In this document: in pieces, positions 1-41,276 of the stretch | How positions within the stretch are numbered: the stretch's first letter is position 1 | Layout: each line of letters begins with the position of its first letter | Source of the DNA: a virus | Length of the DNA stretch: 41,276 bases | Virus genome (UHGV): UHGV-0389628 | Reading direction: 5' to 3' (one strand) | The notes under the pieces: generated by a model | Told to the model about the DNA's origin: nothing | Database searches by the model: none | The model's input: only the letters and a program-made list of their open reading frames with translations | Position numbers and translations under genes: made by a program

Positions 1-992
1 ATGTACAGTGGATATTTAGGAGAAGCAGTAGTCCCTTTGTTTGGCAAGAAACGGTTAGCGATTTTCTTAATCGGTTTGCCCAAGAAAGTATATCCAGTTG
101 CAGAAGTTACGTCTTTTTGTAACAAGTAAGATCCATCAGAACGTTTTACTTTATCCAAAACATTGTAGCCATCTTGGTTTGTAATAAACATAGATGTAGC
201 TTCAATAGCTGGGTCAAGTTGAACGTTTACGATATCTTTAATCCCATCAACATCTGTAACATCTTTCTTTTGCGCTGCTTTGATTCCATCAATAGCTGCC
301 AAGATTTTTGTATTGCGAGTAACAACTACTTTTTTCGCGATCCATTTAGACAACCATGCCAAAATGTTTTCGGCAGTATCTTTTAGCAAGCTGTTAGTTA
401 CTGTAGAAATACCTGCGTAGCGTTTGATCAAGTATTTGATCAAGTGAAGTGCAGGATCATCATTTGCTGGGATTTCACCGTCTTCAGTATCCAAAGCGGT
501 CAGTGGTTTAATATCAGACCATTTTTCATAAACGCGAGAACCGCTGGTAGTGGTCACTTTTTCAACGTTTACGTATTCTTGTAAGGAGTCAAACCGACGA
601 ACCAAAGTATGAATAGTCGTTTGAACATCAACCGGAATAGTCAATCCGATAGCATTACCAGATTCATCCGTATCAGATGTCAAAGTAGCCATAATAGCAG
701 GATCACCATTGACCATCGCTTTAAAGTCTTTGATAAACTTGTTTTTCAAGTTTTCATCTTTTTTATCTAATGGTTCTTTTTTGACGTTTAAGACTTGTTC
801 GGCTTCCATATTTGCCACTTGCTCTTTCAATCCGTCCCGTTTAGCCCGTGCTGCTTTTACTTGTGCTTGCAAACTTACTACATCTTCTTCTGTTTTTTCA
901 TCGTCAACCAATGCTGCATTGAGTTGTGCATTTAAGTCAGAGACTTTACTTCCCGCCTCGACCCACGCATTTTTTAATTGTTCTAAATTCAT
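1..992 (-). CDS. Major capsid protein, HK97 family, N-terminal 330 codons (ATG at 992..990, RBS GGAGGG); runs off the left edge and continues at 41276..41075
   Basis: Minus-frame translation begins MNLEQLKNAWVEAGSKVSDLNAQLNAALVDDEKTEED, a coiled-coil delta-domain-like N-terminus, with no stop through position 1. Its ATG overlaps the protease stop as ATGA. Position after portal and protease is canonical. Confidence 0.8.
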   Translation of the reverse strand, partial: MNLEQLKNAWVEAGSKVSDLNAQLNAALVDDEKTEEDVVSLQAQVKAARAKRDGLKEQVANMEAEQVLNVKKEPLDKKDENLKNKFIKDFKAMVNGDPAIMATLTSDTDESGNAIGLTIPVDVQTTIHTLVRRFDSLQEYVNVEKVTTTSGSRVYEKWSDIKPLTALDTEDGEIPANDDPALHLIKYLIKRYAGISTVTNSLLKDTAENILAWLSKWIAKKVVVTRNTKILAAIDGIKAAQKKDVTDVDGIKDIVNVQLDPAIEATSMFITNQDGYNVLDKVKRSDGSYLLQKDVTSATGYTFLGKPIKKIANRFLPNKGTTASPKYPLY

Positions 993-1666
993 TCGTTTTT
1001 CCCTCCATTTAAGGCTTTTAGTTTTTTCTGTAAGAGTGTTTCTTTTTGCGGTGTTTCCGCTTTGAGTATTAAATTTTTCAACTTAGTTACTGCGTTTTTT
1101 GGAATAACCGGTTGAGAGGCATTGAGTACCGTTACTGGTGCTTCTGCAAACATAATTTCATCCGCAAAACCTTCCGCTACTGCTGTTTGAGCATTTAACC
1201 AAGTATCTTTCGCCATTAAATCAGCAAGTTTTTTCCGATCTAGTCCTGTTTTGATCTCGTAAGCATTAACAATAGATTCATCCACACTGCTTAACATTTC
1301 TGCATTGGCTTTTAATTCCTCAGCGTTGCCACTAGTGGTCACCCATGCGTTATGAATCATGATGTGTGCCGTAGGTGAGATTCTAAGCGGTTCGCAAGCA
1401 CAAGCAATTACACTCGCAGCACTTGCCGCAATGCTCACAATATTTCCAGATACCTTCCCTGGATAGGCGCGGATAGCGGTATATATTTCGCTTGCCGCTA
1501 GGACATCCCCACCGTTCGATGAGATATCAAGTTCTACTTCATCCCCCGCTGCTTCTGTAAGAGCGGCAGAAATTTTCCCTGGTGAGATACAATCGATCCC
1601 AAACCAGTCATAAAGCCACGCGGTATCGTTATCCACGACATCGCCGCTTAACGTCACTTTTTTCAT
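989..1666 (-). CDS. Prohead protease, ClpP-like (S14) HK97-family
   Basis: 225 aa with ClpP-like segments (SSNGGDVLAASEIYTAIRAYPG…GNIVSIAASAASVIACAC). Lies between portal and capsid; RBS GGAGGTGGAAGG upstream. Confidence 0.85.
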   Translation of the reverse strand: MKKVTLSGDVVDNDTAWLYDWFGIDCISPGKISAALTEAAGDEVELDISSNGGDVLAASEIYTAIRAYPGKVSGNIVSIAASAASVIACACEPLRISPTAHIMIHNAWVTTSGNAEELKANAEMLSSVDESIVNAYEIKTGLDRKKLADLMAKDTWLNAQTAVAEGFADEIMFAEAPVTVLNASQPVIPKNAVTKLKNLILKAETPQKETLLQKKLKALNGGKNE

Positions 1667-1700
1667 CCTTCCACCTCCCTTCGGTGCAAACTAAAAAAGC

Positions 1701-2921
1701 CTAACCGTTTTCGGCTACGCTTTTAGACGAGGTTGTTTTTCTTAATGTTGGATCCATATCGATTGGATATAGGTCTCCGGAAATATGGTAATCATCCATA
1801 CCGGTTTTATTTATTGGCTGCAAGTCCTCAAAGCGGCGAACATCATTGGCAGAATATGCTCCACCTCGGCGCATAATCTGGTAAAACTGCCCTCTGGCCT
1901 GTGTATCAGCTCTTAGCAAACTTGCGATATTAAACTTGTATCGATAACCCTTAGCTTTTTCAGCTCTCGATAGTGTTTTCTTATTTAGTTCCGCTTCATA
2001 TTGATTAACGGTCGGTACTAGATTGTATGTCAAAAACTCCATATTGAGCTGTTCCTGAGAGGAGTAACTTGACTGGTTATTCCCGATGAAATGTTCCGGC
2101 ACGTTGTAGACCATCGCGATTCTGGAGCGAGATATTTTATCAGTATCTAAAAGCTTGCTGTCTACCAGCTCTCGTTGTAAACGTTCGATTTCTACACCGT
2201 TTTCTTCCACAAGTAGTCCACCGTTTTGTCGATAAAAATCAGCAATGTTTTTAACTGTAGCTTTTTTAGCTTCTTCATCCATATTGCTAGCAAACTTAAC
2301 TTTTAGCCCTTCATTACTTCCTTTAAGCTGACTTAAAGAGATTTTTCGGACTTCTCGATCATATCCGAGGGTATTCGTTAATACTTTTGTGGGGTCTGCA
2401 CCTTCCAAGCCGCCAAACCTCGGTTGTTTAAAGTGGAGCATTTCCATGTAATGTACATAGATAACTTGCTTGTAACTGCCTTTGTCAGTCGCAGTTACTT
2501 GGTAGTAAAGCTCCCCGCTATCCATATCAATCACTGGATGGCAAGCACCAGGTTTTACTAACGCCATATCTGCTACTTCTCCATTGATATTTCGGAAAAT
2601 CTGCACATACGCATTCCCTTGGTAGTTTCTCAAAACTTCCACGTCCCGGAAAAAATCAAACTTTGTAAAATATCGAGGGCCTTCGCTCAACAAGTTGTAT
2701 GCAGGACAGTCGTCCGGTTGGCCAAACTCCACATCTATCATTTTGAGAGGGAGAGACGCAAAAACGTTCGATACACGGCTAATTACGGAAAAAATCCCTT
2801 CTGATATTTCATCTTTTCCGACTAAATACGGTATCAATCCCGGGTCATTCAAAAAATACTCTTGTTTGCTCGCTTTCGGCTTCGCTCGGCCAAAAGAACG
2901 CAAACGATCTAAAATACTCAT
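1701..2921 (-). CDS. Portal protein (HK97-family)
   Basis: 406 aa, immediately downstream of terminase large subunit and upstream of protease; portal-like composition. Confidence 0.85.
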   Translation of the reverse strand: MSILDRLRSFGRAKPKASKQEYFLNDPGLIPYLVGKDEISEGIFSVISRVSNVFASLPLKMIDVEFGQPDDCPAYNLLSEGPRYFTKFDFFRDVEVLRNYQGNAYVQIFRNINGEVADMALVKPGACHPVIDMDSGELYYQVTATDKGSYKQVIYVHYMEMLHFKQPRFGGLEGADPTKVLTNTLGYDREVRKISLSQLKGSNEGLKVKFASNMDEEAKKATVKNIADFYRQNGGLLVEENGVEIERLQRELVDSKLLDTDKISRSRIAMVYNVPEHFIGNNQSSYSSQEQLNMEFLTYNLVPTVNQYEAELNKKTLSRAEKAKGYRYKFNIASLLRADTQARGQFYQIMRRGGAYSANDVRRFEDLQPINKTGMDDYHISGDLYPIDMDPTLRKTTSSKSVAENG

Positions 2922-2936
2922 TCCTCCACACCTTTC

Positions 2937-4745
2937 TTACATATTCATTAAATCGGAAATCGAGTAATAGGTTACTTTCCCGGTTCCGACAGGATTAACC
3001 AACATATTCAACACTTCGGCGTGGCTGTTCAAACTTGCTGCAAAACCATCTATTTTTCTACTCTTGGACTGCTTAGACGGCATCCAGTTTGAGTTGCGAT
3101 CCATCACCAGCTTGACGTTGGATAGATACCATCGGTAAAGCTTGGAATTGTTGAAAATCACCTTACCGTCCAATAGCATTTCCTTGAAGTTTTGCATTGG
3201 CCCGCCTAATGATAGAAACCCTTGCCGAATCTCGTTGGTTTCAAATCCTGCATTTTCTAGTTCTTTATTTAATCGTAGTGCCTTGGCCTTGTCATAATTG
3301 ATTTTTACAATGTCATAGATTTTCGAATTTTCTACAAACCAATTTAAGACGTATTCATAATTGACGTAATCACCAGGAATAATCGTTAGATCTCCCACCT
3401 TCTCCCACGCTTTGATACGCTCTTGATTGTTATCTCGATCAAATCTAGCTTGTGGGATCCATGTGTGTTGCAAAATGAATACCTCGCCTGTTTCAAGCGG
3501 AAATTCTAAAACGGCTGCGGTAAAGTCTTCCGTTTCGGACAAGTCAAAACCACCGACACACTTCTTACCTTTGAGCGTTTCAATATCGATGGTTTTATTG
3601 TTTCGTTTAATGGTAGGCATATCGACAAATGACAGCTCATCGATATCGGAAAACAAGTTAAATTGCTTGGTAATCCAGTCAGCATATTCTTTTGGATCTT
3701 TTTTATCCTTAACATAGTCATCTAGCATGCCAACAAAATTCATTAGACAAATATTCGGATTGGCTTTGATCCATAATCTTGGGTCATCAGCCTCTTCCGC
3801 ACTGTCAAGTTTTGCCAGATAATAAAAAGTCCGTTCATCGATGTCATCTTCCAAATGTTCCAAACAGTCCACACCTTGCTCAAAATAAGACATCAACGGA
3901 CCATCTAATACATATCCAGCAGTTGTGATATAAACTATCAGAGGCTGTTTTCTGGTTCCTCTTGATTTCTTGATAACGTTGATCAGCTTGTAATTCGTAA
4001 ACTCGTGGATCTCGTCAAAAATACCAAAATGAGTGTTTAGCCCATCCAATTTCCGGCTATCTGAGGCGCGTGGTTCCATTTTAGAAAAGGCGGGAGCATA
4101 ATTAATACTTGATCGTTTAGGCTTACCAAATTTCTTAAAGAGCGCCGGCGATTGTTTGACCATTTCTGCGGCCTTATCAAACAACAAGCTTGCTTGATCA
4201 CGAGCATTTGCCAATACGTAAACGTTGGCGCCTTGTTCATCATCATAAGCGACCATGTATGTGGAAAGGCCCGAGATAAGACTTGTCTTCCCGTTTTTAC
4301 GTCCAACAAAAATAAGAGCCTCGCGGAAGCGACGCTCTCCTGTATCACGATGTACCCATCCGTACATGGATCCAATTATGAAATGCTGCCAAGGTTGCAA
4401 AACAAACGAACCAAAGTCGCCTTCAGTTGGTTTACATTTTTTTTCGATATATCTAATAGGCCGGTGACCTTTTTCTTCGTCAAAGATCCAAGGAAAATCA
4501 TCTGTTCCTTGGCGTTGTAAATCACGCATATGCCTTTTAGCAGCTTGAATATTTTCTTTGCTGGCTGGTATGCTTCCATCGATTAATCGTTCCGCATACC
4601 AAGTAGTTAACAATTCCGGATATGGACATTTTAAAAAGCCACCCCAAGAAGCTTGCTCCTCAAGATAGCTTTGCCAATAGTCCACACGTTCTGTGTAGGA
4701 CATATCCAAAATATTAGAAGTCGTCATCGTCATCACCACCATCAT
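2937..4745 (-). CDS. terL: Terminase large subunit (start ambiguous among several ATGs at 4745..4718)
   Basis: 602 aa with an ATPase-like core (VYVLANARDQAS; DEIHEF Walker B-like) and C-terminal nuclease-like region. Its 5' end overlaps the terS stop, typical packaging-gene coupling. Confidence 0.9.
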   Translation of the reverse strand: MMVVMTMTTSNILDMSYTERVDYWQSYLEEQASWGGFLKCPYPELLTTWYAERLIDGSIPASKENIQAAKRHMRDLQRQGTDDFPWIFDEEKGHRPIRYIEKKCKPTEGDFGSFVLQPWQHFIIGSMYGWVHRDTGERRFREALIFVGRKNGKTSLISGLSTYMVAYDDEQGANVYVLANARDQASLLFDKAAEMVKQSPALFKKFGKPKRSSINYAPAFSKMEPRASDSRKLDGLNTHFGIFDEIHEFTNYKLINVIKKSRGTRKQPLIVYITTAGYVLDGPLMSYFEQGVDCLEHLEDDIDERTFYYLAKLDSAEEADDPRLWIKANPNICLMNFVGMLDDYVKDKKDPKEYADWITKQFNLFSDIDELSFVDMPTIKRNNKTIDIETLKGKKCVGGFDLSETEDFTAAVLEFPLETGEVFILQHTWIPQARFDRDNNQERIKAWEKVGDLTIIPGDYVNYEYVLNWFVENSKIYDIVKINYDKAKALRLNKELENAGFETNEIRQGFLSLGGPMQNFKEMLLDGKVIFNNSKLYRWYLSNVKLVMDRNSNWMPSKQSKSRKIDGFAASLNSHAEVLNMLVNPVGTGKVTYYSISDLMNM

Positions 4746-5235
4746 CAGCCATCTTAATAGCTAACTTAGCTCTGGCTGCTGGTGATAGTCCTAAATCAGC
4801 GCCAAAAGAACGGAGATTCCGAGACGCTGTATCCATCTGCCGAGAGAGCGGATTACCAATTAATTCATTAGGTTCATTAAACGGCTCACCTCTCGCCTCT
4901 GCCTCCTTTTTCGCAAGCGCATAGTTCAACTTGTACTCTCGTTGTAGTTTTCGAAGCTGTTTTTCTAAAGAAACGTATTGCGAATACCAATTGGAGTAGA
5001 GAGCCATTGTATGGACATCCGGATTACTGATTAAATCCACAGACAGCAATTCATCAGCGATAAACTCAAAGGTATCCTTTCCTAGCGAATCTAGCCATAA
5101 CGGCGGTTTGATTTTGTCAGTAGCCATTTTTAATTTGTCTTCTGCGGCCGCTCGCTTGCGGAGTTCTTCGGTATTCTTCTTGTTTGGGTTTCCATTTAAT
5201 AATTGTAACTTTGCACTCTTCGCTGGTTGCGGCAT
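4714..5235 (-). CDS. terS: Terminase small subunit (P27-like); likely start MPQPAKSAK with RBS GAAGGTGA
   Basis: KLQLLNGNPNKK N-terminus typical of the P27 terS family, acidic DDGGDDDDDF tail, directly upstream of terL. Confidence 0.7.
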   Translation of the reverse strand: MPQPAKSAKLQLLNGNPNKKNTEELRKRAAAEDKLKMATDKIKPPLWLDSLGKDTFEFIADELLSVDLISNPDVHTMALYSNWYSQYVSLEKQLRKLQREYKLNYALAKKEAEARGEPFNEPNELIGNPLSRQMDTASRNLRSFGADLGLSPAARAKLAIKMADDGGDDDDDF

Positions 5236-5336
5236 AATATCACCTTCTTTCAAAAGATAGATTGAAATCGTTATCACAATCCTTATAATTAAGTTATCGG
5301 CAGTGCTGTGCCGAAATTTTTTAGGGAGGGATTCCT

Positions 5337-5501
5337 ATGGGAGAACTTTATAAACCCGGCGAAGACAATAAACCAAAAGGAACCTATAAAGAAGTGGGAC
5401 CTCGTGGTGGAAATGTCCAAGGCGGACGAGAAGTAAAAATTGATCCAGGCGACCGATTACCTCCTACTTCTCAAAAAGGAAACAAATGGACTAAGAAATA
5501 G
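5337..5501 (+). CDS. YjzC-like small protein (54 aa) MGELYKPGEDNKPKGTYKEVGPRGGNVQGGREVKIDPGDRLPPTSQKGNKWTKK
   Basis: Perfect RBS AGGGAGGG 6 nt upstream and an intrinsic terminator immediately after. Missed by the ≥60-aa ORF track. Lies on the opposite strand to all neighbours; resemblance to the Bacillus YjzC small-protein family is from memory. Confidence 0.6.
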   Translation: MGELYKPGEDNKPKGTYKEVGPRGGNVQGGREVKIDPGDRLPPTSQKGNKWTKK

Positions 5502-5511
5502 CTTCGTCCAA

Positions 5512-5538
5512 AGCCGGCTTAAATTGGTCGGCTTTTTC
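5512..5538 (+). terminator. Intrinsic terminator after YjzC-like gene
   Basis: Stem agccggc/gtcggct (one G-U pair), 8-nt loop, then TTTTT. Confidence 0.5.
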
Positions 5539-5658
5539 CTTTTTCTCAAAAAAAACTTGAAAAGCGGTCTTTTTACGAAAGAAGGACAGCACCGTTCTTC
5601 TCAAGCCTTACTCTTTAATCTTTTAGAGTAGGGGGGCTACCTTCATTTCGCTGCAAAC

Positions 5659-5976
5659 TTATCTTTCAGGAGTTGAATACATTTTAACGATATGTGATTT
5701 AGGTTTTGGTTTCTTCTTCCCGCCTGATCTCTCTGGATGCTCTCTGTTGTGACAAGCTACACAGATACATTCAAGGTTATCTACGGACCAGAACAGTGAC
5801 AGGTCTTCCCTCGCCTCGACTATGTGATGGATGATCGTGCCCCTTGTGTTCCGCCCTCGACGCTTGCACTCTTGGCACATGCCGAAGTCCCTAGCTATTA
5901 CTACTTGCCTTAGGTCTCGCCATCGTTTGGTCTTGTATAGTTTGTCTATCTCGTCTCTAGGTCTAGCTTCTTTCAT
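5659..5976 (-). CDS. HNH endonuclease (terminase-associated)
   Basis: HHIVEAREDLSLFWSVDNLECICVACHNREH HNH/zinc-finger motif. Sits just upstream of terS, as in cos-type HK97-like phages. Confidence 0.85.
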   Translation of the reverse strand: MKEARPRDEIDKLYKTKRWRDLRQVVIARDFGMCQECKRRGRNTRGTIIHHIVEAREDLSLFWSVDNLECICVACHNREHPERSGGKKKPKPKSHIVKMYSTPER

Positions 5977-6495
5977 TTACATATCTCTCTTGTGTCCGAT
6001 TGTTTTTATATCAGGATACTTATCATTAAAGCTAGAAAAGTATTGAATCGTGATGTCGTTCGCTCCTCTATCATCATTAGTAAAACCATCAGTCTTCCAA
6101 TGATACGATACATCTACTAATCCTTGAGGCAATTCATCCAACCTCTCACCTTTGTAATAAACCTCTGGTACTGAATCTGTATCTTTTAGTTTGATTTCTA
6201 ACAGGTTAGGTTCTGTTTCATATAATGTCTTTCCATCATGAACTATCTTCATGTACCAATCATTGGCTTCTACCTCTTTAATTGATGTCGAAAAAAGAGC
6301 ACCTGTTTTTTTGCCAGTCACATAATCTTCTCTTTCAGAACGAACCATGAATTTCTCATCGTGGTCATCAAGATAGAAAAAGGTTACCTCTTTGATACAA
6401 CCTTCTATATCTTTATGAGGCGTTTTTATAAGCACCTTCGGATAATTAAAGTCTCGTTCGTCAATGAAAGGTTCATCTTTCCTATTCCAAAACAT
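5977..6495 (-). CDS. Hypothetical protein (172 aa; start MFWNRKDEPF, RBS GAGGTGG)
   Basis: The ATG overlaps the upstream gene's TAA (TAATG) and a strong RBS is present. The longer track ORF to 6573 would overlap the 6495..6722 gene by 79 nt. Confidence 0.6.
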   Translation of the reverse strand: MFWNRKDEPFIDERDFNYPKVLIKTPHKDIEGCIKEVTFFYLDDHDEKFMVRSEREDYVTGKKTGALFSTSIKEVEANDWYMKIVHDGKTLYETEPNLLEIKLKDTDSVPEVYYKGERLDELPQGLVDVSYHWKTDGFTNDDRGANDITIQYFSSFNDKYPDIKTIGHKRDM

Positions 6496-6722
6496 TATCT
6501 CAACCACCTCTCTATGTTGCATTGGATATACTCGTCTTTCCAATAGCCATGACCGCAATATATCAGCTTGCATTTATCCACTTCGTTTGGTGTAGCTTCT
6601 CTTAGCATTTCGACAATAGAGTACTTCCCTTTCATTTGTACAGAACGCACAACACGCACTGGATCATCAGTGTTCGGTTGCGGATATCGGTTTGTTAGTG
6701 ATACATACCAGTAGTTTCTCAT
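6495..6722 (-). CDS. Hypothetical protein (75 aa, contains CGHGYW)
   Basis: ORF tightly packed between neighbouring genes and translationally coupled to the downstream gene. Confidence 0.55.
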   Translation of the reverse strand: MRNYWYVSLTNRYPQPNTDDPVRVVRSVQMKGKYSIVEMLREATPNEVDKCKLIYCGHGYWKDEYIQCNIERWLR

Positions 6723-6726
6723 GGTG

Positions 6727-7158
6727 TTAGTCCTTTCTTATTGGAGGTCCCGGTTTTTCATCACGCTTCTTCAATATGCTTCGTTCATACTCAAGACATT
6801 CTTCATCTCGATCCCAAGGTTCATTGCGTTTTTTTATATAAAAGGGTTCCCCAAATTCGCTGTGTTGCGTACCAGACTCTACAACAAATTTCTCGATGTA
6901 TTTTGATAGTGCGGGTTTAGTAATAATCAGAGTACCGTTAGGCAAAGTGTACATAAATGAATCCTTTTCGCTCACAACTTTCTCGCTTGCATAAAGTACA
7001 GATTCACCGTACTGACTGTCTACTTCAAGGCGGAACTTAGGATAGTATAAATTGTTGGCCATATCCTCAAAAGTCATCTTTTGAATATCTTCTAATTCGA
7101 ATCCTTTTTCTTTCAACTCTTTCACTACATCGTTTTGTAAAAAGTCTAATGAATCCAT
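6727..7158 (-). CDS. Hypothetical protein (143 aa; start MDSLDFLQND, RBS GAGGAG)
   Basis: The ORF-track GTG start at 7194 lies inside the terminator hairpin; the internal ATG at 7158 has the RBS. Confidence 0.55.
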   Translation of the reverse strand: MDSLDFLQNDVVKELKEKGFELEDIQKMTFEDMANNLYYPKFRLEVDSQYGESVLYASEKVVSEKDSFMYTLPNGTLIITKPALSKYIEKFVVESGTQHSEFGEPFYIKKRNEPWDRDEECLEYERSILKKRDEKPGPPIRKD

Positions 7159-7184
7159 TCTCGCACCACTCCTCATGCAAAATA

Positions 7185-7207
7185 AAAAGACCACTCGATG
7201 AGTGATC
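7185..7207 (-). terminator. Intrinsic terminator after His/Ser-rich gene (gaucacuc-auc-gaguggUc + U-run)
   Basis: 8-bp stem with a U-run on the minus strand; nearly identical to the hairpin at 7619..7642. Confidence 0.6.
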
Positions 7208-7208
7208 T

Positions 7209-7601
7209 TTACTTAACTAATTCATCAACGTATTTTTTAATTTTTTTCTGATCTGATTTGTTTAATTTTTTGATTTCTTTCTTTATATGACTCACATCAT
7301 TCTTCTCTTTGCTGTTTCTTGTGCTCCACCAAAAATGCCAAAATAAATGCGAGCTACTTGAACTGCTCTTTACACTAGAACTTTTGCTGCTAGGTTTACT
7401 TGTTTTTGGACTAGTCGACTTAGCGCCACTACTTTTCGACGTACTACTGCTTTTACCAGAAGTATGCGATGATGAGTGAGAACTAACATGGGAACTTGTA
7501 TGAGACGATGTATGTGGACTAACGTGTGGTGAAACATGCACAGAAGTATGGGCAAATCCAATTAGAATTGCTGGCAATGTAATAATAGTTAACAGTTTCA
7601 T
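7209..7601 (-). CDS. Secreted His/Ser-rich repeat protein (130 aa; signal peptide MKLLTIITLPAILIGFA, repeats SPHVSPHTSSHTSSHVSSHSSSH, S/K-rich tract, WHFWW, K-rich C-terminus)
   Basis: Start at 7601 with a perfect AAGGAGG RBS. Flanked by twin terminators. Composition suggests a secreted, possibly metal-binding protein. Confidence 0.7.
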   Translation of the reverse strand: MKLLTIITLPAILIGFAHTSVHVSPHVSPHTSSHTSSHVSSHSSSHTSGKSSSTSKSSGAKSTSPKTSKPSSKSSSVKSSSSSSHLFWHFWWSTRNSKEKNDVSHIKKEIKKLNKSDQKKIKKYVDELVK

Positions 7602-7618
7602 GATTTCCTCCTTAACGT

Positions 7619-7642
7619 AAAAAGACCACTCAAAGAGTGATC
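7619..7642 (-). terminator. Intrinsic terminator/attenuator between the GC-rich leader and the RBS of the His/Ser-rich gene
   Basis: Stem gaucacuc-uuu-gaguggUc then UUUUU, ending 11 nt before the AAGGAGG RBS, leaving no room for a promoter between terminator and RBS. Confidence 0.6.
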
Positions 7643-7649
7643 TAATATG

Positions 7650-7827
7650 TAATAGCAACCTACACACAGGCGGTTATCCTGTCCTCCCTAGGGCTCGCAC
7701 CACACGAGTTCATACCCCCCTCGGTTGCTTAAAGTCACTGGAGTGGAATCGCACCACACACGAGAACTTACCAGGCTCTCACGAGGCTACTCGCCATTTA
7801 CCGTTGCGTCTTCTACTTCCGCCACAG
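7650..7827 (-). ncRNA. Candidate structured leader / ncRNA, about 180 nt and GC-rich (riboswitch- or attenuator-like)
   Basis: A local GC spike in an AT-rich genome with no ORF on either strand. Internal repeats of cucgugug(ug)gugcga, a GGCGAGUAGCC motif, a cccuaggg palindrome, and a 5'-ggcgg…ccgcc-3' closing helix. An intrinsic terminator follows directly, then the RBS of the His-rich gene. Confidence 0.35.
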
Positions 7828-7840
7828 CGATAAAATTTTA

Positions 7841-7868
7841 TTGTGAAAATAAATACTAAGCGTATAAT
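7841..7868 (+). promoter_or_regulatory. Sigma-A-type promoter for the DUF1883-like gene (TTGTGA-16 nt-TATAAT)
   Basis: Consensus-like -35 and -10, followed by the conserved 50-nt leader. Confidence 0.5.
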
Positions 7869-7920
7869 TTTATTTATCAGCGAGTGGTCTGCTGAAATAG
7901 CCGATAAGGAGGCGAAAAAC

Positions 7921-8160
7921 ATGGTGCAGGTTCCTTATGCTGAATCCAGCGGTTCATTATCTGTAAGAGTAGAACTTCAACATACCGCAGATGTATTTTT
8001 GGTCGATTCTACGAACTACAGAAAAATGAACTCTGGTCAAAAATTTAAGTACTACGGCGGACATTACACTAGAACACCGGTAAATATCACAGTCAGTGGT
8101 CCTGGTAGATGGTATTTGATTGTTCGTGGTGGTGGGCAATACAAATATAGATTCTATTAA
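7921..8160 (+). CDS. DUF1883-like small protein (79 aa) …VFLVDSTNYRKMNSGQKFKYYGGHYTRTPVNITVSGPGRWYLIVRGGGQ
   Basis: AAGGAGG RBS 7 nt upstream. The motif pattern (LVDS.N…yyGG…tPV.itVp.sG.W) is recalled from the DUF1883 family. The track's 7843 start would include promoter and leader. Confidence 0.6.
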   Translation: MVQVPYAESSGSLSVRVELQHTADVFLVDSTNYRKMNSGQKFKYYGGHYTRTPVNITVSGPGRWYLIVRGGGQYKYRFY

Positions 8161-8348
8161 TCTTTAATTTGAGCTGGCATACCAATTGTCAGCTCTGTTA
8201 ATGTGGCATTTTTTTTCATATAATCTTCCGCTTTTGATACAGCATTTTGCAAATTAGAAATCGTCCAGCCTTTCTCAATTACAAAACTAATAACCGTTTC
8301 AATAAATTCTTTTTCTTCTGCTTCTAAAACAATTCTTTCCGTGTTCAT
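8157..8348 (-). CDS. Hypothetical small protein (63 aa)
   Basis: ORF lying between two plus-strand genes; weak RBS AAGAAAGGAA. Confidence 0.45.
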   Translation of the reverse strand: MNTERIVLEAEEKEFIETVISFVIEKGWTISNLQNAVSKAEDYMKKNATLTELTIGMPAQIKD

Positions 8349-8369
8349 TTTTTACATTCCTTTCTTTGG

Positions 8370-8425
8370 TATAATTTTCTTATCGGTAAGTGGTCTACTG
8401 AAATAGCTGATAAGGTGGTGAATCT
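8370..8425 (+). promoter_or_regulatory. Extended -10 promoter (TGgTATAAT) plus conserved leader with inverted repeat cttatcgg…ctgataag abutting the SD
   Basis: About 80% identical over about 45 nt to the leader at 7863..7920. Confidence 0.5.
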
Positions 8426-8671
8426 ATGAAAATTACTGCTGCTATCACTAAAGAGCAAGGCGTCACATTTACAGTTATTCTTGTTAAAACTGGTGTAATT
8501 TCTTCTAATAGAGAACAAGTTAGAACTAGCGCTCCAAGCAATTTCCCGCGACCTATTATTTTAGCTGAACAATCACATGGGAAAATGAAATATCATGGTA
8601 GAACAGATATCGTAAGATTCCTTTCTAATGTTCCTTATCAGGCTTTGCCGTGGAAGGACTATACTTTATAG
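8426..8671 (+). CDS. Hypothetical small protein (81 aa)
   Basis: RBS AAGGTGG; shares the conserved promoter and leader with the DUF1883-like gene. Confidence 0.55.
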   Translation: MKITAAITKEQGVTFTVILVKTGVISSNREQVRTSAPSNFPRPIILAEQSHGKMKYHGRTDIVRFLSNVPYQALPWKDYTL

Positions 8672-8798
8672 ATTCTGCTACTGGAACATTGATATCCCCT
8701 TCTGGTAAATCAATGTTCCAATTTGCTTTTGCAAAAAAACTTGAGTTCTCCCTTTCATCGTTAGATACAAGATTTGCTTTATCATATTTTGATTCCAT
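8627..8798 (-). CDS. Hypothetical small protein (57 aa; start MESKYDKANL, RBS GGAGGG)
   Basis: Strong RBS; its 3' end overlaps that of the convergent 8426..8671 gene by about 45 nt. Confidence 0.45.
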
Positions 8799-9023
8799 CA
8801 GCTTTCCCTCCAATACATAAATTAATAGACAACAACGGATGATAGATAATAAGAACAATTTAGAAGGAGTTGAAATTCACATCCTTATTCTTAATATTTC
8901 CGTTGCTGTCTATCGAAGCTTAATTGTGAAACAATAATAAAACGATGTTCCTTTTATTATTATTTTGTCTCAGACCTATCACTAATCTTTCGACACTACC
9001 ATAATATCACGTTAAAACACTCA

Positions 9024-9056
9024 AAAACCCTACACTATCCCTACAAAAACCCTACA
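9024..9056. repeat. Three tandem 11-bp direct repeats (aaaaccctaca / ctatccctaca / aaaaccctaca)
   Basis: One-helical-turn periodicity immediately downstream of arpU, at the head of the leftward late region. The related motif ctatcccta recurs at 11550-11572 in the origin region. Confidence 0.5.
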
Positions 9057-9059
9057 AAA

Positions 9060-9479
9060 TCAACGATACTGAACTAACACGCCTTTTTTGTATGCTTCAG
9101 CAAATTCGATCAATGCGATGGATTTCAGCTTCTCTACATTCTTCTCTCCGTATCCTCGTATCAATTGACCTATTTCATAATTAGAGTGCTTATTTACGTC
9201 ACAGAAGCTGTAGTAGAGTATCTGACGGCTAATCAGACTAAGAGCCATCAAAGCCGCTAGAATCGCATCTCTCTCCGCTTCTATATCCATCATCTGAATG
9301 ATCGCGTCTTCTGCCTTATTACCGTGCTTCGGTGCCTTCGGCATATCGGTTATGATAGGAGACTTAATATCTATCAAAGAGCGACCTGCCATCCGCTCCA
9401 AACGTCGAAAGTTCTTCAGCACATCTCTCGCATTACATCTTGTCTGTTTGAAATCTACCTCTCGTAACAATTTCATCAA
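9060..9479 (-). CDS. arpU: ArpU-family phage late transcriptional regulator
   Basis: 139 aa with a sigma-region-4-like C-terminus. The family was first described in Enterococcus hirae. Lies at the boundary of the replication and late modules. Confidence 0.75.
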   Translation of the reverse strand: MMKLLREVDFKQTRCNARDVLKNFRRLERMAGRSLIDIKSPIITDMPKAPKHGNKAEDAIIQMMDIEAERDAILAALMALSLISRQILYYSFCDVNKHSNYEIGQLIRGYGEKNVEKLKSIALIEFAEAYKKGVLVQYR

Positions 9480-9551
9480 GTCAAACCGCTCCTTTATGTG
9501 ATATAATAAACTTGTTGGGTTTATTACATCAGTCGGAGCGATCCGGCTTTT

Positions 9552-9863
9552 TTATTTGTCATTGATTAGTTCAATATCCACCAATCTCGCCACTGCTAAA
9601 TTCTCTTTGCTTTTCGCTGTCCATTTATCACATTCCATCGTGTTTTCAATACGAATGATCGCTGAGTGATTATAGACGTGTTCTACATATCCACGAAATG
9701 GATAAACGAACCCTTCTGCTTCGCAGCGAACCATGTCACCGACTTTGAATTTTGGTTTCTTACGTTTTTTAGGGTTCTTTGTCGGCATATCTAGCATTAA
9801 ACCGCCGATACCGTGGCTGCTAGCGTAAAATCCGTCTTTTAGTTTCATTCTTTTTCCTCCCAT
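9552..9863 (-). CDS. Small protein, DUF2187/YkvS-like (KVGDMVRCEAEGFVYPFRGYVEHVYNHSAIIRI)
   Basis: Motif resemblance from memory. Confidence 0.45.
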   Translation of the reverse strand: MGGKRMKLKDGFYASSHGIGGLMLDMPTKNPKKRKKPKFKVGDMVRCEAEGFVYPFRGYVEHVYNHSAIIRIENTMECDKWTAKSKENLAVARLVDIELINDK

Positions 9864-10054
9864 TTACGATCATCACTTAATATCGAAATTCCAAACTTAC
9901 GAATAGCATCACTTGCATCAGCAACATACTGGCTTGCCACTTTATATGTTTCTTCTGCTGAAATTCCATATTCTTTTTCAAACTTTGTCTTTAGTACATT
10001 CAGTTCCTGTTTTCTTAGTTTTGTTATTCTGCGGTGCCTGTTGTTCATTTTCAA
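9845..10054 (-). CDS. Hypothetical protein (69 aa)
   Basis: Compact ORF within the operon. Confidence 0.45.
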   Translation of the reverse strand: MKMNNRHRRITKLRKQELNVLKTKFEKEYGISAEETYKVASQYVADASDAIRKFGISILSDDRKWEEKE

Positions 10055-10285
10055 TCAACCCCCTAATCTGAAAGTGTTGTCTATACTTGATCGAAATTCT
10101 TTTAAGTGGTTCTCTACCACAGAATCAGTCACGTTAAAACGATCAATTAATACTGGAGCTGCCATATCTTTCAAATAACTTTGTCTGATGACTAATTCAG
10201 TACCATCAGGAAGTTCTATGTTAACCTCCCGACCATTGATAATTGCTTGAATGCCCGCTTCACTTAGTGGTATTTCGTATTTCAT
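10055..10285 (-). CDS. Hypothetical protein (76 aa)
   Basis: Compact ORF; its stop overlaps the mazG start. Confidence 0.45.
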   Translation of the reverse strand: MKYEIPLSEAGIQAIINGREVNIELPDGTELVIRQSYLKDMAAPVLIDRFNVTDSVVENHLKEFRSSIDNTFRLGG

Positions 10286-10593
10286 TTCACATCCTCCAAA
10301 TCACTCGACTTCACGAATACACCATCTACCATTTTCCCTGTGCGTCCTTTGATTTCGTTGTACGCCATTTCTAAACACTCTTGTATGTTTGTCCCTTTTT
10401 GCATGGAAAGGATAATCAGCGTGACGATTACGTCTCCTACGCTATCTTTAAATAGCTCATCATTACTTCTTGCCATCGCCGATGCTATTTCCCCGAATTC
10501 CTCAGCTACTTTCAAAAACTGTGCTTTTGGATCTGCTTGATCCAATCCCTTATCTTTAGCCCACTGCTCTACTTTTGTGATTAGTTCGTCCAT
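10282..10593 (-). CDS. mazG: MazG-like nucleoside triphosphate pyrophosphohydrolase
   Basis: EEFGEIA … GDVIVTLIIL is the MazG EExxE…D motif pair. Confidence 0.8.
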   Translation of the reverse strand: MDELITKVEQWAKDKGLDQADPKAQFLKVAEEFGEIASAMARSNDELFKDSVGDVIVTLIILSMQKGTNIQECLEMAYNEIKGRTGKMVDGVFVKSSDLEDVK

Positions 10594-10898
10594 TATTTCT
10601 CCTCCACATACCTAAACTGTCGTCCTTTTGAATCAATCCACAAGCTCCTAGCTCTATCCCAGATAATGTTTTTGCTTAATCCAGTGATTTCAGATAACTG
10701 TTCAGCAGTACCTGTTACTAGAATTCGATCACCATGCCAGATTGCAATTTTTCTCGGCGTTTTCCGTTTGGGTTTTTCAGTCCACATTGATTTACCGAGC
10801 TTTTGGACTTCTGCAACTATTTCTTTGTCTTCTTGCCAAGATTCTGACTTGGTTAATTCAGCAATTCTTTTCATTGCTACTTTCTTATCCACGATCAT
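10593..10898 (-). CDS. Hypothetical protein (101 aa)
   Basis: ATGA start/stop overlaps on both sides. Confidence 0.5.
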   Translation of the reverse strand: MIVDKKVAMKRIAELTKSESWQEDKEIVAEVQKLGKSMWTEKPKRKTPRKIAIWHGDRILVTGTAEQLSEITGLSKNIIWDRARSLWIDSKGRQFRYVEEK

Positions 10899-11056
10899 TC
10901 CTCCAATCTACGAATTTTCCTTCTTAAATTCTCTACATGCAAATCGATTGCCTTCCTCGCCGTTTCATTGACCATTACTGCCTTTGTCCGCTCCAGATCG
11001 TCAATCTCACGCTGAAGGCTTCGAATACGCATTTGAATCACTTCTTCTGTTGTCAT
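10898..11056 (-). CDS. Small coiled-coil protein (52 aa) MTTEEVIQMRIRSLQREIDDLERTKAVMVNETARKAIDLHVENLRRKIRRLEE
   Basis: Below the ORF-track threshold; ATGA overlaps with the VRR-NUC stop and the downstream gene start. Confidence 0.4.
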
Positions 11057-11370
11057 GATGATTCCTCCACAATTTTCAATGCTTCTTCCACTGATCGTGC
11101 AACACCATATAGTACAGGTTGCTTTTGCAAAAAATCACCAAACTTCACTTGGTCTGGTCTCAACTTTCCTTTTTCGTTCTTCACTTCAATGGCGAAAAAT
11201 TTTCCCTCTTTAGTCCATCCAAATAAATCTGGCCATCCTTTGGGCAATCCAGTATCGAACCATCTGCCATCAATCGTCTTCACTTTGCCCACATTGCCTC
11301 TATAAACAAAATGACCATATTTTGGTAATTCTCTTCGAATGGCATTTTGTATTTCAATTTCTGCTGTCAT
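11053..11370 (-). CDS. VRR-NUC domain nuclease
   Basis: GWPDLFGW…FFAIEVK PD-(D/E)xK signature. Confidence 0.85.
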   Translation of the reverse strand: MTAEIEIQNAIRRELPKYGHFVYRGNVGKVKTIDGRWFDTGLPKGWPDLFGWTKEGKFFAIEVKNEKGKLRPDQVKFGDFLQKQPVLYGVARSVEEALKIVEESS

Positions 11371-11384
11371 AAGCGCCTCCTTAA

Positions 11385-11690
11385 ATCCAGGGAGGGTTTA
11401 GAATAAATAGGGAGGGTTTAGAAACCGTGTATCCCTTGATACTCTAAGGATTGTTTAATTTTAGGGAGGGTTGGACAGTTTTTCTAGGTTGCTTCTGTAT
11501 TTTTATATATTTCCTTATTTTTATTATTTTATTTACTATATATATAAACTATCCCTACTATCCCTAATAGCTATATAATCCTTGTAGCTCTAAGGTTTAA
11601 GTTCAGGGAGGGTTTATCAAAAACTATCCCTAAACCCTCCCTAGACCATCCCTTTTTTATATTTGTGAAACTTTTTTGTTTCACAATCCC
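11385..11690. repeat. Putative replication origin: iterons plus AT-rich unwinding element plus hairpin
   Basis: agggagggttt occurs four times (11389, 11409, 11462, 11605) plus inverted taaaccctccct (11630). Tandem ctatcccta repeats at 11550-11572. About 50 nt of roughly 90% AT at 11500-11550. Inverted repeat ttgtgaaac-N7-gtttcacaa at 11662-11686. Located immediately past the 3' end (stop codon) of the primase gene. Confidence 0.6.
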
Positions 11691-14017
11691 GGAACTAATA
11701 CGTTAAATTCTCTAAACTCTTTTTTTAAATCAATCCCTATATAACTAATTTTCCCATTTGTTTTTTTCTTCTCAAACCTGTCCGCAGCTTTCTTACCAAA
11801 CTGGGTCTGACTGAATGGATGTTCATTCATATCTCTTGCCCATTTATCGTATGCTTTAAATAGATCCGTTGCCCCGATTGAATAACCAGGTCCTGTTTCG
11901 CAACATTCATCTATAAAAGCACCTATAATATCCATTTCTTTTCGATATTCCATTGTAGCTTTCTGAATATCAGCCGGTGGATTCAACCCTTCTCTTTGCC
12001 ACATCAAACATCCTTCTACTGCCCAATTGAATATTCCTGGCAATTCGCGCATCAATTTTTCTTTCAAATTCTTATCCACTTTATCTAACGGAATTTGTAC
12101 AGTGAAAGGAATTAATGGTAATCTTCGCCAAATACCATCATCATTTCCTCTGATGATTGGCTTATGATTAGTTGCAAGCCAAATCTTATATTTAGGTTTA
12201 TAGTCAAACATGTGGCCTCCTTTATAGGATGCTGACACTTTATCTCCACCAGTTAGTTGTTTGATTAAACCTTCATCCATTCTTACGCCTTCATTTGGCT
12301 CCGAGGACGTTACTAGACGTGCGCCATTTAATCGTGCAATATCTTCGTTATGACCGCTGCTACCACCTTGTTTAACCATCAAGCTCGATGCCTGCATTCC
12401 CATGGCATAACTTCCCATTATTTCAGAAATGATATCTAAGAAAACAGACTTACCATTTCTTCCATTACCGAAAAGGATGAACATGACTTGTTCTCTTATC
12501 GATGCACTCATAGAATACCCAACGGCTTTTTGAATATAGCGAATCAATTCAGTGTTATTGTCAAATATCTGTTCCAAAAACAGCTTCCAACGTGGACAAT
12601 CACTTTTATCCGTATACTCAGCGTTAGAAATTCGAGTGAACATTTTAGAAATATCGTGTTCGTATAAAATGCCATTAGAAAGATCTAAATAACCGTTTTG
12701 AGCGTTGAACAGCATATCATCACTATCAAATTCTTCAGGAAGTATCGCTACTTGGTGCTTCAACTCACGTGTCATAGCTTCTTTTCCAGCATTGTTTCTA
12801 GACCTTCTTAAATGTTTCTCTTTTGCTTCAATATAGGCTTTTTCTTCATCTTCAGTCGCATCTTTAGGTATCGAAACAGGTTCGTTTTTAAATATCTCGA
12901 TAGTCTGATCTACCCATTTTCGAACGGCACCGATATTGTCTTGTTCCCAGTTTTTACCGTTATAAAAATACCAGCATTTATTTACGTAACTGTATTTTGT
13001 AAAGGATCCAAACAAATCAAGATATCTTTCTGCATTCCCTGTATCATCATAGCTATAAAACTTAGTCGGTTTATTATCGTCCACAGTGATACCTGGGATG
13101 GAAAGAAAATAATCATCAGCTGTTTTTTTGCCAGTATAATGATTGGTATTCTCAGATATGGCTTTATTTAAAAGCCCTATTCCATAGGTTGTCTTTCCGC
13201 GTTTCTGATCATATTTATCTCGAAACAACGAAGACATTCGGAATATTTCATCCATCTTTTGAAAATCTCCAGCAGTCCAAAAAGCTAAATCATTTGCAAA
13301 TGCTAAATCTGCTTCAGATTGGCTATCATATATTTTTTCCCATCCTCCATCCATGAACAATCTAAAACGATTACCTGTAGAAGAATTCACCGCTGTTTGT
13401 ATAATCTCGTTGACAGATAAGTCATTTCCATCTGACCAATTACTTTTAGAAAAATCTTGTTTTATTACTGTTTCATTTTCTAAATATCGCTTGTATAAGA
13501 AATTCATTTGGATTTCAGGTATCTCATTAATTTCTTCATTATTACCAAAGAAGTTACCTGTAATAGCAAAGAACCTACCTTCGGTATACATTTCGACATT
13601 CCCTTTTCTGCGTCTTTCTCCAGGGATTGCTGCTTTACCTATAATATGGATTCCCTTGCCACTCATTGATATTTCTGAATATGTTTTTGTAGAATTCATA
13701 AAAACATAAACTAAGTTATTTTCTACATCGCCTTGAAGATACCTTTCTAAATCATCGCCTATATCATCTAAATCAATACCTATATAAGGTGGTTTAAAAT
13801 AAAAAGCTAGGCCATCTGCATTAAAAGTTGAAACAGCTGAGAGAGCGGTCTTGAAATCAGACCACTTGCTCTCATTTGTACTGCTCCCTAATTCTCCAGT
13901 AAACGGATCATAAGGTTTCTTACTCCATTTCCCTCGTTGTTCGTTCCATGAGCGTTTATAAATCCCCCACTGATTTAACTCACGCAACTCTAAGGGAATA
14001 CGCTCGTAATTATTCAT
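11681..14017 (-). CDS. Bifunctional primase-polymerase / P4-family (D5-like) primase-helicase
   Basis: 778 aa with a prim-pol-like N-terminus and a C-terminal Walker A GNGRNGKS typical of P4 alpha/D5. Confidence 0.85.
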   Translation of the reverse strand: MNNYERIPLELRELNQWGIYKRSWNEQRGKWSKKPYDPFTGELGSSTNESKWSDFKTALSAVSTFNADGLAFYFKPPYIGIDLDDIGDDLERYLQGDVENNLVYVFMNSTKTYSEISMSGKGIHIIGKAAIPGERRRKGNVEMYTEGRFFAITGNFFGNNEEINEIPEIQMNFLYKRYLENETVIKQDFSKSNWSDGNDLSVNEIIQTAVNSSTGNRFRLFMDGGWEKIYDSQSEADLAFANDLAFWTAGDFQKMDEIFRMSSLFRDKYDQKRGKTTYGIGLLNKAISENTNHYTGKKTADDYFLSIPGITVDDNKPTKFYSYDDTGNAERYLDLFGSFTKYSYVNKCWYFYNGKNWEQDNIGAVRKWVDQTIEIFKNEPVSIPKDATEDEEKAYIEAKEKHLRRSRNNAGKEAMTRELKHQVAILPEEFDSDDMLFNAQNGYLDLSNGILYEHDISKMFTRISNAEYTDKSDCPRWKLFLEQIFDNNTELIRYIQKAVGYSMSASIREQVMFILFGNGRNGKSVFLDIISEIMGSYAMGMQASSLMVKQGGSSGHNEDIARLNGARLVTSSEPNEGVRMDEGLIKQLTGGDKVSASYKGGHMFDYKPKYKIWLATNHKPIIRGNDDGIWRRLPLIPFTVQIPLDKVDKNLKEKLMRELPGIFNWAVEGCLMWQREGLNPPADIQKATMEYRKEMDIIGAFIDECCETGPGYSIGATDLFKAYDKWARDMNEHPFSQTQFGKKAADRFEKKKTNGKISYIGIDLKKEFREFNVLVPGL

Positions 14018-14523
14018 TAGAATGGAAGATCATTATCTGAAATATCAAATGCTGGTGAGGAATTTACAGATTTTTCAGCGTTGTTTTTCTTCCATTGATG
14101 TTGGAGTTCTGGAAACTTAGTGGTTTCGAATTTTTTAATATTTGTATTGTCATACGTTTTCCCGTTGTACTCCGATTGTTCGTTCTTTACTTTTACTTTC
14201 GCTGGTCTCATAGCAAAATCTTCAAGAAAATTTTCGAATGATTGATATTCCTTTCCATCAGGAAGGCCAAATGATTTCGCTAGTGACATAATCATTCCAC
14301 GATTATATTTGCCAGTTTCTTTACTTTTCCAAACTCTATGGAAAAGATGACTGTTTTGTCGTGGTTGTTTAATATCATTTCTGATGACCATATCAAAATT
14401 AATAAACTCTGTGCCGCCTTTTGAGGCATCTTCCGTAACGTTGAAAATAACTACCTCATAATCTCCGTCTGGTACTGCTCCAAAATCTTGTGCTTCATTG
14501 TAATCTACTTTAAATGCTGTCAT
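14017..14523 (-). CDS. DUF669-like phage protein (putative ssDNA-binding/annealing accessory)
   Basis: 168 aa. Sits in the Gp157–AAA_24–helicase–DUF669–primase cassette recalled from Firmicutes phages. Confidence 0.5.
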   Translation of the reverse strand: MTAFKVDYNEAQDFGAVPDGDYEVVIFNVTEDASKGGTEFINFDMVIRNDIKQPRQNSHLFHRVWKSKETGKYNRGMIMSLAKSFGLPDGKEYQSFENFLEDFAMRPAKVKVKNEQSEYNGKTYDNTNIKKFETTKFPELQHQWKKNNAEKSVNSSPAFDISDNDLPF

Positions 14524-14540
14524 AATTAATTACCTCTTCC

Positions 14541-16064
14541 TTAATAAAATGTATTTTTTACCCATTCGGGTTCTTCTTGTTTTGAATTGAGTTTTTCCAA
14601 AGCCCATTTATAAGCTCTTAAAATTGATTCCATTGATACATCTTTGATCAATGATAATTCTTCTAATTGATCGATGGAGTAATGTTGTCCTTGATAAGCA
14701 GTGAGTGAGCCAAACATTTTAAAAAGCGGATTCCCTTTCCCTTCAAAACTTACCTTTGCTTTTGCAATCGCATAATTTAATTCTAAAGATTGTTTTTTTG
14801 AAAATTTCTTTCTTGAAAGTCGCGCTAGTTTGGCATTTTCTGCATTCAATTCCACCATTTGAACCGCTTCATCAAAAGTAACGGAATTTTCTTTTTCTTT
14901 AATTGCTATTTCTTGTAAGCAGAACGGGCAATGTGGTTTATTTTCTATCTTTAATAAGCTCTTCAGAAGAAACTGCTGTCCACAATTTGAGCAAGTCATT
15001 CTAGGCGCTTCGCTGCTACTTCCATTACTCTTCTTTTTCCTAGCGCTTAACGACCATTCAAATTCATCAGTAGGTAAACCTAAGTTAGCTCCGTTCCCAA
15101 CATGATCTAACACAATTGAAGTCTTATTTTCTCGATATCTCATGCCTCGCATAGACTGTTGTAAATGTAAGACGATTGATTGAGTAGGTCTGCAAAGGAT
15201 AATCACTCCAACATCTGGTACATTAAATCCTTCGCTGATTAAATCGACATTTGATAATATAGTGATTTTTTTCGATTTGAAATTTGCCATAATATCATCA
15301 CGTTCTTTGGTAGGTGTTTTCCCATCTGCATGAACCGCATATATTCCATTGTCGTTAAACCATTTAACAATCATCTTGCTTACCTGAATCGTTGGAGCAT
15401 AAACAATTGCTTGTTGACCATCCGCATATTTTTTATAATTTTTAACAATGTCGCCTTGAATTGTGGCATCTGACTCAAATAATCGTGCAGAACTTTCAGC
15501 TTCACGTGACATATTTTTAAAATCTACTTTAGAACGATCAATCAAAGGAATAGAGTACCAACGATAAGGCGCTAGATTGTGATGATCAATCAACCACTGT
15601 ATGGATGGTCCTTCTACCATTTCTTCGTATATATCTGTAAATCCTTCTCCGTTGAGTCTGTATGGCGTAGCAGTAAAACCTAATCTAGGAATTTCTTTAA
15701 AATGGTTATAGATATCCATATAAGTTTTCGCTTTACCATGATGTCCTTCATCCGTAATTATCAGAGACAGCTTTGGCAATTTATTTAACCTGTTCTTAGC
15801 CATTACAGCTGACAATATTATGACTTTTGATAAATCTACTTCATTTTGTTCAAGAGTTTCTCGAATGTTATCTAGTAACTCTCTCCTGTGGGCAAGAAAT
15901 AGTACTGTGCCACCTTTTCTTGTTGCTAATCGAACAATTTCTGCAATTACAACTGATTTGCCACTTCCTGGTGGCGATTGGATCAATACTCCCTTTTTCC
16001 CTTGAGATAGATGTTTTCTGGCTTCTTGAACTAGCTTAATCTGATACGGTCGGAGTTGATACAT
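14541..16064 (-). CDS. SF2 DEAD/DEAH-box helicase with C-terminal zinc ribbon
   Basis: Walker A SPPGSGKS, DEGHH box, CSNCGQ…CPFC zinc ribbon. Start chosen at 16064 (MYQLRPYQ, RBS GGTGA); the track's 16121 start would overlap the upstream gene by 86 nt. Confidence 0.8.
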   Translation of the reverse strand: MYQLRPYQIKLVQEARKHLSQGKKGVLIQSPPGSGKSVVIAEIVRLATRKGGTVLFLAHRRELLDNIRETLEQNEVDLSKVIILSAVMAKNRLNKLPKLSLIITDEGHHGKAKTYMDIYNHFKEIPRLGFTATPYRLNGEGFTDIYEEMVEGPSIQWLIDHHNLAPYRWYSIPLIDRSKVDFKNMSREAESSARLFESDATIQGDIVKNYKKYADGQQAIVYAPTIQVSKMIVKWFNDNGIYAVHADGKTPTKERDDIMANFKSKKITILSNVDLISEGFNVPDVGVIILCRPTQSIVLHLQQSMRGMRYRENKTSIVLDHVGNGANLGLPTDEFEWSLSARKKKSNGSSSEAPRMTCSNCGQQFLLKSLLKIENKPHCPFCLQEIAIKEKENSVTFDEAVQMVELNAENAKLARLSRKKFSKKQSLELNYAIAKAKVSFEGKGNPLFKMFGSLTAYQGQHYSIDQLEELSLIKDVSMESILRAYKWALEKLNSKQEEPEWVKNTFY

Positions 16065-16776
16065 TCGGTTCACCGCCCGCTCTAACAACCAATTGTTCCA
16101 CCAAACACCCACTACGTTCATCTAATCTGTTTTTTGCATAAACGTTACTAGTAGGCTTTAGTATTAATCCTCTTGTTTCATTACCATCGTCATCTTTTTT
16201 TATTACAAGTCTGCCAACTACATCACATAAGCCTAAAAAATTATTTAAAATTTTTGATCTTATATCTGGCATTGATCTTGTAAAAAATTGTCCATTAGGT
16301 TCTGTATATGTGTCTGTTGTTTCCCATGCAGTCAGGACTATTCGGCAATCTACATTATTCAATGCTCTAAGACCTCGCAAATTCATAAAATCTGTTCTTT
16401 GATAGTCGGCTTGAGAAGGAACACCACTATTTTTTCCTTTCTTGCCTAAATCTTCCAATTGCGCTTTGAACAATTCAGAAATGTTATCTACACAAATATT
16501 GTCGAATTGCTTTTCGTAGGAAGATTTATTTGCAACTAAGTCTGAAATAGTATCAAGCCATTCTTGCCAAATATCAGAAGAATCTAATTCCCACACTTCA
16601 ATATTTTCTTTGTTAGGATGTTTTGCCAATGTCGATGATGATCCGTCAACATCTAATATCAATGATTTACCTGGAAGAAATCCTAAAGAATAAGTTTTTC
16701 CCATACCAGGATTTGCGTAAATCATGTAAGTTCCTTTTTCGACTGATAGATCTTCGGCTTTTATTTTTTTTACCAT
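16036..16776 (-). CDS. AAA_24 / Sak4-like phage ATPase
   Basis: Walker A GMGKTYSLG, 246 aa, adjacent to Gp157 and the helicase. Confidence 0.75.
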   Translation of the reverse strand: MVKKIKAEDLSVEKGTYMIYANPGMGKTYSLGFLPGKSLILDVDGSSSTLAKHPNKENIEVWELDSSDIWQEWLDTISDLVANKSSYEKQFDNICVDNISELFKAQLEDLGKKGKNSGVPSQADYQRTDFMNLRGLRALNNVDCRIVLTAWETTDTYTEPNGQFFTRSMPDIRSKILNNFLGLCDVVGRLVIKKDDDGNETRGLILKPTSNVYAKNRLDERSGCLVEQLVVRAGGEPNVSTPTVSD

Positions 16777-16796
16777 TACTCATACCTCCACTTGCA

Positions 16797-17276
16797 TCAT
16801 CTTATCCTCAAACCTTTTGTTTGGACGAGTTCAGCACCGGGAATATCTCCGTGCTTCAGTTCCTCCTTCAATTGCTTTTTATCCAATTTGGGAGGCACAG
16901 GGGTAAAGAATCCTTTTGGAATTAAGTTCTCGTTTGTTACATTGACCGATATTGGATTATTTTGAATTCCAATGTTGAATAATTCGCCTTTAATCTTCGT
17001 TTTACCAGTCTTTTCCATTTCCTCTTGTAAATAGTGCTTGATACTCTTAGCATTGTTCAAAAGCGATGTCTTACGTTCCTGTAGACGTTTAATTTCACTA
17101 TCGATTAACTCAGCTTTCCCTTCTACTTCTTTAACTATTTTTGCTAAGTTTTCTGCCTTATACTCGATCGCTTCATTAATCGAATCGAGAGTATCGCGAA
17201 GAATTTCTTCATCCAATTGTTCTGCCAGTTCCAGGACTTTGATATATGACTCGCTGAGCTGGTAAAGAGTTGCCAT
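16797..17276 (-). CDS. Siphovirus Gp157-family protein
   Basis: Coiled-coil 159-aa protein; RBS AAAGGAGG. Typical first gene of this replication cassette. Confidence 0.7.
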   Translation of the reverse strand: MATLYQLSESYIKVLELAEQLDEEILRDTLDSINEAIEYKAENLAKIVKEVEGKAELIDSEIKRLQERKTSLLNNAKSIKHYLQEEMEKTGKTKIKGELFNIGIQNNPISVNVTNENLIPKGFFTPVPPKLDKKQLKEELKHGDIPGAELVQTKGLRIR

Positions 17277-17526
17277 TCTTTTGTGCCTCCTTTAATAATT
17301 TTGCAATTTGTTCAAAAGCTAGGATTGCCTCATCTAAATCCAATTCCACAGAATCATCAATTTGCTCGAAAGCAAGGTTTGTTTCTTCAATATCACTTGC
17401 TTGATAGATACCAATTTTTCCATTGTCATAAAGATCAAATACTAAAATTCCTGACGCATCTATATTGCGCAGTTTGTATTCGTCTTTTAAAAAGATGCGG
17501 TCTAGTGTATCCGTTGCAATTAGCAT
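17209..17526 (-). CDS. Hypothetical acidic protein (105 aa); overlaps the next gene by 68 nt
   Basis: ORF with RBS GAAAGGAATGA; the overlap makes the exact extent uncertain. Confidence 0.4.
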   Translation of the reverse strand: MLIATDTLDRIFLKDEYKLRNIDASGILVFDLYDNGKIGIYQASDIEETNLAFEQIDDSVELDLDEAILAFEQIAKLLKEAQKNGNSLPAQRVIYQSPGTGRTIG

Positions 17527-17578
17527 TTACGGTTCATTCCTTTCTGTGGTAAAATATAAAAAGATAGTTTATTCCCCT

Positions 17579-17617
17579 GACACGATCATGCTTGCCGGCG
17601 TTCGTGTCTTTTTTTAT
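17579..17617 (+). terminator. Plus-strand intrinsic terminator with no annotated plus-strand gene upstream
   Basis: Stem gacacga/tcgtgtc, 16-nt loop, then TTTTTTTAT. The minus orientation lacks a U-run. Confidence 0.5.
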
Positions 17618-17703
17618 TTTTCAAAATCACTAATTCTTGAATTATTTCTTCTCTCCTTTTGATATAATTTGAGTAAAAAGGTGTTAAAGCTAAAAGACTC
17701 ATT

Positions 17704-17805
17704 TTAATTGAAAAATTTTTCTTTAATAATCAAATACAAATTAATTATTATTGATCCAATCCCACAAAACATAATTAACAGAAATACAATATCGTCCTTA
17801 CTCAT
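17704..17805 (-). CDS. Tiny hydrophobic peptide (33 aa) MSKDDIVFLLIMFCGIGSIIINLYLIIKEKFFN
   Basis: GGGAGGG RBS 8 nt upstream; single predicted TM helix. Confidence 0.35.
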   Translation of the reverse strand: MSKDDIVFLLIMFCGIGSIIINLYLIIKEKFFN

Positions 17806-17978
17806 TAGTTAGTCCCTCCCGATTGGCTTTTTTGTTCCCAATCTTTTCTTCGCTCGATGTTCTGTTTTGCTAGAATCGTTGACTCGTTATGATGCCACCA
17901 ACGATCAGCGATAATTCTGCCAATTTGTAATACTTATTTTCTACTCATGTGAAACTTATTTGATTGACAAAGTATTAC

Positions 17979-18120
17979 CTATTTTGAATAAATCATTAGA
18001 AAAATTGTAAGCATTAGACATACTAGAACCGCATAGGATGTATACCAGTATTCGCCGCGTTTTCTCATGTAGTTATTTACTAAAACGGCCACGAGATAAA
18101 CACCTAATAAACAGAACCAC
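17979..18120 (-). CDS. Small membrane protein (about 47 aa, GTG start; alternative ATG at 18173)
   Basis: AGGGAGG RBS before the GTG; two hydrophobic segments. Confidence 0.4.
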
Positions 18121-18123
18121 ACT

Positions 18124-18297
18124 TTAGTCAGCCTCCCTGGTTGGCTTTTTTGTTTTGTACTCAGCTTCATCAAGCCCCATAAAAATCCAGACCATGTAAA
18201 CGATCGTTCCTATCAACGCTTGCCTGCTTCCCCAAAGTCCTAAAGCGTAGATGATTAGCGGTGCGCTGAACACTAATGCTCTATTAAATTTTCCCAT
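18124..18297 (-). CDS. Small membrane protein (57 aa) MGKFNRALVFSAPLIIYALGLWGSRQALIGTIVYMVWIFMGLDEAEYKTKKPTREAD
   Basis: AAGGAGG RBS. Its last 10 codons (TKKPTREAD) plus the downstream RBS are duplicated as a start-less remnant at about 17809-17880. Confidence 0.5.
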   Translation of the reverse strand: MGKFNRALVFSAPLIIYALGLWGSRQALIGTIVYMVWIFMGLDEAEYKTKKPTREAD

Positions 18298-18309
18298 CCG
18301 TTTACCTCC

Positions 18310-18537
18310 TTAGACTTTATATTTCGACATGAATTCATCGATATCTTTGATGTCGTATTTCGGACGGCTGTTTTCACCGAAGATGATTACTTTCAACCCT
18401 TTTTTTACCCATTCGTTAATAGTTCCTGCTGAAGTACCTGTATAATGAACCGCTTCTCTTTGATTCAAGTAACGTTTAGGAACGTAGCCTATAAGAAATG
18501 AATCTAAATCATTTTTGTTGATTAGTTCTTGTGTCAT
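18310..18537 (-). CDS. HTH_17 / excisionase-family DNA-binding protein (75 aa)
   Basis: YLNQREAVHYTGTSAGTINEWVKKG helix-turn-helix; RBS AGGAGGG. Confidence 0.55.
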   Translation of the reverse strand: MTQELINKNDLDSFLIGYVPKRYLNQREAVHYTGTSAGTINEWVKKGLKVIIFGENSRPKYDIKDIDEFMSKYKV

Positions 18538-18550
18538 TTCGTTTTCCCTC

Positions 18551-18751
18551 CTATCGAATTTTATGATCGCGAATAACTTCCAGAATAAAGGCGTTAACAG
18601 CTGGGCCTTTATCTTTTCCACTTAAAACACGCTGAATCCAAGTTCTCGATCTACCATATGCAGTGGCCAAATCGTATTCTGAAATATTATTTGCTTTCAT
18701 AAATTCTTTGATGGCTTCCCGCCCATTATCGATATTACTCACTTCACACAC
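18551..18751 (-). CDS. cro: Cro-like XRE-family HTH regulator
   Basis: ISEYDLATAYGRSRTWIQRVLSG HTH; divergent from the cI-like gene. Confidence 0.7.
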   Translation of the reverse strand: MCEVSNIDNGREAIKEFMKANNISEYDLATAYGRSRTWIQRVLSGKDKGPAVNAFILEVIRDHKIR

Positions 18752-18799
18752 TTCCTTTCTTTTTATTTAAAAAGAAAATTGGATAGAAAAGTATATTTT

Positions 18800-18995
18800 T
18801 AGTTGACTGCAAACCATACTATAGTGTAGTATATAGCCATAGTTAAATAAGCATATAACAAGCCTTTTTATCGCACTCGGTCGCCAAACTTAATGCTATA
18901 AGGTGTGTTTTTACTTTGCTTTTTTTCTATCCAATTAACTTACAAAACCAATATACACTATAGTGTTGTTTAGGTCAACACAAAACTACACTTTT
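18800..18995. promoter_or_regulatory. Genetic switch region: divergent promoters and operator repeats
   Basis: TTGACT at 18803. atactatagtgt at 18814 and the perfect 12-bp palindrome acactatagtgt at 18955. agtgtagt/actacact inverted pair at 18823/18983. Confidence 0.5.
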
Positions 18996-19033
18996 TTATT
19001 GGTTTTTTGTAAAGAAAAAAGGAGAATGCTGGT

Positions 19034-19357
19034 ATGACAGTATTTGAGCGGATAAAATTTCTTGCAAAAAAACATTCAAAAACAATGAAACAAGTAACAA
19101 TTGATTTAGGATACAGTGAAAACTATTTCTATAGTTTAAAAAGTGGAAAACAACCATCCGCTGAAAAGCTTACTGAAATTGCTAATTATTTCAATGTATC
19201 TGTAGACTATCTTTTGGGCCGCGAAGAAAAACAATCGCCTAAACATGTGGATTTATCAGAAGATGATACTGTATTTTCTTTTGACGGAAAAGAAATATCT
19301 AAGGAGACAATGCGTAAAGCGATTGCAATTGCTAAAGCTTTAGAAGAAAATGAATAG
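19034..19357 (+). CDS. ImmR/cI-like XRE-family repressor (HTH only, no peptidase domain)
   Basis: IDLGYSENYFYSLKSGKQPSAEKLTEIANYFNVSVDYLLG HTH; RBS GGAGAA. Confidence 0.8.
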   Translation: MTVFERIKFLAKKHSKTMKQVTIDLGYSENYFYSLKSGKQPSAEKLTEIANYFNVSVDYLLGREEKQSPKHVDLSEDDTVFSFDGKEISKETMRKAIAIAKALEENE

Positions 19358-19362
19358 TTGGA

Positions 19363-19797
19363 GTGATGGGTTGTATGTATTTAAAGTTGAAAGAAATGCT
19401 GAGTGAGTATAATTTAAAGTTAATCTATATGGAAATGGAAGAACCAGGTTTTTATTATCCAAAACCAAGAATAGTATTTTTGAATGAAAAACTACACGAA
19501 GACAGTTCTGAAGCTTTTCATTTAGCCCACGAGCTCGGTCATTTCATTGCTTCACATTTTGAATATTCAGTACTGTACGATAACTCTACAACTTTTCATT
19601 CAAAATTCGAAACTGAAGCTGATAGAATCGCAATTATGATTTTACTAAATATCTTTATTGAGAACGAACTGACTGATGAAACTCAGTTCAAATTAGAAAA
19701 TTTCATGGAGTTCTATTCTATCAATAATAAGTTAAGAACAGAATGTTTTAATGTTTGCCAGTCTTATTTCAAGAAAAAATACTCTTATGCACAGTAA
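19363..19797 (+). CDS. immA: ImmA/IrrE-family metalloprotease (anti-repressor protease)
   Basis: HELGHF HEXXH motif; directly follows the repressor, as in ImmR–ImmA pairs. Confidence 0.8.
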   Translation: MMGCMYLKLKEMLSEYNLKLIYMEMEEPGFYYPKPRIVFLNEKLHEDSSEAFHLAHELGHFIASHFEYSVLYDNSTTFHSKFETEADRIAIMILLNIFIENELTDETQFKLENFMEFYSINNKLRTECFNVCQSYFKKKYSYAQ

Positions 19798-19883
19798 AAA
19801 AAGCCCGTGCTGCAACACGGACTAAAATCTCGTTTCTAAGATCCTACATATAAATAATATCATAGGAATGAGGAGTAAAAAAG

Positions 19884-21704
19884 TTGTTAGAGAAAGAAAA
19901 TATAAAAAGAAACAAAGGAAAGAGCAAAATAATGAAAAAGAAAAAAGGTACACAATTATCCATTGATTCACCAAACTGGTTATTAATTATTATAGTTTTA
20001 TGTTTTGCAGCTTTTATAATGGTATCACCCCAAGTATATCTTCATAGTGTTATATTAGGGAATGATATTATGTTTCATTTTAATAGGTTTTATGAAACTT
20101 ATATGCAGATAAAAACCGGTAATTTTAATTTCTTTCAATCCCTGTATTCTTTTCAGAGTTCTGGCAGAATTATTACTGCTTTTTATGGCGCAGATTTCGC
20201 TTATTTGCAAGGGCTACTTTTAATAATCTTAAAATCATGGTTTAAATATCAACTTGTCTCCTCTTTCAGTTGCTTTTTTATAGCTGGCGCTTCGATGTTT
20301 TGGCTAACTTATAAGTGTAAAGTACGAACTAACATAGGATTAATCATTGCTTTGTTGTACATGTCTTCATCAGCAGTTTCGTATTATCCTATTGCTCAAG
20401 CTTTTACTGGTTGGGGTGCTGCTTTAATGCCGCTTCTTTTTGTTCCAGCAATTGAAGCATTAAAAAATAAAGAAAGACCTATTCGTCCATTGCAACTTGC
20501 AATCCCTGTAACTTTATTACTGTCTACTCATTTACTTTCATTAGTAATTGGAATATTAGCTATTTTACCTTTTTATGTTATTGCTTTTATTAATACAAAA
20601 AATAAACTGAACATGATTTTTCGCTTAGTAGAATCTATAGGGTTAACCATGCTATTTTCTGCTAATACAATAATTGGATTTATAGATGTCTATCTAACTA
20701 ATAAAATATTATCCCCTTCTCCGATAAGTCAAATGTTGAGCCAAAGTATGAGTTTCTCGTTGGAAGGAAACTCTTGGGGAAATTATGGTCTAGTATTTAC
20801 TGCAATTTTCTTTGCTGTAATAATATATTTCTTTTTAAATTGGGCTAAAACTAGTCTTACTTCAAAAGTAATCGTTATTGTTGGAGCCTTTTTTATGTTA
20901 CTTTCTTCAAAATTGTTACCTTGGAACTCTATCCCTCATATGTTTAAATTTGTTTCATTTTTCCAATTTCCACAAAGATTCTCAGTCATTGCTTTTGTTT
21001 TACTTTTATTATCATTTGCTCTTATATTGCAAGAATCAAAACTACTTAAAGATGTTGACAAAAAGTACTATATATTAACTTTACTGTGTGCTCTATTTTC
21101 AATATTTAATGTATATAACCTTATGTATGACCAATCTTGGCACTGGAATACAAATGATCCCACCGCTGCAGGAAACAATAAAAGTTCTATGGTTGAAAAA
21201 GATCCTCAAAAGTTAAGGGAAGCCTTTTATAATAAAGATTTAAATATTGCATTGAAAGCAATCCAAAAAGGAACTCCTGACTATTTGCCTGTACAAAAAA
21301 ATTTAGAATCATCAGATGTATTAAAACAAAACCCTTATGAATTGTATACAAACCAAATAATAAATAACAATGTACATTTTAATAAGACTGTAACTAGTGA
21401 TTCTAAACTTCGTTTAACTTGGACTAATAATTCAAATGAGGAATCCGATATTCAATTGCCTATAATAATTTATAATCATAGTACAGTAACTTTGAATGGT
21501 AAAAAATTAACTCCAAACGAAATTAAAACTACTCAAATTGGAGCTGCTATTGTTGCATCGAGTCCAGGAAAAAATACTTTAGTTATCGGTTATAAGCCAT
21601 TTGTTTTATTTAAAATAGCCTTTCCAATAAAAATATTGTCTATACTTTCAACTATCATTTATGTCATCTACAAGTATAAAAAAACAAAAATAATCGAAAT
21701 ATAA
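19884..21704 (+). CDS. Polytopic membrane protein, YfhO-like GT-C glycosyltransferase (putative cell-wall teichoic acid glycosylation / lysogenic conversion)
   Basis: 606 aa with about 12 predicted TM helices, then a soluble C-terminal domain with a final TM. Has a GNDIMFHFNRF motif in the first loop. Extremely AT-rich relative to the rest of the genome. Family assignment is from memory. Confidence 0.5.
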   Translation: MLEKENIKRNKGKSKIMKKKKGTQLSIDSPNWLLIIIVLCFAAFIMVSPQVYLHSVILGNDIMFHFNRFYETYMQIKTGNFNFFQSLYSFQSSGRIITAFYGADFAYLQGLLLIILKSWFKYQLVSSFSCFFIAGASMFWLTYKCKVRTNIGLIIALLYMSSSAVSYYPIAQAFTGWGAALMPLLFVPAIEALKNKERPIRPLQLAIPVTLLLSTHLLSLVIGILAILPFYVIAFINTKNKLNMIFRLVESIGLTMLFSANTIIGFIDVYLTNKILSPSPISQMLSQSMSFSLEGNSWGNYGLVFTAIFFAVIIYFFLNWAKTSLTSKVIVIVGAFFMLLSSKLLPWNSIPHMFKFVSFFQFPQRFSVIAFVLLLLSFALILQESKLLKDVDKKYYILTLLCALFSIFNVYNLMYDQSWHWNTNDPTAAGNNKSSMVEKDPQKLREAFYNKDLNIALKAIQKGTPDYLPVQKNLESSDVLKQNPYELYTNQIINNNVHFNKTVTSDSKLRLTWTNNSNEESDIQLPIIIYNHSTVTLNGKKLTPNEIKTTQIGAAIVASSPGKNTLVIGYKPFVLFKIAFPIKILSILSTIIYVIYKYKKTKIIEI

Positions 21705-21729
21705 AAATTACAAAAGATTAATATGTTAT

Positions 21730-21942
21730 GTGATGATACGCAAACAACCAGACGTGGAAGAAGGGGAAATAGCAGCTGTAGTAATCAACGGCGACAATGA
21801 AGCGACGTTGAAAAGAGTTAAAAGACAAAATGGGTTAACGATGTTGATACCGGATAACACAGATTATAAGCCTTATATCATAACAGAATCAAACCCCGCT
21901 ACAATATTAGGTAAAGCGGTAAAAGTTAGTTTTAATCTATAA
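21730..21942 (+). pseudogene. Remnant of a LexA/cI-type S24 peptidase C-terminal domain (lacks Ser-nucleophile region and HTH)
   Basis: GEIAAVVINGDNEATLKRVKRQNGLTMLIPDNTDYKPYI…ILGKAVKV matches the S24 C-terminal pattern including the catalytic Lys. No RBS precedes it. Confidence 0.5.
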
Positions 21943-22017
21943 AAAATACCCCAGTCGGAGTTGGCGCTCCGGCTAGGGGTTAGTATTTATTATCATAGTA
22001 GAAAGAAGGAAAAGAAT

Positions 22018-22224
22018 ATGCCAAGTTACGTTGTATTGCAAGTTGTATTAAAAGAAAAATTTATAGGAAAAGGGTCGCAAAACCTATCAGAACTTGAAAA
22101 CACTATAAATAGACAGTGTTCTAAAGGTTATCGATTACACACTATTTCCACTACAAACGGTGGTAGTAAAGGTTTCGGTGGTGGCGATAGAATCCAAGCT
22201 ACTTTAGTTTTCGAAAGTCTGTAA
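22018..22224 (+). CDS. DUF4177-like small protein (68 aa; start MPSYVVLQV)
   Basis: KGYRLHTISTTNGG…ATLVFES pattern; RBS AGAAGGAAAAG. A minus-oriented terminator hairpin follows at 22236-22260. Confidence 0.5.
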   Translation: MPSYVVLQVVLKEKFIGKGSQNLSELENTINRQCSKGYRLHTISTTNGGSKGFGGGDRIQATLVFESL

Positions 22225-22335
22225 AATAAAAAAACACGCCCCACCGACCAAAGCGAGCGTGTTCTAAGAAAAACAAACCTACACAATAGGCTTATTTATA
22301 GTGCTTATTGTATCAAAGAAAGTGAGTAGATTCAA

Positions 22336-23478
22336 TTGGCTACATTTGAACAGTATAAGAAAAAGAACGGCGAAAAAGCGTGGAAGTTCCAAGCTTATTT
22401 AGGAATCAATCCAGAAACAGGAAATTCTGTTAAAACTACTCGTCGAAATTTTAAAACTCAACGTGAAGCAAAATTAGCGCTTGCAAGATTGCAAAGTGAA
22501 TATGAAAACAATTTATTAAAAAAAGAAAAGCCAAAAACCTATAGAGACGTATATGATTTATGGATGACTGAATACAAAAGAACAGTACGAGGATCTACAT
22601 TATTAAAAACAGAAAGAATTTTTAAAAATCATGTATTAGAAGAACTCGGCGACATATATATTTCTGAAATCACGCCTATCAAAATTCAAAAATTAATGGA
22701 TAAATGGGCAAATAAATATGATACAGCTCCTAAAATGATGAATTACACAGGACTAGTTTTTAAATACGCCGTTCGATTTGGTATAATAGAGGCCAATCCT
22801 ACAGATGCCATACGCAAACCGAAAAGAAGGAAAAAAGCAACAGTTGAAGAACCATTCTATGATAAAAAACAATTGAAATTGTTTCTTGATGAACTATATA
22901 ATCAGCCAAACCTAAAGATTCAAGCTTTTTTTAGATTACTAGCTATGACTGGTATGCGAAAACAAGAAGCAGGCGCTCTTGAGTGGAGAGATATAGATTT
23001 CAAGGCTAAAACAGTCAATATCTATAAAGCCGTTACTAGAACTGCAAATGGACTAGAAATTGATACAACCAAAACGGTTGGCTCTAGCCGAATAATTTCA
23101 ATCGATCAAGGTACTTTAGACAAGCTTAATGAATGGAAAAAAGTTGCCCTTCCTCCATCTGATGATTGGTTGATTTTCGGTCAAACTAATGCTAAAAATC
23201 CACACGATATAATGAGCCTTGATACATCACGAAAATGGCTTTTGAGTATACAAGACAAAATGGACAAGAAGCAAAAGAAAAAACTACCTAGAATTACTGT
23301 ACATGGATTTAGACATACTCAAGCAAGCTTGTTGATCGAAATGGGAGCATCGCTTAAAGAAGTACAGTTTCGTTTAGGTCACGAGGATATTCAAACTACT
23401 ATGAACACGTACGCTCATGTATCAAAACTTGCTAAAGAACAATTAGCAGATAAGTTCAATAAATTTATAGATTTCTAA
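22336..23478 (+). CDS. int: Tyrosine integrase (TTG start)
   Basis: HGFRHTQASLLIEMG…LGHEDIQTTMNTYAHV catalytic R-H-R-Y region; N-terminal SAM-like domain. Confidence 0.9.
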   Translation: MATFEQYKKKNGEKAWKFQAYLGINPETGNSVKTTRRNFKTQREAKLALARLQSEYENNLLKKEKPKTYRDVYDLWMTEYKRTVRGSTLLKTERIFKNHVLEELGDIYISEITPIKIQKLMDKWANKYDTAPKMMNYTGLVFKYAVRFGIIEANPTDAIRKPKRRKKATVEEPFYDKKQLKLFLDELYNQPNLKIQAFFRLLAMTGMRKQEAGALEWRDIDFKAKTVNIYKAVTRTANGLEIDTTKTVGSSRIISIDQGTLDKLNEWKKVALPPSDDWLIFGQTNAKNPHDIMSLDTSRKWLLSIQDKMDKKQKKKLPRITVHGFRHTQASLLIEMGASLKEVQFRLGHEDIQTTMNTYAHVSKLAKEQLADKFNKFIDF

Positions 23479-23483
23479 CTATG

Positions 23484-23510
23484 TGGCATTCAAAATGGCA
23501 TTCAATTAAA
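23484..23510 (+). repeat. Tandem 12-bp direct repeats (ggcattcaaaat ×2): candidate integrase arm-type sites
   Basis: Immediately 3' of int. The same repeat pair recurs at 23652-23681, flanking a 140-bp segment that contains an imperfect inverted repeat (gcatttaagca / tgcttaaatcc). Confidence 0.45.
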
Positions 23511-23651
23511 TTTAAGTATTGATATAATAGCATTTAAGCAACTCCCGCCGTCTCCATTGTGAGATTTCACCAGATTTCGTTAGATGCTTAAATCCTTATT
23601 TTATAAGGGTTTGAGCATTTTTTATTTTCGCAGATTTTCATTAAATGAATG

Positions 23652-23681
23652 AAAATGGCATTCAAAATGGCATTCAAAAAG
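23652..23681 (+). repeat. Second pair of the aatggcattcaa direct repeats (candidate arm-type sites)
   Basis: Same orientation as the first pair, about 165 bp away. Confidence 0.45.
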
Positions 23682-23778
23682 AACACTTTTTAATATATAT
23701 GTTCCATCCATATTATCAATGATATTCCTACTTTACAAAAAGAACATTAGTTCGTATACTCTTTTTGAGGTGAACATT

Positions 23779-24081
23779 ATGTTGATGGAAGGAAAAACAC
23801 AATTATGGTTTAAATTTGATCCTTCGAATAGATTTGTCAAAGATTTTTATAAGGTGTGGGATTCAGAAGTTTTCTTTTTAGCAATCGAAGATAGCTTATT
23901 AATCAATCTCTACTATTCTAATAAGAACTATTTCAAAATTCCTGCTGCGAAAACTAGAATGAAGAAGGATGTATACTTTTTGTTTGATATCGTGACTGAC
24001 GTGCCAGACGCACGAAGCGATCATCGGTGTTATGACTATATAAAGTATACTTTCGTTGATCCAGAAAGGTATAAAGATTAA
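23779..24081 (+). CDS. Hypothetical protein (100 aa; start MLMEGKTQLWFKF, RBS GAGGTGA)
   Basis: AT-rich moron between int/att and the lysis module, followed by a terminator hairpin (24084-24103). Confidence 0.5.
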   Translation: MLMEGKTQLWFKFDPSNRFVKDFYKVWDSEVFFLAIEDSLLINLYYSNKNYFKIPAAKTRMKKDVYFLFDIVTDVPDARSDHRCYDYIKYTFVDPERYKD

Positions 24082-24313
24082 AATAGGCTACCTAAAAAGG
24101 TAGCCCGGAACGGATTTTATCACCATACTTATGAAAGGAGAATTTTTTTAAGGTTAGTATTAAGATTGTGTAATATGATGATATCTATATTTTATAGTAT
24201 CAGTGCTATAAAATCAAAAATAAGTCACTAATTAACTATCACTCCAATTATAAGTCTTTTTCCCATTATTTTTTACAGTTATATGGTATGCTGTTTAATA
24301 GCTTCAAATATAA

Positions 24314-24372
24314 AAGAGTTTAAAGCGTAACACACTTATGGGGAAGTGGTTTGGGGTGCGCTTTAAACTCTT
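24314..24372. other. Large hairpin: 14-bp stem (aagagtttaaagcg/cgctttaaactctt) with 31-nt G-rich loop containing TGGGGAAG
   Basis: Perfect inverted repeat. On the minus strand the loop is C-rich (CUUCCCCAUAAG…CACCCCAAACC). Confidence 0.45.
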
Positions 24373-24498
24373 CTTTATTATTATCTCACAATTTAACCCA
24401 AATGTCTTTCTATTTTAAAAATCAAAGTAAAACTTTTCAAATATACAGAAGTATAACTATGTGAAACATCCTTTCATTAATCCATAAAAGGATACATA

Positions 24499-24522
24499 AA
24501 AAAGCCACTCATTTGAGTGGCA
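24499..24522 (-). terminator. Intrinsic terminator following the tRNA-like fragment (gccacuc-aaau-gaguggc + UUUUUU)
   Basis: 7-bp GC-rich stem plus a U6 run on the minus strand. Confidence 0.6.
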
Positions 24523-24532
24523 ATGAAGAAAA

Positions 24533-24583
24533 GCTCCGGACGGTTATGAGCCGTCTGCTCTAACCAACTGAGCTAAGGGTACG
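24533..24583 (-). tRNA. tRNA-Ile(CAU)/Met-like 5' fragment (acceptor 5' arm through variable loop; no T-arm or 3' acceptor) – pseudo-tRNA / att-associated remnant
   Basis: The minus strand reads CCTTAGCTCAGTTGGTTAGAGCAGACGGCTCATAACCGTCCGGAG. It has a D-arm GCTC/GAGC, an anticodon stem GACGG/CCGTC and loop CTCATAA (anticodon CAT). It is nearly identical to the tRNA-Ile2(CAU) 5' half as recalled from Bacillus. The sequence beyond position about 48 is unrelated. Confidence 0.6.
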
Positions 24584-24768
24584 GAAATCCACCACAACTC
24601 CTGCAAACAAAAAGAATGGACCTGAGAAAAGATAAATTATTTTTTTCATTCTTTACGTTGCGGTAGCATCTTTATTATTACATATTTAATAGCAAAAAAC
24701 TAGGTTGTACTTATTCTTTGTAGAATATATTATTTTATGCTATTATTTCTAAGTCATAAAAAGAAAAA

Positions 24769-24830
24769 GCTTCAGATACTTATCTTTTGGGGAAAGACTC
24801 TAGGGTTAGGAGGTATCTGAAGCTTTTTTC
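24769..24830. terminator. Bidirectional hairpin/terminator: 11-bp stem (gcttcagatac/gtatctgaagc), 33-nt loop with TTGGGGAAAG, T-runs on both sides
   Basis: On the minus strand the loop reads …CCUCCUAACCCUAGAGUCUUUCCCCAAAAG (contains CCUCC) and is followed by UUUUUCUUUUU. Confidence 0.5.
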
Positions 24831-24970
24831 TATGTTTATTATCTCACATAGTTATTTTTTAGTCTATTATTTGATTAGATTTTTTATATTATAATAATTT
24901 TATTTGCTCCTTAATTAGTAACGAACTACTCTAAATTGCTAGCAATAATTACGGTATCTAGCTTAAAATA

Positions 24971-24994
24971 AAAAAACACCTCAAATGAGGTGTT
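24971..24994 (-). terminator. Intrinsic terminator of csp
   Basis: Stem aacaccuc/gagguguu, loop auuu, then UUUUUAUUUU on the minus strand. Confidence 0.7.
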
Positions 24995-25006
24995 TAAAGT
25001 TCAACA

Positions 25007-25204
25007 TTATTTTACAATATTTACTGCTTGAGGGCCACGTTGACCTTCTTCAATATCATAAGTAACTGCTTGGCCTTCATCTAAAGACTTGAAGCCTTCT
25101 CCCTGGATCGCTGAGAAATGTGCAAATACGTCATTTCCATCTTCTCCAGTGATAAATCCAAAACCTTTGTCTGAGTTAAACCATTTTACTGTACCGTTAT
25201 TCAT
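25007..25204 (-). CDS. csp: Cold-shock protein (CspA family, 65 aa)
   Basis: [65 protein letters not shown] with RNP1/RNP2 motifs. RBS AGGAGGAAAT; own terminator; long AT-rich 5' region. Confidence 0.9.
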
Positions 25205-25450
25205 ATATATTTCCTCCTAATACGTATATAATACGTGTTTTGTTGCAATTAATATTACTTTGTAAAAGGAGTTTTTATAGTGTGAATATATCGCTCAGAT
25301 TACGTTTCAAATTAGATTACTTGTTTAGTATAACACGAATGTAATGGTAACACAAGGCTAACACGATTTAATATAAAGAACTATATTTAAGCATTTAGAA
25401 GAGTTAATTGCAGAACGAAAATACAAATACAATACTGATTAAAATTAAAT

Positions 25451-25473
25451 AAAAAACCACCTTTTGAAGGTGG
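25451..25473 (-). terminator. Intrinsic terminator downstream of the DUF3800-like gene
   Basis: ccaccuu-caa-aaggugg then UUUUUU on the minus strand. Confidence 0.55.
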
Positions 25474-25623
25474 CCCACAAGGGACGGCGTACTTACATTA
25501 CGCTTAATAATTATTATCGTATTCCTTGTGTCGGCAGTGCGAAATTAATTCGCCTGTAAGTTAATCATAAAGTAACTATCTGCTAAATGCAATAGTTATG
25601 CTTAAAAAAATTTAGCTTATTTT

Positions 25624-26316
25624 TTAAGGCAACCTCATACAAGAATGTTCCGGTATATTTCTCATTTCTCTGTTATCAATCTTGAACGATGTCCATAATC
25701 TGTTTGCCAATATATCACTAGCTTGTATCAAATAATTATGTTTAGAATCGCAATAAGACACATTTATTTCTAACTTACCTTTCCAAATAGGTTCATAAAA
25801 TACACCATAATTAAAATTATGAACACCATTTTTTAGTTCTTCATATACTGATTCCTCAAAATTATAATAGCCATTACTTGCAGTGGCTTGCTCATCCACA
25901 CAGATACATAGCTTTAAGTCGTCCTCTGGATTCAATAATCCTCTATTTATCAGCAACTTAATTTTTTCTTTGACCAGTCTTTTTAATACATAATCTTTAT
26001 ATCTGTGTATTGATTTTTTATGATCTAAAATATTTGACTGTACCCTTTTGATATCAACTGTTAATCCCATACTATGTTCGTTTTTTAAAACCCTGTATAA
26101 TTCGTATTTTTCACTTTTATCTAAATAACAAGCTTTTAATTCTTCTCTGTTACCTCGTTTGGTTTGGATTCGTTGAACCACTTTTTTATATTTTCTTTTT
26201 GCAATTTCTTTATTATCCTTGCCAATGAATGCGTATCCAGCGTAGACAAAAAATCTATTAGGTGCATTCCTATGCAAGATGCCTGAATCATCAAAAAATA
26301 AATGTAATTCTTCCAA
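25624..26316 (-). CDS. DUF3800-family protein (RNase-H-like fold, predicted), TTG start; moron
   Basis: N-terminal hLFFDDSG motif and a second acidic motif LCICVDEQ. 230 aa. Own RBS GGAGAA and terminators. Located between the lysis cassette and the att region. Confidence 0.55.
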   Translation of the reverse strand: MEELHLFFDDSGILHRNAPNRFFVYAGYAFIGKDNKEIAKRKYKKVVQRIQTKRGNREELKACYLDKSEKYELYRVLKNEHSMGLTVDIKRVQSNILDHKKSIHRYKDYVLKRLVKEKIKLLINRGLLNPEDDLKLCICVDEQATASNGYYNFEESVYEELKNGVHNFNYGVFYEPIWKGKLEINVSYCDSKHNYLIQASDILANRLWTSFKIDNREMRNIPEHSCMRLP

Positions 26317-26420
26317 CAGCCGCTTCTCCGATCATTTGTTATAAATATATGTTAATTTTACATCTTAGCCGTCTTTATAACAATAACTAAAATTGCAGAT
26401 GTAGCCTAATTATATGTACT

Positions 26421-26445
26421 GCCCCTCATCGAGGGGCTTTTTTTA
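26421..26445 (+). terminator. Hairpin gcccctc-atc-gaggggc + T7 (plus-oriented; overlaps endolysin stop)
   Basis: Perfect 7-bp GC stem. The U-run is on the plus strand only. Confidence 0.5.
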
Positions 26446-27462
26446 TCGTTGTGGAATATTTAAATACCAACGCTTGTCATGAAAATCTTGTGCTCCGCCT
26501 TTAGTGTTCCCTTCTGGATCATTCGTTGCACGCATCATGACATAGACTTTCTTATTAGGAAAATTACGCATGTTGAACGATACATGATAACCAACGTTTC
26601 CATAAGTACTATAAGATTGGTTTACATCTGGACGTGAAACGCCATTAGCATTTACTCGTGCTAACTCTTTGCCAGTATTATAGTCCATGATAAAAATGTA
26701 CTCGTATTGATAGTTAGCGATGTGCCAACCAGCCACATGTAAGTTTGCGTTTTCGATTTCTCCGAACTGATCAATGTGGGCGTAATTTGTTCCATCTGTC
26801 AGCGTAGAATTTGCTGCACCTGCTCTAGTTGGATCAATGACTGGTTTATCATCTGAAGTTGTCGGATTTTCATCGGTAAATCCATGAGCTAAATCATAGG
26901 CTAATTTTTCTTTACTTACGCCCATTTCAGAAAGATAACCGTAAGGATCTGTATGATCGCCCCAAATGTTTTGTGTTACCCATAAATGCGATTTGATTCC
27001 TGGTTGGTTATAAGGCGTGTCCAATGTTAATGGAATACCATATTTCATTGCTGAATCTCTAGCCAATTCAACGTATGCTTTGTAGTTTTTCTTAAACGTT
27101 GCTTTATCATGTGTGTGTTGTAACTCAATCTGCACGGGACTGTTGGCATTAGCATACGAACCAGCACCATACTGCACATAACCAGGTTGACCGACTTGAT
27201 AAACAATTCCGCCGTCTCCCACAATGTAAGCAGTGTAAGCACTAGTCCATGAACGTTGCATATACTGCGCTTCATTGCGTCCTGTTGCTGTTTCATTAGC
27301 CGTTTCATGCAGTAAAATGTACTGATTATTTGCTACTTGTGAGCTACCTTCGTTTGGGCCCAAATTAAATTCATTGTTAATCGTATAGGCAAACCCATTA
27401 ATTGGCAATAAAAAAAGAGCCGTTAATAGGCTCATCGCAGTAATAGTAATTTTCTTTTTCAT
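26443..27462 (-). CDS. Endolysin: N-acetylmuramoyl-L-alanine amidase with N-terminal signal peptide and C-terminal cell-wall-binding region
   Basis: Signal peptide MKKKITITAMSLLTALFLLPINGFA; amidase-like YILLHETANE segment; sits after the holin. Confidence 0.7.
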   Translation of the reverse strand: MKKKITITAMSLLTALFLLPINGFAYTINNEFNLGPNEGSSQVANNQYILLHETANETATGRNEAQYMQRSWTSAYTAYIVGDGGIVYQVGQPGYVQYGAGSYANANSPVQIELQHTHDKATFKKNYKAYVELARDSAMKYGIPLTLDTPYNQPGIKSHLWVTQNIWGDHTDPYGYLSEMGVSKEKLAYDLAHGFTDENPTTSDDKPVIDPTRAGAANSTLTDGTNYAHIDQFGEIENANLHVAGWHIANYQYEYIFIMDYNTGKELARVNANGVSRPDVNQSYSTYGNVGYHVSFNMRNFPNKKVYVMMRATNDPEGNTKGGAQDFHDKRWYLNIPQR

Positions 27463-27472
27463 TTGTTTCCTC

Positions 27473-27670
27473 CTATTTTTTCAAATTATAAGCCGACACA
27501 CCAGTGATAACACCTAAAAATGTTGCTACTGCATTGATAGTAAGTACTGTCATATCTGTTCCATTCCATCCATAGGCTTTGCCTAACATGGCTACTAAAG
27601 CAGATGCAGCTGGTAATACTGTTAAAACCGTCCATTTAATGACTTGATAATACTTATCGGGTAAAATCAT
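27473..27670 (-). CDS. Holin (small two-TM protein)
   Basis: 65 aa with two hydrophobic helices and a charged C-terminus (NLKK); immediately upstream of the endolysin. Confidence 0.75.
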   Translation of the reverse strand: MILPDKYYQVIKWTVLTVLPAASALVAMLGKAYGWNGTDMTVLTINAVATFLGVITGVSAYNLKK

Positions 27671-27693
27671 TTCTTCTTAACTCCTTTCTTTTT

Positions 27694-27987
27694 TTACCGA
27701 GATCTTTCTCTAAATAAAGTTTTAATTTGTTGTGTGTGTTCCACCAATTTTTCTGTATGTGTATCTAATCTTTCATCGTGTTTCTTTAGTTCTTCATGAA
27801 TCATCAATCGATCTGATTTGCTCGATTCTAAATCTTTAGTCAGCAAATCTAAATTGCGGCTTACTTTTGAAAGAGTTTCAGTAATCTTCGAGAAAGATGC
27901 AGTGACTGGTCTTATTACTAATAAAATCAAAGAAACAATCGCAGTGATTGATCCTGCGATTGTTCCCCATTCCCCTAAATTAATCAT
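27694..27987 (-). CDS. Membrane-anchored coiled-coil protein (holin-associated / XhlA-like)
   Basis: N-terminal TM segment (GTIAGSITAIVSLILLVI) plus coiled coil. Confidence 0.45.
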   Translation of the reverse strand: MINLGEWGTIAGSITAIVSLILLVIRPVTASFSKITETLSKVSRNLDLLTKDLESSKSDRLMIHEELKKHDERLDTHTEKLVEHTQQIKTLFRERSR

Positions 27988-28023
27988 GTGACAACTCCTT
28001 TACCTTAAATAAAAACGCATCAC

Positions 28024-28161
28024 TTAAGATGCGCTCTTATCTTTATTAATGATTTTATCTGCTTCTTCGTCTGTAATGCATAGTGGAACGAATAGTCGAA
28101 CTTGATCGTCAGTAAAACAGCCCCAATCATACATCATTTTTATATCGCTAAAACTAAACAT
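28024..28161 (-). CDS. XkdX-family small phage protein (45 aa) MFSFSDIKMMYDWGCFTDDQVRLFVPLCITDEEADKIINKDKSAS
   Basis: Perfect RBS AGGGAGGTGA. The XkdX-like pattern (W..f…V...V…ITdee..kI) is from memory. Below the track threshold. Confidence 0.5.
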   Translation of the reverse strand: MFSFSDIKMMYDWGCFTDDQVRLFVPLCITDEEADKIINKDKSAS

Positions 28162-28162
28162 A

Positions 28163-28609
28163 CTACTCACCTCCCTTTGAAGCTGGATTTAGTTGCTCTT
28201 TAATTTCTGAAATGTCTTTGCTATTTTGGAACGAAGCAAGCATCATTTTTGAATTGATTTGTGCTAAACTATCCGCTCTTTCTTTCAATGCAGTATTTTC
28301 CTGTTTAATTGCTACATCGCTTAGCATGAGTTTGGCGTTGATCTGTTTTAAATCGCCGTTCTCATTTTCTAACGACTCATACATCGCTTTGAGATTGTTT
28401 AAATCGTTGTGATCTAACGCGTTCGCTAACACAATCCATTGGTTCAGTTTAGGATCAAACATCTGATCAGCAATCGTTAACGGTTCGCCATCAGCACGAA
28501 TTCCTTCAAGTGGTGGCTGATCCGTGTAAGGAACGGATACAAGCATGTCGTCCAATACTTTTCCTGCGTACTCTCCGCCAGTACGTCCATATTTCCAAAT
28601 GTTTTTCAT
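28163..28609 (-). CDS. Hypothetical tail-associated protein (148 aa, C-terminal coiled coil)
   Basis: Between the receptor-binding protein and the XkdX-like gene. Confidence 0.45.
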   Translation of the reverse strand: MKNIWKYGRTGGEYAGKVLDDMLVSVPYTDQPPLEGIRADGEPLTIADQMFDPKLNQWIVLANALDHNDLNNLKAMYESLENENGDLKQINAKLMLSDVAIKQENTALKERADSLAQINSKMMLASFQNSKDISEIKEQLNPASKGGE

Positions 28610-28620
28610 TTATTTCCCTC

Positions 28621-30780
28621 CTACTTTTTTTCTGGATAACTATCGGCTGTTCGCCATTCTCCTGAAATATAATGATTTCCTACTCGATTAGTTGCAAATT
28701 TAACCACTTGTTTACCAGTTAAATCAGTGATAACCAAAGCACTGATTTCTCCTTGTGGCGTAGTCCACTGTACAACCGACAACGGAATCCCTACAATTGT
28801 CCATCCAATAGGAAACAGAAATCCTAAAGGAATTTCTAGTAGATTCACATGTGAAGCTACGGCTGTTGTCGAGTTTGTTTTTACTCGTGCGTGAAAGAAT
28901 ACCCTGTCACCAATACGTTCGAATTCGTAGGAAAATTCATCAAATGCGCTTTGCTTATCTGATTGAATAGTAGTCAAACCAGATCCACTCTGTAACACAC
29001 TACCTAAGTTTTTAACTGTTGCCACATCTACTCCGTCGATCTGGGCCCCATCTTTGAAATTTTTTAGTCCTAGAGCTGTTTGTGGATCAGTAAGGTTTAA
29101 AGTATTAGTTAAAGCTTTTTCAGCATATTCAGGCGTGATGTCCCAGCTGTAGTCGTTCGGATTGTTACTGTCTTTCAATCCTTCACCGAAGTATTTAAAC
29201 TGATTAATATTTGGAGTTCTGGCGTCGCCTTTTTCGATCTTGAGCCAGTCGATTTGACATGCGCCTGCTGTTGATTCTGGATACTGATAAATACGAAGGT
29301 CTTTAGGTGCAGTTGTCTCAAGATTCGTTGGTGTGAATGTTAGAGACCATACGTCTGTCAATCCCTCGACCGGTTTTAGGTCTCCAAAATTAACGTTCCA
29401 ACAATTATATGCTACAAAGGTTTGACTTGCGGGTTTTGTTCCTTTAAGCGTGATAGTATACGTTTGACCTATCATAAGCTCTTCTTCCGTGTCACCTTTA
29501 TATATATCGTACGCGCTAGATTTAATTGGAAACGCAACAGACTTATTAGCAATATTCTCACCCAAAGCCACCTTGCTCAAATAATACGGTGCATCAAGTA
29601 AGTTAGGTTGATATGGTGTGGCTGTTGAGCCTTCTTCAATCTTAACATCGCTAACAATCACACTACCGTTTATAACACCGTCTACCCAAACGTCTAAATA
29701 AAACCTTGATAAGTCTGCGATTTCATAATTAACAGTTGATGTACCCTTTATTATTATTTCTTTGCCTACTACTGCTGCTCCGTCACCGGTAGCAGTAAGT
29801 AATCTTGTACCACCGTTAGTTTTGCAATAAGATACTGTTATCTGGTCAATGTTACCAGTTGTACCTTCCTCTATTTTAACTTTTGCGCTTATAGTATACG
29901 TTTTGCCACTAACTAAACTAGGTATGTCAGTTTCAGTATACGTCCAAAGATGGTTGACCTTTTGAGAAGTTAAACGTATACTATTGTATCCTACGTCTGA
30001 TATTAAGACGTCACTATCGCCCTGTTTCCTAAAATCAGAAGCTTTAATTACACACATTAAATTTGGTTTTCCCGAATAATCATAGTCCCCGAAGTCGATG
30101 CTGTTACTGTACATCTTTTTCAGCTTGCCGAGATCACCGATTTGCTGATTGGTTTGATCAATACGAGCATTCGCCTTATCAATATTAGTATTGAGAGTTG
30201 CGACATCTTGATTGGCTTTCGTTATTTTGTCGTTTGTGTCTTTTACTTTCACATCAATCTGCGTTTCAGATTCCGCAATTTTCTGTTCAATCTCTAGCTT
30301 TCCATCAGCTAGAATTTTTTCGATTTTATCAATGGTCTGACTAAAACCATTGAAATAATAATCTTCTAGTTCTGGCTTACTATCATCAATTGGACTCCGT
30401 TTGATAGAAAAAGTAAAACGACCAGCCGTGTCTAACGACTGATCATTTGGGAAATCAATATAAACACTACCCTCGACTATTCCAACATAACCTAAAATAT
30501 TATCTTCTAATACGATAGAAACAATGCCATTCACACGATCTTCAATGGTGGCGAGATAGTCATGTTTCCCATATCCGCCTTCTGCTGTTGCAGAACGGAA
30601 CATCAGACGAATTGGAACGGTTGTTCCTTCTGGCAGACTTTGAGGAATGCCGTTTTTCCGAACTAATTTCATTCGAAGCTTGGCTGTTCCCCGATCATGT
30701 GACCAAAAGACAACATCTGTCTTGTTTGGACTAGTGGCTTCTGCTTGAATCACGATAATCGATTCATTAATTTTAAACAT
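28621..30780 (-). CDS. Receptor-binding / baseplate upper protein (BppU N-terminal domain, coiled-coil shaft, C-terminal β-sandwich modules)
   Basis: N-terminus MFKINESIIVIQAEATSPNKTDVVFWSHDRG…IDFPNDQSLDTAGRFTFSIK is BppU_N-like. 719 aa. Confidence 0.7.
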   Translation of the reverse strand: MFKINESIIVIQAEATSPNKTDVVFWSHDRGTAKLRMKLVRKNGIPQSLPEGTTVPIRLMFRSATAEGGYGKHDYLATIEDRVNGIVSIVLEDNILGYVGIVEGSVYIDFPNDQSLDTAGRFTFSIKRSPIDDSKPELEDYYFNGFSQTIDKIEKILADGKLEIEQKIAESETQIDVKVKDTNDKITKANQDVATLNTNIDKANARIDQTNQQIGDLGKLKKMYSNSIDFGDYDYSGKPNLMCVIKASDFRKQGDSDVLISDVGYNSIRLTSQKVNHLWTYTETDIPSLVSGKTYTISAKVKIEEGTTGNIDQITVSYCKTNGGTRLLTATGDGAAVVGKEIIIKGTSTVNYEIADLSRFYLDVWVDGVINGSVIVSDVKIEEGSTATPYQPNLLDAPYYLSKVALGENIANKSVAFPIKSSAYDIYKGDTEEELMIGQTYTITLKGTKPASQTFVAYNCWNVNFGDLKPVEGLTDVWSLTFTPTNLETTAPKDLRIYQYPESTAGACQIDWLKIEKGDARTPNINQFKYFGEGLKDSNNPNDYSWDITPEYAEKALTNTLNLTDPQTALGLKNFKDGAQIDGVDVATVKNLGSVLQSGSGLTTIQSDKQSAFDEFSYEFERIGDRVFFHARVKTNSTTAVASHVNLLEIPLGFLFPIGWTIVGIPLSVVQWTTPQGEISALVITDLTGKQVVKFATNRVGNHYISGEWRTADSYPEKK

Positions 30781-30795
30781 CTATATCCTCCTTTC

Positions 30796-32169
30796 TTAAA
30801 TAATTGGTATTGGGTCATTCGTTACCCATGTACCTGAAATATAAGATGATCCATTTCCTGAGTATGCGACTACGCGACTAGCTTGTGTTAAGCCTGCCCT
30901 TGCGCCAGCAGGTTGGGTTTCATTGCGATATAAAGCCAGCGGATGATAAGCAGGATAACTTTGATCACGTTGAAATCCAGCGGGAACCAAAATAACATTT
31001 CTTGTGTTAGAAGCATCAGAAGGATAATTATTGCATTCATACTTGATTGCTATTGTGACTGTGTCTCCTTCACGTTTAATAGTACCGTTAACGTTTGTAA
31101 TATTGTCACGATCGCTAATATCATCATTAGTGATTTGGCGAATGATTTTACCTGTAACGACATTCCCCTGATTTCTTACTTCAGCAATTCTATTCGCTTT
31201 TACCTTAGAACCAACAACTTTGATTCTAGCAGTTCCGTTATCCGCAATTATCCCATAGTCATTTCCAGTTCCTTGATCACTTGGATCAATGTTAATGTCA
31301 GCTAAATTTCTAGCTTCTGCAATACAGTTTTGATTTAGATAGTAATTATTGTTTGTAGCAATTTTTGAACCTCCTGTGGCAAATAAACAACGATTTGATT
31401 TCCCATAAGTAGTTTCAGCAAAACGACAATTCCAGACAGCTAAATAACTAGACTGTTCAGAATAAATTGCACACTTTAATTGTCCTGAAATATTCGCCTG
31501 ATCTACAAACTCGATTCCATTAACTTGTTGGTAACCTAAAGAGCTAATAAATGAAATGGAGCGAACTTTAACACTTAAGTCAGACGTTACATCTGTTACA
31601 CTTTGGCGACTGCGCAAAGTAATGCTAACTGCTTTGAGATTGCGAATCGCGACATCTTCAAGGTATACTCCATCGCCAATCCAAATAGTTACTCGTGAAC
31701 TAGTTAATAACGGTATTTGATTTACAGCAGCTTGAATTGTAAGAAATGGATTTTTTTCTGTACCATCCCCACTTTGATCACTTCCTGTTTTAGCAACATA
31801 TAAATCGAGCGTTTCGCCGTATGCTCCCATAAGAGTTCCAACAGAAACATTTAGTTGATTTAGCTGACCTTGTTGATTATCTTGTCTTGTCTTTAATTCT
31901 GTATAATTCAAATTGAAAAGGTTATCCAATGCTAATAATCTCGAATAAAGCGTTGGATAGATCGTACCTTCAGCATTTATTCGAGCATCCACTACTTCGT
32001 TAGGAGAATCACCGCCTGAATGAAGCACGAGATTATCTATACGACTGTTTGTTGATTTGTGCTGCTCGTCTAAATTTTTTTCCAAATTTTCTAAGTAGTC
32101 CACATTGTCATTGAATGTTTCTTTCCACTCGTTGGAAATTCGGTTATTCTTCAATTTTTCTAATTCCAA
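30796..32169 (-). CDS. Tail fibre protein with right-handed β-helix (pectin-lyase-fold, depolymerase-like) domain
   Basis: LYVAKTGSDQSGDGTEKNPFLTIQAAVNQIP…TIWIGDGVY is the β-helix N-cap signature. Confidence 0.6.
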   Translation of the reverse strand: MELEKLKNNRISNEWKETFNDNVDYLENLEKNLDEQHKSTNSRIDNLVLHSGGDSPNEVVDARINAEGTIYPTLYSRLLALDNLFNLNYTELKTRQDNQQGQLNQLNVSVGTLMGAYGETLDLYVAKTGSDQSGDGTEKNPFLTIQAAVNQIPLLTSSRVTIWIGDGVYLEDVAIRNLKAVSITLRSRQSVTDVTSDLSVKVRSISFISSLGYQQVNGIEFVDQANISGQLKCAIYSEQSSYLAVWNCRFAETTYGKSNRCLFATGGSKIATNNNYYLNQNCIAEARNLADINIDPSDQGTGNDYGIIADNGTARIKVVGSKVKANRIAEVRNQGNVVTGKIIRQITNDDISDRDNITNVNGTIKREGDTVTIAIKYECNNYPSDASNTRNVILVPAGFQRDQSYPAYHPLALYRNETQPAGARAGLTQASRVVAYSGNGSSYISGTWVTNDPIPII

Positions 32170-33189
32170 CTAAATCACTCCTTTTTTCGTTAGATTAGCG
32201 AGAATTGCAGTCATTGTTTTCTTTGTGTTGCTCAATGTGATTTCTGGTGGCTTATTTGGTATCGCTGGATACGTCTTGATTCCTACTACTTGAATATAGG
32301 TATTGACACCTAACGGCTCATAGACAAACGCCACGTAATCACCCTTATTAGGCTCTACGCGCCATTTCATAGTAACTGTGCCAGTGATTGTTGGATAGTC
32401 TTGCAAGTCTTGTTTCAAACGTTCTAGCATGTTCCCTGAAACGGTGTAACGATCATCACTAACTGGACTTTGGACACGTATACCCCATTTTTCCGACTGC
32501 TTACTTGTATATGTGATTGGCGTGAAGTAGTAAGTGTCGTCTTCTTTTTTCTTGCCAAATCCTTTTATCTGTGTTTTCAAATTAAAAGTATCAATATCAA
32601 ATTTCACGGAATCGGTATTGTATTTGTAGCGTATTTGTTCTTCAGTTTTTTTACCATATTCTGAACGAGGGAAGAAAGTAAGGTTTTTGTTGTCCGGAAT
32701 CACTATCGCATCATAGTCTTTCAAAATTTCTTCAACCAGTTTCAAATAGTTCCCATTCCCGAAGTTTTCTTGTTGAACTGTAAGAAATTTCTTATTTGGA
32801 TCAATGACTTCCCATGTAAAGCCGCGACTACCTGCACTAAATACATGCGTGAGTAACTGACTAATAGATCTCGCCCCTGTGATTGTGTCGTACTGAAAGC
32901 CATCTTGCATGGTGTAGTAAATGTGCGTGGCTGTAACTGTTTTTGTGATTGCTGCCCCTTCGGCAGAAACGCCCATTTGTTTTACGATAAACTCTTGTCC
33001 ATTGAAAAATACTGAATTTTCATAATCGACTAAATCAAAAGCCAATTCATTGAATTTTGTTTTGACAATAGTGAACGAAATTTCCCACGTTTCGTTCTCT
33101 TGCCAATTTTCAGTAAATGTACTTTTATCATAGTCAGTCAATATTTCTTTTTTTGTTTTCTCGTAGTCTTGGATAAAAATATCTTTCAA
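32170..33189 (-). CDS. Tail-associated lysin/endopeptidase-family tail tip protein (Tal, Prophage_tail)
   Basis: 339 aa following Dit; canonical position. Confidence 0.7.
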   Translation of the reverse strand: MKDIFIQDYEKTKKEILTDYDKSTFTENWQENETWEISFTIVKTKFNELAFDLVDYENSVFFNGQEFIVKQMGVSAEGAAITKTVTATHIYYTMQDGFQYDTITGARSISQLLTHVFSAGSRGFTWEVIDPNKKFLTVQQENFGNGNYLKLVEEILKDYDAIVIPDNKNLTFFPRSEYGKKTEEQIRYKYNTDSVKFDIDTFNLKTQIKGFGKKKEDDTYYFTPITYTSKQSEKWGIRVQSPVSDDRYTVSGNMLERLKQDLQDYPTITGTVTMKWRVEPNKGDYVAFVYEPLGVNTYIQVVGIKTYPAIPNKPPEITLSNTKKTMTAILANLTKKGVI

Positions 33190-33197
33190 ATTCCCAC

Positions 33198-34028
33198 CTA
33201 CTTATACAAAAAATTGAAGTCCCATTTTGACTCCACTCTAGTAACATTTTGTATTTCAATTTCATTCGTTCCAACCGCTAACGTTATCAAACCTAAATTC
33301 GTGTCAATTCCGCAATTTACACCGTTCAACTTCGGATAAACACGGTCTAAAGTCAAAGTTTGGCCTAGCAACGTAGAAAACTCCGGATAGTAGGTGAATC
33401 GTTCCCCTGTCGTTTTGTTGAAAATAGTCACGTTGCCTTCTGATTCACCTTCCAAAGTGATTTTTAGAGCATGTTCACGTGGATCAATAGCAAAATCGCC
33501 AGCATTATAAATGATAAAATTACTGGTTCGGTGCGTATACTTATAATCTTCCGCAACTAGACCTTGTGAAAATTGCCATTCATTAGACAGTGAAAAATCC
33601 GATAACGTGGAAGCCATCGATTCGGAACAACCTCTAAAAACAGTGAAAGTCGCCTTGTAAGTTGCATATCTTAGACCAACTTCATTCACTTCTACTGAGT
33701 TAGGACGGACAAAGTATTTTTTGCCCGGTTCTCTATCTGTAAAAACATAATATCCTTCGTCATCGAATAGAAACGCATATAATTCAGTTTCTTTTAGTTG
33801 ATAGTCATACATATTTTTGAATTCAGCATAAAATTCCACTTCGATAGTGAACGATTTGAAACTTTTTTCGACTTCTCTCGAACCGTTTGACCCTGAAAAT
33901 TCTTGGTATTCTACATTTAGTTGTGGTGCTTTTCGTGCAAAAGAAATACACTCTATGCCCAATTTTTCTTTTAGAGATACTATCTCTTGATTTTTTATGA
34001 AGCGAAAATCGATTAAATAGCCATTCAC
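33198..34028 (-). CDS. Distal tail protein (Dit, Sipho_tail)
   Basis: 276 aa immediately downstream of the tape measure. Confidence 0.75.
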   Translation of the reverse strand: MNGYLIDFRFIKNQEIVSLKEKLGIECISFARKAPQLNVEYQEFSGSNGSREVEKSFKSFTIEVEFYAEFKNMYDYQLKETELYAFLFDDEGYYVFTDREPGKKYFVRPNSVEVNEVGLRYATYKATFTVFRGCSESMASTLSDFSLSNEWQFSQGLVAEDYKYTHRTSNFIIYNAGDFAIDPREHALKITLEGESEGNVTIFNKTTGERFTYYPEFSTLLGQTLTLDRVYPKLNGVNCGIDTNLGLITLAVGTNEIEIQNVTRVESKWDFNFLYK

Positions 34029-34038
34029 TTTATCCCTC

Positions 34039-37000
34039 CTAACTTGTTGTATATAGCGAACGTTTCAACTGGTTACCTAAGTATCCGTTTGTATTGTCTG
34101 CAATTGCTTTACCATCAAGTTTGACACTTGTGTCTTTTGCTAAAAGTTTAGATAGCAAGTTATTCTGCTGAATCATCAGTGAAACTAATGTTTCTAACGT
34201 TCCGCTCGAATCGCTACTATTATTTACACTTTTTGGTTTTACTCCTAACTTATCTTGAGCAATCGCAAGCAACTGCATCGCTCTTGATCGTTTAGCCTTA
34301 TCTAACGGAATAATAATTTCTGGCTTGTTTCCTTCTGCGATTTCCGCAATTTGATGTTGGTTTACAATTCCACCGTTTGCGTAACCATGACCACGCCCAA
34401 TCACACCTAATATATCCGAACCATAGCGTTTTTTAGCGTAGTTGATAGCTGCTAAGATATTATCGAAACCGCTCATTATATTGCCGTATCCTGGAAAAGC
34501 ATTCGCAGCAAATGTTCCCGGTTTTGTTTGGAGCAATCCAGTAGCATTACCGTCTGCTAAGCCGTCATTTCCACCAATGGCAAGCGGATTGCCACCTGAT
34601 TCTGTTTGGATTTGTCGCATCCACGCATCAACATAAGCGGATGAGGTTGGTAAGTTATTCATTTTCAAAGCACGTTTTACGTATGGCCGCCATCTTTCTA
34701 CACCACTGCCTCCCACGCTATCGCCACCGCTAACAAGTCCGCCCTGCGGATCTCTAACACCGTTCAAATGCACGTGGTCGTAGTGGTCGCCATCAGGCCA
34801 TGTCCGCCAATCATCATGCACACCTGTACCTGATTGTCCTGAACGGTCACGAACCTTACCATTTGTGATAACATAGCCGATTTTGTTTGCAAACTTCTCA
34901 AATGCGTAATTGGCTGCTTCTGTGTATCTAGGGGAACCATTCACGACTCCCGGTAGCGCAATATCAATTGCATTGTGCTTTCCGTGTGAGTATGGATCGC
35001 CTTCACGATAACCTGAGGTTACTTGAAAGCCCGGGAATTTCTTCATTACTGCAACTGCAACGTCCGCTAAGTATTTGTAAACGCCTTGCATGCCCATTGA
35101 AGTGTCTAAGCTGCCGCTGCTGAATAGTTCTGTGATTTTGTTCGTCAATGCTTCGGTAGCCTTGCTTAGAATACCTTTACCAACATCTAAAGGATATTTG
35201 ACAAGCCCTTCCAGTACGCCAAGACCATTTAACACTTTCCTAGCCAACGCTCCCGGGTCTGTTACAAAATCCCATACATCGCCGACTACATCTTTCAGCT
35301 TGTTTCCAACATCTCCAGCAAATCCTTTGACGTTGTTCCATAGATTTCCGAAAAAGCCTGTACCTTTGGCGTATCTATATCTTGGTGCTTTGTTTCCAGT
35401 CATATAAGCTGTTTCTTCAGCTGTTAGAACGTGTGTGCCTTTTGGTGCATTCAACACTACATTTCGCCCTCGTGGAATAAACGCTTGCCCGCTAGGCGTG
35501 ATTACCGCTTCAGCACCTCTACCGTCATTTACCATCATTGGGCCACCCGGATGTCCACCGGCTGGTGTACCTTTTGCGTATTGTGGTACTTCCCATTCTT
35601 TGAGTTTGTCAGCACCCAGTTTTTCTAGTACCCATGAAGCTCCATTGATGATCGCGTTAACTGGTTTACCTATCGCTTTAAGTGCTGCGTTGAAAATACT
35701 TTTGAACGCATCAACAAGGGCATCTTTACCACCAATAATGGCATCCTTCATCTTCGTCGGTAGTTCTGAAAACCAATTGAATACTGTATCAATACCGCTA
35801 CGGAAGTTTTCTTTGATACCGTTCCACAGGTTACCGATTGCATCAGAAACATTGTTCTTCAATTGAATGGCTTTGTTGAAAATGTTTTTTACCCAGCCAA
35901 CTACCTTATTCCAAGTGTCTCCAACGCCATTGCTGAAGAAGTTTTTCACGCTGTTCCACATGTTTTTGATGAAATCACCAAATGTGGTTTTTAGGTTGCC
36001 AGCTTTGCTCAACAGATTAATTACCCAATTGACTAGCTTATCCCAAGTGTTGGAAATACCTTCAGTAAAGAAAGTTTTAGCGCTTTCCCATAGCCCTTTT
36101 ATTGAGCCTGAAAAACCAGTCCATAAACCTTTTACTCCTTCTAAAATACGTTTGAAGAATAGTATTTGAATCCAGTTCCATAACGCTTGTATAGAACCCC
36201 AAAACAATTGTTTTACTCCTTCCCACATCTTAGAAAAATCGCCTGTAAATAAACCAGTGAAGATTTTGATAGCACCTTGAATGACGTTCATAATCCCTTC
36301 GACTAAACCTATTATATTGTCAATGAACCCCATGACTAAATCCATAACGATTTTTACAACGGGCTGTATAAACGTAAAAAAGTTCTTGATTGCTTCAATA
36401 ATCTGTTTACCATTTTCATTCCAAAATGTGGTCATCGATTTTCCAATTTTAGAAAAAGCTCCGCCTATCTTTTCTATAATTGGCATTATATATGGTGACA
36501 AAGTATCAAAAATTCCTTTTACAATTTGCCATGCAACTTCTATTCCGTTTCTAATAGTTGTCATAGCACCATCAAAAAATGTTTTGAGATTATCGAAAAC
36601 ATTTTTTATCTTAGAAATTGTTTCTGGAGAAAATCCTAATTTAGCTAGAACATCTTCCATGTCTGCGTTACCTTTGAATACGTCAAACAATGTCTTAACC
36701 GCGTTCTTTATTTTTTCTATGGTATCTTGTGTGAAAGTAACCATTTCTGGTGGGAAAATTTTAGTTAGAATATCAAAGCCTTGCTTTGCTTGATCTCCAT
36801 CTAACGTTCCAAACAGCGTCCCAAAAGCAAGTGTTGCTATGTCAGCCCCTTTTTTCAACATGTCAAACACAGGTTGAGCGACGTTTTTTATGCTTTCCAT
36901 TGCTGGCTTGATTTTGGTTGTTAAGTCGTCAATTCCTTTGCCTATGTCACTGATCAAAGAAGTGATATTGCCTTTGCCGAAAGCATTAATTATTTCATTA

Positions 37001-38421
37001 ATCATATTTACGGCGCTGGCTTGCAGATTTCCGACCGCCCCCTCAATCGTAGCTGTGGAACCTGCTGCCTTTTTAGCTACATCAGTCATACCTAATTGCA
37101 TGAATGCTGTATTCAATTCTTCGGCAGAGATTTCTCCGTTTGCCATAGCCTCGCGGAAGTCTCCGTCAGTATAAGCGCCCATTTCTTTCAATGCTTGTTG
37201 AATTTTCCCTGAAGCGCCCGGAATGGCATCCGCAATCTGATTAAAGTTTTCAGTTGTTAATTTGCCAGCACCGACAGTTTGTGTCATTGCCATTGCTACC
37301 GATTTGAACGTATCTGAGTTACCACCTGAAACGGCATTGACATTACCGATTGCCTGCGTTAGACCATCAAAGTCTTTCACACCGTTGGCTGCCAACTGTG
37401 CGGTCGTATTCATTACGTCGCCTAGTTCATAAACCGTTTGGTCGGCGTAATCTTTCATCACTGTTTTAGATTCTTCAATTTTTGAATTATCTATACCAGC
37501 AAATTGCATTGTTTGAACAAACTTGTCCATTGAATCGGAAGCCTCTACTGCTTCGTCTTTCAACCCCATGAAACTGTTAACAACACCGCTAACTGCTTGT
37601 GAAGCTAATCCAGCGACTGCACCAAACGAAAATGCGCCTTTTAGCGAGCTTAATTTGTCTTTTAGTCCGTCCAGTTTCCTAGCTGACCTTGTGGACTTCT
37701 CGCCAAAATCTTCTATTTTTTTTCCTGATTGATCGCTGGAGCTTTTGAGTGCTTCTAATTGCCTGCTAGATATTTGGCTTTGTCGTTCTAACTTTTCTAA
37801 TGCCCTTTTTGCATCTTCGGTTTCATTTGCTGAATCGCCAAACTCATCAGCCATCAGTTTCACAACTTTGCGCTGTTCTTCGATAGCTTTCTCGGATAAT
37901 TCCGTTTGTTTGGCTAGCCCTTTTTGTTTTGCTTCAAACGCACCAGATTCATCACCAGCGGCTTTCAACGCTTTGACTTCGGCGTTCATTTGCCGTTCAT
38001 TTTCTTTGATTTCATCAGATAAATCATTGACGGCTGTTTTGGAATACACCAATTCTTTTTTTGTGTCATTCAACTGGCGACTGTAAGCATTATATTTTGC
38101 GGTAGCATTGTTTATCTGTGTGTTAAGGTTAGCAACTTGTTTCGATTCCTCGCCATACTTGCTAATCGCTTCATCACGGCGCTTTGTTAATTCTCTTACT
38201 TTGGCGTTTTGCCCTTCCATAACCGTAGACAAGTCTTTCGTCTTTTGACTAAGTGCTTCGTATGAACGTCCTGCTGAATCATAGGCCTTTAGATTGGCAC
38301 GCATATTCGATTCTGCTTGTTTGACTTTCGCATTGATTTCGTCCAGCGTGTTACCAAAACTAGTGCTATCTAAACTAATCCCTAGCTTGATATTTCCTGC
38401 CGGTTGTCCTTTTCCTGCCAT
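34039..38421 (-). CDS. Tape measure protein with embedded peptidase M23 and lytic transglycosylase (SLT) domains
   Basis: 1460 aa. N-terminal coiled coil and Gly/hydrophobic repeats. HGKHNAIDIA…HYDHVHL (M23) and ESGGNPLAIGGNDG…GLLQT (SLT) near the C-terminus. Confidence 0.9.
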   Translation of the reverse strand: MAGKGQPAGNIKLGISLDSTSFGNTLDEINAKVKQAESNMRANLKAYDSAGRSYEALSQKTKDLSTVMEGQNAKVRELTKRRDEAISKYGEESKQVANLNTQINNATAKYNAYSRQLNDTKKELVYSKTAVNDLSDEIKENERQMNAEVKALKAAGDESGAFEAKQKGLAKQTELSEKAIEEQRKVVKLMADEFGDSANETEDAKRALEKLERQSQISSRQLEALKSSSDQSGKKIEDFGEKSTRSARKLDGLKDKLSSLKGAFSFGAVAGLASQAVSGVVNSFMGLKDEAVEASDSMDKFVQTMQFAGIDNSKIEESKTVMKDYADQTVYELGDVMNTTAQLAANGVKDFDGLTQAIGNVNAVSGGNSDTFKSVAMAMTQTVGAGKLTTENFNQIADAIPGASGKIQQALKEMGAYTDGDFREAMANGEISAEELNTAFMQLGMTDVAKKAAGSTATIEGAVGNLQASAVNMINEIINAFGKGNITSLISDIGKGIDDLTTKIKPAMESIKNVAQPVFDMLKKGADIATLAFGTLFGTLDGDQAKQGFDILTKIFPPEMVTFTQDTIEKIKNAVKTLFDVFKGNADMEDVLAKLGFSPETISKIKNVFDNLKTFFDGAMTTIRNGIEVAWQIVKGIFDTLSPYIMPIIEKIGGAFSKIGKSMTTFWNENGKQIIEAIKNFFTFIQPVVKIVMDLVMGFIDNIIGLVEGIMNVIQGAIKIFTGLFTGDFSKMWEGVKQLFWGSIQALWNWIQILFFKRILEGVKGLWTGFSGSIKGLWESAKTFFTEGISNTWDKLVNWVINLLSKAGNLKTTFGDFIKNMWNSVKNFFSNGVGDTWNKVVGWVKNIFNKAIQLKNNVSDAIGNLWNGIKENFRSGIDTVFNWFSELPTKMKDAIIGGKDALVDAFKSIFNAALKAIGKPVNAIINGASWVLEKLGADKLKEWEVPQYAKGTPAGGHPGGPMMVNDGRGAEAVITPSGQAFIPRGRNVVLNAPKGTHVLTAEETAYMTGNKAPRYRYAKGTGFFGNLWNNVKGFAGDVGNKLKDVVGDVWDFVTDPGALARKVLNGLGVLEGLVKYPLDVGKGILSKATEALTNKITELFSSGSLDTSMGMQGVYKYLADVAVAVMKKFPGFQVTSGYREGDPYSHGKHNAIDIALPGVVNGSPRYTEAANYAFEKFANKIGYVITNGKVRDRSGQSGTGVHDDWRTWPDGDHYDHVHLNGVRDPQGGLVSGGDSVGGSGVERWRPYVKRALKMNNLPTSSAYVDAWMRQIQTESGGNPLAIGGNDGLADGNATGLLQTKPGTFAANAFPGYGNIMSGFDNILAAINYAKKRYGSDILGVIGRGHGYANGGIVNQHQIAEIAEGNKPEIIIPLDKAKRSRAMQLLAIAQDKLGVKPKSVNNSSDSSGTLETLVSLMIQQNNLLSKLLAKDTSVKLDGKAIADNTNGYLGNQLKRSLYTTS

Positions 38422-38676
38422 TATTTACCTCCTTCCTCAAGTTTTACCAAGTCTTCAGCCGATAAAAATTGTTTGATGAAATCAGCACCATCTACATATT
38501 CTTCGCCACTCTCCACTTCTCCAAAAAGGTGTAACAAATAATGATAGTCGGCTTCGTCCACATCTCTCATCGTCCAACCTGCTTCGATTAAATCTTTGTA
38601 GATTTGATCCATTGCTTTCCTAGCTTCAGAAAAACTTATCTCTTTTTGCTCGCCATCTGCTTTTTTTCATTGTTTC
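38421..38676 (-). CDS. Tail assembly chaperone GT, -1 frameshift extension (T segment, joins G at A_AAA_AAG around 38660-38668)
   Basis: A -1 shift at GAA AAA AAG reads …KKADGEQKEISFSEARKAMDQIYKDL… in frame with the 38421..38612 ORF, which ends at the tape-measure start. Confidence 0.65.
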
Positions 38677-38947
38677 CCAGTTCATTGATTTGTTCAAAAA
38701 CACTTTCTAATGCCGGTACTAACTCGCTCGCAGTCAAACCGTCTAAAATAGCATCAAATGTAACTGCTGGATCTTGGAAAATATCTGCTGTAATTGCAAT
38801 CATTGAATCAATTGCTTCTAATTCAGTTAGGTCTGCTTTTTCCGCTTTCTCGTAAAATTTGATACACTCACGCATTGCACGTGCGGAAATATCTTGTTGT
38901 TTGAATGTTTTTTTCTTTCCGTCAAGTTTCAATTGCAATTCAATCAT
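38636..38947 (-). CDS. Tail assembly chaperone G (gpG-like)
   Basis: 103-aa acidic protein between major tail and tape measure; contains the slippery heptamer near its 3' end. Confidence 0.75.
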   Translation of the reverse strand: MIELQLKLDGKKKTFKQQDISARAMRECIKFYEKAEKADLTELEAIDSMIAITADIFQDPAVTFDAILDGLTASELVPALESVFEQINELGNNEKKQMASKKR

Positions 38948-39058
38948 TTGTTTTCCTCCTTGTTTTTTACAAAAAAATAAGGCTAGCCAAAAATGGCTAA
39001 CCCTCTGTTTGTGTTGCTGCCCCTGTATCTTCTTTAATTGGTGTAGATGCAGGGTTAA

Positions 39059-39619
39059 CTACTCCCCCGCTTTGTTATTTACCAAGTCCTTGAATTTTTG
39101 TAAGGTCATTTCTTCTGATTCTACGGCTGTTAAGTATACATAGCCACGTTCATCAGAAATGAATTCTCCTTCGATAGAATCGGTTTGCAATTCTACTCCT
39201 TTGTCTTCAGCTGTTTTCATGCCGATATCTGGATGACTGAATTTTCCTTGTGTCAATCCCATGAATAAGCGTTTTCCTTCTTTGTTCGCTGTAACCATGA
39301 CTACCGACACGTAAGGCGCTTCAGTTTCTGAACCAATTACATTTACACCATCCACGGTTTTAGCGCCAATAATTTCGCTGTAAATGCCGTTATCCATTAA
39401 GTCTGCCACGTCAAGCGTAACTTTTGGTGACGAAACCCCTTTACTTGCAATGAAGAACGGTACGTTTGAAGCGTACGTTGTGTTTAACGTTGCGCCTAAT
39501 CCAGTAATTTTAGCTTCGATCGCTCCGCCTTTCGACTTATCTGCTACTAATTCTTTTAGAGTGCCGTCTGCACCTGTTTTTACGCCAAAAATGACGCTCT
39601 CAAATCCTACTGTTGCCAT
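39059..39619 (-). CDS. Major tail protein
   Basis: 186 aa directly upstream of chaperones and tape measure. Confidence 0.8.
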   Translation of the reverse strand: MATVGFESVIFGVKTGADGTLKELVADKSKGGAIEAKITGLGATLNTTYASNVPFFIASKGVSSPKVTLDVADLMDNGIYSEIIGAKTVDGVNVIGSETEAPYVSVVMVTANKEGKRLFMGLTQGKFSHPDIGMKTAEDKGVELQTDSIEGEFISDERGYVYLTAVESEEMTLQKFKDLVNNKAGE

Positions 39620-39634
39620 CTATTTTCTCTCCTT

Positions 39635-40006
39635 TTAATTTAGTGAAATATTTGCTACATATCGTTTGATAATCCGCTTTGCACCTTCTAAATCCTCATC
39701 ATCGGTTTGTTCGGTGTAGGTGCATTCCCAACCATTCCCCCTCATAACCTCATCGAGAGTAAAATAAAAGGCATCAACCTCTTTTAAGGTCGACACCCAT
39801 ACATCTACTTGTACGTTGAATTGAATGGTCAAAGGATTATTGCTTGCGAAATCTTCATAGTTGCCGGATATCTCTGTAATTCTGCCAACTGGAAGGCTAG
39901 GTACTGTTTGAGCCGATTCCGGAACACTATTGGTGTAAAAATCAATGTTCTTTGTTTTTTCATTGCTATTCAGAATTGAATAGACTTGTGATACTGCCGT
40001 TTTCAA
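39635..40006 (-). CDS. Tail terminator / tail completion protein
   Basis: 123 aa immediately upstream of the major tail gene. Confidence 0.55.
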   Translation of the reverse strand: MKTAVSQVYSILNSNEKTKNIDFYTNSVPESAQTVPSLPVGRITEISGNYEDFASNNPLTIQFNVQVDVWVSTLKEVDAFYFTLDEVMRGNGWECTYTEQTDDEDLEGAKRIIKRYVANISLN

Positions 40007-40398
40007 AGTCCTAGCCTCCTTTTTACTTCGTCAGCGATGATTTGTGTTACTTGTTTTTCGATTTGCTTTTGTGTTTTTTGTACGAAACCTTTTGGACGTT
40101 GTTTGATTGTTCCGAACTCGATAAAGTGCATCCGCCAAGAAACATCTTTGTCATAGCCGACTTCTATCAATCCGTTTTTTACCGAGCTTGTAACCACATG
40201 GTTCTTAGCATGTTCTTGCATATACGAACCACGTTTACCGTTTGACTTCGTTCCATCCCAGTAAGGTGTGTTTTGTCGTAACTTTTCTTGAGCGTACTCC
40301 CCAGCCTTTCTAAGTGCTGGGCTTTCCACTCGTTGAACGTTCGCTTTTACTTCCCTAAGCGCTTTGTACACTTCGGTTGCATCGACTTCTACACTCAT
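40003..40398 (-). CDS. HK97 gp10-family head-tail joining protein
   Basis: 131 aa; position and size match the family. Confidence 0.6.
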   Translation of the reverse strand: MSVEVDATEVYKALREVKANVQRVESPALRKAGEYAQEKLRQNTPYWDGTKSNGKRGSYMQEHAKNHVVTSSVKNGLIEVGYDKDVSWRMHFIEFGTIKQRPKGFVQKTQKQIEKQVTQIIADEVKRRLGL

Positions 40399-40730
40399 TT
40401 CGAAACCTCTTTTGCAATGATTGTCGTGAAGTCCTTCGCAAACTCGCCTTTCGTAATCGTAATGATTTCAAACGTTTTTCCATTCCAACGCACTTTCATA
40501 TCATTGGTTAGCTCTGATTTTTGTTGGTAGCGGATAATGAACGTCAGTGTTCCTTCCAAAGCCGTACCAATCGACGTCTTAATATCGTTCAGGCGTTGTG
40601 TCTGCACACTTGCCCAGCAAGTAAGAATGGTTGTAGAAGTCGGGACAACTTGCCCGTCCTCATCCTTAACCGTCGTATCTCGGACAAACTTGATGCGTTG
40701 ATTTAAATTTCCTGTTTGAATAAGGGGCAT
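40395..40730 (-). CDS. Head closure / head-tail adaptor protein (SPP1 gp16-like)
   Basis: MPLIQTGNLNQRIKF…TIWASVQT pattern. Confidence 0.65.
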   Translation of the reverse strand: MPLIQTGNLNQRIKFVRDTTVKDEDGQVVPTSTTILTCWASVQTQRLNDIKTSIGTALEGTLTFIIRYQQKSELTNDMKVRWNGKTFEIITITKGEFAKDFTTIIAKEVSK

Positions 40731-40733
40731 ACG

Positions 40734-41060
40734 CTACTCCTCCTCCACAAAAAGCAAATAACTTGCTTTGAGTTGCAAGATTAGGCTTGTAAAACCTAAA
40801 TCGTACTCTCGCAAGTTCCCACTCACGGTTGCAGAACGCGCTTTGTAATAGTGATCCGCTAATTGCAGAATAGCTAAATTAATCAGATCAACTGTGTCGC
40901 TTTCTTGCGTATAAAAAGAGGGCTTATCATTTCCGATAGCCCCTTTAATGTATGCAATTGCAGCTTGTGCCGCACGACTTACTTCCACATCGTCTTCGTC
41001 AGTGTCGATTTTTAACGCGTTTTTGATTTCGTCCAAATCCGTTTTAGGATCAAGAATCAT
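40734..41060 (-). CDS. Head-tail connector (gp6-like) protein
   Basis: 108 aa. N-terminus DLDEIKNALKIDTDEDD is typical of gp6-like connectors. RBS AAGGAG follows the capsid stop. Confidence 0.7.
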   Translation of the reverse strand: MILDPKTDLDEIKNALKIDTDEDDVEVSRAAQAAIAYIKGAIGNDKPSFYTQESDTVDLINLAILQLADHYYKARSATVSGNLREYDLGFTSLILQLKASYLLFVEEE

Positions 41061-41074
41061 AAGAAATCAGCTCC

Positions 41075-41276
41075 TTAACCTTCCGCCGGTGTCTCGTTCG
41101 CAATAGTTGTAAAAGTAGCCAAAACAACCGCTTCATCATCAACTAGTTGCACATCGAAGCGATCGATGACGCGTACTTTAGTGGTGTCTGTTTCAAAAGC
41201 TCCACCACCAATATTCGTTGTCAGCAAGCTCATGTTTTCGCGATCATACAATGTAACGGCTTCTTTCAGATCACCA
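41075..41276 (-). CDS. Major capsid protein C-terminal segment, continuation across the circular junction (…IGDLKEAVTLYDRENMSLLTTNIGGGAFETDTTKVRVIDRFDVQLVDDEAVVLATFTTIANETPAEG*)
   Basis: The frame is exactly continuous with the left-edge ORF: the junction codon ATT is formed by positions 2, 1 and 41276. The stop is at 41075..41077, followed by AAGGAG and the ATG of the 40734..41060 gene. Confidence 0.75.
   Translation of the reverse strand, partial: GDLKEAVTLYDRENMSLLTTNIGGGAFETDTTKVRVIDRFDVQLVDDEAVVLATFTTIANETPAEG

What the first reader, a model, noticed from the sequence alone, without database searches (positions are those of the whole stretch)
7601..7830. GC-rich ~180-nt leader plus intrinsic terminator directly in front of a secreted His/Ser-repeat protein: riboswitch- or attenuator-like element of unrecognised family
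Seen in sequence: a sharp GC spike (…ggcggttatcctgtcctccctagggctcgcaccacacgag…) with no ORF on either strand. On the minus strand it ends in a canonical terminator (gaucacuc-uuu-gaguggUc-UUUUU) only 11 nt before the AAGGAGG RBS of the His-rich gene, so that gene can only be expressed by terminator read-through. The RNA has internal direct repeats (cucgugug(ug)gugcga ×2), a GGCGAGUAGCC segment loosely resembling the conserved GGGGAGUAGC of the Mn(II) yybP-ykoY riboswitch (by memory), a perfect cccuaggg palindrome and a long-range ggcgg/ccgcc closing helix. Inference: a metal-responsive riboswitch, or a protein/RNA attenuator, controlling a possibly metal-binding His-repeat exoprotein in a phage. 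I could not place it in a known RNA family by eye.
Basis: partly seen in the sequence, partly recalled or inferred. Interest (0 to 1): 0.72.

Follow-up and report, generated by a model that had tools for sequence, protein, structure and literature searches.

The report
Phage tRNA-like RNA gene cassette
The GC-rich stretch is not a metal riboswitch but an unannotated phage gene cassette: a tRNA-shaped RNA with no anticodon arm, a second small RNA module and a terminator, and the same kind of cassette recurs in the late-gene leaders and tRNA islands of phages of enterococci and lactobacilli.

Summary
The sequence features are real: a 55.6% GC block in a 37% GC phage, no credible ORF, and a strong terminator a few bases before the RBS of the His/Ser-rich gene. 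The riboswitch reading fails. Rfam gives no match. The terminator has no competing antiterminator. The same RNA precedes at least nine different genes, and the His/Ser gene is an insert bracketed by two copies of the terminator.

What is there is a modular non-coding cassette:
- **Module A (7831..7734, minus strand)** is a tRNA-Leu-derived scaffold: a 7-bp acceptor stem, a class-II D arm and a 6-bp T stem, supported by covariation. It has no anticodon arm. Its core is hypervariable (about 24 types, 18-161 nt).
- **Module Z (7729..7654)** is a conserved 7-bp stem around a variable purine-rich interior.
- **A terminator (7643..7619)** closes the cassette.

The cassette is accessory cargo downstream of the ArpU-dependent late promoter. 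It occurs in at least 16 Enterococcus species and three lactobacillus genera, often alongside true tRNAs, and once beside a ROOL RNA.

Most likely it yields a non-decoding tRNA mimic cut out by RNase P and RNase Z. That processing and its target are inferred, not shown. I rate it a new variant of a known kind, of moderate to high interest.

The parts
7734..7831 (-). Module A: 98-nt tRNA-Leu-derived tRNA-like RNA. Layout: acceptor 5' strand 7831..7825, U8 G9, D arm 7822..7806, variable core 7805..7760, T arm 7759..7741, acceptor 3' strand 7740..7734. The core holds hairpins GGC-GAGUA-GCC and GAGAGC-CUGGUAA-GUUCUC.
   Evidence: The 5' half is identical to that of true tRNA-Leu(UAA) genes. Across 34 distinct scaffolds 96% of cells are paired, 6 pairs show changes on both sides (59 cells), and 0 of 500 shuffles reach this. 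The subtype model is 93.8% paired with one compensatory pair. ARAGORN and Rfam do not call it a tRNA.
7730..7733 (-). 3' trailer UUUA: discriminator U (7733) and U74 (7732). No CCA is encoded.
   Evidence: Position 74 is U in 48 of 49 distinct family members and none encodes CCA. This fits a CCA-less precursor cut by RNase Z, which is an inference from what I recall of B. subtilis RNase Z.
7654..7729 (-). Module Z: a conserved 7-bp closing stem AGCAACC/GGUUGCU with junction bases GAG...GUGUA, around a variable purine-rich interior. The interior carries a partial copy of the module A 3' region.
   Evidence: It is present at the 3' end of 46 cassettes, in 17 sequence variants. Only the closing stem is conserved, with 2 compensatory pairs.
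7619..7653 (-). Conserved linker AUUACAUAUU (7653..7644) and intrinsic terminator (stem-loop 7643..7623, U tract to 7619).
   Evidence: The same terminator bounds the variable region in phages that lack modules A and Z. Other Enterococcus species have different GC-rich hairpins plus a U tract at the same position.
7209..7613 (-). RBS (7613..7607) and the 130-aa His/Ser-rich ORF (7601..7209). This is an inserted accessory gene (moron), not the regulated partner of the RNA.
   Evidence: The exact protein is on 16 contigs, always between two terminator copies and behind three cassette types. It has no Pfam or PHROG family.
7186..7210 (-). Second copy of the terminator (92% identical over 26 nt), followed by the junction UUUUAUUUUG plus RBS that follows the first terminator in other loci.
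7841..7868 (+). Sigma-70-like promoter TTGTGA-16-TATAAT for the divergent DUF1883 gene (7921-8160, + strand). It is part of a conserved block of about 70 nt that abuts module A in many loci but drives different cargo genes.
9001..9056 (-). Three TGTAGGG direct repeats (9056..9028) immediately after the arpU stop codon, and a -10-like TATTAT (9006..9001). This is the probable ArpU-dependent late promoter and the likely source of the cassette transcript.
   Evidence: The layout matches the three 7-nt repeats required for ArpU activation in phiFL2A (PMC3753634).
8824..8914 (-). Module L: a long imperfect hairpin of the late leader. In several relatives module A follows it directly.

Best explanation
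The block is an accessory non-coding RNA cassette of an Enterococcus temperate phage. It is not a leader of the His/Ser gene.

Anatomy (shown): it comprises a tRNA-Leu-derived, anticodon-less tRNA-like RNA (module A), a second stem-closed variable module (Z) and an intrinsic terminator. It lies in the variable cargo region between the ArpU-dependent late promoter and the conserved late genes.

Inferred steps:
- It is transcribed late from the ArpU promoter, about 1.2 kb upstream in this phage.
- Module A is cut out like a CCA-less tRNA, by RNase P at the 5' end and RNase Z after the discriminator, and then receives CCA.
- The product is a stable tRNA-shaped RNA that cannot decode.
- Most transcripts stop at the terminator, leaving a short Z-plus-terminator RNA.

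Most likely function (weakest step): the RNA acts in trans, like the true tRNAs that share its slot. It would work as a mimic, decoy or scaffold for a tRNA-binding host or phage factor. The conserved scaffold would provide processing and stability, and the hypervariable core would provide specificity.
For: - tRNA-like scaffold with covariation, and a 5' half identical to that of true tRNA-Leu.
- About 24 unrelated core types of 18-161 nt on one scaffold. The same core also occurs on different scaffold subtypes.
- U74 in 48 of 49 members and no encoded CCA.
- The cassette travels with true tRNA-Lys(UUU) and other tRNAs.
- Module A also sits in the tRNA island of the virulent myophage Lb338-1, 65 nt from a ROOL RNA. 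That is outside any late leader, which argues for a trans-acting gene.
- ArpU boxes and the late promoter lie upstream. In some relatives module A follows the leader hairpin directly, as it does in the ORF-free leader of Lacticaseibacillus phage JNU_P9.
- Sibling phages keep arpU, the boxes, the leader hairpin and the terminator but lack modules A and Z, so the cassette is accessory.
- The downstream gene varies and there is no antiterminator.
- The family is in at least 16 Enterococcus species and 3 lactobacillus genera.
Against: - There is no expression, processing or binding data. Everything after the anatomy is inference.
- The window copy belongs to the most degenerate scaffold subtype. 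It has an A1-C72 mismatch, a U-U mismatch in the T stem, no GG in the D loop, and T loop UGCGAUU instead of UUCGAUU. It might therefore fold or be processed poorly.
- The fold of the whole transcript is no more stable than shuffles.
- A hypervariable core would also be expected if only the RNase P and RNase Z determinants are under selection, which is the cis-processing rival.
- No antisense target above chance was found in the window.
- My extraction required 6 of 7 acceptor pairs and 5 of 6 T-stem pairs. This inflates the percentage paired, though not the counts of compensatory changes.
Confidence: 0.6

Rival explanations
1. Cis-acting processing signal. Module A would be a tRNA-like 'punctuation' element, like plant mitochondrial t-elements or the MALAT1 mascRNA. 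RNase P and RNase Z would use it to cut the late polycistronic transcript. This would detach upstream RNA, including RNA antisense to the divergent cargo genes. The downstream RNA would then begin with the stable, purine-rich, Shine-Dalgarno-like module Z, which would act as a 5' stabiliser against RNase J1.
For: Only the parts that RNase P and RNase Z recognise (acceptor stem, T arm, D arm) are conserved, while the core is free to vary. The element lies inside the late-operon leader. Z is rich in GAGG/GGAGG-like runs with no start codon at the right spacing.
Against: A strong terminator follows Z directly, so most cut products would be short RNAs rather than late mRNA. Sibling phages do without it. 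It also occurs in a virulent phage's tRNA island outside any late leader. Core hairpins are kept by compensatory changes, so the core is not drifting freely.
Confidence: 0.2
2. Decaying tRNA-Leu pseudogene and recombination debris in a hotspot for cargo insertion, with no present function.
For: The window copy has mismatches at pair 1:72 and in the T stem, and a non-canonical D and T loop. The region is a mosaic with deletions between repeats (L059). Genes, including an HNH homing-endonuclease-like ORF, are inserted into module A in some loci.
Against: The scaffold is kept with compensatory changes across about 24 core types, 4 genera, and both temperate and virulent phages. The U-U mismatch is shared by all nine distinct sequences of the subtype, so it is a fixed feature rather than fresh decay.
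Confidence: 0.12
3. Part of a read-through control system for the late operon. The structured leader (L, A, Z) would act like the lambda PR'-6S-tR' unit or HK022 put RNA and decide whether polymerase passes the terminator into the late genes.
For: No second set of ArpU-box repeats lies downstream of the cassette, and the only minus-strand terminators predicted between 4500 and 9600 are the two copies here. If the promoter at about 9000 is the only late promoter, all late genes need read-through. The architecture arpU, boxes, structured leader, terminator, first late gene recurs in Enterococcus and Lacticaseibacillus phages.
Against: Phages 4995_1 and B1578 have the same arpU, boxes, hairpin L and terminator without A or Z. 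If a read-through element exists, it is L or ArpU itself rather than this block. No alternative pairing with the terminator was found.
Confidence: 0.06
4. One reading: a metal-sensing riboswitch or attenuator that specifically controls the His/Ser-rich exoprotein.
For: A terminator sits directly before the RBS and no promoter is predicted in between. The RNA is conserved and structured.
Against: No riboswitch model matches even at E<=10. There is no antiterminator. At least 9 different genes follow the same RNA. The His/Ser gene is an insert bracketed by duplicated terminators. The 'Mn-like' segment is a small covarying hairpin inside a tRNA-like gene.
Confidence: 0.02

Closest known systems
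Class II tRNA-Leu genes and phage tRNA islands
   Same: It has the same acceptor stem, U8 G9 and D arm (GCG-GAAnnGGnAGA-CGC) as true tRNA-Leu(UAA). It has a T arm and a CCA-less 3' end. It sits in arrays with real tRNAs.
   Different: It has no anticodon arm. The T stem is 6 bp, giving a 13-bp acceptor/T stack. The T loop is UGCGAUU in this copy. The discriminator is U rather than A. Neither ARAGORN nor the Rfam tRNA model detects it.
tRNA-like processing elements and RNase P-processed phage RNAs (mascRNA, plant mitochondrial t-elements, P1/P7 C4 RNA and P4 CI RNA) - recalled from memory
   Same: A tRNA-like acceptor/T minihelix would recruit tRNA-processing enzymes to release a non-decoding RNA. 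In C4 and CI a constant frame carries variable, specificity-determining loops.
   Different: There is no sequence or model match. The Rfam scans, which cover every Rfam 15 family, returned nothing in the block. It lies in the late region, not the immunity region. No complementary target was found. Processing has not been tested.
ROOL and GOLLD RNAs
   Same: They share the same niche: prophages and phages of Lactobacillales, next to tRNA islands (PMC5737381; bioRxiv 10.1101/2024.12.08.627333). In phage Lb338-1, module A lies 65 nt downstream of a ROOL RNA.
   Different: This cassette is far smaller (98 nt plus 76 nt). It gives no ROOL or GOLLD match in the window or in 28 related loci. There is no evidence that it forms multimers.
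tmRNA tRNA-like domain and bacterial Y RNA (YrlA) tRNA-like module
   Same: These are also tRNA-shaped domains without an anticodon, used for something other than decoding.
   Different: It lacks the G3-U70 pair (C3-G70 here), a tag reading frame, pseudoknots and a Ro-binding stem. ARAGORN finds no tmRNA in the window and the Rfam scans list no tmRNA or Y RNA family in the block.
yybP-ykoY Mn(II) riboswitch
   Same: Only a loose 10-nt resemblance (GGCGAGUAGC against GGGGAGUAGC).
   Different: No covariance-model hit. The segment is a 3-bp hairpin in a tRNA-like gene. There is no expression platform and no link to a metal-transport gene.

Membership tests
yybP-ykoY Mn(II) riboswitch | Match to the Rfam covariance model (four-helix architecture with conserved L1 and L3 loops) | tested here: not met
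   cmscan of 7500-8000 at E<=10 returned only two chance hits outside the element. The gathering-threshold scan of the whole window returned only DUF3800-I elsewhere.
yybP-ykoY Mn(II) riboswitch | Consistent placement upstream of metal-homeostasis genes | tested here: not met
   At least 9 unrelated small phage genes follow the same RNA in 58 loci.
Riboswitch or transcription attenuator (general) | Mutually exclusive terminator and antiterminator structures | tested here: not met
   Terminator pair probabilities are 0.89-1.0. With its 3' half blocked, the 5' half stays unpaired, and the energy loss of 10.8 kcal/mol (-67.0 to -56.2) is about that of the hairpin alone, -10.3.
Riboswitch or transcription attenuator (general) | Conserved linkage of the RNA to the gene it regulates | tested here: not met
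   The His/Ser gene is an insert between duplicated terminators.
Riboswitch or transcription attenuator (general) | Ligand- or factor-dependent change in read-through | not testable with these tools
   This needs reporter fusions, in-line probing or Term-seq.
Canonical tRNA | 7-bp acceptor stem | tested here: met
   Pairs 1:72 (GC/AU) and 4:69 (AU/GC/GU) covary, and 95% of cells are paired. The window copy has an A-C mismatch at 1:72.
Canonical tRNA | D arm with U8 and the class II D loop | tested here: met
   The sequence matches true tRNA-Leu genes. The three stem pairs never vary, so there is no covariation test. The window copy lacks the GG of the D loop.
Canonical tRNA | Anticodon arm (5-bp stem, 7-nt loop) in the standard position | tested here: not met
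   ARAGORN finds no tRNA in the window and the Rfam scan of 7500-8000 at E<=10 lists no tRNA match. In related loci both tools call only the true tRNA-Lys, never module A. The cores are 18-161 nt of unrelated hairpins.
Canonical tRNA | 5-bp T stem with a UUCRANY loop | tested here: not met
   The T stem is 6 bp in all 34 scaffolds, with 4 covarying pairs. The loop is UGCGAUU in this copy, and the stem has a U-U mismatch.
tRNA-like RNA processed by RNase P and RNase Z (mascRNA, t-element, C4/CI type) | Acceptor/T-arm minihelix with a 3' trailer suited to RNase Z (no CCA, U after the discriminator) | tested here: met
   U74 is present in 48 of 49 members and no CCA is encoded.
tRNA-like RNA processed by RNase P and RNase Z (mascRNA, t-element, C4/CI type) | Actual cleavage by RNase P and RNase Z, and CCA addition | not testable with these tools
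   This needs in vitro cleavage assays or end-mapping RNA-seq.
tmRNA | tRNA-like domain with G3-U70, a tag reading frame and pseudoknots | tested here: not met
   ARAGORN finds no tmRNA. The 3:70 pair is C-G. The RNA is only 98 nt.
ROOL / GOLLD | Match to the Rfam models | tested here: not met
   No match in the window or in 28 related loci. ROOL was found only next to the Lb338-1 copy.
Intrinsic (Rho-independent) terminator | GC-containing hairpin followed by a U tract, conserved in position | tested here: met
   It is present at the same junction in relatives with and without the cassette, and other species have alternative hairpin sequences there.

The most novel reading that the evidence does not exclude
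Phages of Lactobacillales carry a previously unrecognised class of RNase P/Z-processed, anticodon-less tRNA mimics. A conserved tRNA-Leu scaffold would display a hypervariable effector core. These RNAs would be made late in infection alongside tRNAs (and, in one phage, ROOL). They would act as decoys or specificity modules in phage-host or phage-phage conflict, for example against toxins that attack or modify tRNA acceptor ends or class II tRNAs.
Probability: 0.3. Interest if true: 0.8.

Novelty: new variant of a known kind. Interest (0 to 1): 0.6.

Why it matters
tRNA mimics are known from tmRNA, Y RNAs, viral tRNA-like structures and mascRNA. A widespread phage family that keeps a tRNA-Leu frame while swapping its core among about two dozen forms has, as far as I could find, not been described.

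- It is absent from Rfam 15.
- ARAGORN does not detect it.
- It is unannotated in every GenBank phage record I inspected.

It occupies the same 'tRNA island' niche as the enigmatic ROOL and GOLLD RNAs, so it may bear on what those islands are for.

It also exposes a regulatory puzzle. In these phages the late genes appear to lie behind a conserved terminator downstream of the ArpU promoter.

On the practical side, it shows that GC-rich gaps in phage late leaders can be RNA genes rather than leaders of the next ORF.

Tried and rejected
- **Known RNA families.** I ran Rfam at gathering and at E<=10 on the window and on about 40 related loci. The only matches were tRNA-Lys, other tRNAs, one ROOL, DUF3800-I and Ref1C, none of them on this block.
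- **tRNA or tmRNA.** ARAGORN found none in the window.
- **Whole-element folding.** The minus strand gives z = +0.15 and the plus strand z = -2.4. I rejected the plus strand because tRNA-Lys, the terminator and the scaffold covariation all define the minus strand.
- **Antisense regulator.** The number of complementary matches of 11-14 nt is at the level expected by chance. The only longer hits are to the duplicate terminator.
- **Cassette promoter.** I first read the conserved block upstream of module A as the cassette's own promoter. It is a plus-strand promoter for divergent cargo genes.
- **Shared structure inside module Z.** Only the closing stem is conserved.
- **Group I intron in the long cores.** No Rfam intron hit.
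- **Link to published sRNAs.** I tried to match the cassette to sRNA_1930 and sRNA_1940 of E. faecium Aus0004. The paper and its stored supplements give coordinates only, and the gene table is cut short.
- **Literature search.** Searches for a described tRNA-like RNA in Enterococcus prophages found nothing relevant.
- **The other GC peak (34.6-34.9 kb).** It lies inside the tape-measure gene.
Full report
**1. Setting**

The window is an Enterococcus temperate siphophage. It is 96% identical to E. faecium phage 4995_2 over 9200-20000. Genes around the finding run on the minus strand:
- an ArpU-family late activator at 9479..9060 (phrog_248);
- small ORFs;
- the GC-rich gap;
- the His/Ser-rich ORF at 7601..7209;
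- further small genes;
- an HNH endonuclease at 5976..5659, with terminase genes beyond it, as shown by near-identical contigs.

One divergent plus-strand gene, DUF1883 at 7921-8160, abuts the gap. It has its own promoter, TTGTGA-16-TATAAT, at 7841-7868.

**2.

- Positions 7654-7831 are 55.6% GC against a window mean of 37.2% (sd 5.4%). Only a stretch inside the tape-measure gene matches this.
- There is no credible ORF.
- The terminator at 7643..7619 is real: 9 pairs, dG -10.3 kcal/mol, then UUUUU. The RBS starts 5 nt after the U tract.
- The direct repeats, the GGCGAGUAGCC segment and the CCCUAGGG palindrome are all present.
- The proposed ggcgg/ccgcc closing helix is not supported. See section 4.

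**3. It is not a known RNA family and does not behave like a riboswitch**

- Rfam 15 gives nothing in 7500-8000 even at E<=10. In the whole window it finds only an unrelated DUF3800-I RNA at 25564..25445. ARAGORN finds no tRNA or tmRNA.
- In the full transcript the terminator pairs with probability 0.89-1.0. When its 3' half is blocked, the 5' half remains unpaired. So there is no antiterminator alternative.
- The whole 221-nt RNA folds no better than shuffled sequence (z = +0.15).

**4. Relatives show a modular cassette**

E. hirae phage EH-TP1 has the same 5' and 3' ends, but 547 nt lie between them, including a true tRNA-Lys(UUU). Pattern scans of viral contigs returned 21 and 57 loci. In 46 of these both ends are present, giving 38 distinct cassettes of 156-765 nt.

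Every cassette starts with module A and ends with module Z. Between them lie zero to several other modules: tRNA-Lys, further tRNA-like hairpins and other structured segments. A terminator follows, directly or after one more module.

The window has the minimal form, A + Z + terminator. Relative L004 has CCACC with no compensating change.

**5. Module A (7831..7734) is a tRNA-Leu-derived, anticodon-less tRNA-like RNA**

*Origin.* Its first 26 nt are the acceptor strand, U8 G9 and a class II D arm (GCG-GAAnnnnnAGA-CGC). They match true tRNA-Leu(UAA) genes recovered by the same pattern from unrelated bacteria. Those genes also end in CCAGCGAC.

*Scaffold.* The 3' end is a T arm plus the acceptor strand, but the T stem has 6 pairs instead of 5. 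Across 34 distinct scaffolds:
- 96% of cells are paired;
- 6 pairs carry changes on both sides (59 cells);
- none of 500 shuffles reaches the observed covariation score;
- slid controls drop to 27-45% paired.

My extraction required a mostly paired acceptor and T stem. That inflates the percentage paired, but not the compensatory counts.

*Core.* Between the D and T arms there is no anticodon arm. Instead there are about 24 unrelated cores of 18-161 nt, usually one to three hairpins. The most common 36-nt core is two small hairpins capped by UGUG and UUCG tetraloops. The same core can sit on different scaffold subtypes.

*This copy.* The window's 46-nt core forms two hairpins. GGC-GAGUA-GCC covaries to GGU-GAAUA-ACC. 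GAGAGC-CUGGUAA-GUUCUC has G-U to A-U and G-C to G-U changes. Overall 93.8% of cells are paired.

*3' end.* No member encodes CCA, and position 74 is U in 48 of 49. From memory, this is what CCA-less tRNA precursors cut by RNase Z look like in Bacillus.

*Degeneracy.* The window copy belongs to the most degenerate subtype. It has an A-C mismatch at pair 1:72, a U-U mismatch in the T stem shared by all nine subtype sequences, no GG in the D loop, and T loop UGCGAUU.

**6. Module Z (7729..7654)**

Z has a conserved 7-bp closing stem (AGCAACC/GGUUGCU) with two compensatory pairs, and conserved junction bases (GAG...GUGUA). Its interior is variable and purine-rich, with no shared fold. In the window the interior contains a partial copy of the 3' part of module A, which explains the direct repeats. 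One relative (L059) is a deletion between those repeats. A conserved UACAUA linker and the terminator follow.

**7. The His/Ser gene is an independent insert**

- After the terminator, 58 loci carry at least nine different first genes.
- The exact His/Ser protein is on 16 contigs. In the eight places examined it lies behind three different cassette compositions and always between two copies of the terminator.
- The second copy, at 7210..7186, is 92% identical over 26 nt. It is followed by the junction that follows the first copy elsewhere.
- In L065 the terminator is followed directly by the MDSLDF... gene, which in the window follows the His/Ser gene.

So the RNA is not that gene's dedicated regulator. 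It remains true that no promoter is predicted between the terminator and the RBS. The His/Ser gene therefore appears to depend on read-through, and so does every gene downstream.

**8. Where the transcript comes from**

Three TGTAGGG repeats (9056..9028) and a TATTAT (9006..9001) lie immediately after the arpU stop codon. Three 7-nt direct repeats in exactly this position are required for ArpU-dependent activation of the late promoter in phiFL2A (PMC3753634). A long hairpin, module L (8914..8824), follows.

In several relatives module A follows L directly. In others, including the window, 250-1400 nt of small ORFs and divergent cargo genes lie between them. Lacticaseibacillus phage JNU_P9 has the same layout with no ORFs at all: arpU, three repeats, a promoter, a leader of about 400 nt with two tRNA-like modules, a terminator, then the first late gene.

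Phages 4995_1 and B1578 share arpU, the boxes, L and the same terminator, but carry protein genes instead of A and Z. The cassette is therefore accessory cargo in the late-operon leader, and the terminator is the conserved boundary of that cargo region.

How late transcription passes this terminator is unresolved.

**9. Distribution and annotation**

The scaffold occurs in prophage-like regions of at least 16 Enterococcus species, five Lacticaseibacillus species, two Schleiferilactobacillus species and Furfurilactobacillus. It is also in sequenced Lacticaseibacillus phages, where nothing is annotated under it.

In the virulent myophage Lb338-1 it lies in a tRNA island, 65 nt downstream of a ROOL RNA (213 bits). 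ROOL and GOLLD are known to lie near tRNA islands in phages and prophages (PMC5737381; bioRxiv 10.1101/2024.12.08.627333). Its presence outside any late leader, among tRNA genes, favours a trans-acting RNA gene over a purely cis-acting leader element.

**10. Mechanism**

*Shown:* the anatomy, the covariation, the modularity, the accessory status, the variable downstream genes and the absence of an antiterminator.

*Inferred:* late transcription from the ArpU promoter; excision of module A by RNase P and RNase Z with CCA addition; and a non-decoding role.

My best guess is a tRNA mimic, decoy or scaffold whose variable core confers specificity. I put this at about 0.4 on its own, and about 0.6 for the broader statement that it is a processed tRNA-like accessory RNA.

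Rivals:
- a cis processing or stabilising signal (0.2);
- a decaying pseudogene (0.12);
- part of a read-through control system (0.06);
- the riboswitch model (0.02).

No antisense target was found in the window.

**11. Novelty**

I found no description of this family in Rfam or in the searched literature. Two uncharacterised sRNA candidates in an E. faecium Aus0004 prophage (PMC5593968) might correspond to it. This could not be checked.

I class it as a new variant of a known kind, namely tRNA-derived mimics in phage tRNA islands.

Noticed in passing
window 25445-25564 (- strand): A DUF3800-I RNA (RF02969, 80 bits, E = 5.8e-11), a known but functionally uncharacterised motif, lies elsewhere in the same phage.
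   Followed up: no
window 9001-9056 and 8824-8914 (- strand): Three TGTAGGG repeats and a TATTAT lie right after arpU, forming the probable ArpU-dependent late promoter. A conserved long hairpin (module L) follows. No second set of TGTAGGG repeats lies downstream of the cassette, so the late genes appear to sit behind the terminators at 7643..7623 and 7210..7186. How polymerase reads through them is unknown.
   Followed up: partly
window 7841-7895 (+ strand): A conserved block of about 70 nt (promoter TTGTGA-16-TATAAT plus a 5'-UTR hairpin TCAGCGAGTGGTCTGCTGA) is joined to the 5' end of module A in more than 20 loci but drives different divergent cargo genes. Its GAGTGGTCT matches the 3' half of both terminators. 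On the minus-strand RNA, 7890..7877 is 13/14 complementary to 7201..7188.
   Followed up: partly
L132 (Lactobacillus phage Lb338-1) 1792-2364 and 2429-2526: A ROOL RNA (213 bits) lies 65 nt upstream of a module A copy in the tRNA island of a virulent myophage. No ROOL or GOLLD was found in the other 28 loci scanned.
   Followed up: partly
L131 (Lactobacillus phage JNU_P9) 380-840: arpU is followed by three G(G/T)TGGGAA repeats, a TATGAT, and an ORF-free leader of about 400 nt holding two tRNA-like modules. One of these scores weakly against the tRNA-Sec model. A terminator and the first late gene follow. Nothing is annotated there.
   Followed up: partly
L044, L098, and L005/L007/L011/L016/L017/L019/L021: Protein-coding inserts, including an HNH homing-endonuclease-like ORF in L044, sit immediately after the D arm of module A, and the 3' half of the module is lost. 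The scaffold seems to be a target or hotspot for mobile genes.
   Followed up: no
window 7762-7780 (- strand): The loop of the second core hairpin reads CUGGUAA here and CUAGUAA, UUAGUAA or CUAGUAG in relatives. This resembles a Thr anticodon loop (GGU/AGU, with U33 and A37). However, it sits on a 6-bp stem in the variable-arm position.
   Followed up: no
window 5262-5535 (+ strand): Another divergent cargo unit lies between the HNH and terminase genes. It has a strong promoter TTGAAA-16-TATAAT (5262-5289), a 54-aa ORF (5337-5501, matching PF14168:YjzC in near-identical contigs) and its own terminator (5510-5535).
   Followed up: no
L038/L048/L071/L072, cassette interior: Further unannotated tRNA-like modules occur, for example an 11-bp stem enclosing two T-arm-like hairpins (GUAGAGUUCAAAUCUCUA and GUUGGUUCAAUUCCAAC). 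L102 and L092 carry tRNAs with unusual anticodon loops.
   Followed up: no
E. faecium Aus0004 2399192-2399705 (from PMC5593968): Two RNA-seq-derived sRNA candidates (sRNA_1930 of 105 nt and sRNA_1940 of 298 nt) lie in prophage phiEnfa003.
   Followed up: partly

Follow-up and report, generated by a model that had tools for sequence, protein, structure and literature searches.

A moron, in the definition of Hendrix and Juhala, is a promoter, a gene and a terminator that lie between conserved phage genes and are expressed from the prophage, and we know of no leader that morons have in common. In T4-like phages another type of mobile unit was described, the promoter-early stem-loop (PeSL) cassette (Arbiol et al. 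2010, PMC2839356; Comeau et al. 2014, PMC4122927). In the DNA analysed here, a stretch of 41,276 nucleotides from an Enterococcus temperate phage (the window), we found a module that resembles the PeSL in being a repeated composite of a sigma-70-type promoter, a stem-loop and a Shine-Dalgarno sequence (SD), in standing directly 5' of small ORFans in variable parts of the genome, and in that similarity stops at the edges of the motif, which fits recombinational shuffling of cargo. The stem-loops of PeSLs are variable in position relative to the promoter and terminate upstream co-oriented transcription (PMC2839356, PMC4122927), whereas the hairpin of the module is fixed within the transcribed leader (predicted positions +2 to +19), has no U-tract and carries a nearly invariant loop; moreover, the cassettes are antisense to their neighbours and are found in temperate siphoviruses of a Gram-positive host. 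The idea of mobile, ORFan-shuffling cassettes, put forward for lytic phages of the T4 type, thereby comes to include temperate Gram-positive phages, in which the anatomy differs by a transcribed 5' hairpin and by antisense insertion. With morons the cassettes share a single extra gene with its own (predicted) promoter, present or absent among similar phages, an orientation that would permit expression independent of the lytic operons, and a location at classic moron hotspots, namely the arpU-terS junction and the early region beside cI/cro. Unlike morons, they use one promoter-hairpin-SD module for at least 39 cargo families, and a terminator accompanies only about 37% of them.

The minus strand of the window carries the lytic genes, and the plus strand carries cI, ImmA and the integrase. 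The features of the region and its surroundings are:

5284..5540, plus strand: third cassette, of the same family, with TATAAT at 5284-5289
5297-5314, plus strand: variant hairpin of the third cassette, loop GUGCUG
5337..5501, plus strand: YjzC-like 54-aa gene, cargo of the third cassette
5513-5540, plus strand: clear terminator of the third cassette
7619..7829, minus (lytic) strand: structured RNA of tRNA-like form, with an intrinsic terminator (7643-7623) at its end
7841..7868, plus strand: predicted cassette 1 promoter (class A), -35 TTGTGA at 7841-7846 and -10 TATAAT at 7863-7868
7874..7899, plus strand: leader element 1, UUAU, hairpin U7877-A7895, then AAAUA
7921..8160, plus strand: DUF1883 gene (cargo 1), 79 aa, SD AAGGAGG at 7906-7912
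8157..8348, minus (lytic) strand: 63-aa helical-hairpin gene, convergent with DUF1883
8171..8195, plus strand: hairpin GAGCUGGCA-UACCAAU-UGUCAGCUC, read from the sequence, just 3' of the DUF1883 stop and within the 3' end of the 63-aa ORF
8367..8375, plus strand: cassette 2 promoter (class B), extended -10 TGgTATAAT, read from the sequence
8380..8405, plus strand: leader element 2, UUAU, hairpin U8383-A8401, then AAAUA
8426..8671, plus strand: 81-aa gene (cargo 2), phrog_23950, SD AAGGTGG at 8412-8418
8625..8798, minus (lytic) strand: 57-aa ORF downstream of arpU, phrog_34578, ATG at 8798
9060..9479, minus strand: late transcriptional regulator of the ArpU family, at the upstream boundary of the hotspot

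The region is made up of two of the window's three single-gene cassettes, which stand on the lysogeny (plus) strand, antisense within the lytic (minus) unit, between arpU (TIGR01637, 131 bits against a cutoff of 43; PHROG match phrog_248) and the packaging genes. The cassettes of the window are co-oriented with cI and the integrase, as they are in phiFL1A, 4995_1 and locus L215. The DUF1883 and 63-aa ORFs overlap by 4 nt; between the 81-aa and 57-aa ORFs the overlap is 47 nt when the stop codons are counted. The first-pass annotation had listed these ORFs, their orientations, a convergent overlap of about 45 nt and promoter-leaders of about 80% identity, all of which are in the sequence (the leader copies are identical at 34 of 41 positions, 83%); its remark that everything else between position 1 and 18.7 kb lies on the minus strand does not hold, as it overlooked the plus-strand YjzC-like cassette at 5284..5540. 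YjzC (PF14168) is a recurrent cargo family of the module. We consider it probable, with some reservation, that the plus-strand genes are separate add-ons, each placed behind a portable, PeSL-like promoter-hairpin-SD module with a 5'-terminal hairpin, and that the region holds in addition a new DUF1883/63-aa module.

The module consists of TATAAT, 8-9 nt, a hairpin of the form U-CRGYR-[AGUGGUC]-YRCUG-A, AAUA and a strong SD. In four promoter classes the hairpin starts at a fixed distance of 8-9 nt past the -10, and a conserved A two nt before the stem (7-8 nt after the -10), found in all promoter classes, is the presumed start. Conservation is highest from -4 to +22, with a steep fall on either side, and the leader element is the most conserved block of the module (1.7-2.0 bits per position). 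For cassette 1 a consensus scan predicted a promoter with a 10/12 consensus match and a 16-nt spacer, and the start is predicted, from promoter geometry only, at A7876; a 29-nt class A block, ATTGTGAAAATAAATACTAAGCGTATAAT, stands before many different cargo genes. For cassette 2 the predicted start is A8382, and the block 8341-8375 doubles as the RBS and start codon region of the divergent 63-aa gene and was also found before antirepressor genes in two other loci (L044 and L003). The hairpin of leader 1 has the stem CAGCG/UGCUG and that of leader 2 the stem CGGUA/UACUG, both with the loop AGUGGUC (7883-7889 and 8389-8395), and copy 2 departs from copy 1 by one compensatory change of C-G to U-A, one change of A-U to G·U and one of G·U to A-U. 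The 27-nt leader core occurs exactly twice in the window, as against none expected from 100 shuffles. The hairpin at 8171..8195 has no canonical U-tract in the window copy, its equivalent in locus L007 was called terminator-like, and it may be a weak terminator; no terminator-like hairpin was found after the 81-aa gene of the window.

It had been suggested that the likeness of the two leaders implies a shared cis-element. This was borne out, and on a far wider scale than the window, as the hairpin core gave at least 120 viral-contig matches and the exact leader core was found before four unrelated ORFs in 10 viral contigs. The matches in GenBank were Enterococcus phages phiFL1-3, 4995_1, EH-TP1, EFP1 and AE4_2, together with two records named 'Listeria phage LM' and eight phage-sized 'plasmid' records, seven from E. 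faecium and one from Lactococcus lactis. When the 121 distinct instances among the matches listed were clustered, the cargo fell into at least 39 unrelated small families, which were assigned to DUF1508, YjzC, DUF2513, DUF2321, KTSC or DUF3892 in Pfam or had no assignment. Among the 127 instances listed, both neighbours were on the opposite strand in 81, and a median of 92% of the neighbouring coding sequence was on the opposite strand. A terminator-like hairpin was found 3' of the cargo in 44 of 120 cassettes versus 40 of 381 control windows. Identical leaders precede different cargo in otherwise similar phages, similarity ends at the module edges and the flanking minus-strand ORFs are chimeric; given that the cargo varies in this way, the site is indeed the moron hotspot that the earlier reading took it for. 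A scan of species-representative genomes was made with a pattern confined to the sub-type of the window (..GAAATAGNNGAT) and gave chance matches only, in unrelated taxa; being so confined, it is uninformative on the core motif. Literature searches for the motif strings or for Enterococcus prophage leader motifs found nothing. In Enterococcus temperate phages the module may serve to tag accessory genes by sequence, by the same guilt-by-association logic as is used with anti-CRISPR loci, and a search with it recovers dozens of small 'dark matter' genes, likely to be prophage-expressed, in a major hospital pathogen. With promoter, hairpin and SD in about 60 nt, it is also a candidate natural expression part for Enterococcus.

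The stem of the hairpin covaries. Pair 4 was C-G in 79 instances, U-A in 17, U·G in 3 and C·A in none, and pair 5 was G-C in 59, A-U in 38, G·U in 2 and A·C in none, although the search patterns fixed part of the stem and many instances are closely related, so that these counts are not independent events. Covariation that admits G·U and never A·C supports a hairpin in the plus-strand RNA. No stem mismatch was seen at the positions where the search pattern permitted one, paired cells amounted to 98.8% versus 92.2% when shuffled (none of 500 shuffles reached 98.8%) and 26-37% in slid registers, and three stem pairs were changed on both sides in a formal covariation count. Single-sequence folding was unremarkable (z-scores +0.2 to -2.8), and in copy 2 of the window the hairpin is weak and an outer stem competes with it. 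The same data bear on the proposal that the element acts at the DNA level only, either as a palindromic repressor operator over +1 or as a pure recombination joint, with no role for the RNA. A TCAGCG-N7-CGCTGA palindrome does span the predicted start, and conservation stops sharply at the module edges, where cargo and flanking ORFs are mosaic. On the other hand, every one of at least five independent asymmetric states reads G·T on the plus strand, with no A·C among them, a strand bias not expected of a duplex-DNA site; double compensatory changes preserve pairing; and none of the predicted inversion junctions between leader and terminator repeat turned up in 1.75 Mb of loci. A purely DNA-level role is, in our judgement, improbable. 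An inverton, with an invertible promoter between copies of the 8-bp inverted repeat GACCACTC/GAGTGGTC that is common to terminator and leader, was also considered, and was rejected because those loci contain no flipped junction.

The first-pass consensus contained an outer stem, TTATC..GATAA, which turned out to be present in a sub-family only, the conserved structure being the inner hairpin. The two stems could be taken for a tiny riboswitch in which a ligand chooses between the inner hairpin and an outer UUAUCAG/CUGAUAA stem, and in the window copies and about one third of the instances mutually exclusive inner and outer helices beside the SD are allowed. We give this reading next to no credence, as most instances have no outer stem, the cargo has no common metabolic theme, and the conserved block of about 26 nt is below the size of known aptamers; we know of none as small. 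Rfam also gave no match to the leader, whether in the window at gathering score, at 7550-9100 at E <= 10 or in 12 related loci, the sole Rfam family in the window being DUF3800-I at 25445-25564.

Stem-loops near the 5' end act as mRNA stabilisers in the aprE and ermC leaders of B. subtilis and in ompA of E. coli. Like these leaders the module has a stem-loop within a few nt of its (predicted) 5' end followed by a strong SD, and stabiliser function is structure-dependent, which fits the covarying stem and the fact that minority lineages tolerate other loops. In our model, a near-consensus sigma-A promoter, a hairpin one nt past the predicted start (5'-A-UCAGCG-AGUGGUC-CGCUGA-AAUA) and a strong SD would form the module that Enterococcus temperate phages put before dozens of unrelated small accessory genes. 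The start site is placed by promoter geometry alone, and the 5'-terminal position of the hairpin is to that extent a predicted one. There, the hairpin would shield and insulate the 5' end of the mRNA, and owing to this protection any ORF placed behind it would be strongly expressed without depending on the lytic programme, as from a prophage. The conserved DNA, 26-60 bp in length, could in addition act as homologous-recombination joints at which cargo is swapped, like PeSLs in T4-like phages.

Stabiliser leaders are gene-specific, whereas the module is shared and mobile, and the conservation of its loop and of GAAAUA is unexpected for a stabiliser. Within the main lineage, conservation of the loop and of the GAAAUA flank exceeds that of stem, -35 and SD, with 1.8-2.0 bits for AGUGGUC and its 3' flank and 1.1-1.4 bits for the covarying stem positions, and in a scan that left the loop unspecified it was AGUGGUC in 67 of 73. 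Since a stabiliser role alone needs no such conservation, a sequence-specific partner is possible, and the hairpin might be an operator for a trans-acting RNA-binding protein or small RNA, with the cassettes forming a post-transcriptional regulon such as a lysogeny/lytic switch. It is consistent with such an operator that the octamer GAGUGGUC of the leader is also the invariant 3' half of a conserved lytic-strand terminator. We regard the operator as possible but doubtful, for minority lineages retain the -10, UUAU, the CRG..CYG stem base and the GAAAU flank around loops that differ (GUGCUG, GUGACAG, CUGCAA and UGAA, at the same position), and Clostridial-type DUF1883 loci have an analogous hairpin at the same place in which the stems covary and loop and stem are both variable. 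In addition, no candidate factor was found in this analysis, and the conservation of the loop may stem from recent recombinational spread.

Loops of 7 nt are typical of kissing-loop antisense systems such as CopA/CopT, RNAI/RNAII and par of pAD1, and the module has a 7-nt loop as well. The cassettes are nearly always antisense to lytic operons, and convergent 3' overlaps leave no space for a terminator in many cases. The loop might accordingly be imagined to pair with a read-through lytic transcript, with RNase III decay or transcriptional interference silencing the cargo or modulating the lytic RNA. Such sense-antisense control has little to recommend it and is unlikely, as the G·U pairs keep the plus-strand hairpin intact and give A·C mismatches in the complement, the loop has no YUNR motif, the two transcripts would be complementary over their full length regardless of any hairpin, and the fixed distance from the -10 would go unexplained. 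A hairpin with a GACCACU loop (loci L053 and L059), examined as an antisense partner, was discarded when its other strand proved to be a terminator with the same AGUGGUC loop.

Cargo 1 was confirmed as a DUF1883 protein, as had been annotated (PF08980, 52.3 bits against a cutoff of 26, E 5.5e-14, residues 15-71), and in a comparison of sequence only it matched PDB 2b1y (Atu1913; phmmer E 5.5e-4, residues 13-72). The gene has 151 homologue clusters of 65-86% identity across Bacilli, Clostridia and Negativicutes, PF08980 being assigned on all of those listed, and its codon-position differences of 1/0/8 indicate purifying selection. The 63-aa protein had no Pfam match, a tblastn search against GenBank phages gave nothing at a database-wide E <= 0.01, and its family was detected only through a targeted comparison of syntenic neighbours and a profile. 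With this profile the DUF1883-adjacent ORF was matched at E 1e-10 to 4e-15 in Paenibacillus, Mammaliicoccus, Listeria, Clostridium, Pectinatus, Bacillus and Muricomes, whereas the other neighbours of DUF1883 gave E >= 0.013. Of 37 viral loci, 30 had the partner family, of 51-70 aa and phage-borne, beside DUF1883, as had 8 of 9 Firmicute genera; it lay tail-to-tail with DUF1883 in all 30 viral loci having one, from a 4-nt overlap to a 35-nt gap, and was co-directional only in B. toyonensis (L230). Its AF2 model is a two-helix hairpin (pLDDT >90 for residues 10-40) with zero PDB matches. The family also occurs without DUF1883 (L001, L002, L009, L137, L222 and L223), and DUF1883 without the family in 7 of the 37 viral loci and in Peribacillus. 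On its sequence and synteny, DUF1883 with a convergent 63-aa protein is a true conserved two-gene module, though not an obligate one.

In C. difficile the DUF1883 protein MrpB requires the adjacent small MrpA, both proteins being needed, and it was shown that MrpB pulls down MrpA and that the pair disturbs MinD-dependent cell division (bioRxiv 10.1101/2025.08.20.671228). Likened by gene layout, MrpAB and the phage pair both have a stand-alone DUF1883 protein of about 80 aa beside a small uncharacterised partner; mrpAB are co-transcribed chromosomal genes (bioRxiv 10.1101/2025.08.20.671228), whereas the phage partner is on the opposite strand. Of the DUF1883 and 63-aa proteins, one is probably an effector and the other its partner or antagonist, the two being placed under opposite transcription programmes. 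A module of DUF1883 and a helical hairpin of 50-70 aa that spans Bacilli, Clostridia and Negativicutes provides this barely studied family with a testable partner and with a link to the cell-division phenotype of MrpAB.

The second plus-strand protein, of 81 aa, matched phrog_23950 (E 1.1e-47) and has 20 homologues with identity as low as 42%, codon-position differences of 5/5/24 and 19/12/40, and an AF2 model of pLDDT 86 with the topology beta-beta-alpha-beta-beta-alpha-beta, for which Foldseek against the PDB gave no meaningful match (best E 0.56). Judged by these comparisons it is a real, independent conserved protein. The 57-aa ORF matched the phrog_34578 profile over its whole length (1-57/57, E 2.5e-36), and its codon-position differences of 12/7/7, 10/13/12 and 11/6/4 are without third-position bias; 3 loci have the ORF in the absence of the 81-aa gene, and in L215, beside an 81-aa homologue, only its C-terminal 44 aa are conserved. 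It is a lytic-strand ORF with no clear protein-level selection, whose codon positions, unlike those of the 81-aa gene, do not change in the manner of a coding gene.

These data also bear on the earlier proposal of a single system, be it toxin-antitoxin, abortive-infection or anti-defence, made up of all four interleaved genes and co-regulated by way of the leader. The layout does alternate and overlap, L215 has the same alternating pattern, and both convergent pairs recur, 6 loci having DUF1883 with the 63-aa gene and 4 having the 81-aa gene with the 57-aa ORF. Co-occurrence largely refutes the proposal, however, since only one of the 19 other loci carrying any of the genes has all four (L004), and we consider a single system very improbable. 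The partnership that survives is that of DUF1883 and the 63-aa gene, conserved across Firmicute phages, and the suggested link between the two plus-strand genes fails, as either occurs without the other: different cargo fills the slot after the DUF1883/63-aa pair in L005 and L008, the 81-aa gene adjoins arpU without DUF1883 in L083, L104, L116 and L160, and distant 81-aa homologues have neither leader nor partner. The lack of a coding signature in the 57-aa ORF and the breadth of cargo behind the leader (at least 39 families) likewise speak against a four-gene system. No toxin, antitoxin or defence domain was matched in PADLOC, Pfam or NCBIfam, and the genes are convergent and not operonic, unlike a type II toxin-antitoxin pair. 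The par locus (Fst/RNA I-RNA II) of E. faecalis plasmid pAD1, a type I toxin-antitoxin system, resembles the region in being an Enterococcus element with convergent, 3'-overlapping transcripts (predicted here) and repeats near their 5' ends. In contrast to par, the region has no small hydrophobic toxin, its plus-strand proteins being a 79-aa DUF1883 protein with a solved relative and an 81-aa protein with a mixed alpha/beta AF2 model, neither Fst-like; its partners are not obligate; and its leader repeats are direct and on the same strand, so that the two leader RNAs would not be mutually complementary.

Back-to-back with the class A promoter is the tRNA-like structured RNA, of which 68 distinct versions were found and in which acceptor-like and T-arm-like stems covary. 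It had no match in ARAGORN and none in Rfam at gathering score or E <= 10. The GC-rich segment was also considered as a cos site, which is unlikely, as the stems covary like those of an RNA; the usual place of cos, between HNH and terS, is 5540-5659 in the window. A more far-reaching reading, which we think rather unlikely, would make the hairpin the common operator of a dedicated trans-regulator, and so of a phage-wide regulon of dozens of accessory genes, the class A cassettes one half of a bistable switch, and DUF1883 with its fast-evolving helical-hairpin partner an effector/antagonist pair directed against a conserved host function, for example Min-dependent cell division. In that reading the class A -35 (TTGTGA) is complementary to CACAAT, the -10 of a putative ArpU-dependent late promoter that would transcribe the adjacent tRNA-like leader RNA and its terminator, and by this complementarity the polymerase would read either the lysogeny cargo or the late operon. 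The tRNA-like RNA and its terminator ahead of the late genes represent an unannotated RNA class that merits separate study, and a leader cassette was found 215-1550 nt away from 79 of 80 distinct terminators of this RNA.

The window belongs to an Enterococcus temperate phage, and Enterococcus phage 4995_2 is 96% identical to it over positions 9200-20000. Since the cI-like repressor, ImmA and the integrase are all encoded on the plus strand, this strand is taken as the lysogeny orientation, and on it the DUF1883 and 81-aa genes form islands that run antisense to the surrounding lytic transcription unit.

Features of the region (window positions, strand)
2937-4745, minus: terL
4714-5277, minus: terS
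5284-5540, plus: third cassette, variant hairpin loop GUGCUG, antisense between terS and HNH
5659-5976, minus: HNH
7185-7210, minus: conserved intrinsic terminator, AGATCACTC-NNN-GAGTGGTCT-T5
7619-7829, minus: GC-rich tRNA-like element, on the lytic strand directly beside the DUF1883 (class A) promoter
7623-7643, minus: second copy of the terminator
7841-7868, plus: promoter of DUF1883 (class A), TTGTGA-16-TATAAT, near-consensus, 10/12
7921..8160, plus: DUF1883 ORF (Pfam DUF1883, 52.3 bits against a cutoff of 26)
8157..8348, minus: 63-aa ORF
8367-8375, plus: promoter of the 81-aa gene (class B), extended -10 TGgTATAAT, near-consensus
8426..8671, plus: 81-aa ORF
8625..8798, minus: 57-aa ORF
9060-9479, minus: ArpU-family regulator (TIGR01637, 131 bits)
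minus: replication genes
19034, plus: cI-like repressor
19363, plus: ImmA
22336, plus: integrase

The four small ORFs on alternating strands described in the first-pass annotation are all in the sequence with good ribosome-binding sites, and the Shine-Dalgarno (SD) sequences ahead of both the DUF1883 and 81-aa genes are strong. The convergent pairs overlap by 4 nt (DUF1883/63-aa) and 47 nt (81-aa/57-aa), the latter in agreement with the roughly 45 nt proposed. The Pfam search that had been called for assigned the first ORF to DUF1883 but gave no family for the 63-aa, 81-aa and 57-aa ORFs. It had also been stated that everything else from 1 to 18.7 kb lies on the minus strand; this was wrong, as the third cassette carries, behind a variant leader, a plus-strand YjzC-like 54-aa gene (5337..5501) with its own terminator.

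The two leaders, described as about 80% identical behind consensus or extended -10 promoters, are indeed identical at 34 of 41 positions from promoter to SD, and the window holds exactly two copies of their 27-nt core versus none in 100 shuffles. The shared cis-element proposed on these grounds precedes many unrelated ORFs well beyond the window. The exact core was found ahead of four unrelated ORFs in 10 IMG/VR contigs, a scan of viral contigs with CRGYR-AGTGGTC-YRCTGAAATA gave at least 120 matches, as did a scan in which the loop and two stem pairs were left free, and the compared loci hold 127 distinct instances. In GenBank the module occurs in Enterococcus phages and in two "Listeria phage LM" records, which have further Enterococcus-phage DNA in common with them; the module is also present on eight phage-sized "plasmids", seven of them from E. 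faecium. No earlier description of it was found in Rfam or in full-text literature searches for the leader motif. The promoter-hairpin cassettes form a new and widespread family.

With positions counted from the hairpin, conservation is greatest between -4 and +22 (the UUAU-hairpin-AAAUA block, at 1.7-2.0 bits), and it drops steeply 5' of the -10 box and just 3' of AAAUA. Of the leader consensus first proposed, the inner hairpin is the conserved part, while the outer TTATC..GATAA stem is not, as seen in phages phiFL1A, 4995_1 and EH-TP1. The hairpin always starts 8-9 nt downstream of TATAAT, in four otherwise different promoter classes, a spacing by which the predicted transcription start would fall on a conserved A that precedes the stem by two nucleotides.

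At the stem positions where the search pattern permitted mismatches none occurred: pair 4 was C-G in 79 instances, U-A in 17, U·G in 3 and C·A in none, pair 5 was G-C in 59, A-U in 38, G·U in 2 and A·C in none, and pair 2 was A-U in 93 and G·U in 6. Across 43 distinct hairpin variants, in which three stem pairs change on both sides, 98.8% of cells are paired versus 92.2% in shuffles (0/500 reach the observed value), and slid registers of the same variants are 26-37% paired. Every asymmetric stem state reads as G·U on the plus strand and would be A·C on the minus strand, which favours an RNA hairpin of the plus strand rather than one of the minus strand or a palindrome acting in duplex DNA. Single-sequence folding energies of the leader hairpins are unremarkable. 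When the loop was left unspecified in the scan, AGUGGUC was recovered in 67 of 73 instances; the loops of minority lineages, to which the third cassette belongs, are GUGCUG, GUGACAG, CUGCAA and UGAA, and what these lineages retain is the -10 distance, UUAU, the GAAAU flank and CRG..CYG at the base of the stem. The leaders of clostridial-type DUF1883 genes (eight loci: L231, L247, L253-L255, L259, L261 and L262) differ from these but are analogous: they lie about 20-60 nt upstream of the gene and consist of a -10, about 7 nt, CAG, a 4-5-bp GC-rich covarying hairpin, YGAGUA-CA and AAGAAGGGAG, and they may be distantly related to the hairpin of the Enterococcus phages.

The best-supported reading of the module is a portable expression cassette, in which the transcript from a strong promoter would begin with a hairpin that shields and insulates its 5' end, ahead of a strong SD. 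Since the cassettes are inserted antisense, the cargo would be expressed independently of the lytic operons, and the conserved DNA of the module could in addition serve as a recombination joint. A purely structural role does not explain why the loop and GAAAUA flank are near-invariant in the main lineage; this would fit their recognition by a sequence-specific partner, a rival reading to which we give a low probability. The closest described analogue of the expression cassette is the PeSL (promoter-early stem-loop) of T4-like phages (PMC2839356, PMC4122927). However, PeSL stem-loops are terminators at variable positions in units co-oriented with their neighbours, whereas the hairpin described here is fixed 8-9 nt after TATAAT in antisense cassettes, and on those features the module does not belong to the PeSL.

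Opposite-strand genes lie on both sides in 81 of the 127 instances, and the median opposite-strand share of neighbouring coding sequence is 92%. In phiFL1A, 4995_1 and locus L215, cassettes are found in the early region in the same orientation as cI and the integrase. Three successive cassettes in the L215 early region (2480-4650) alternate with minus-strand ORFs that are chimeric, having common N-termini (59% identity) and differing C-termini, suggesting that module boundaries may fall within those ORFs. Downstream of the cargo, 37% of cassettes have a terminator-like hairpin, versus 10% of control windows. In the phage locus L056, an Rfam match to Ref1C (Enterococcus sRNA 1C, 93.7 bits; 4626-4744, minus strand) lies about 1.3 kb from a leader cassette.

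The cargo ORFs form 39 unrelated clusters of 38-225 aa, a few of which have families (DUF1508/YegP, YjzC, DUF2513, DUF2321, KTSC, DUF3892 and DUF1883) while most have none, and PADLOC gave no match for any cargo beyond weak ones. The commonest cargo family, phrog_1090, has 16 instances (for example phiFL1A gp05, at L043 2569-2847, plus strand); it gave weak Cas2 matches in PADLOC (E 5e-4 to 1e-3) and may have a Cas2-like fold.

It was originally proposed that the four small genes form one system, and this is not supported. Among the other compared loci with any of the four, all four occur together in one (L004), DUF1883 and the 63-aa gene in six, the 63-aa gene alone in five, the 81-aa and 57-aa genes in four, and the 57-aa gene alone in three. 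A Zn-ribbon cargo fills the same slot in three of the loci with the 63-aa gene alone, and in loci L005 and L008 the position following DUF1883 and the 63-aa gene is taken by a different cargo. Distant homologues of the 81-aa protein (42-48% identity) lack both the leader and a convergent partner. Differences by codon position point to purifying selection on the 81-aa gene (5/5/24; 19/12/40) and DUF1883 (1/0/8), but in the 57-aa ORF they are not biased towards the third position (12/7/7; 10/13/12; 11/6/4); within Enterococcus, the 63-aa gene varies too little for such a signal.

What the neighbourhood comparison does retain is DUF1883 with the 63-aa gene. Paenibacillus phage Pd_22F has a 73% identical DUF1883 gene, again lone and reverse-oriented, with a convergent 70-aa ORF that overlaps it by 4 nt and is 30% identical to the 63-aa protein, and the same arrangement is found in Mammaliicoccus phages and prophages and Paenibacillus prophages. 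A profile built from these partners matched the DUF1883-adjacent ORF in Listeria seeligeri, C. botulinum, Pectinatus, B. toyonensis and Muricomes (E 1e-10 to 4e-15), against E >= 0.013 for every other neighbour; the Peribacillus DUF1883 locus had no partner by profile. Of 38 IMG/VR loci collected without bias by DUF1883 alignment, 37 were usable, and 30 of these had exactly one profile match. The matching ORF always lies tail-to-tail with DUF1883, and in most cases the spacing ranges from a 4-nt overlap to a gap of 35 nt. DUF1883 is remarkably conserved across Bacilli, Clostridia and Negativicutes (151 clusters, 65-86% identity), and the partner evolves much faster (25-47% identity where DUF1883 has 55-87%); the partner's predicted structure is a two-helix hairpin with a conserved G-x-T-I-S motif at the turn, and neither Pfam nor the PDB gave a relative. 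Among stand-alone DUF1883 proteins only C. difficile MrpB has been studied; it requires MrpA (CDR20291_1689), a small protein encoded next to it, and together they disturb MinD-dependent division (bioRxiv 10.1101/2025.08.20.671228). DUF1883 is also a frequent C-terminal partner of prokaryotic TIR domains. Together, these findings support a functional two-protein module. The convergent layout would place the two genes under opposite transcription programmes, and suggests a possible effector/antagonist or self-immunity relationship.

The tRNA-like element begins with an acceptor-like stem of 7 bp (GUCACUG/CAGUGAC), after which comes a D-arm-like segment. A variable insert takes the place of the anticodon arm, and the T-arm has four covarying stem pairs and a UUCGAUU loop. 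The element ends in another variable domain and an intrinsic terminator, which is conserved and abuts the RBS of the next lytic gene. We found 68 distinct versions in Enterococcus-phage loci (192-675 nt, some tandem), with no tRNA, tmRNA (ARAGORN) or Rfam call. A leader cassette is 215-1550 nt away from 79 of 80 distinct terminators, and CACAAT, the candidate minus-strand -10, is the complement of the cassette's -35. The element looks like an undescribed tRNA-like leader or sRNA of the late operon, and is a candidate RNA class adjoining the cassette. The two terminator copies in the window flank a Ser-rich secreted ORF (7209..7604). The octamer GAGUGGUC is common to the 3' half of the terminator and the leader hairpin loop with its closing G; an inversion test on this repeat was negative.

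Between arpU and the 57-aa ORF lies a long imperfect inverted repeat (8828-8915; ATAGACAACAACGGA...TCCGTTGCTGTCTAT), for which Rfam gave a weak sub-threshold rli48 match alone (E 6.3). Next to the endolysin, a DUF3800-I RNA (Rfam RF02969, 80 bits; 25445-25564, minus strand) lies immediately 3' of the gene for a DUF3800 protein (Pfam PF12686; 25624..26316, minus strand). A 606-aa ORF between ImmA and the integrase in the lysogeny module (19884..21704, plus strand) has no Pfam, PADLOC or NCBIfam match and is a candidate for a prophage-expressed accessory or defence gene.
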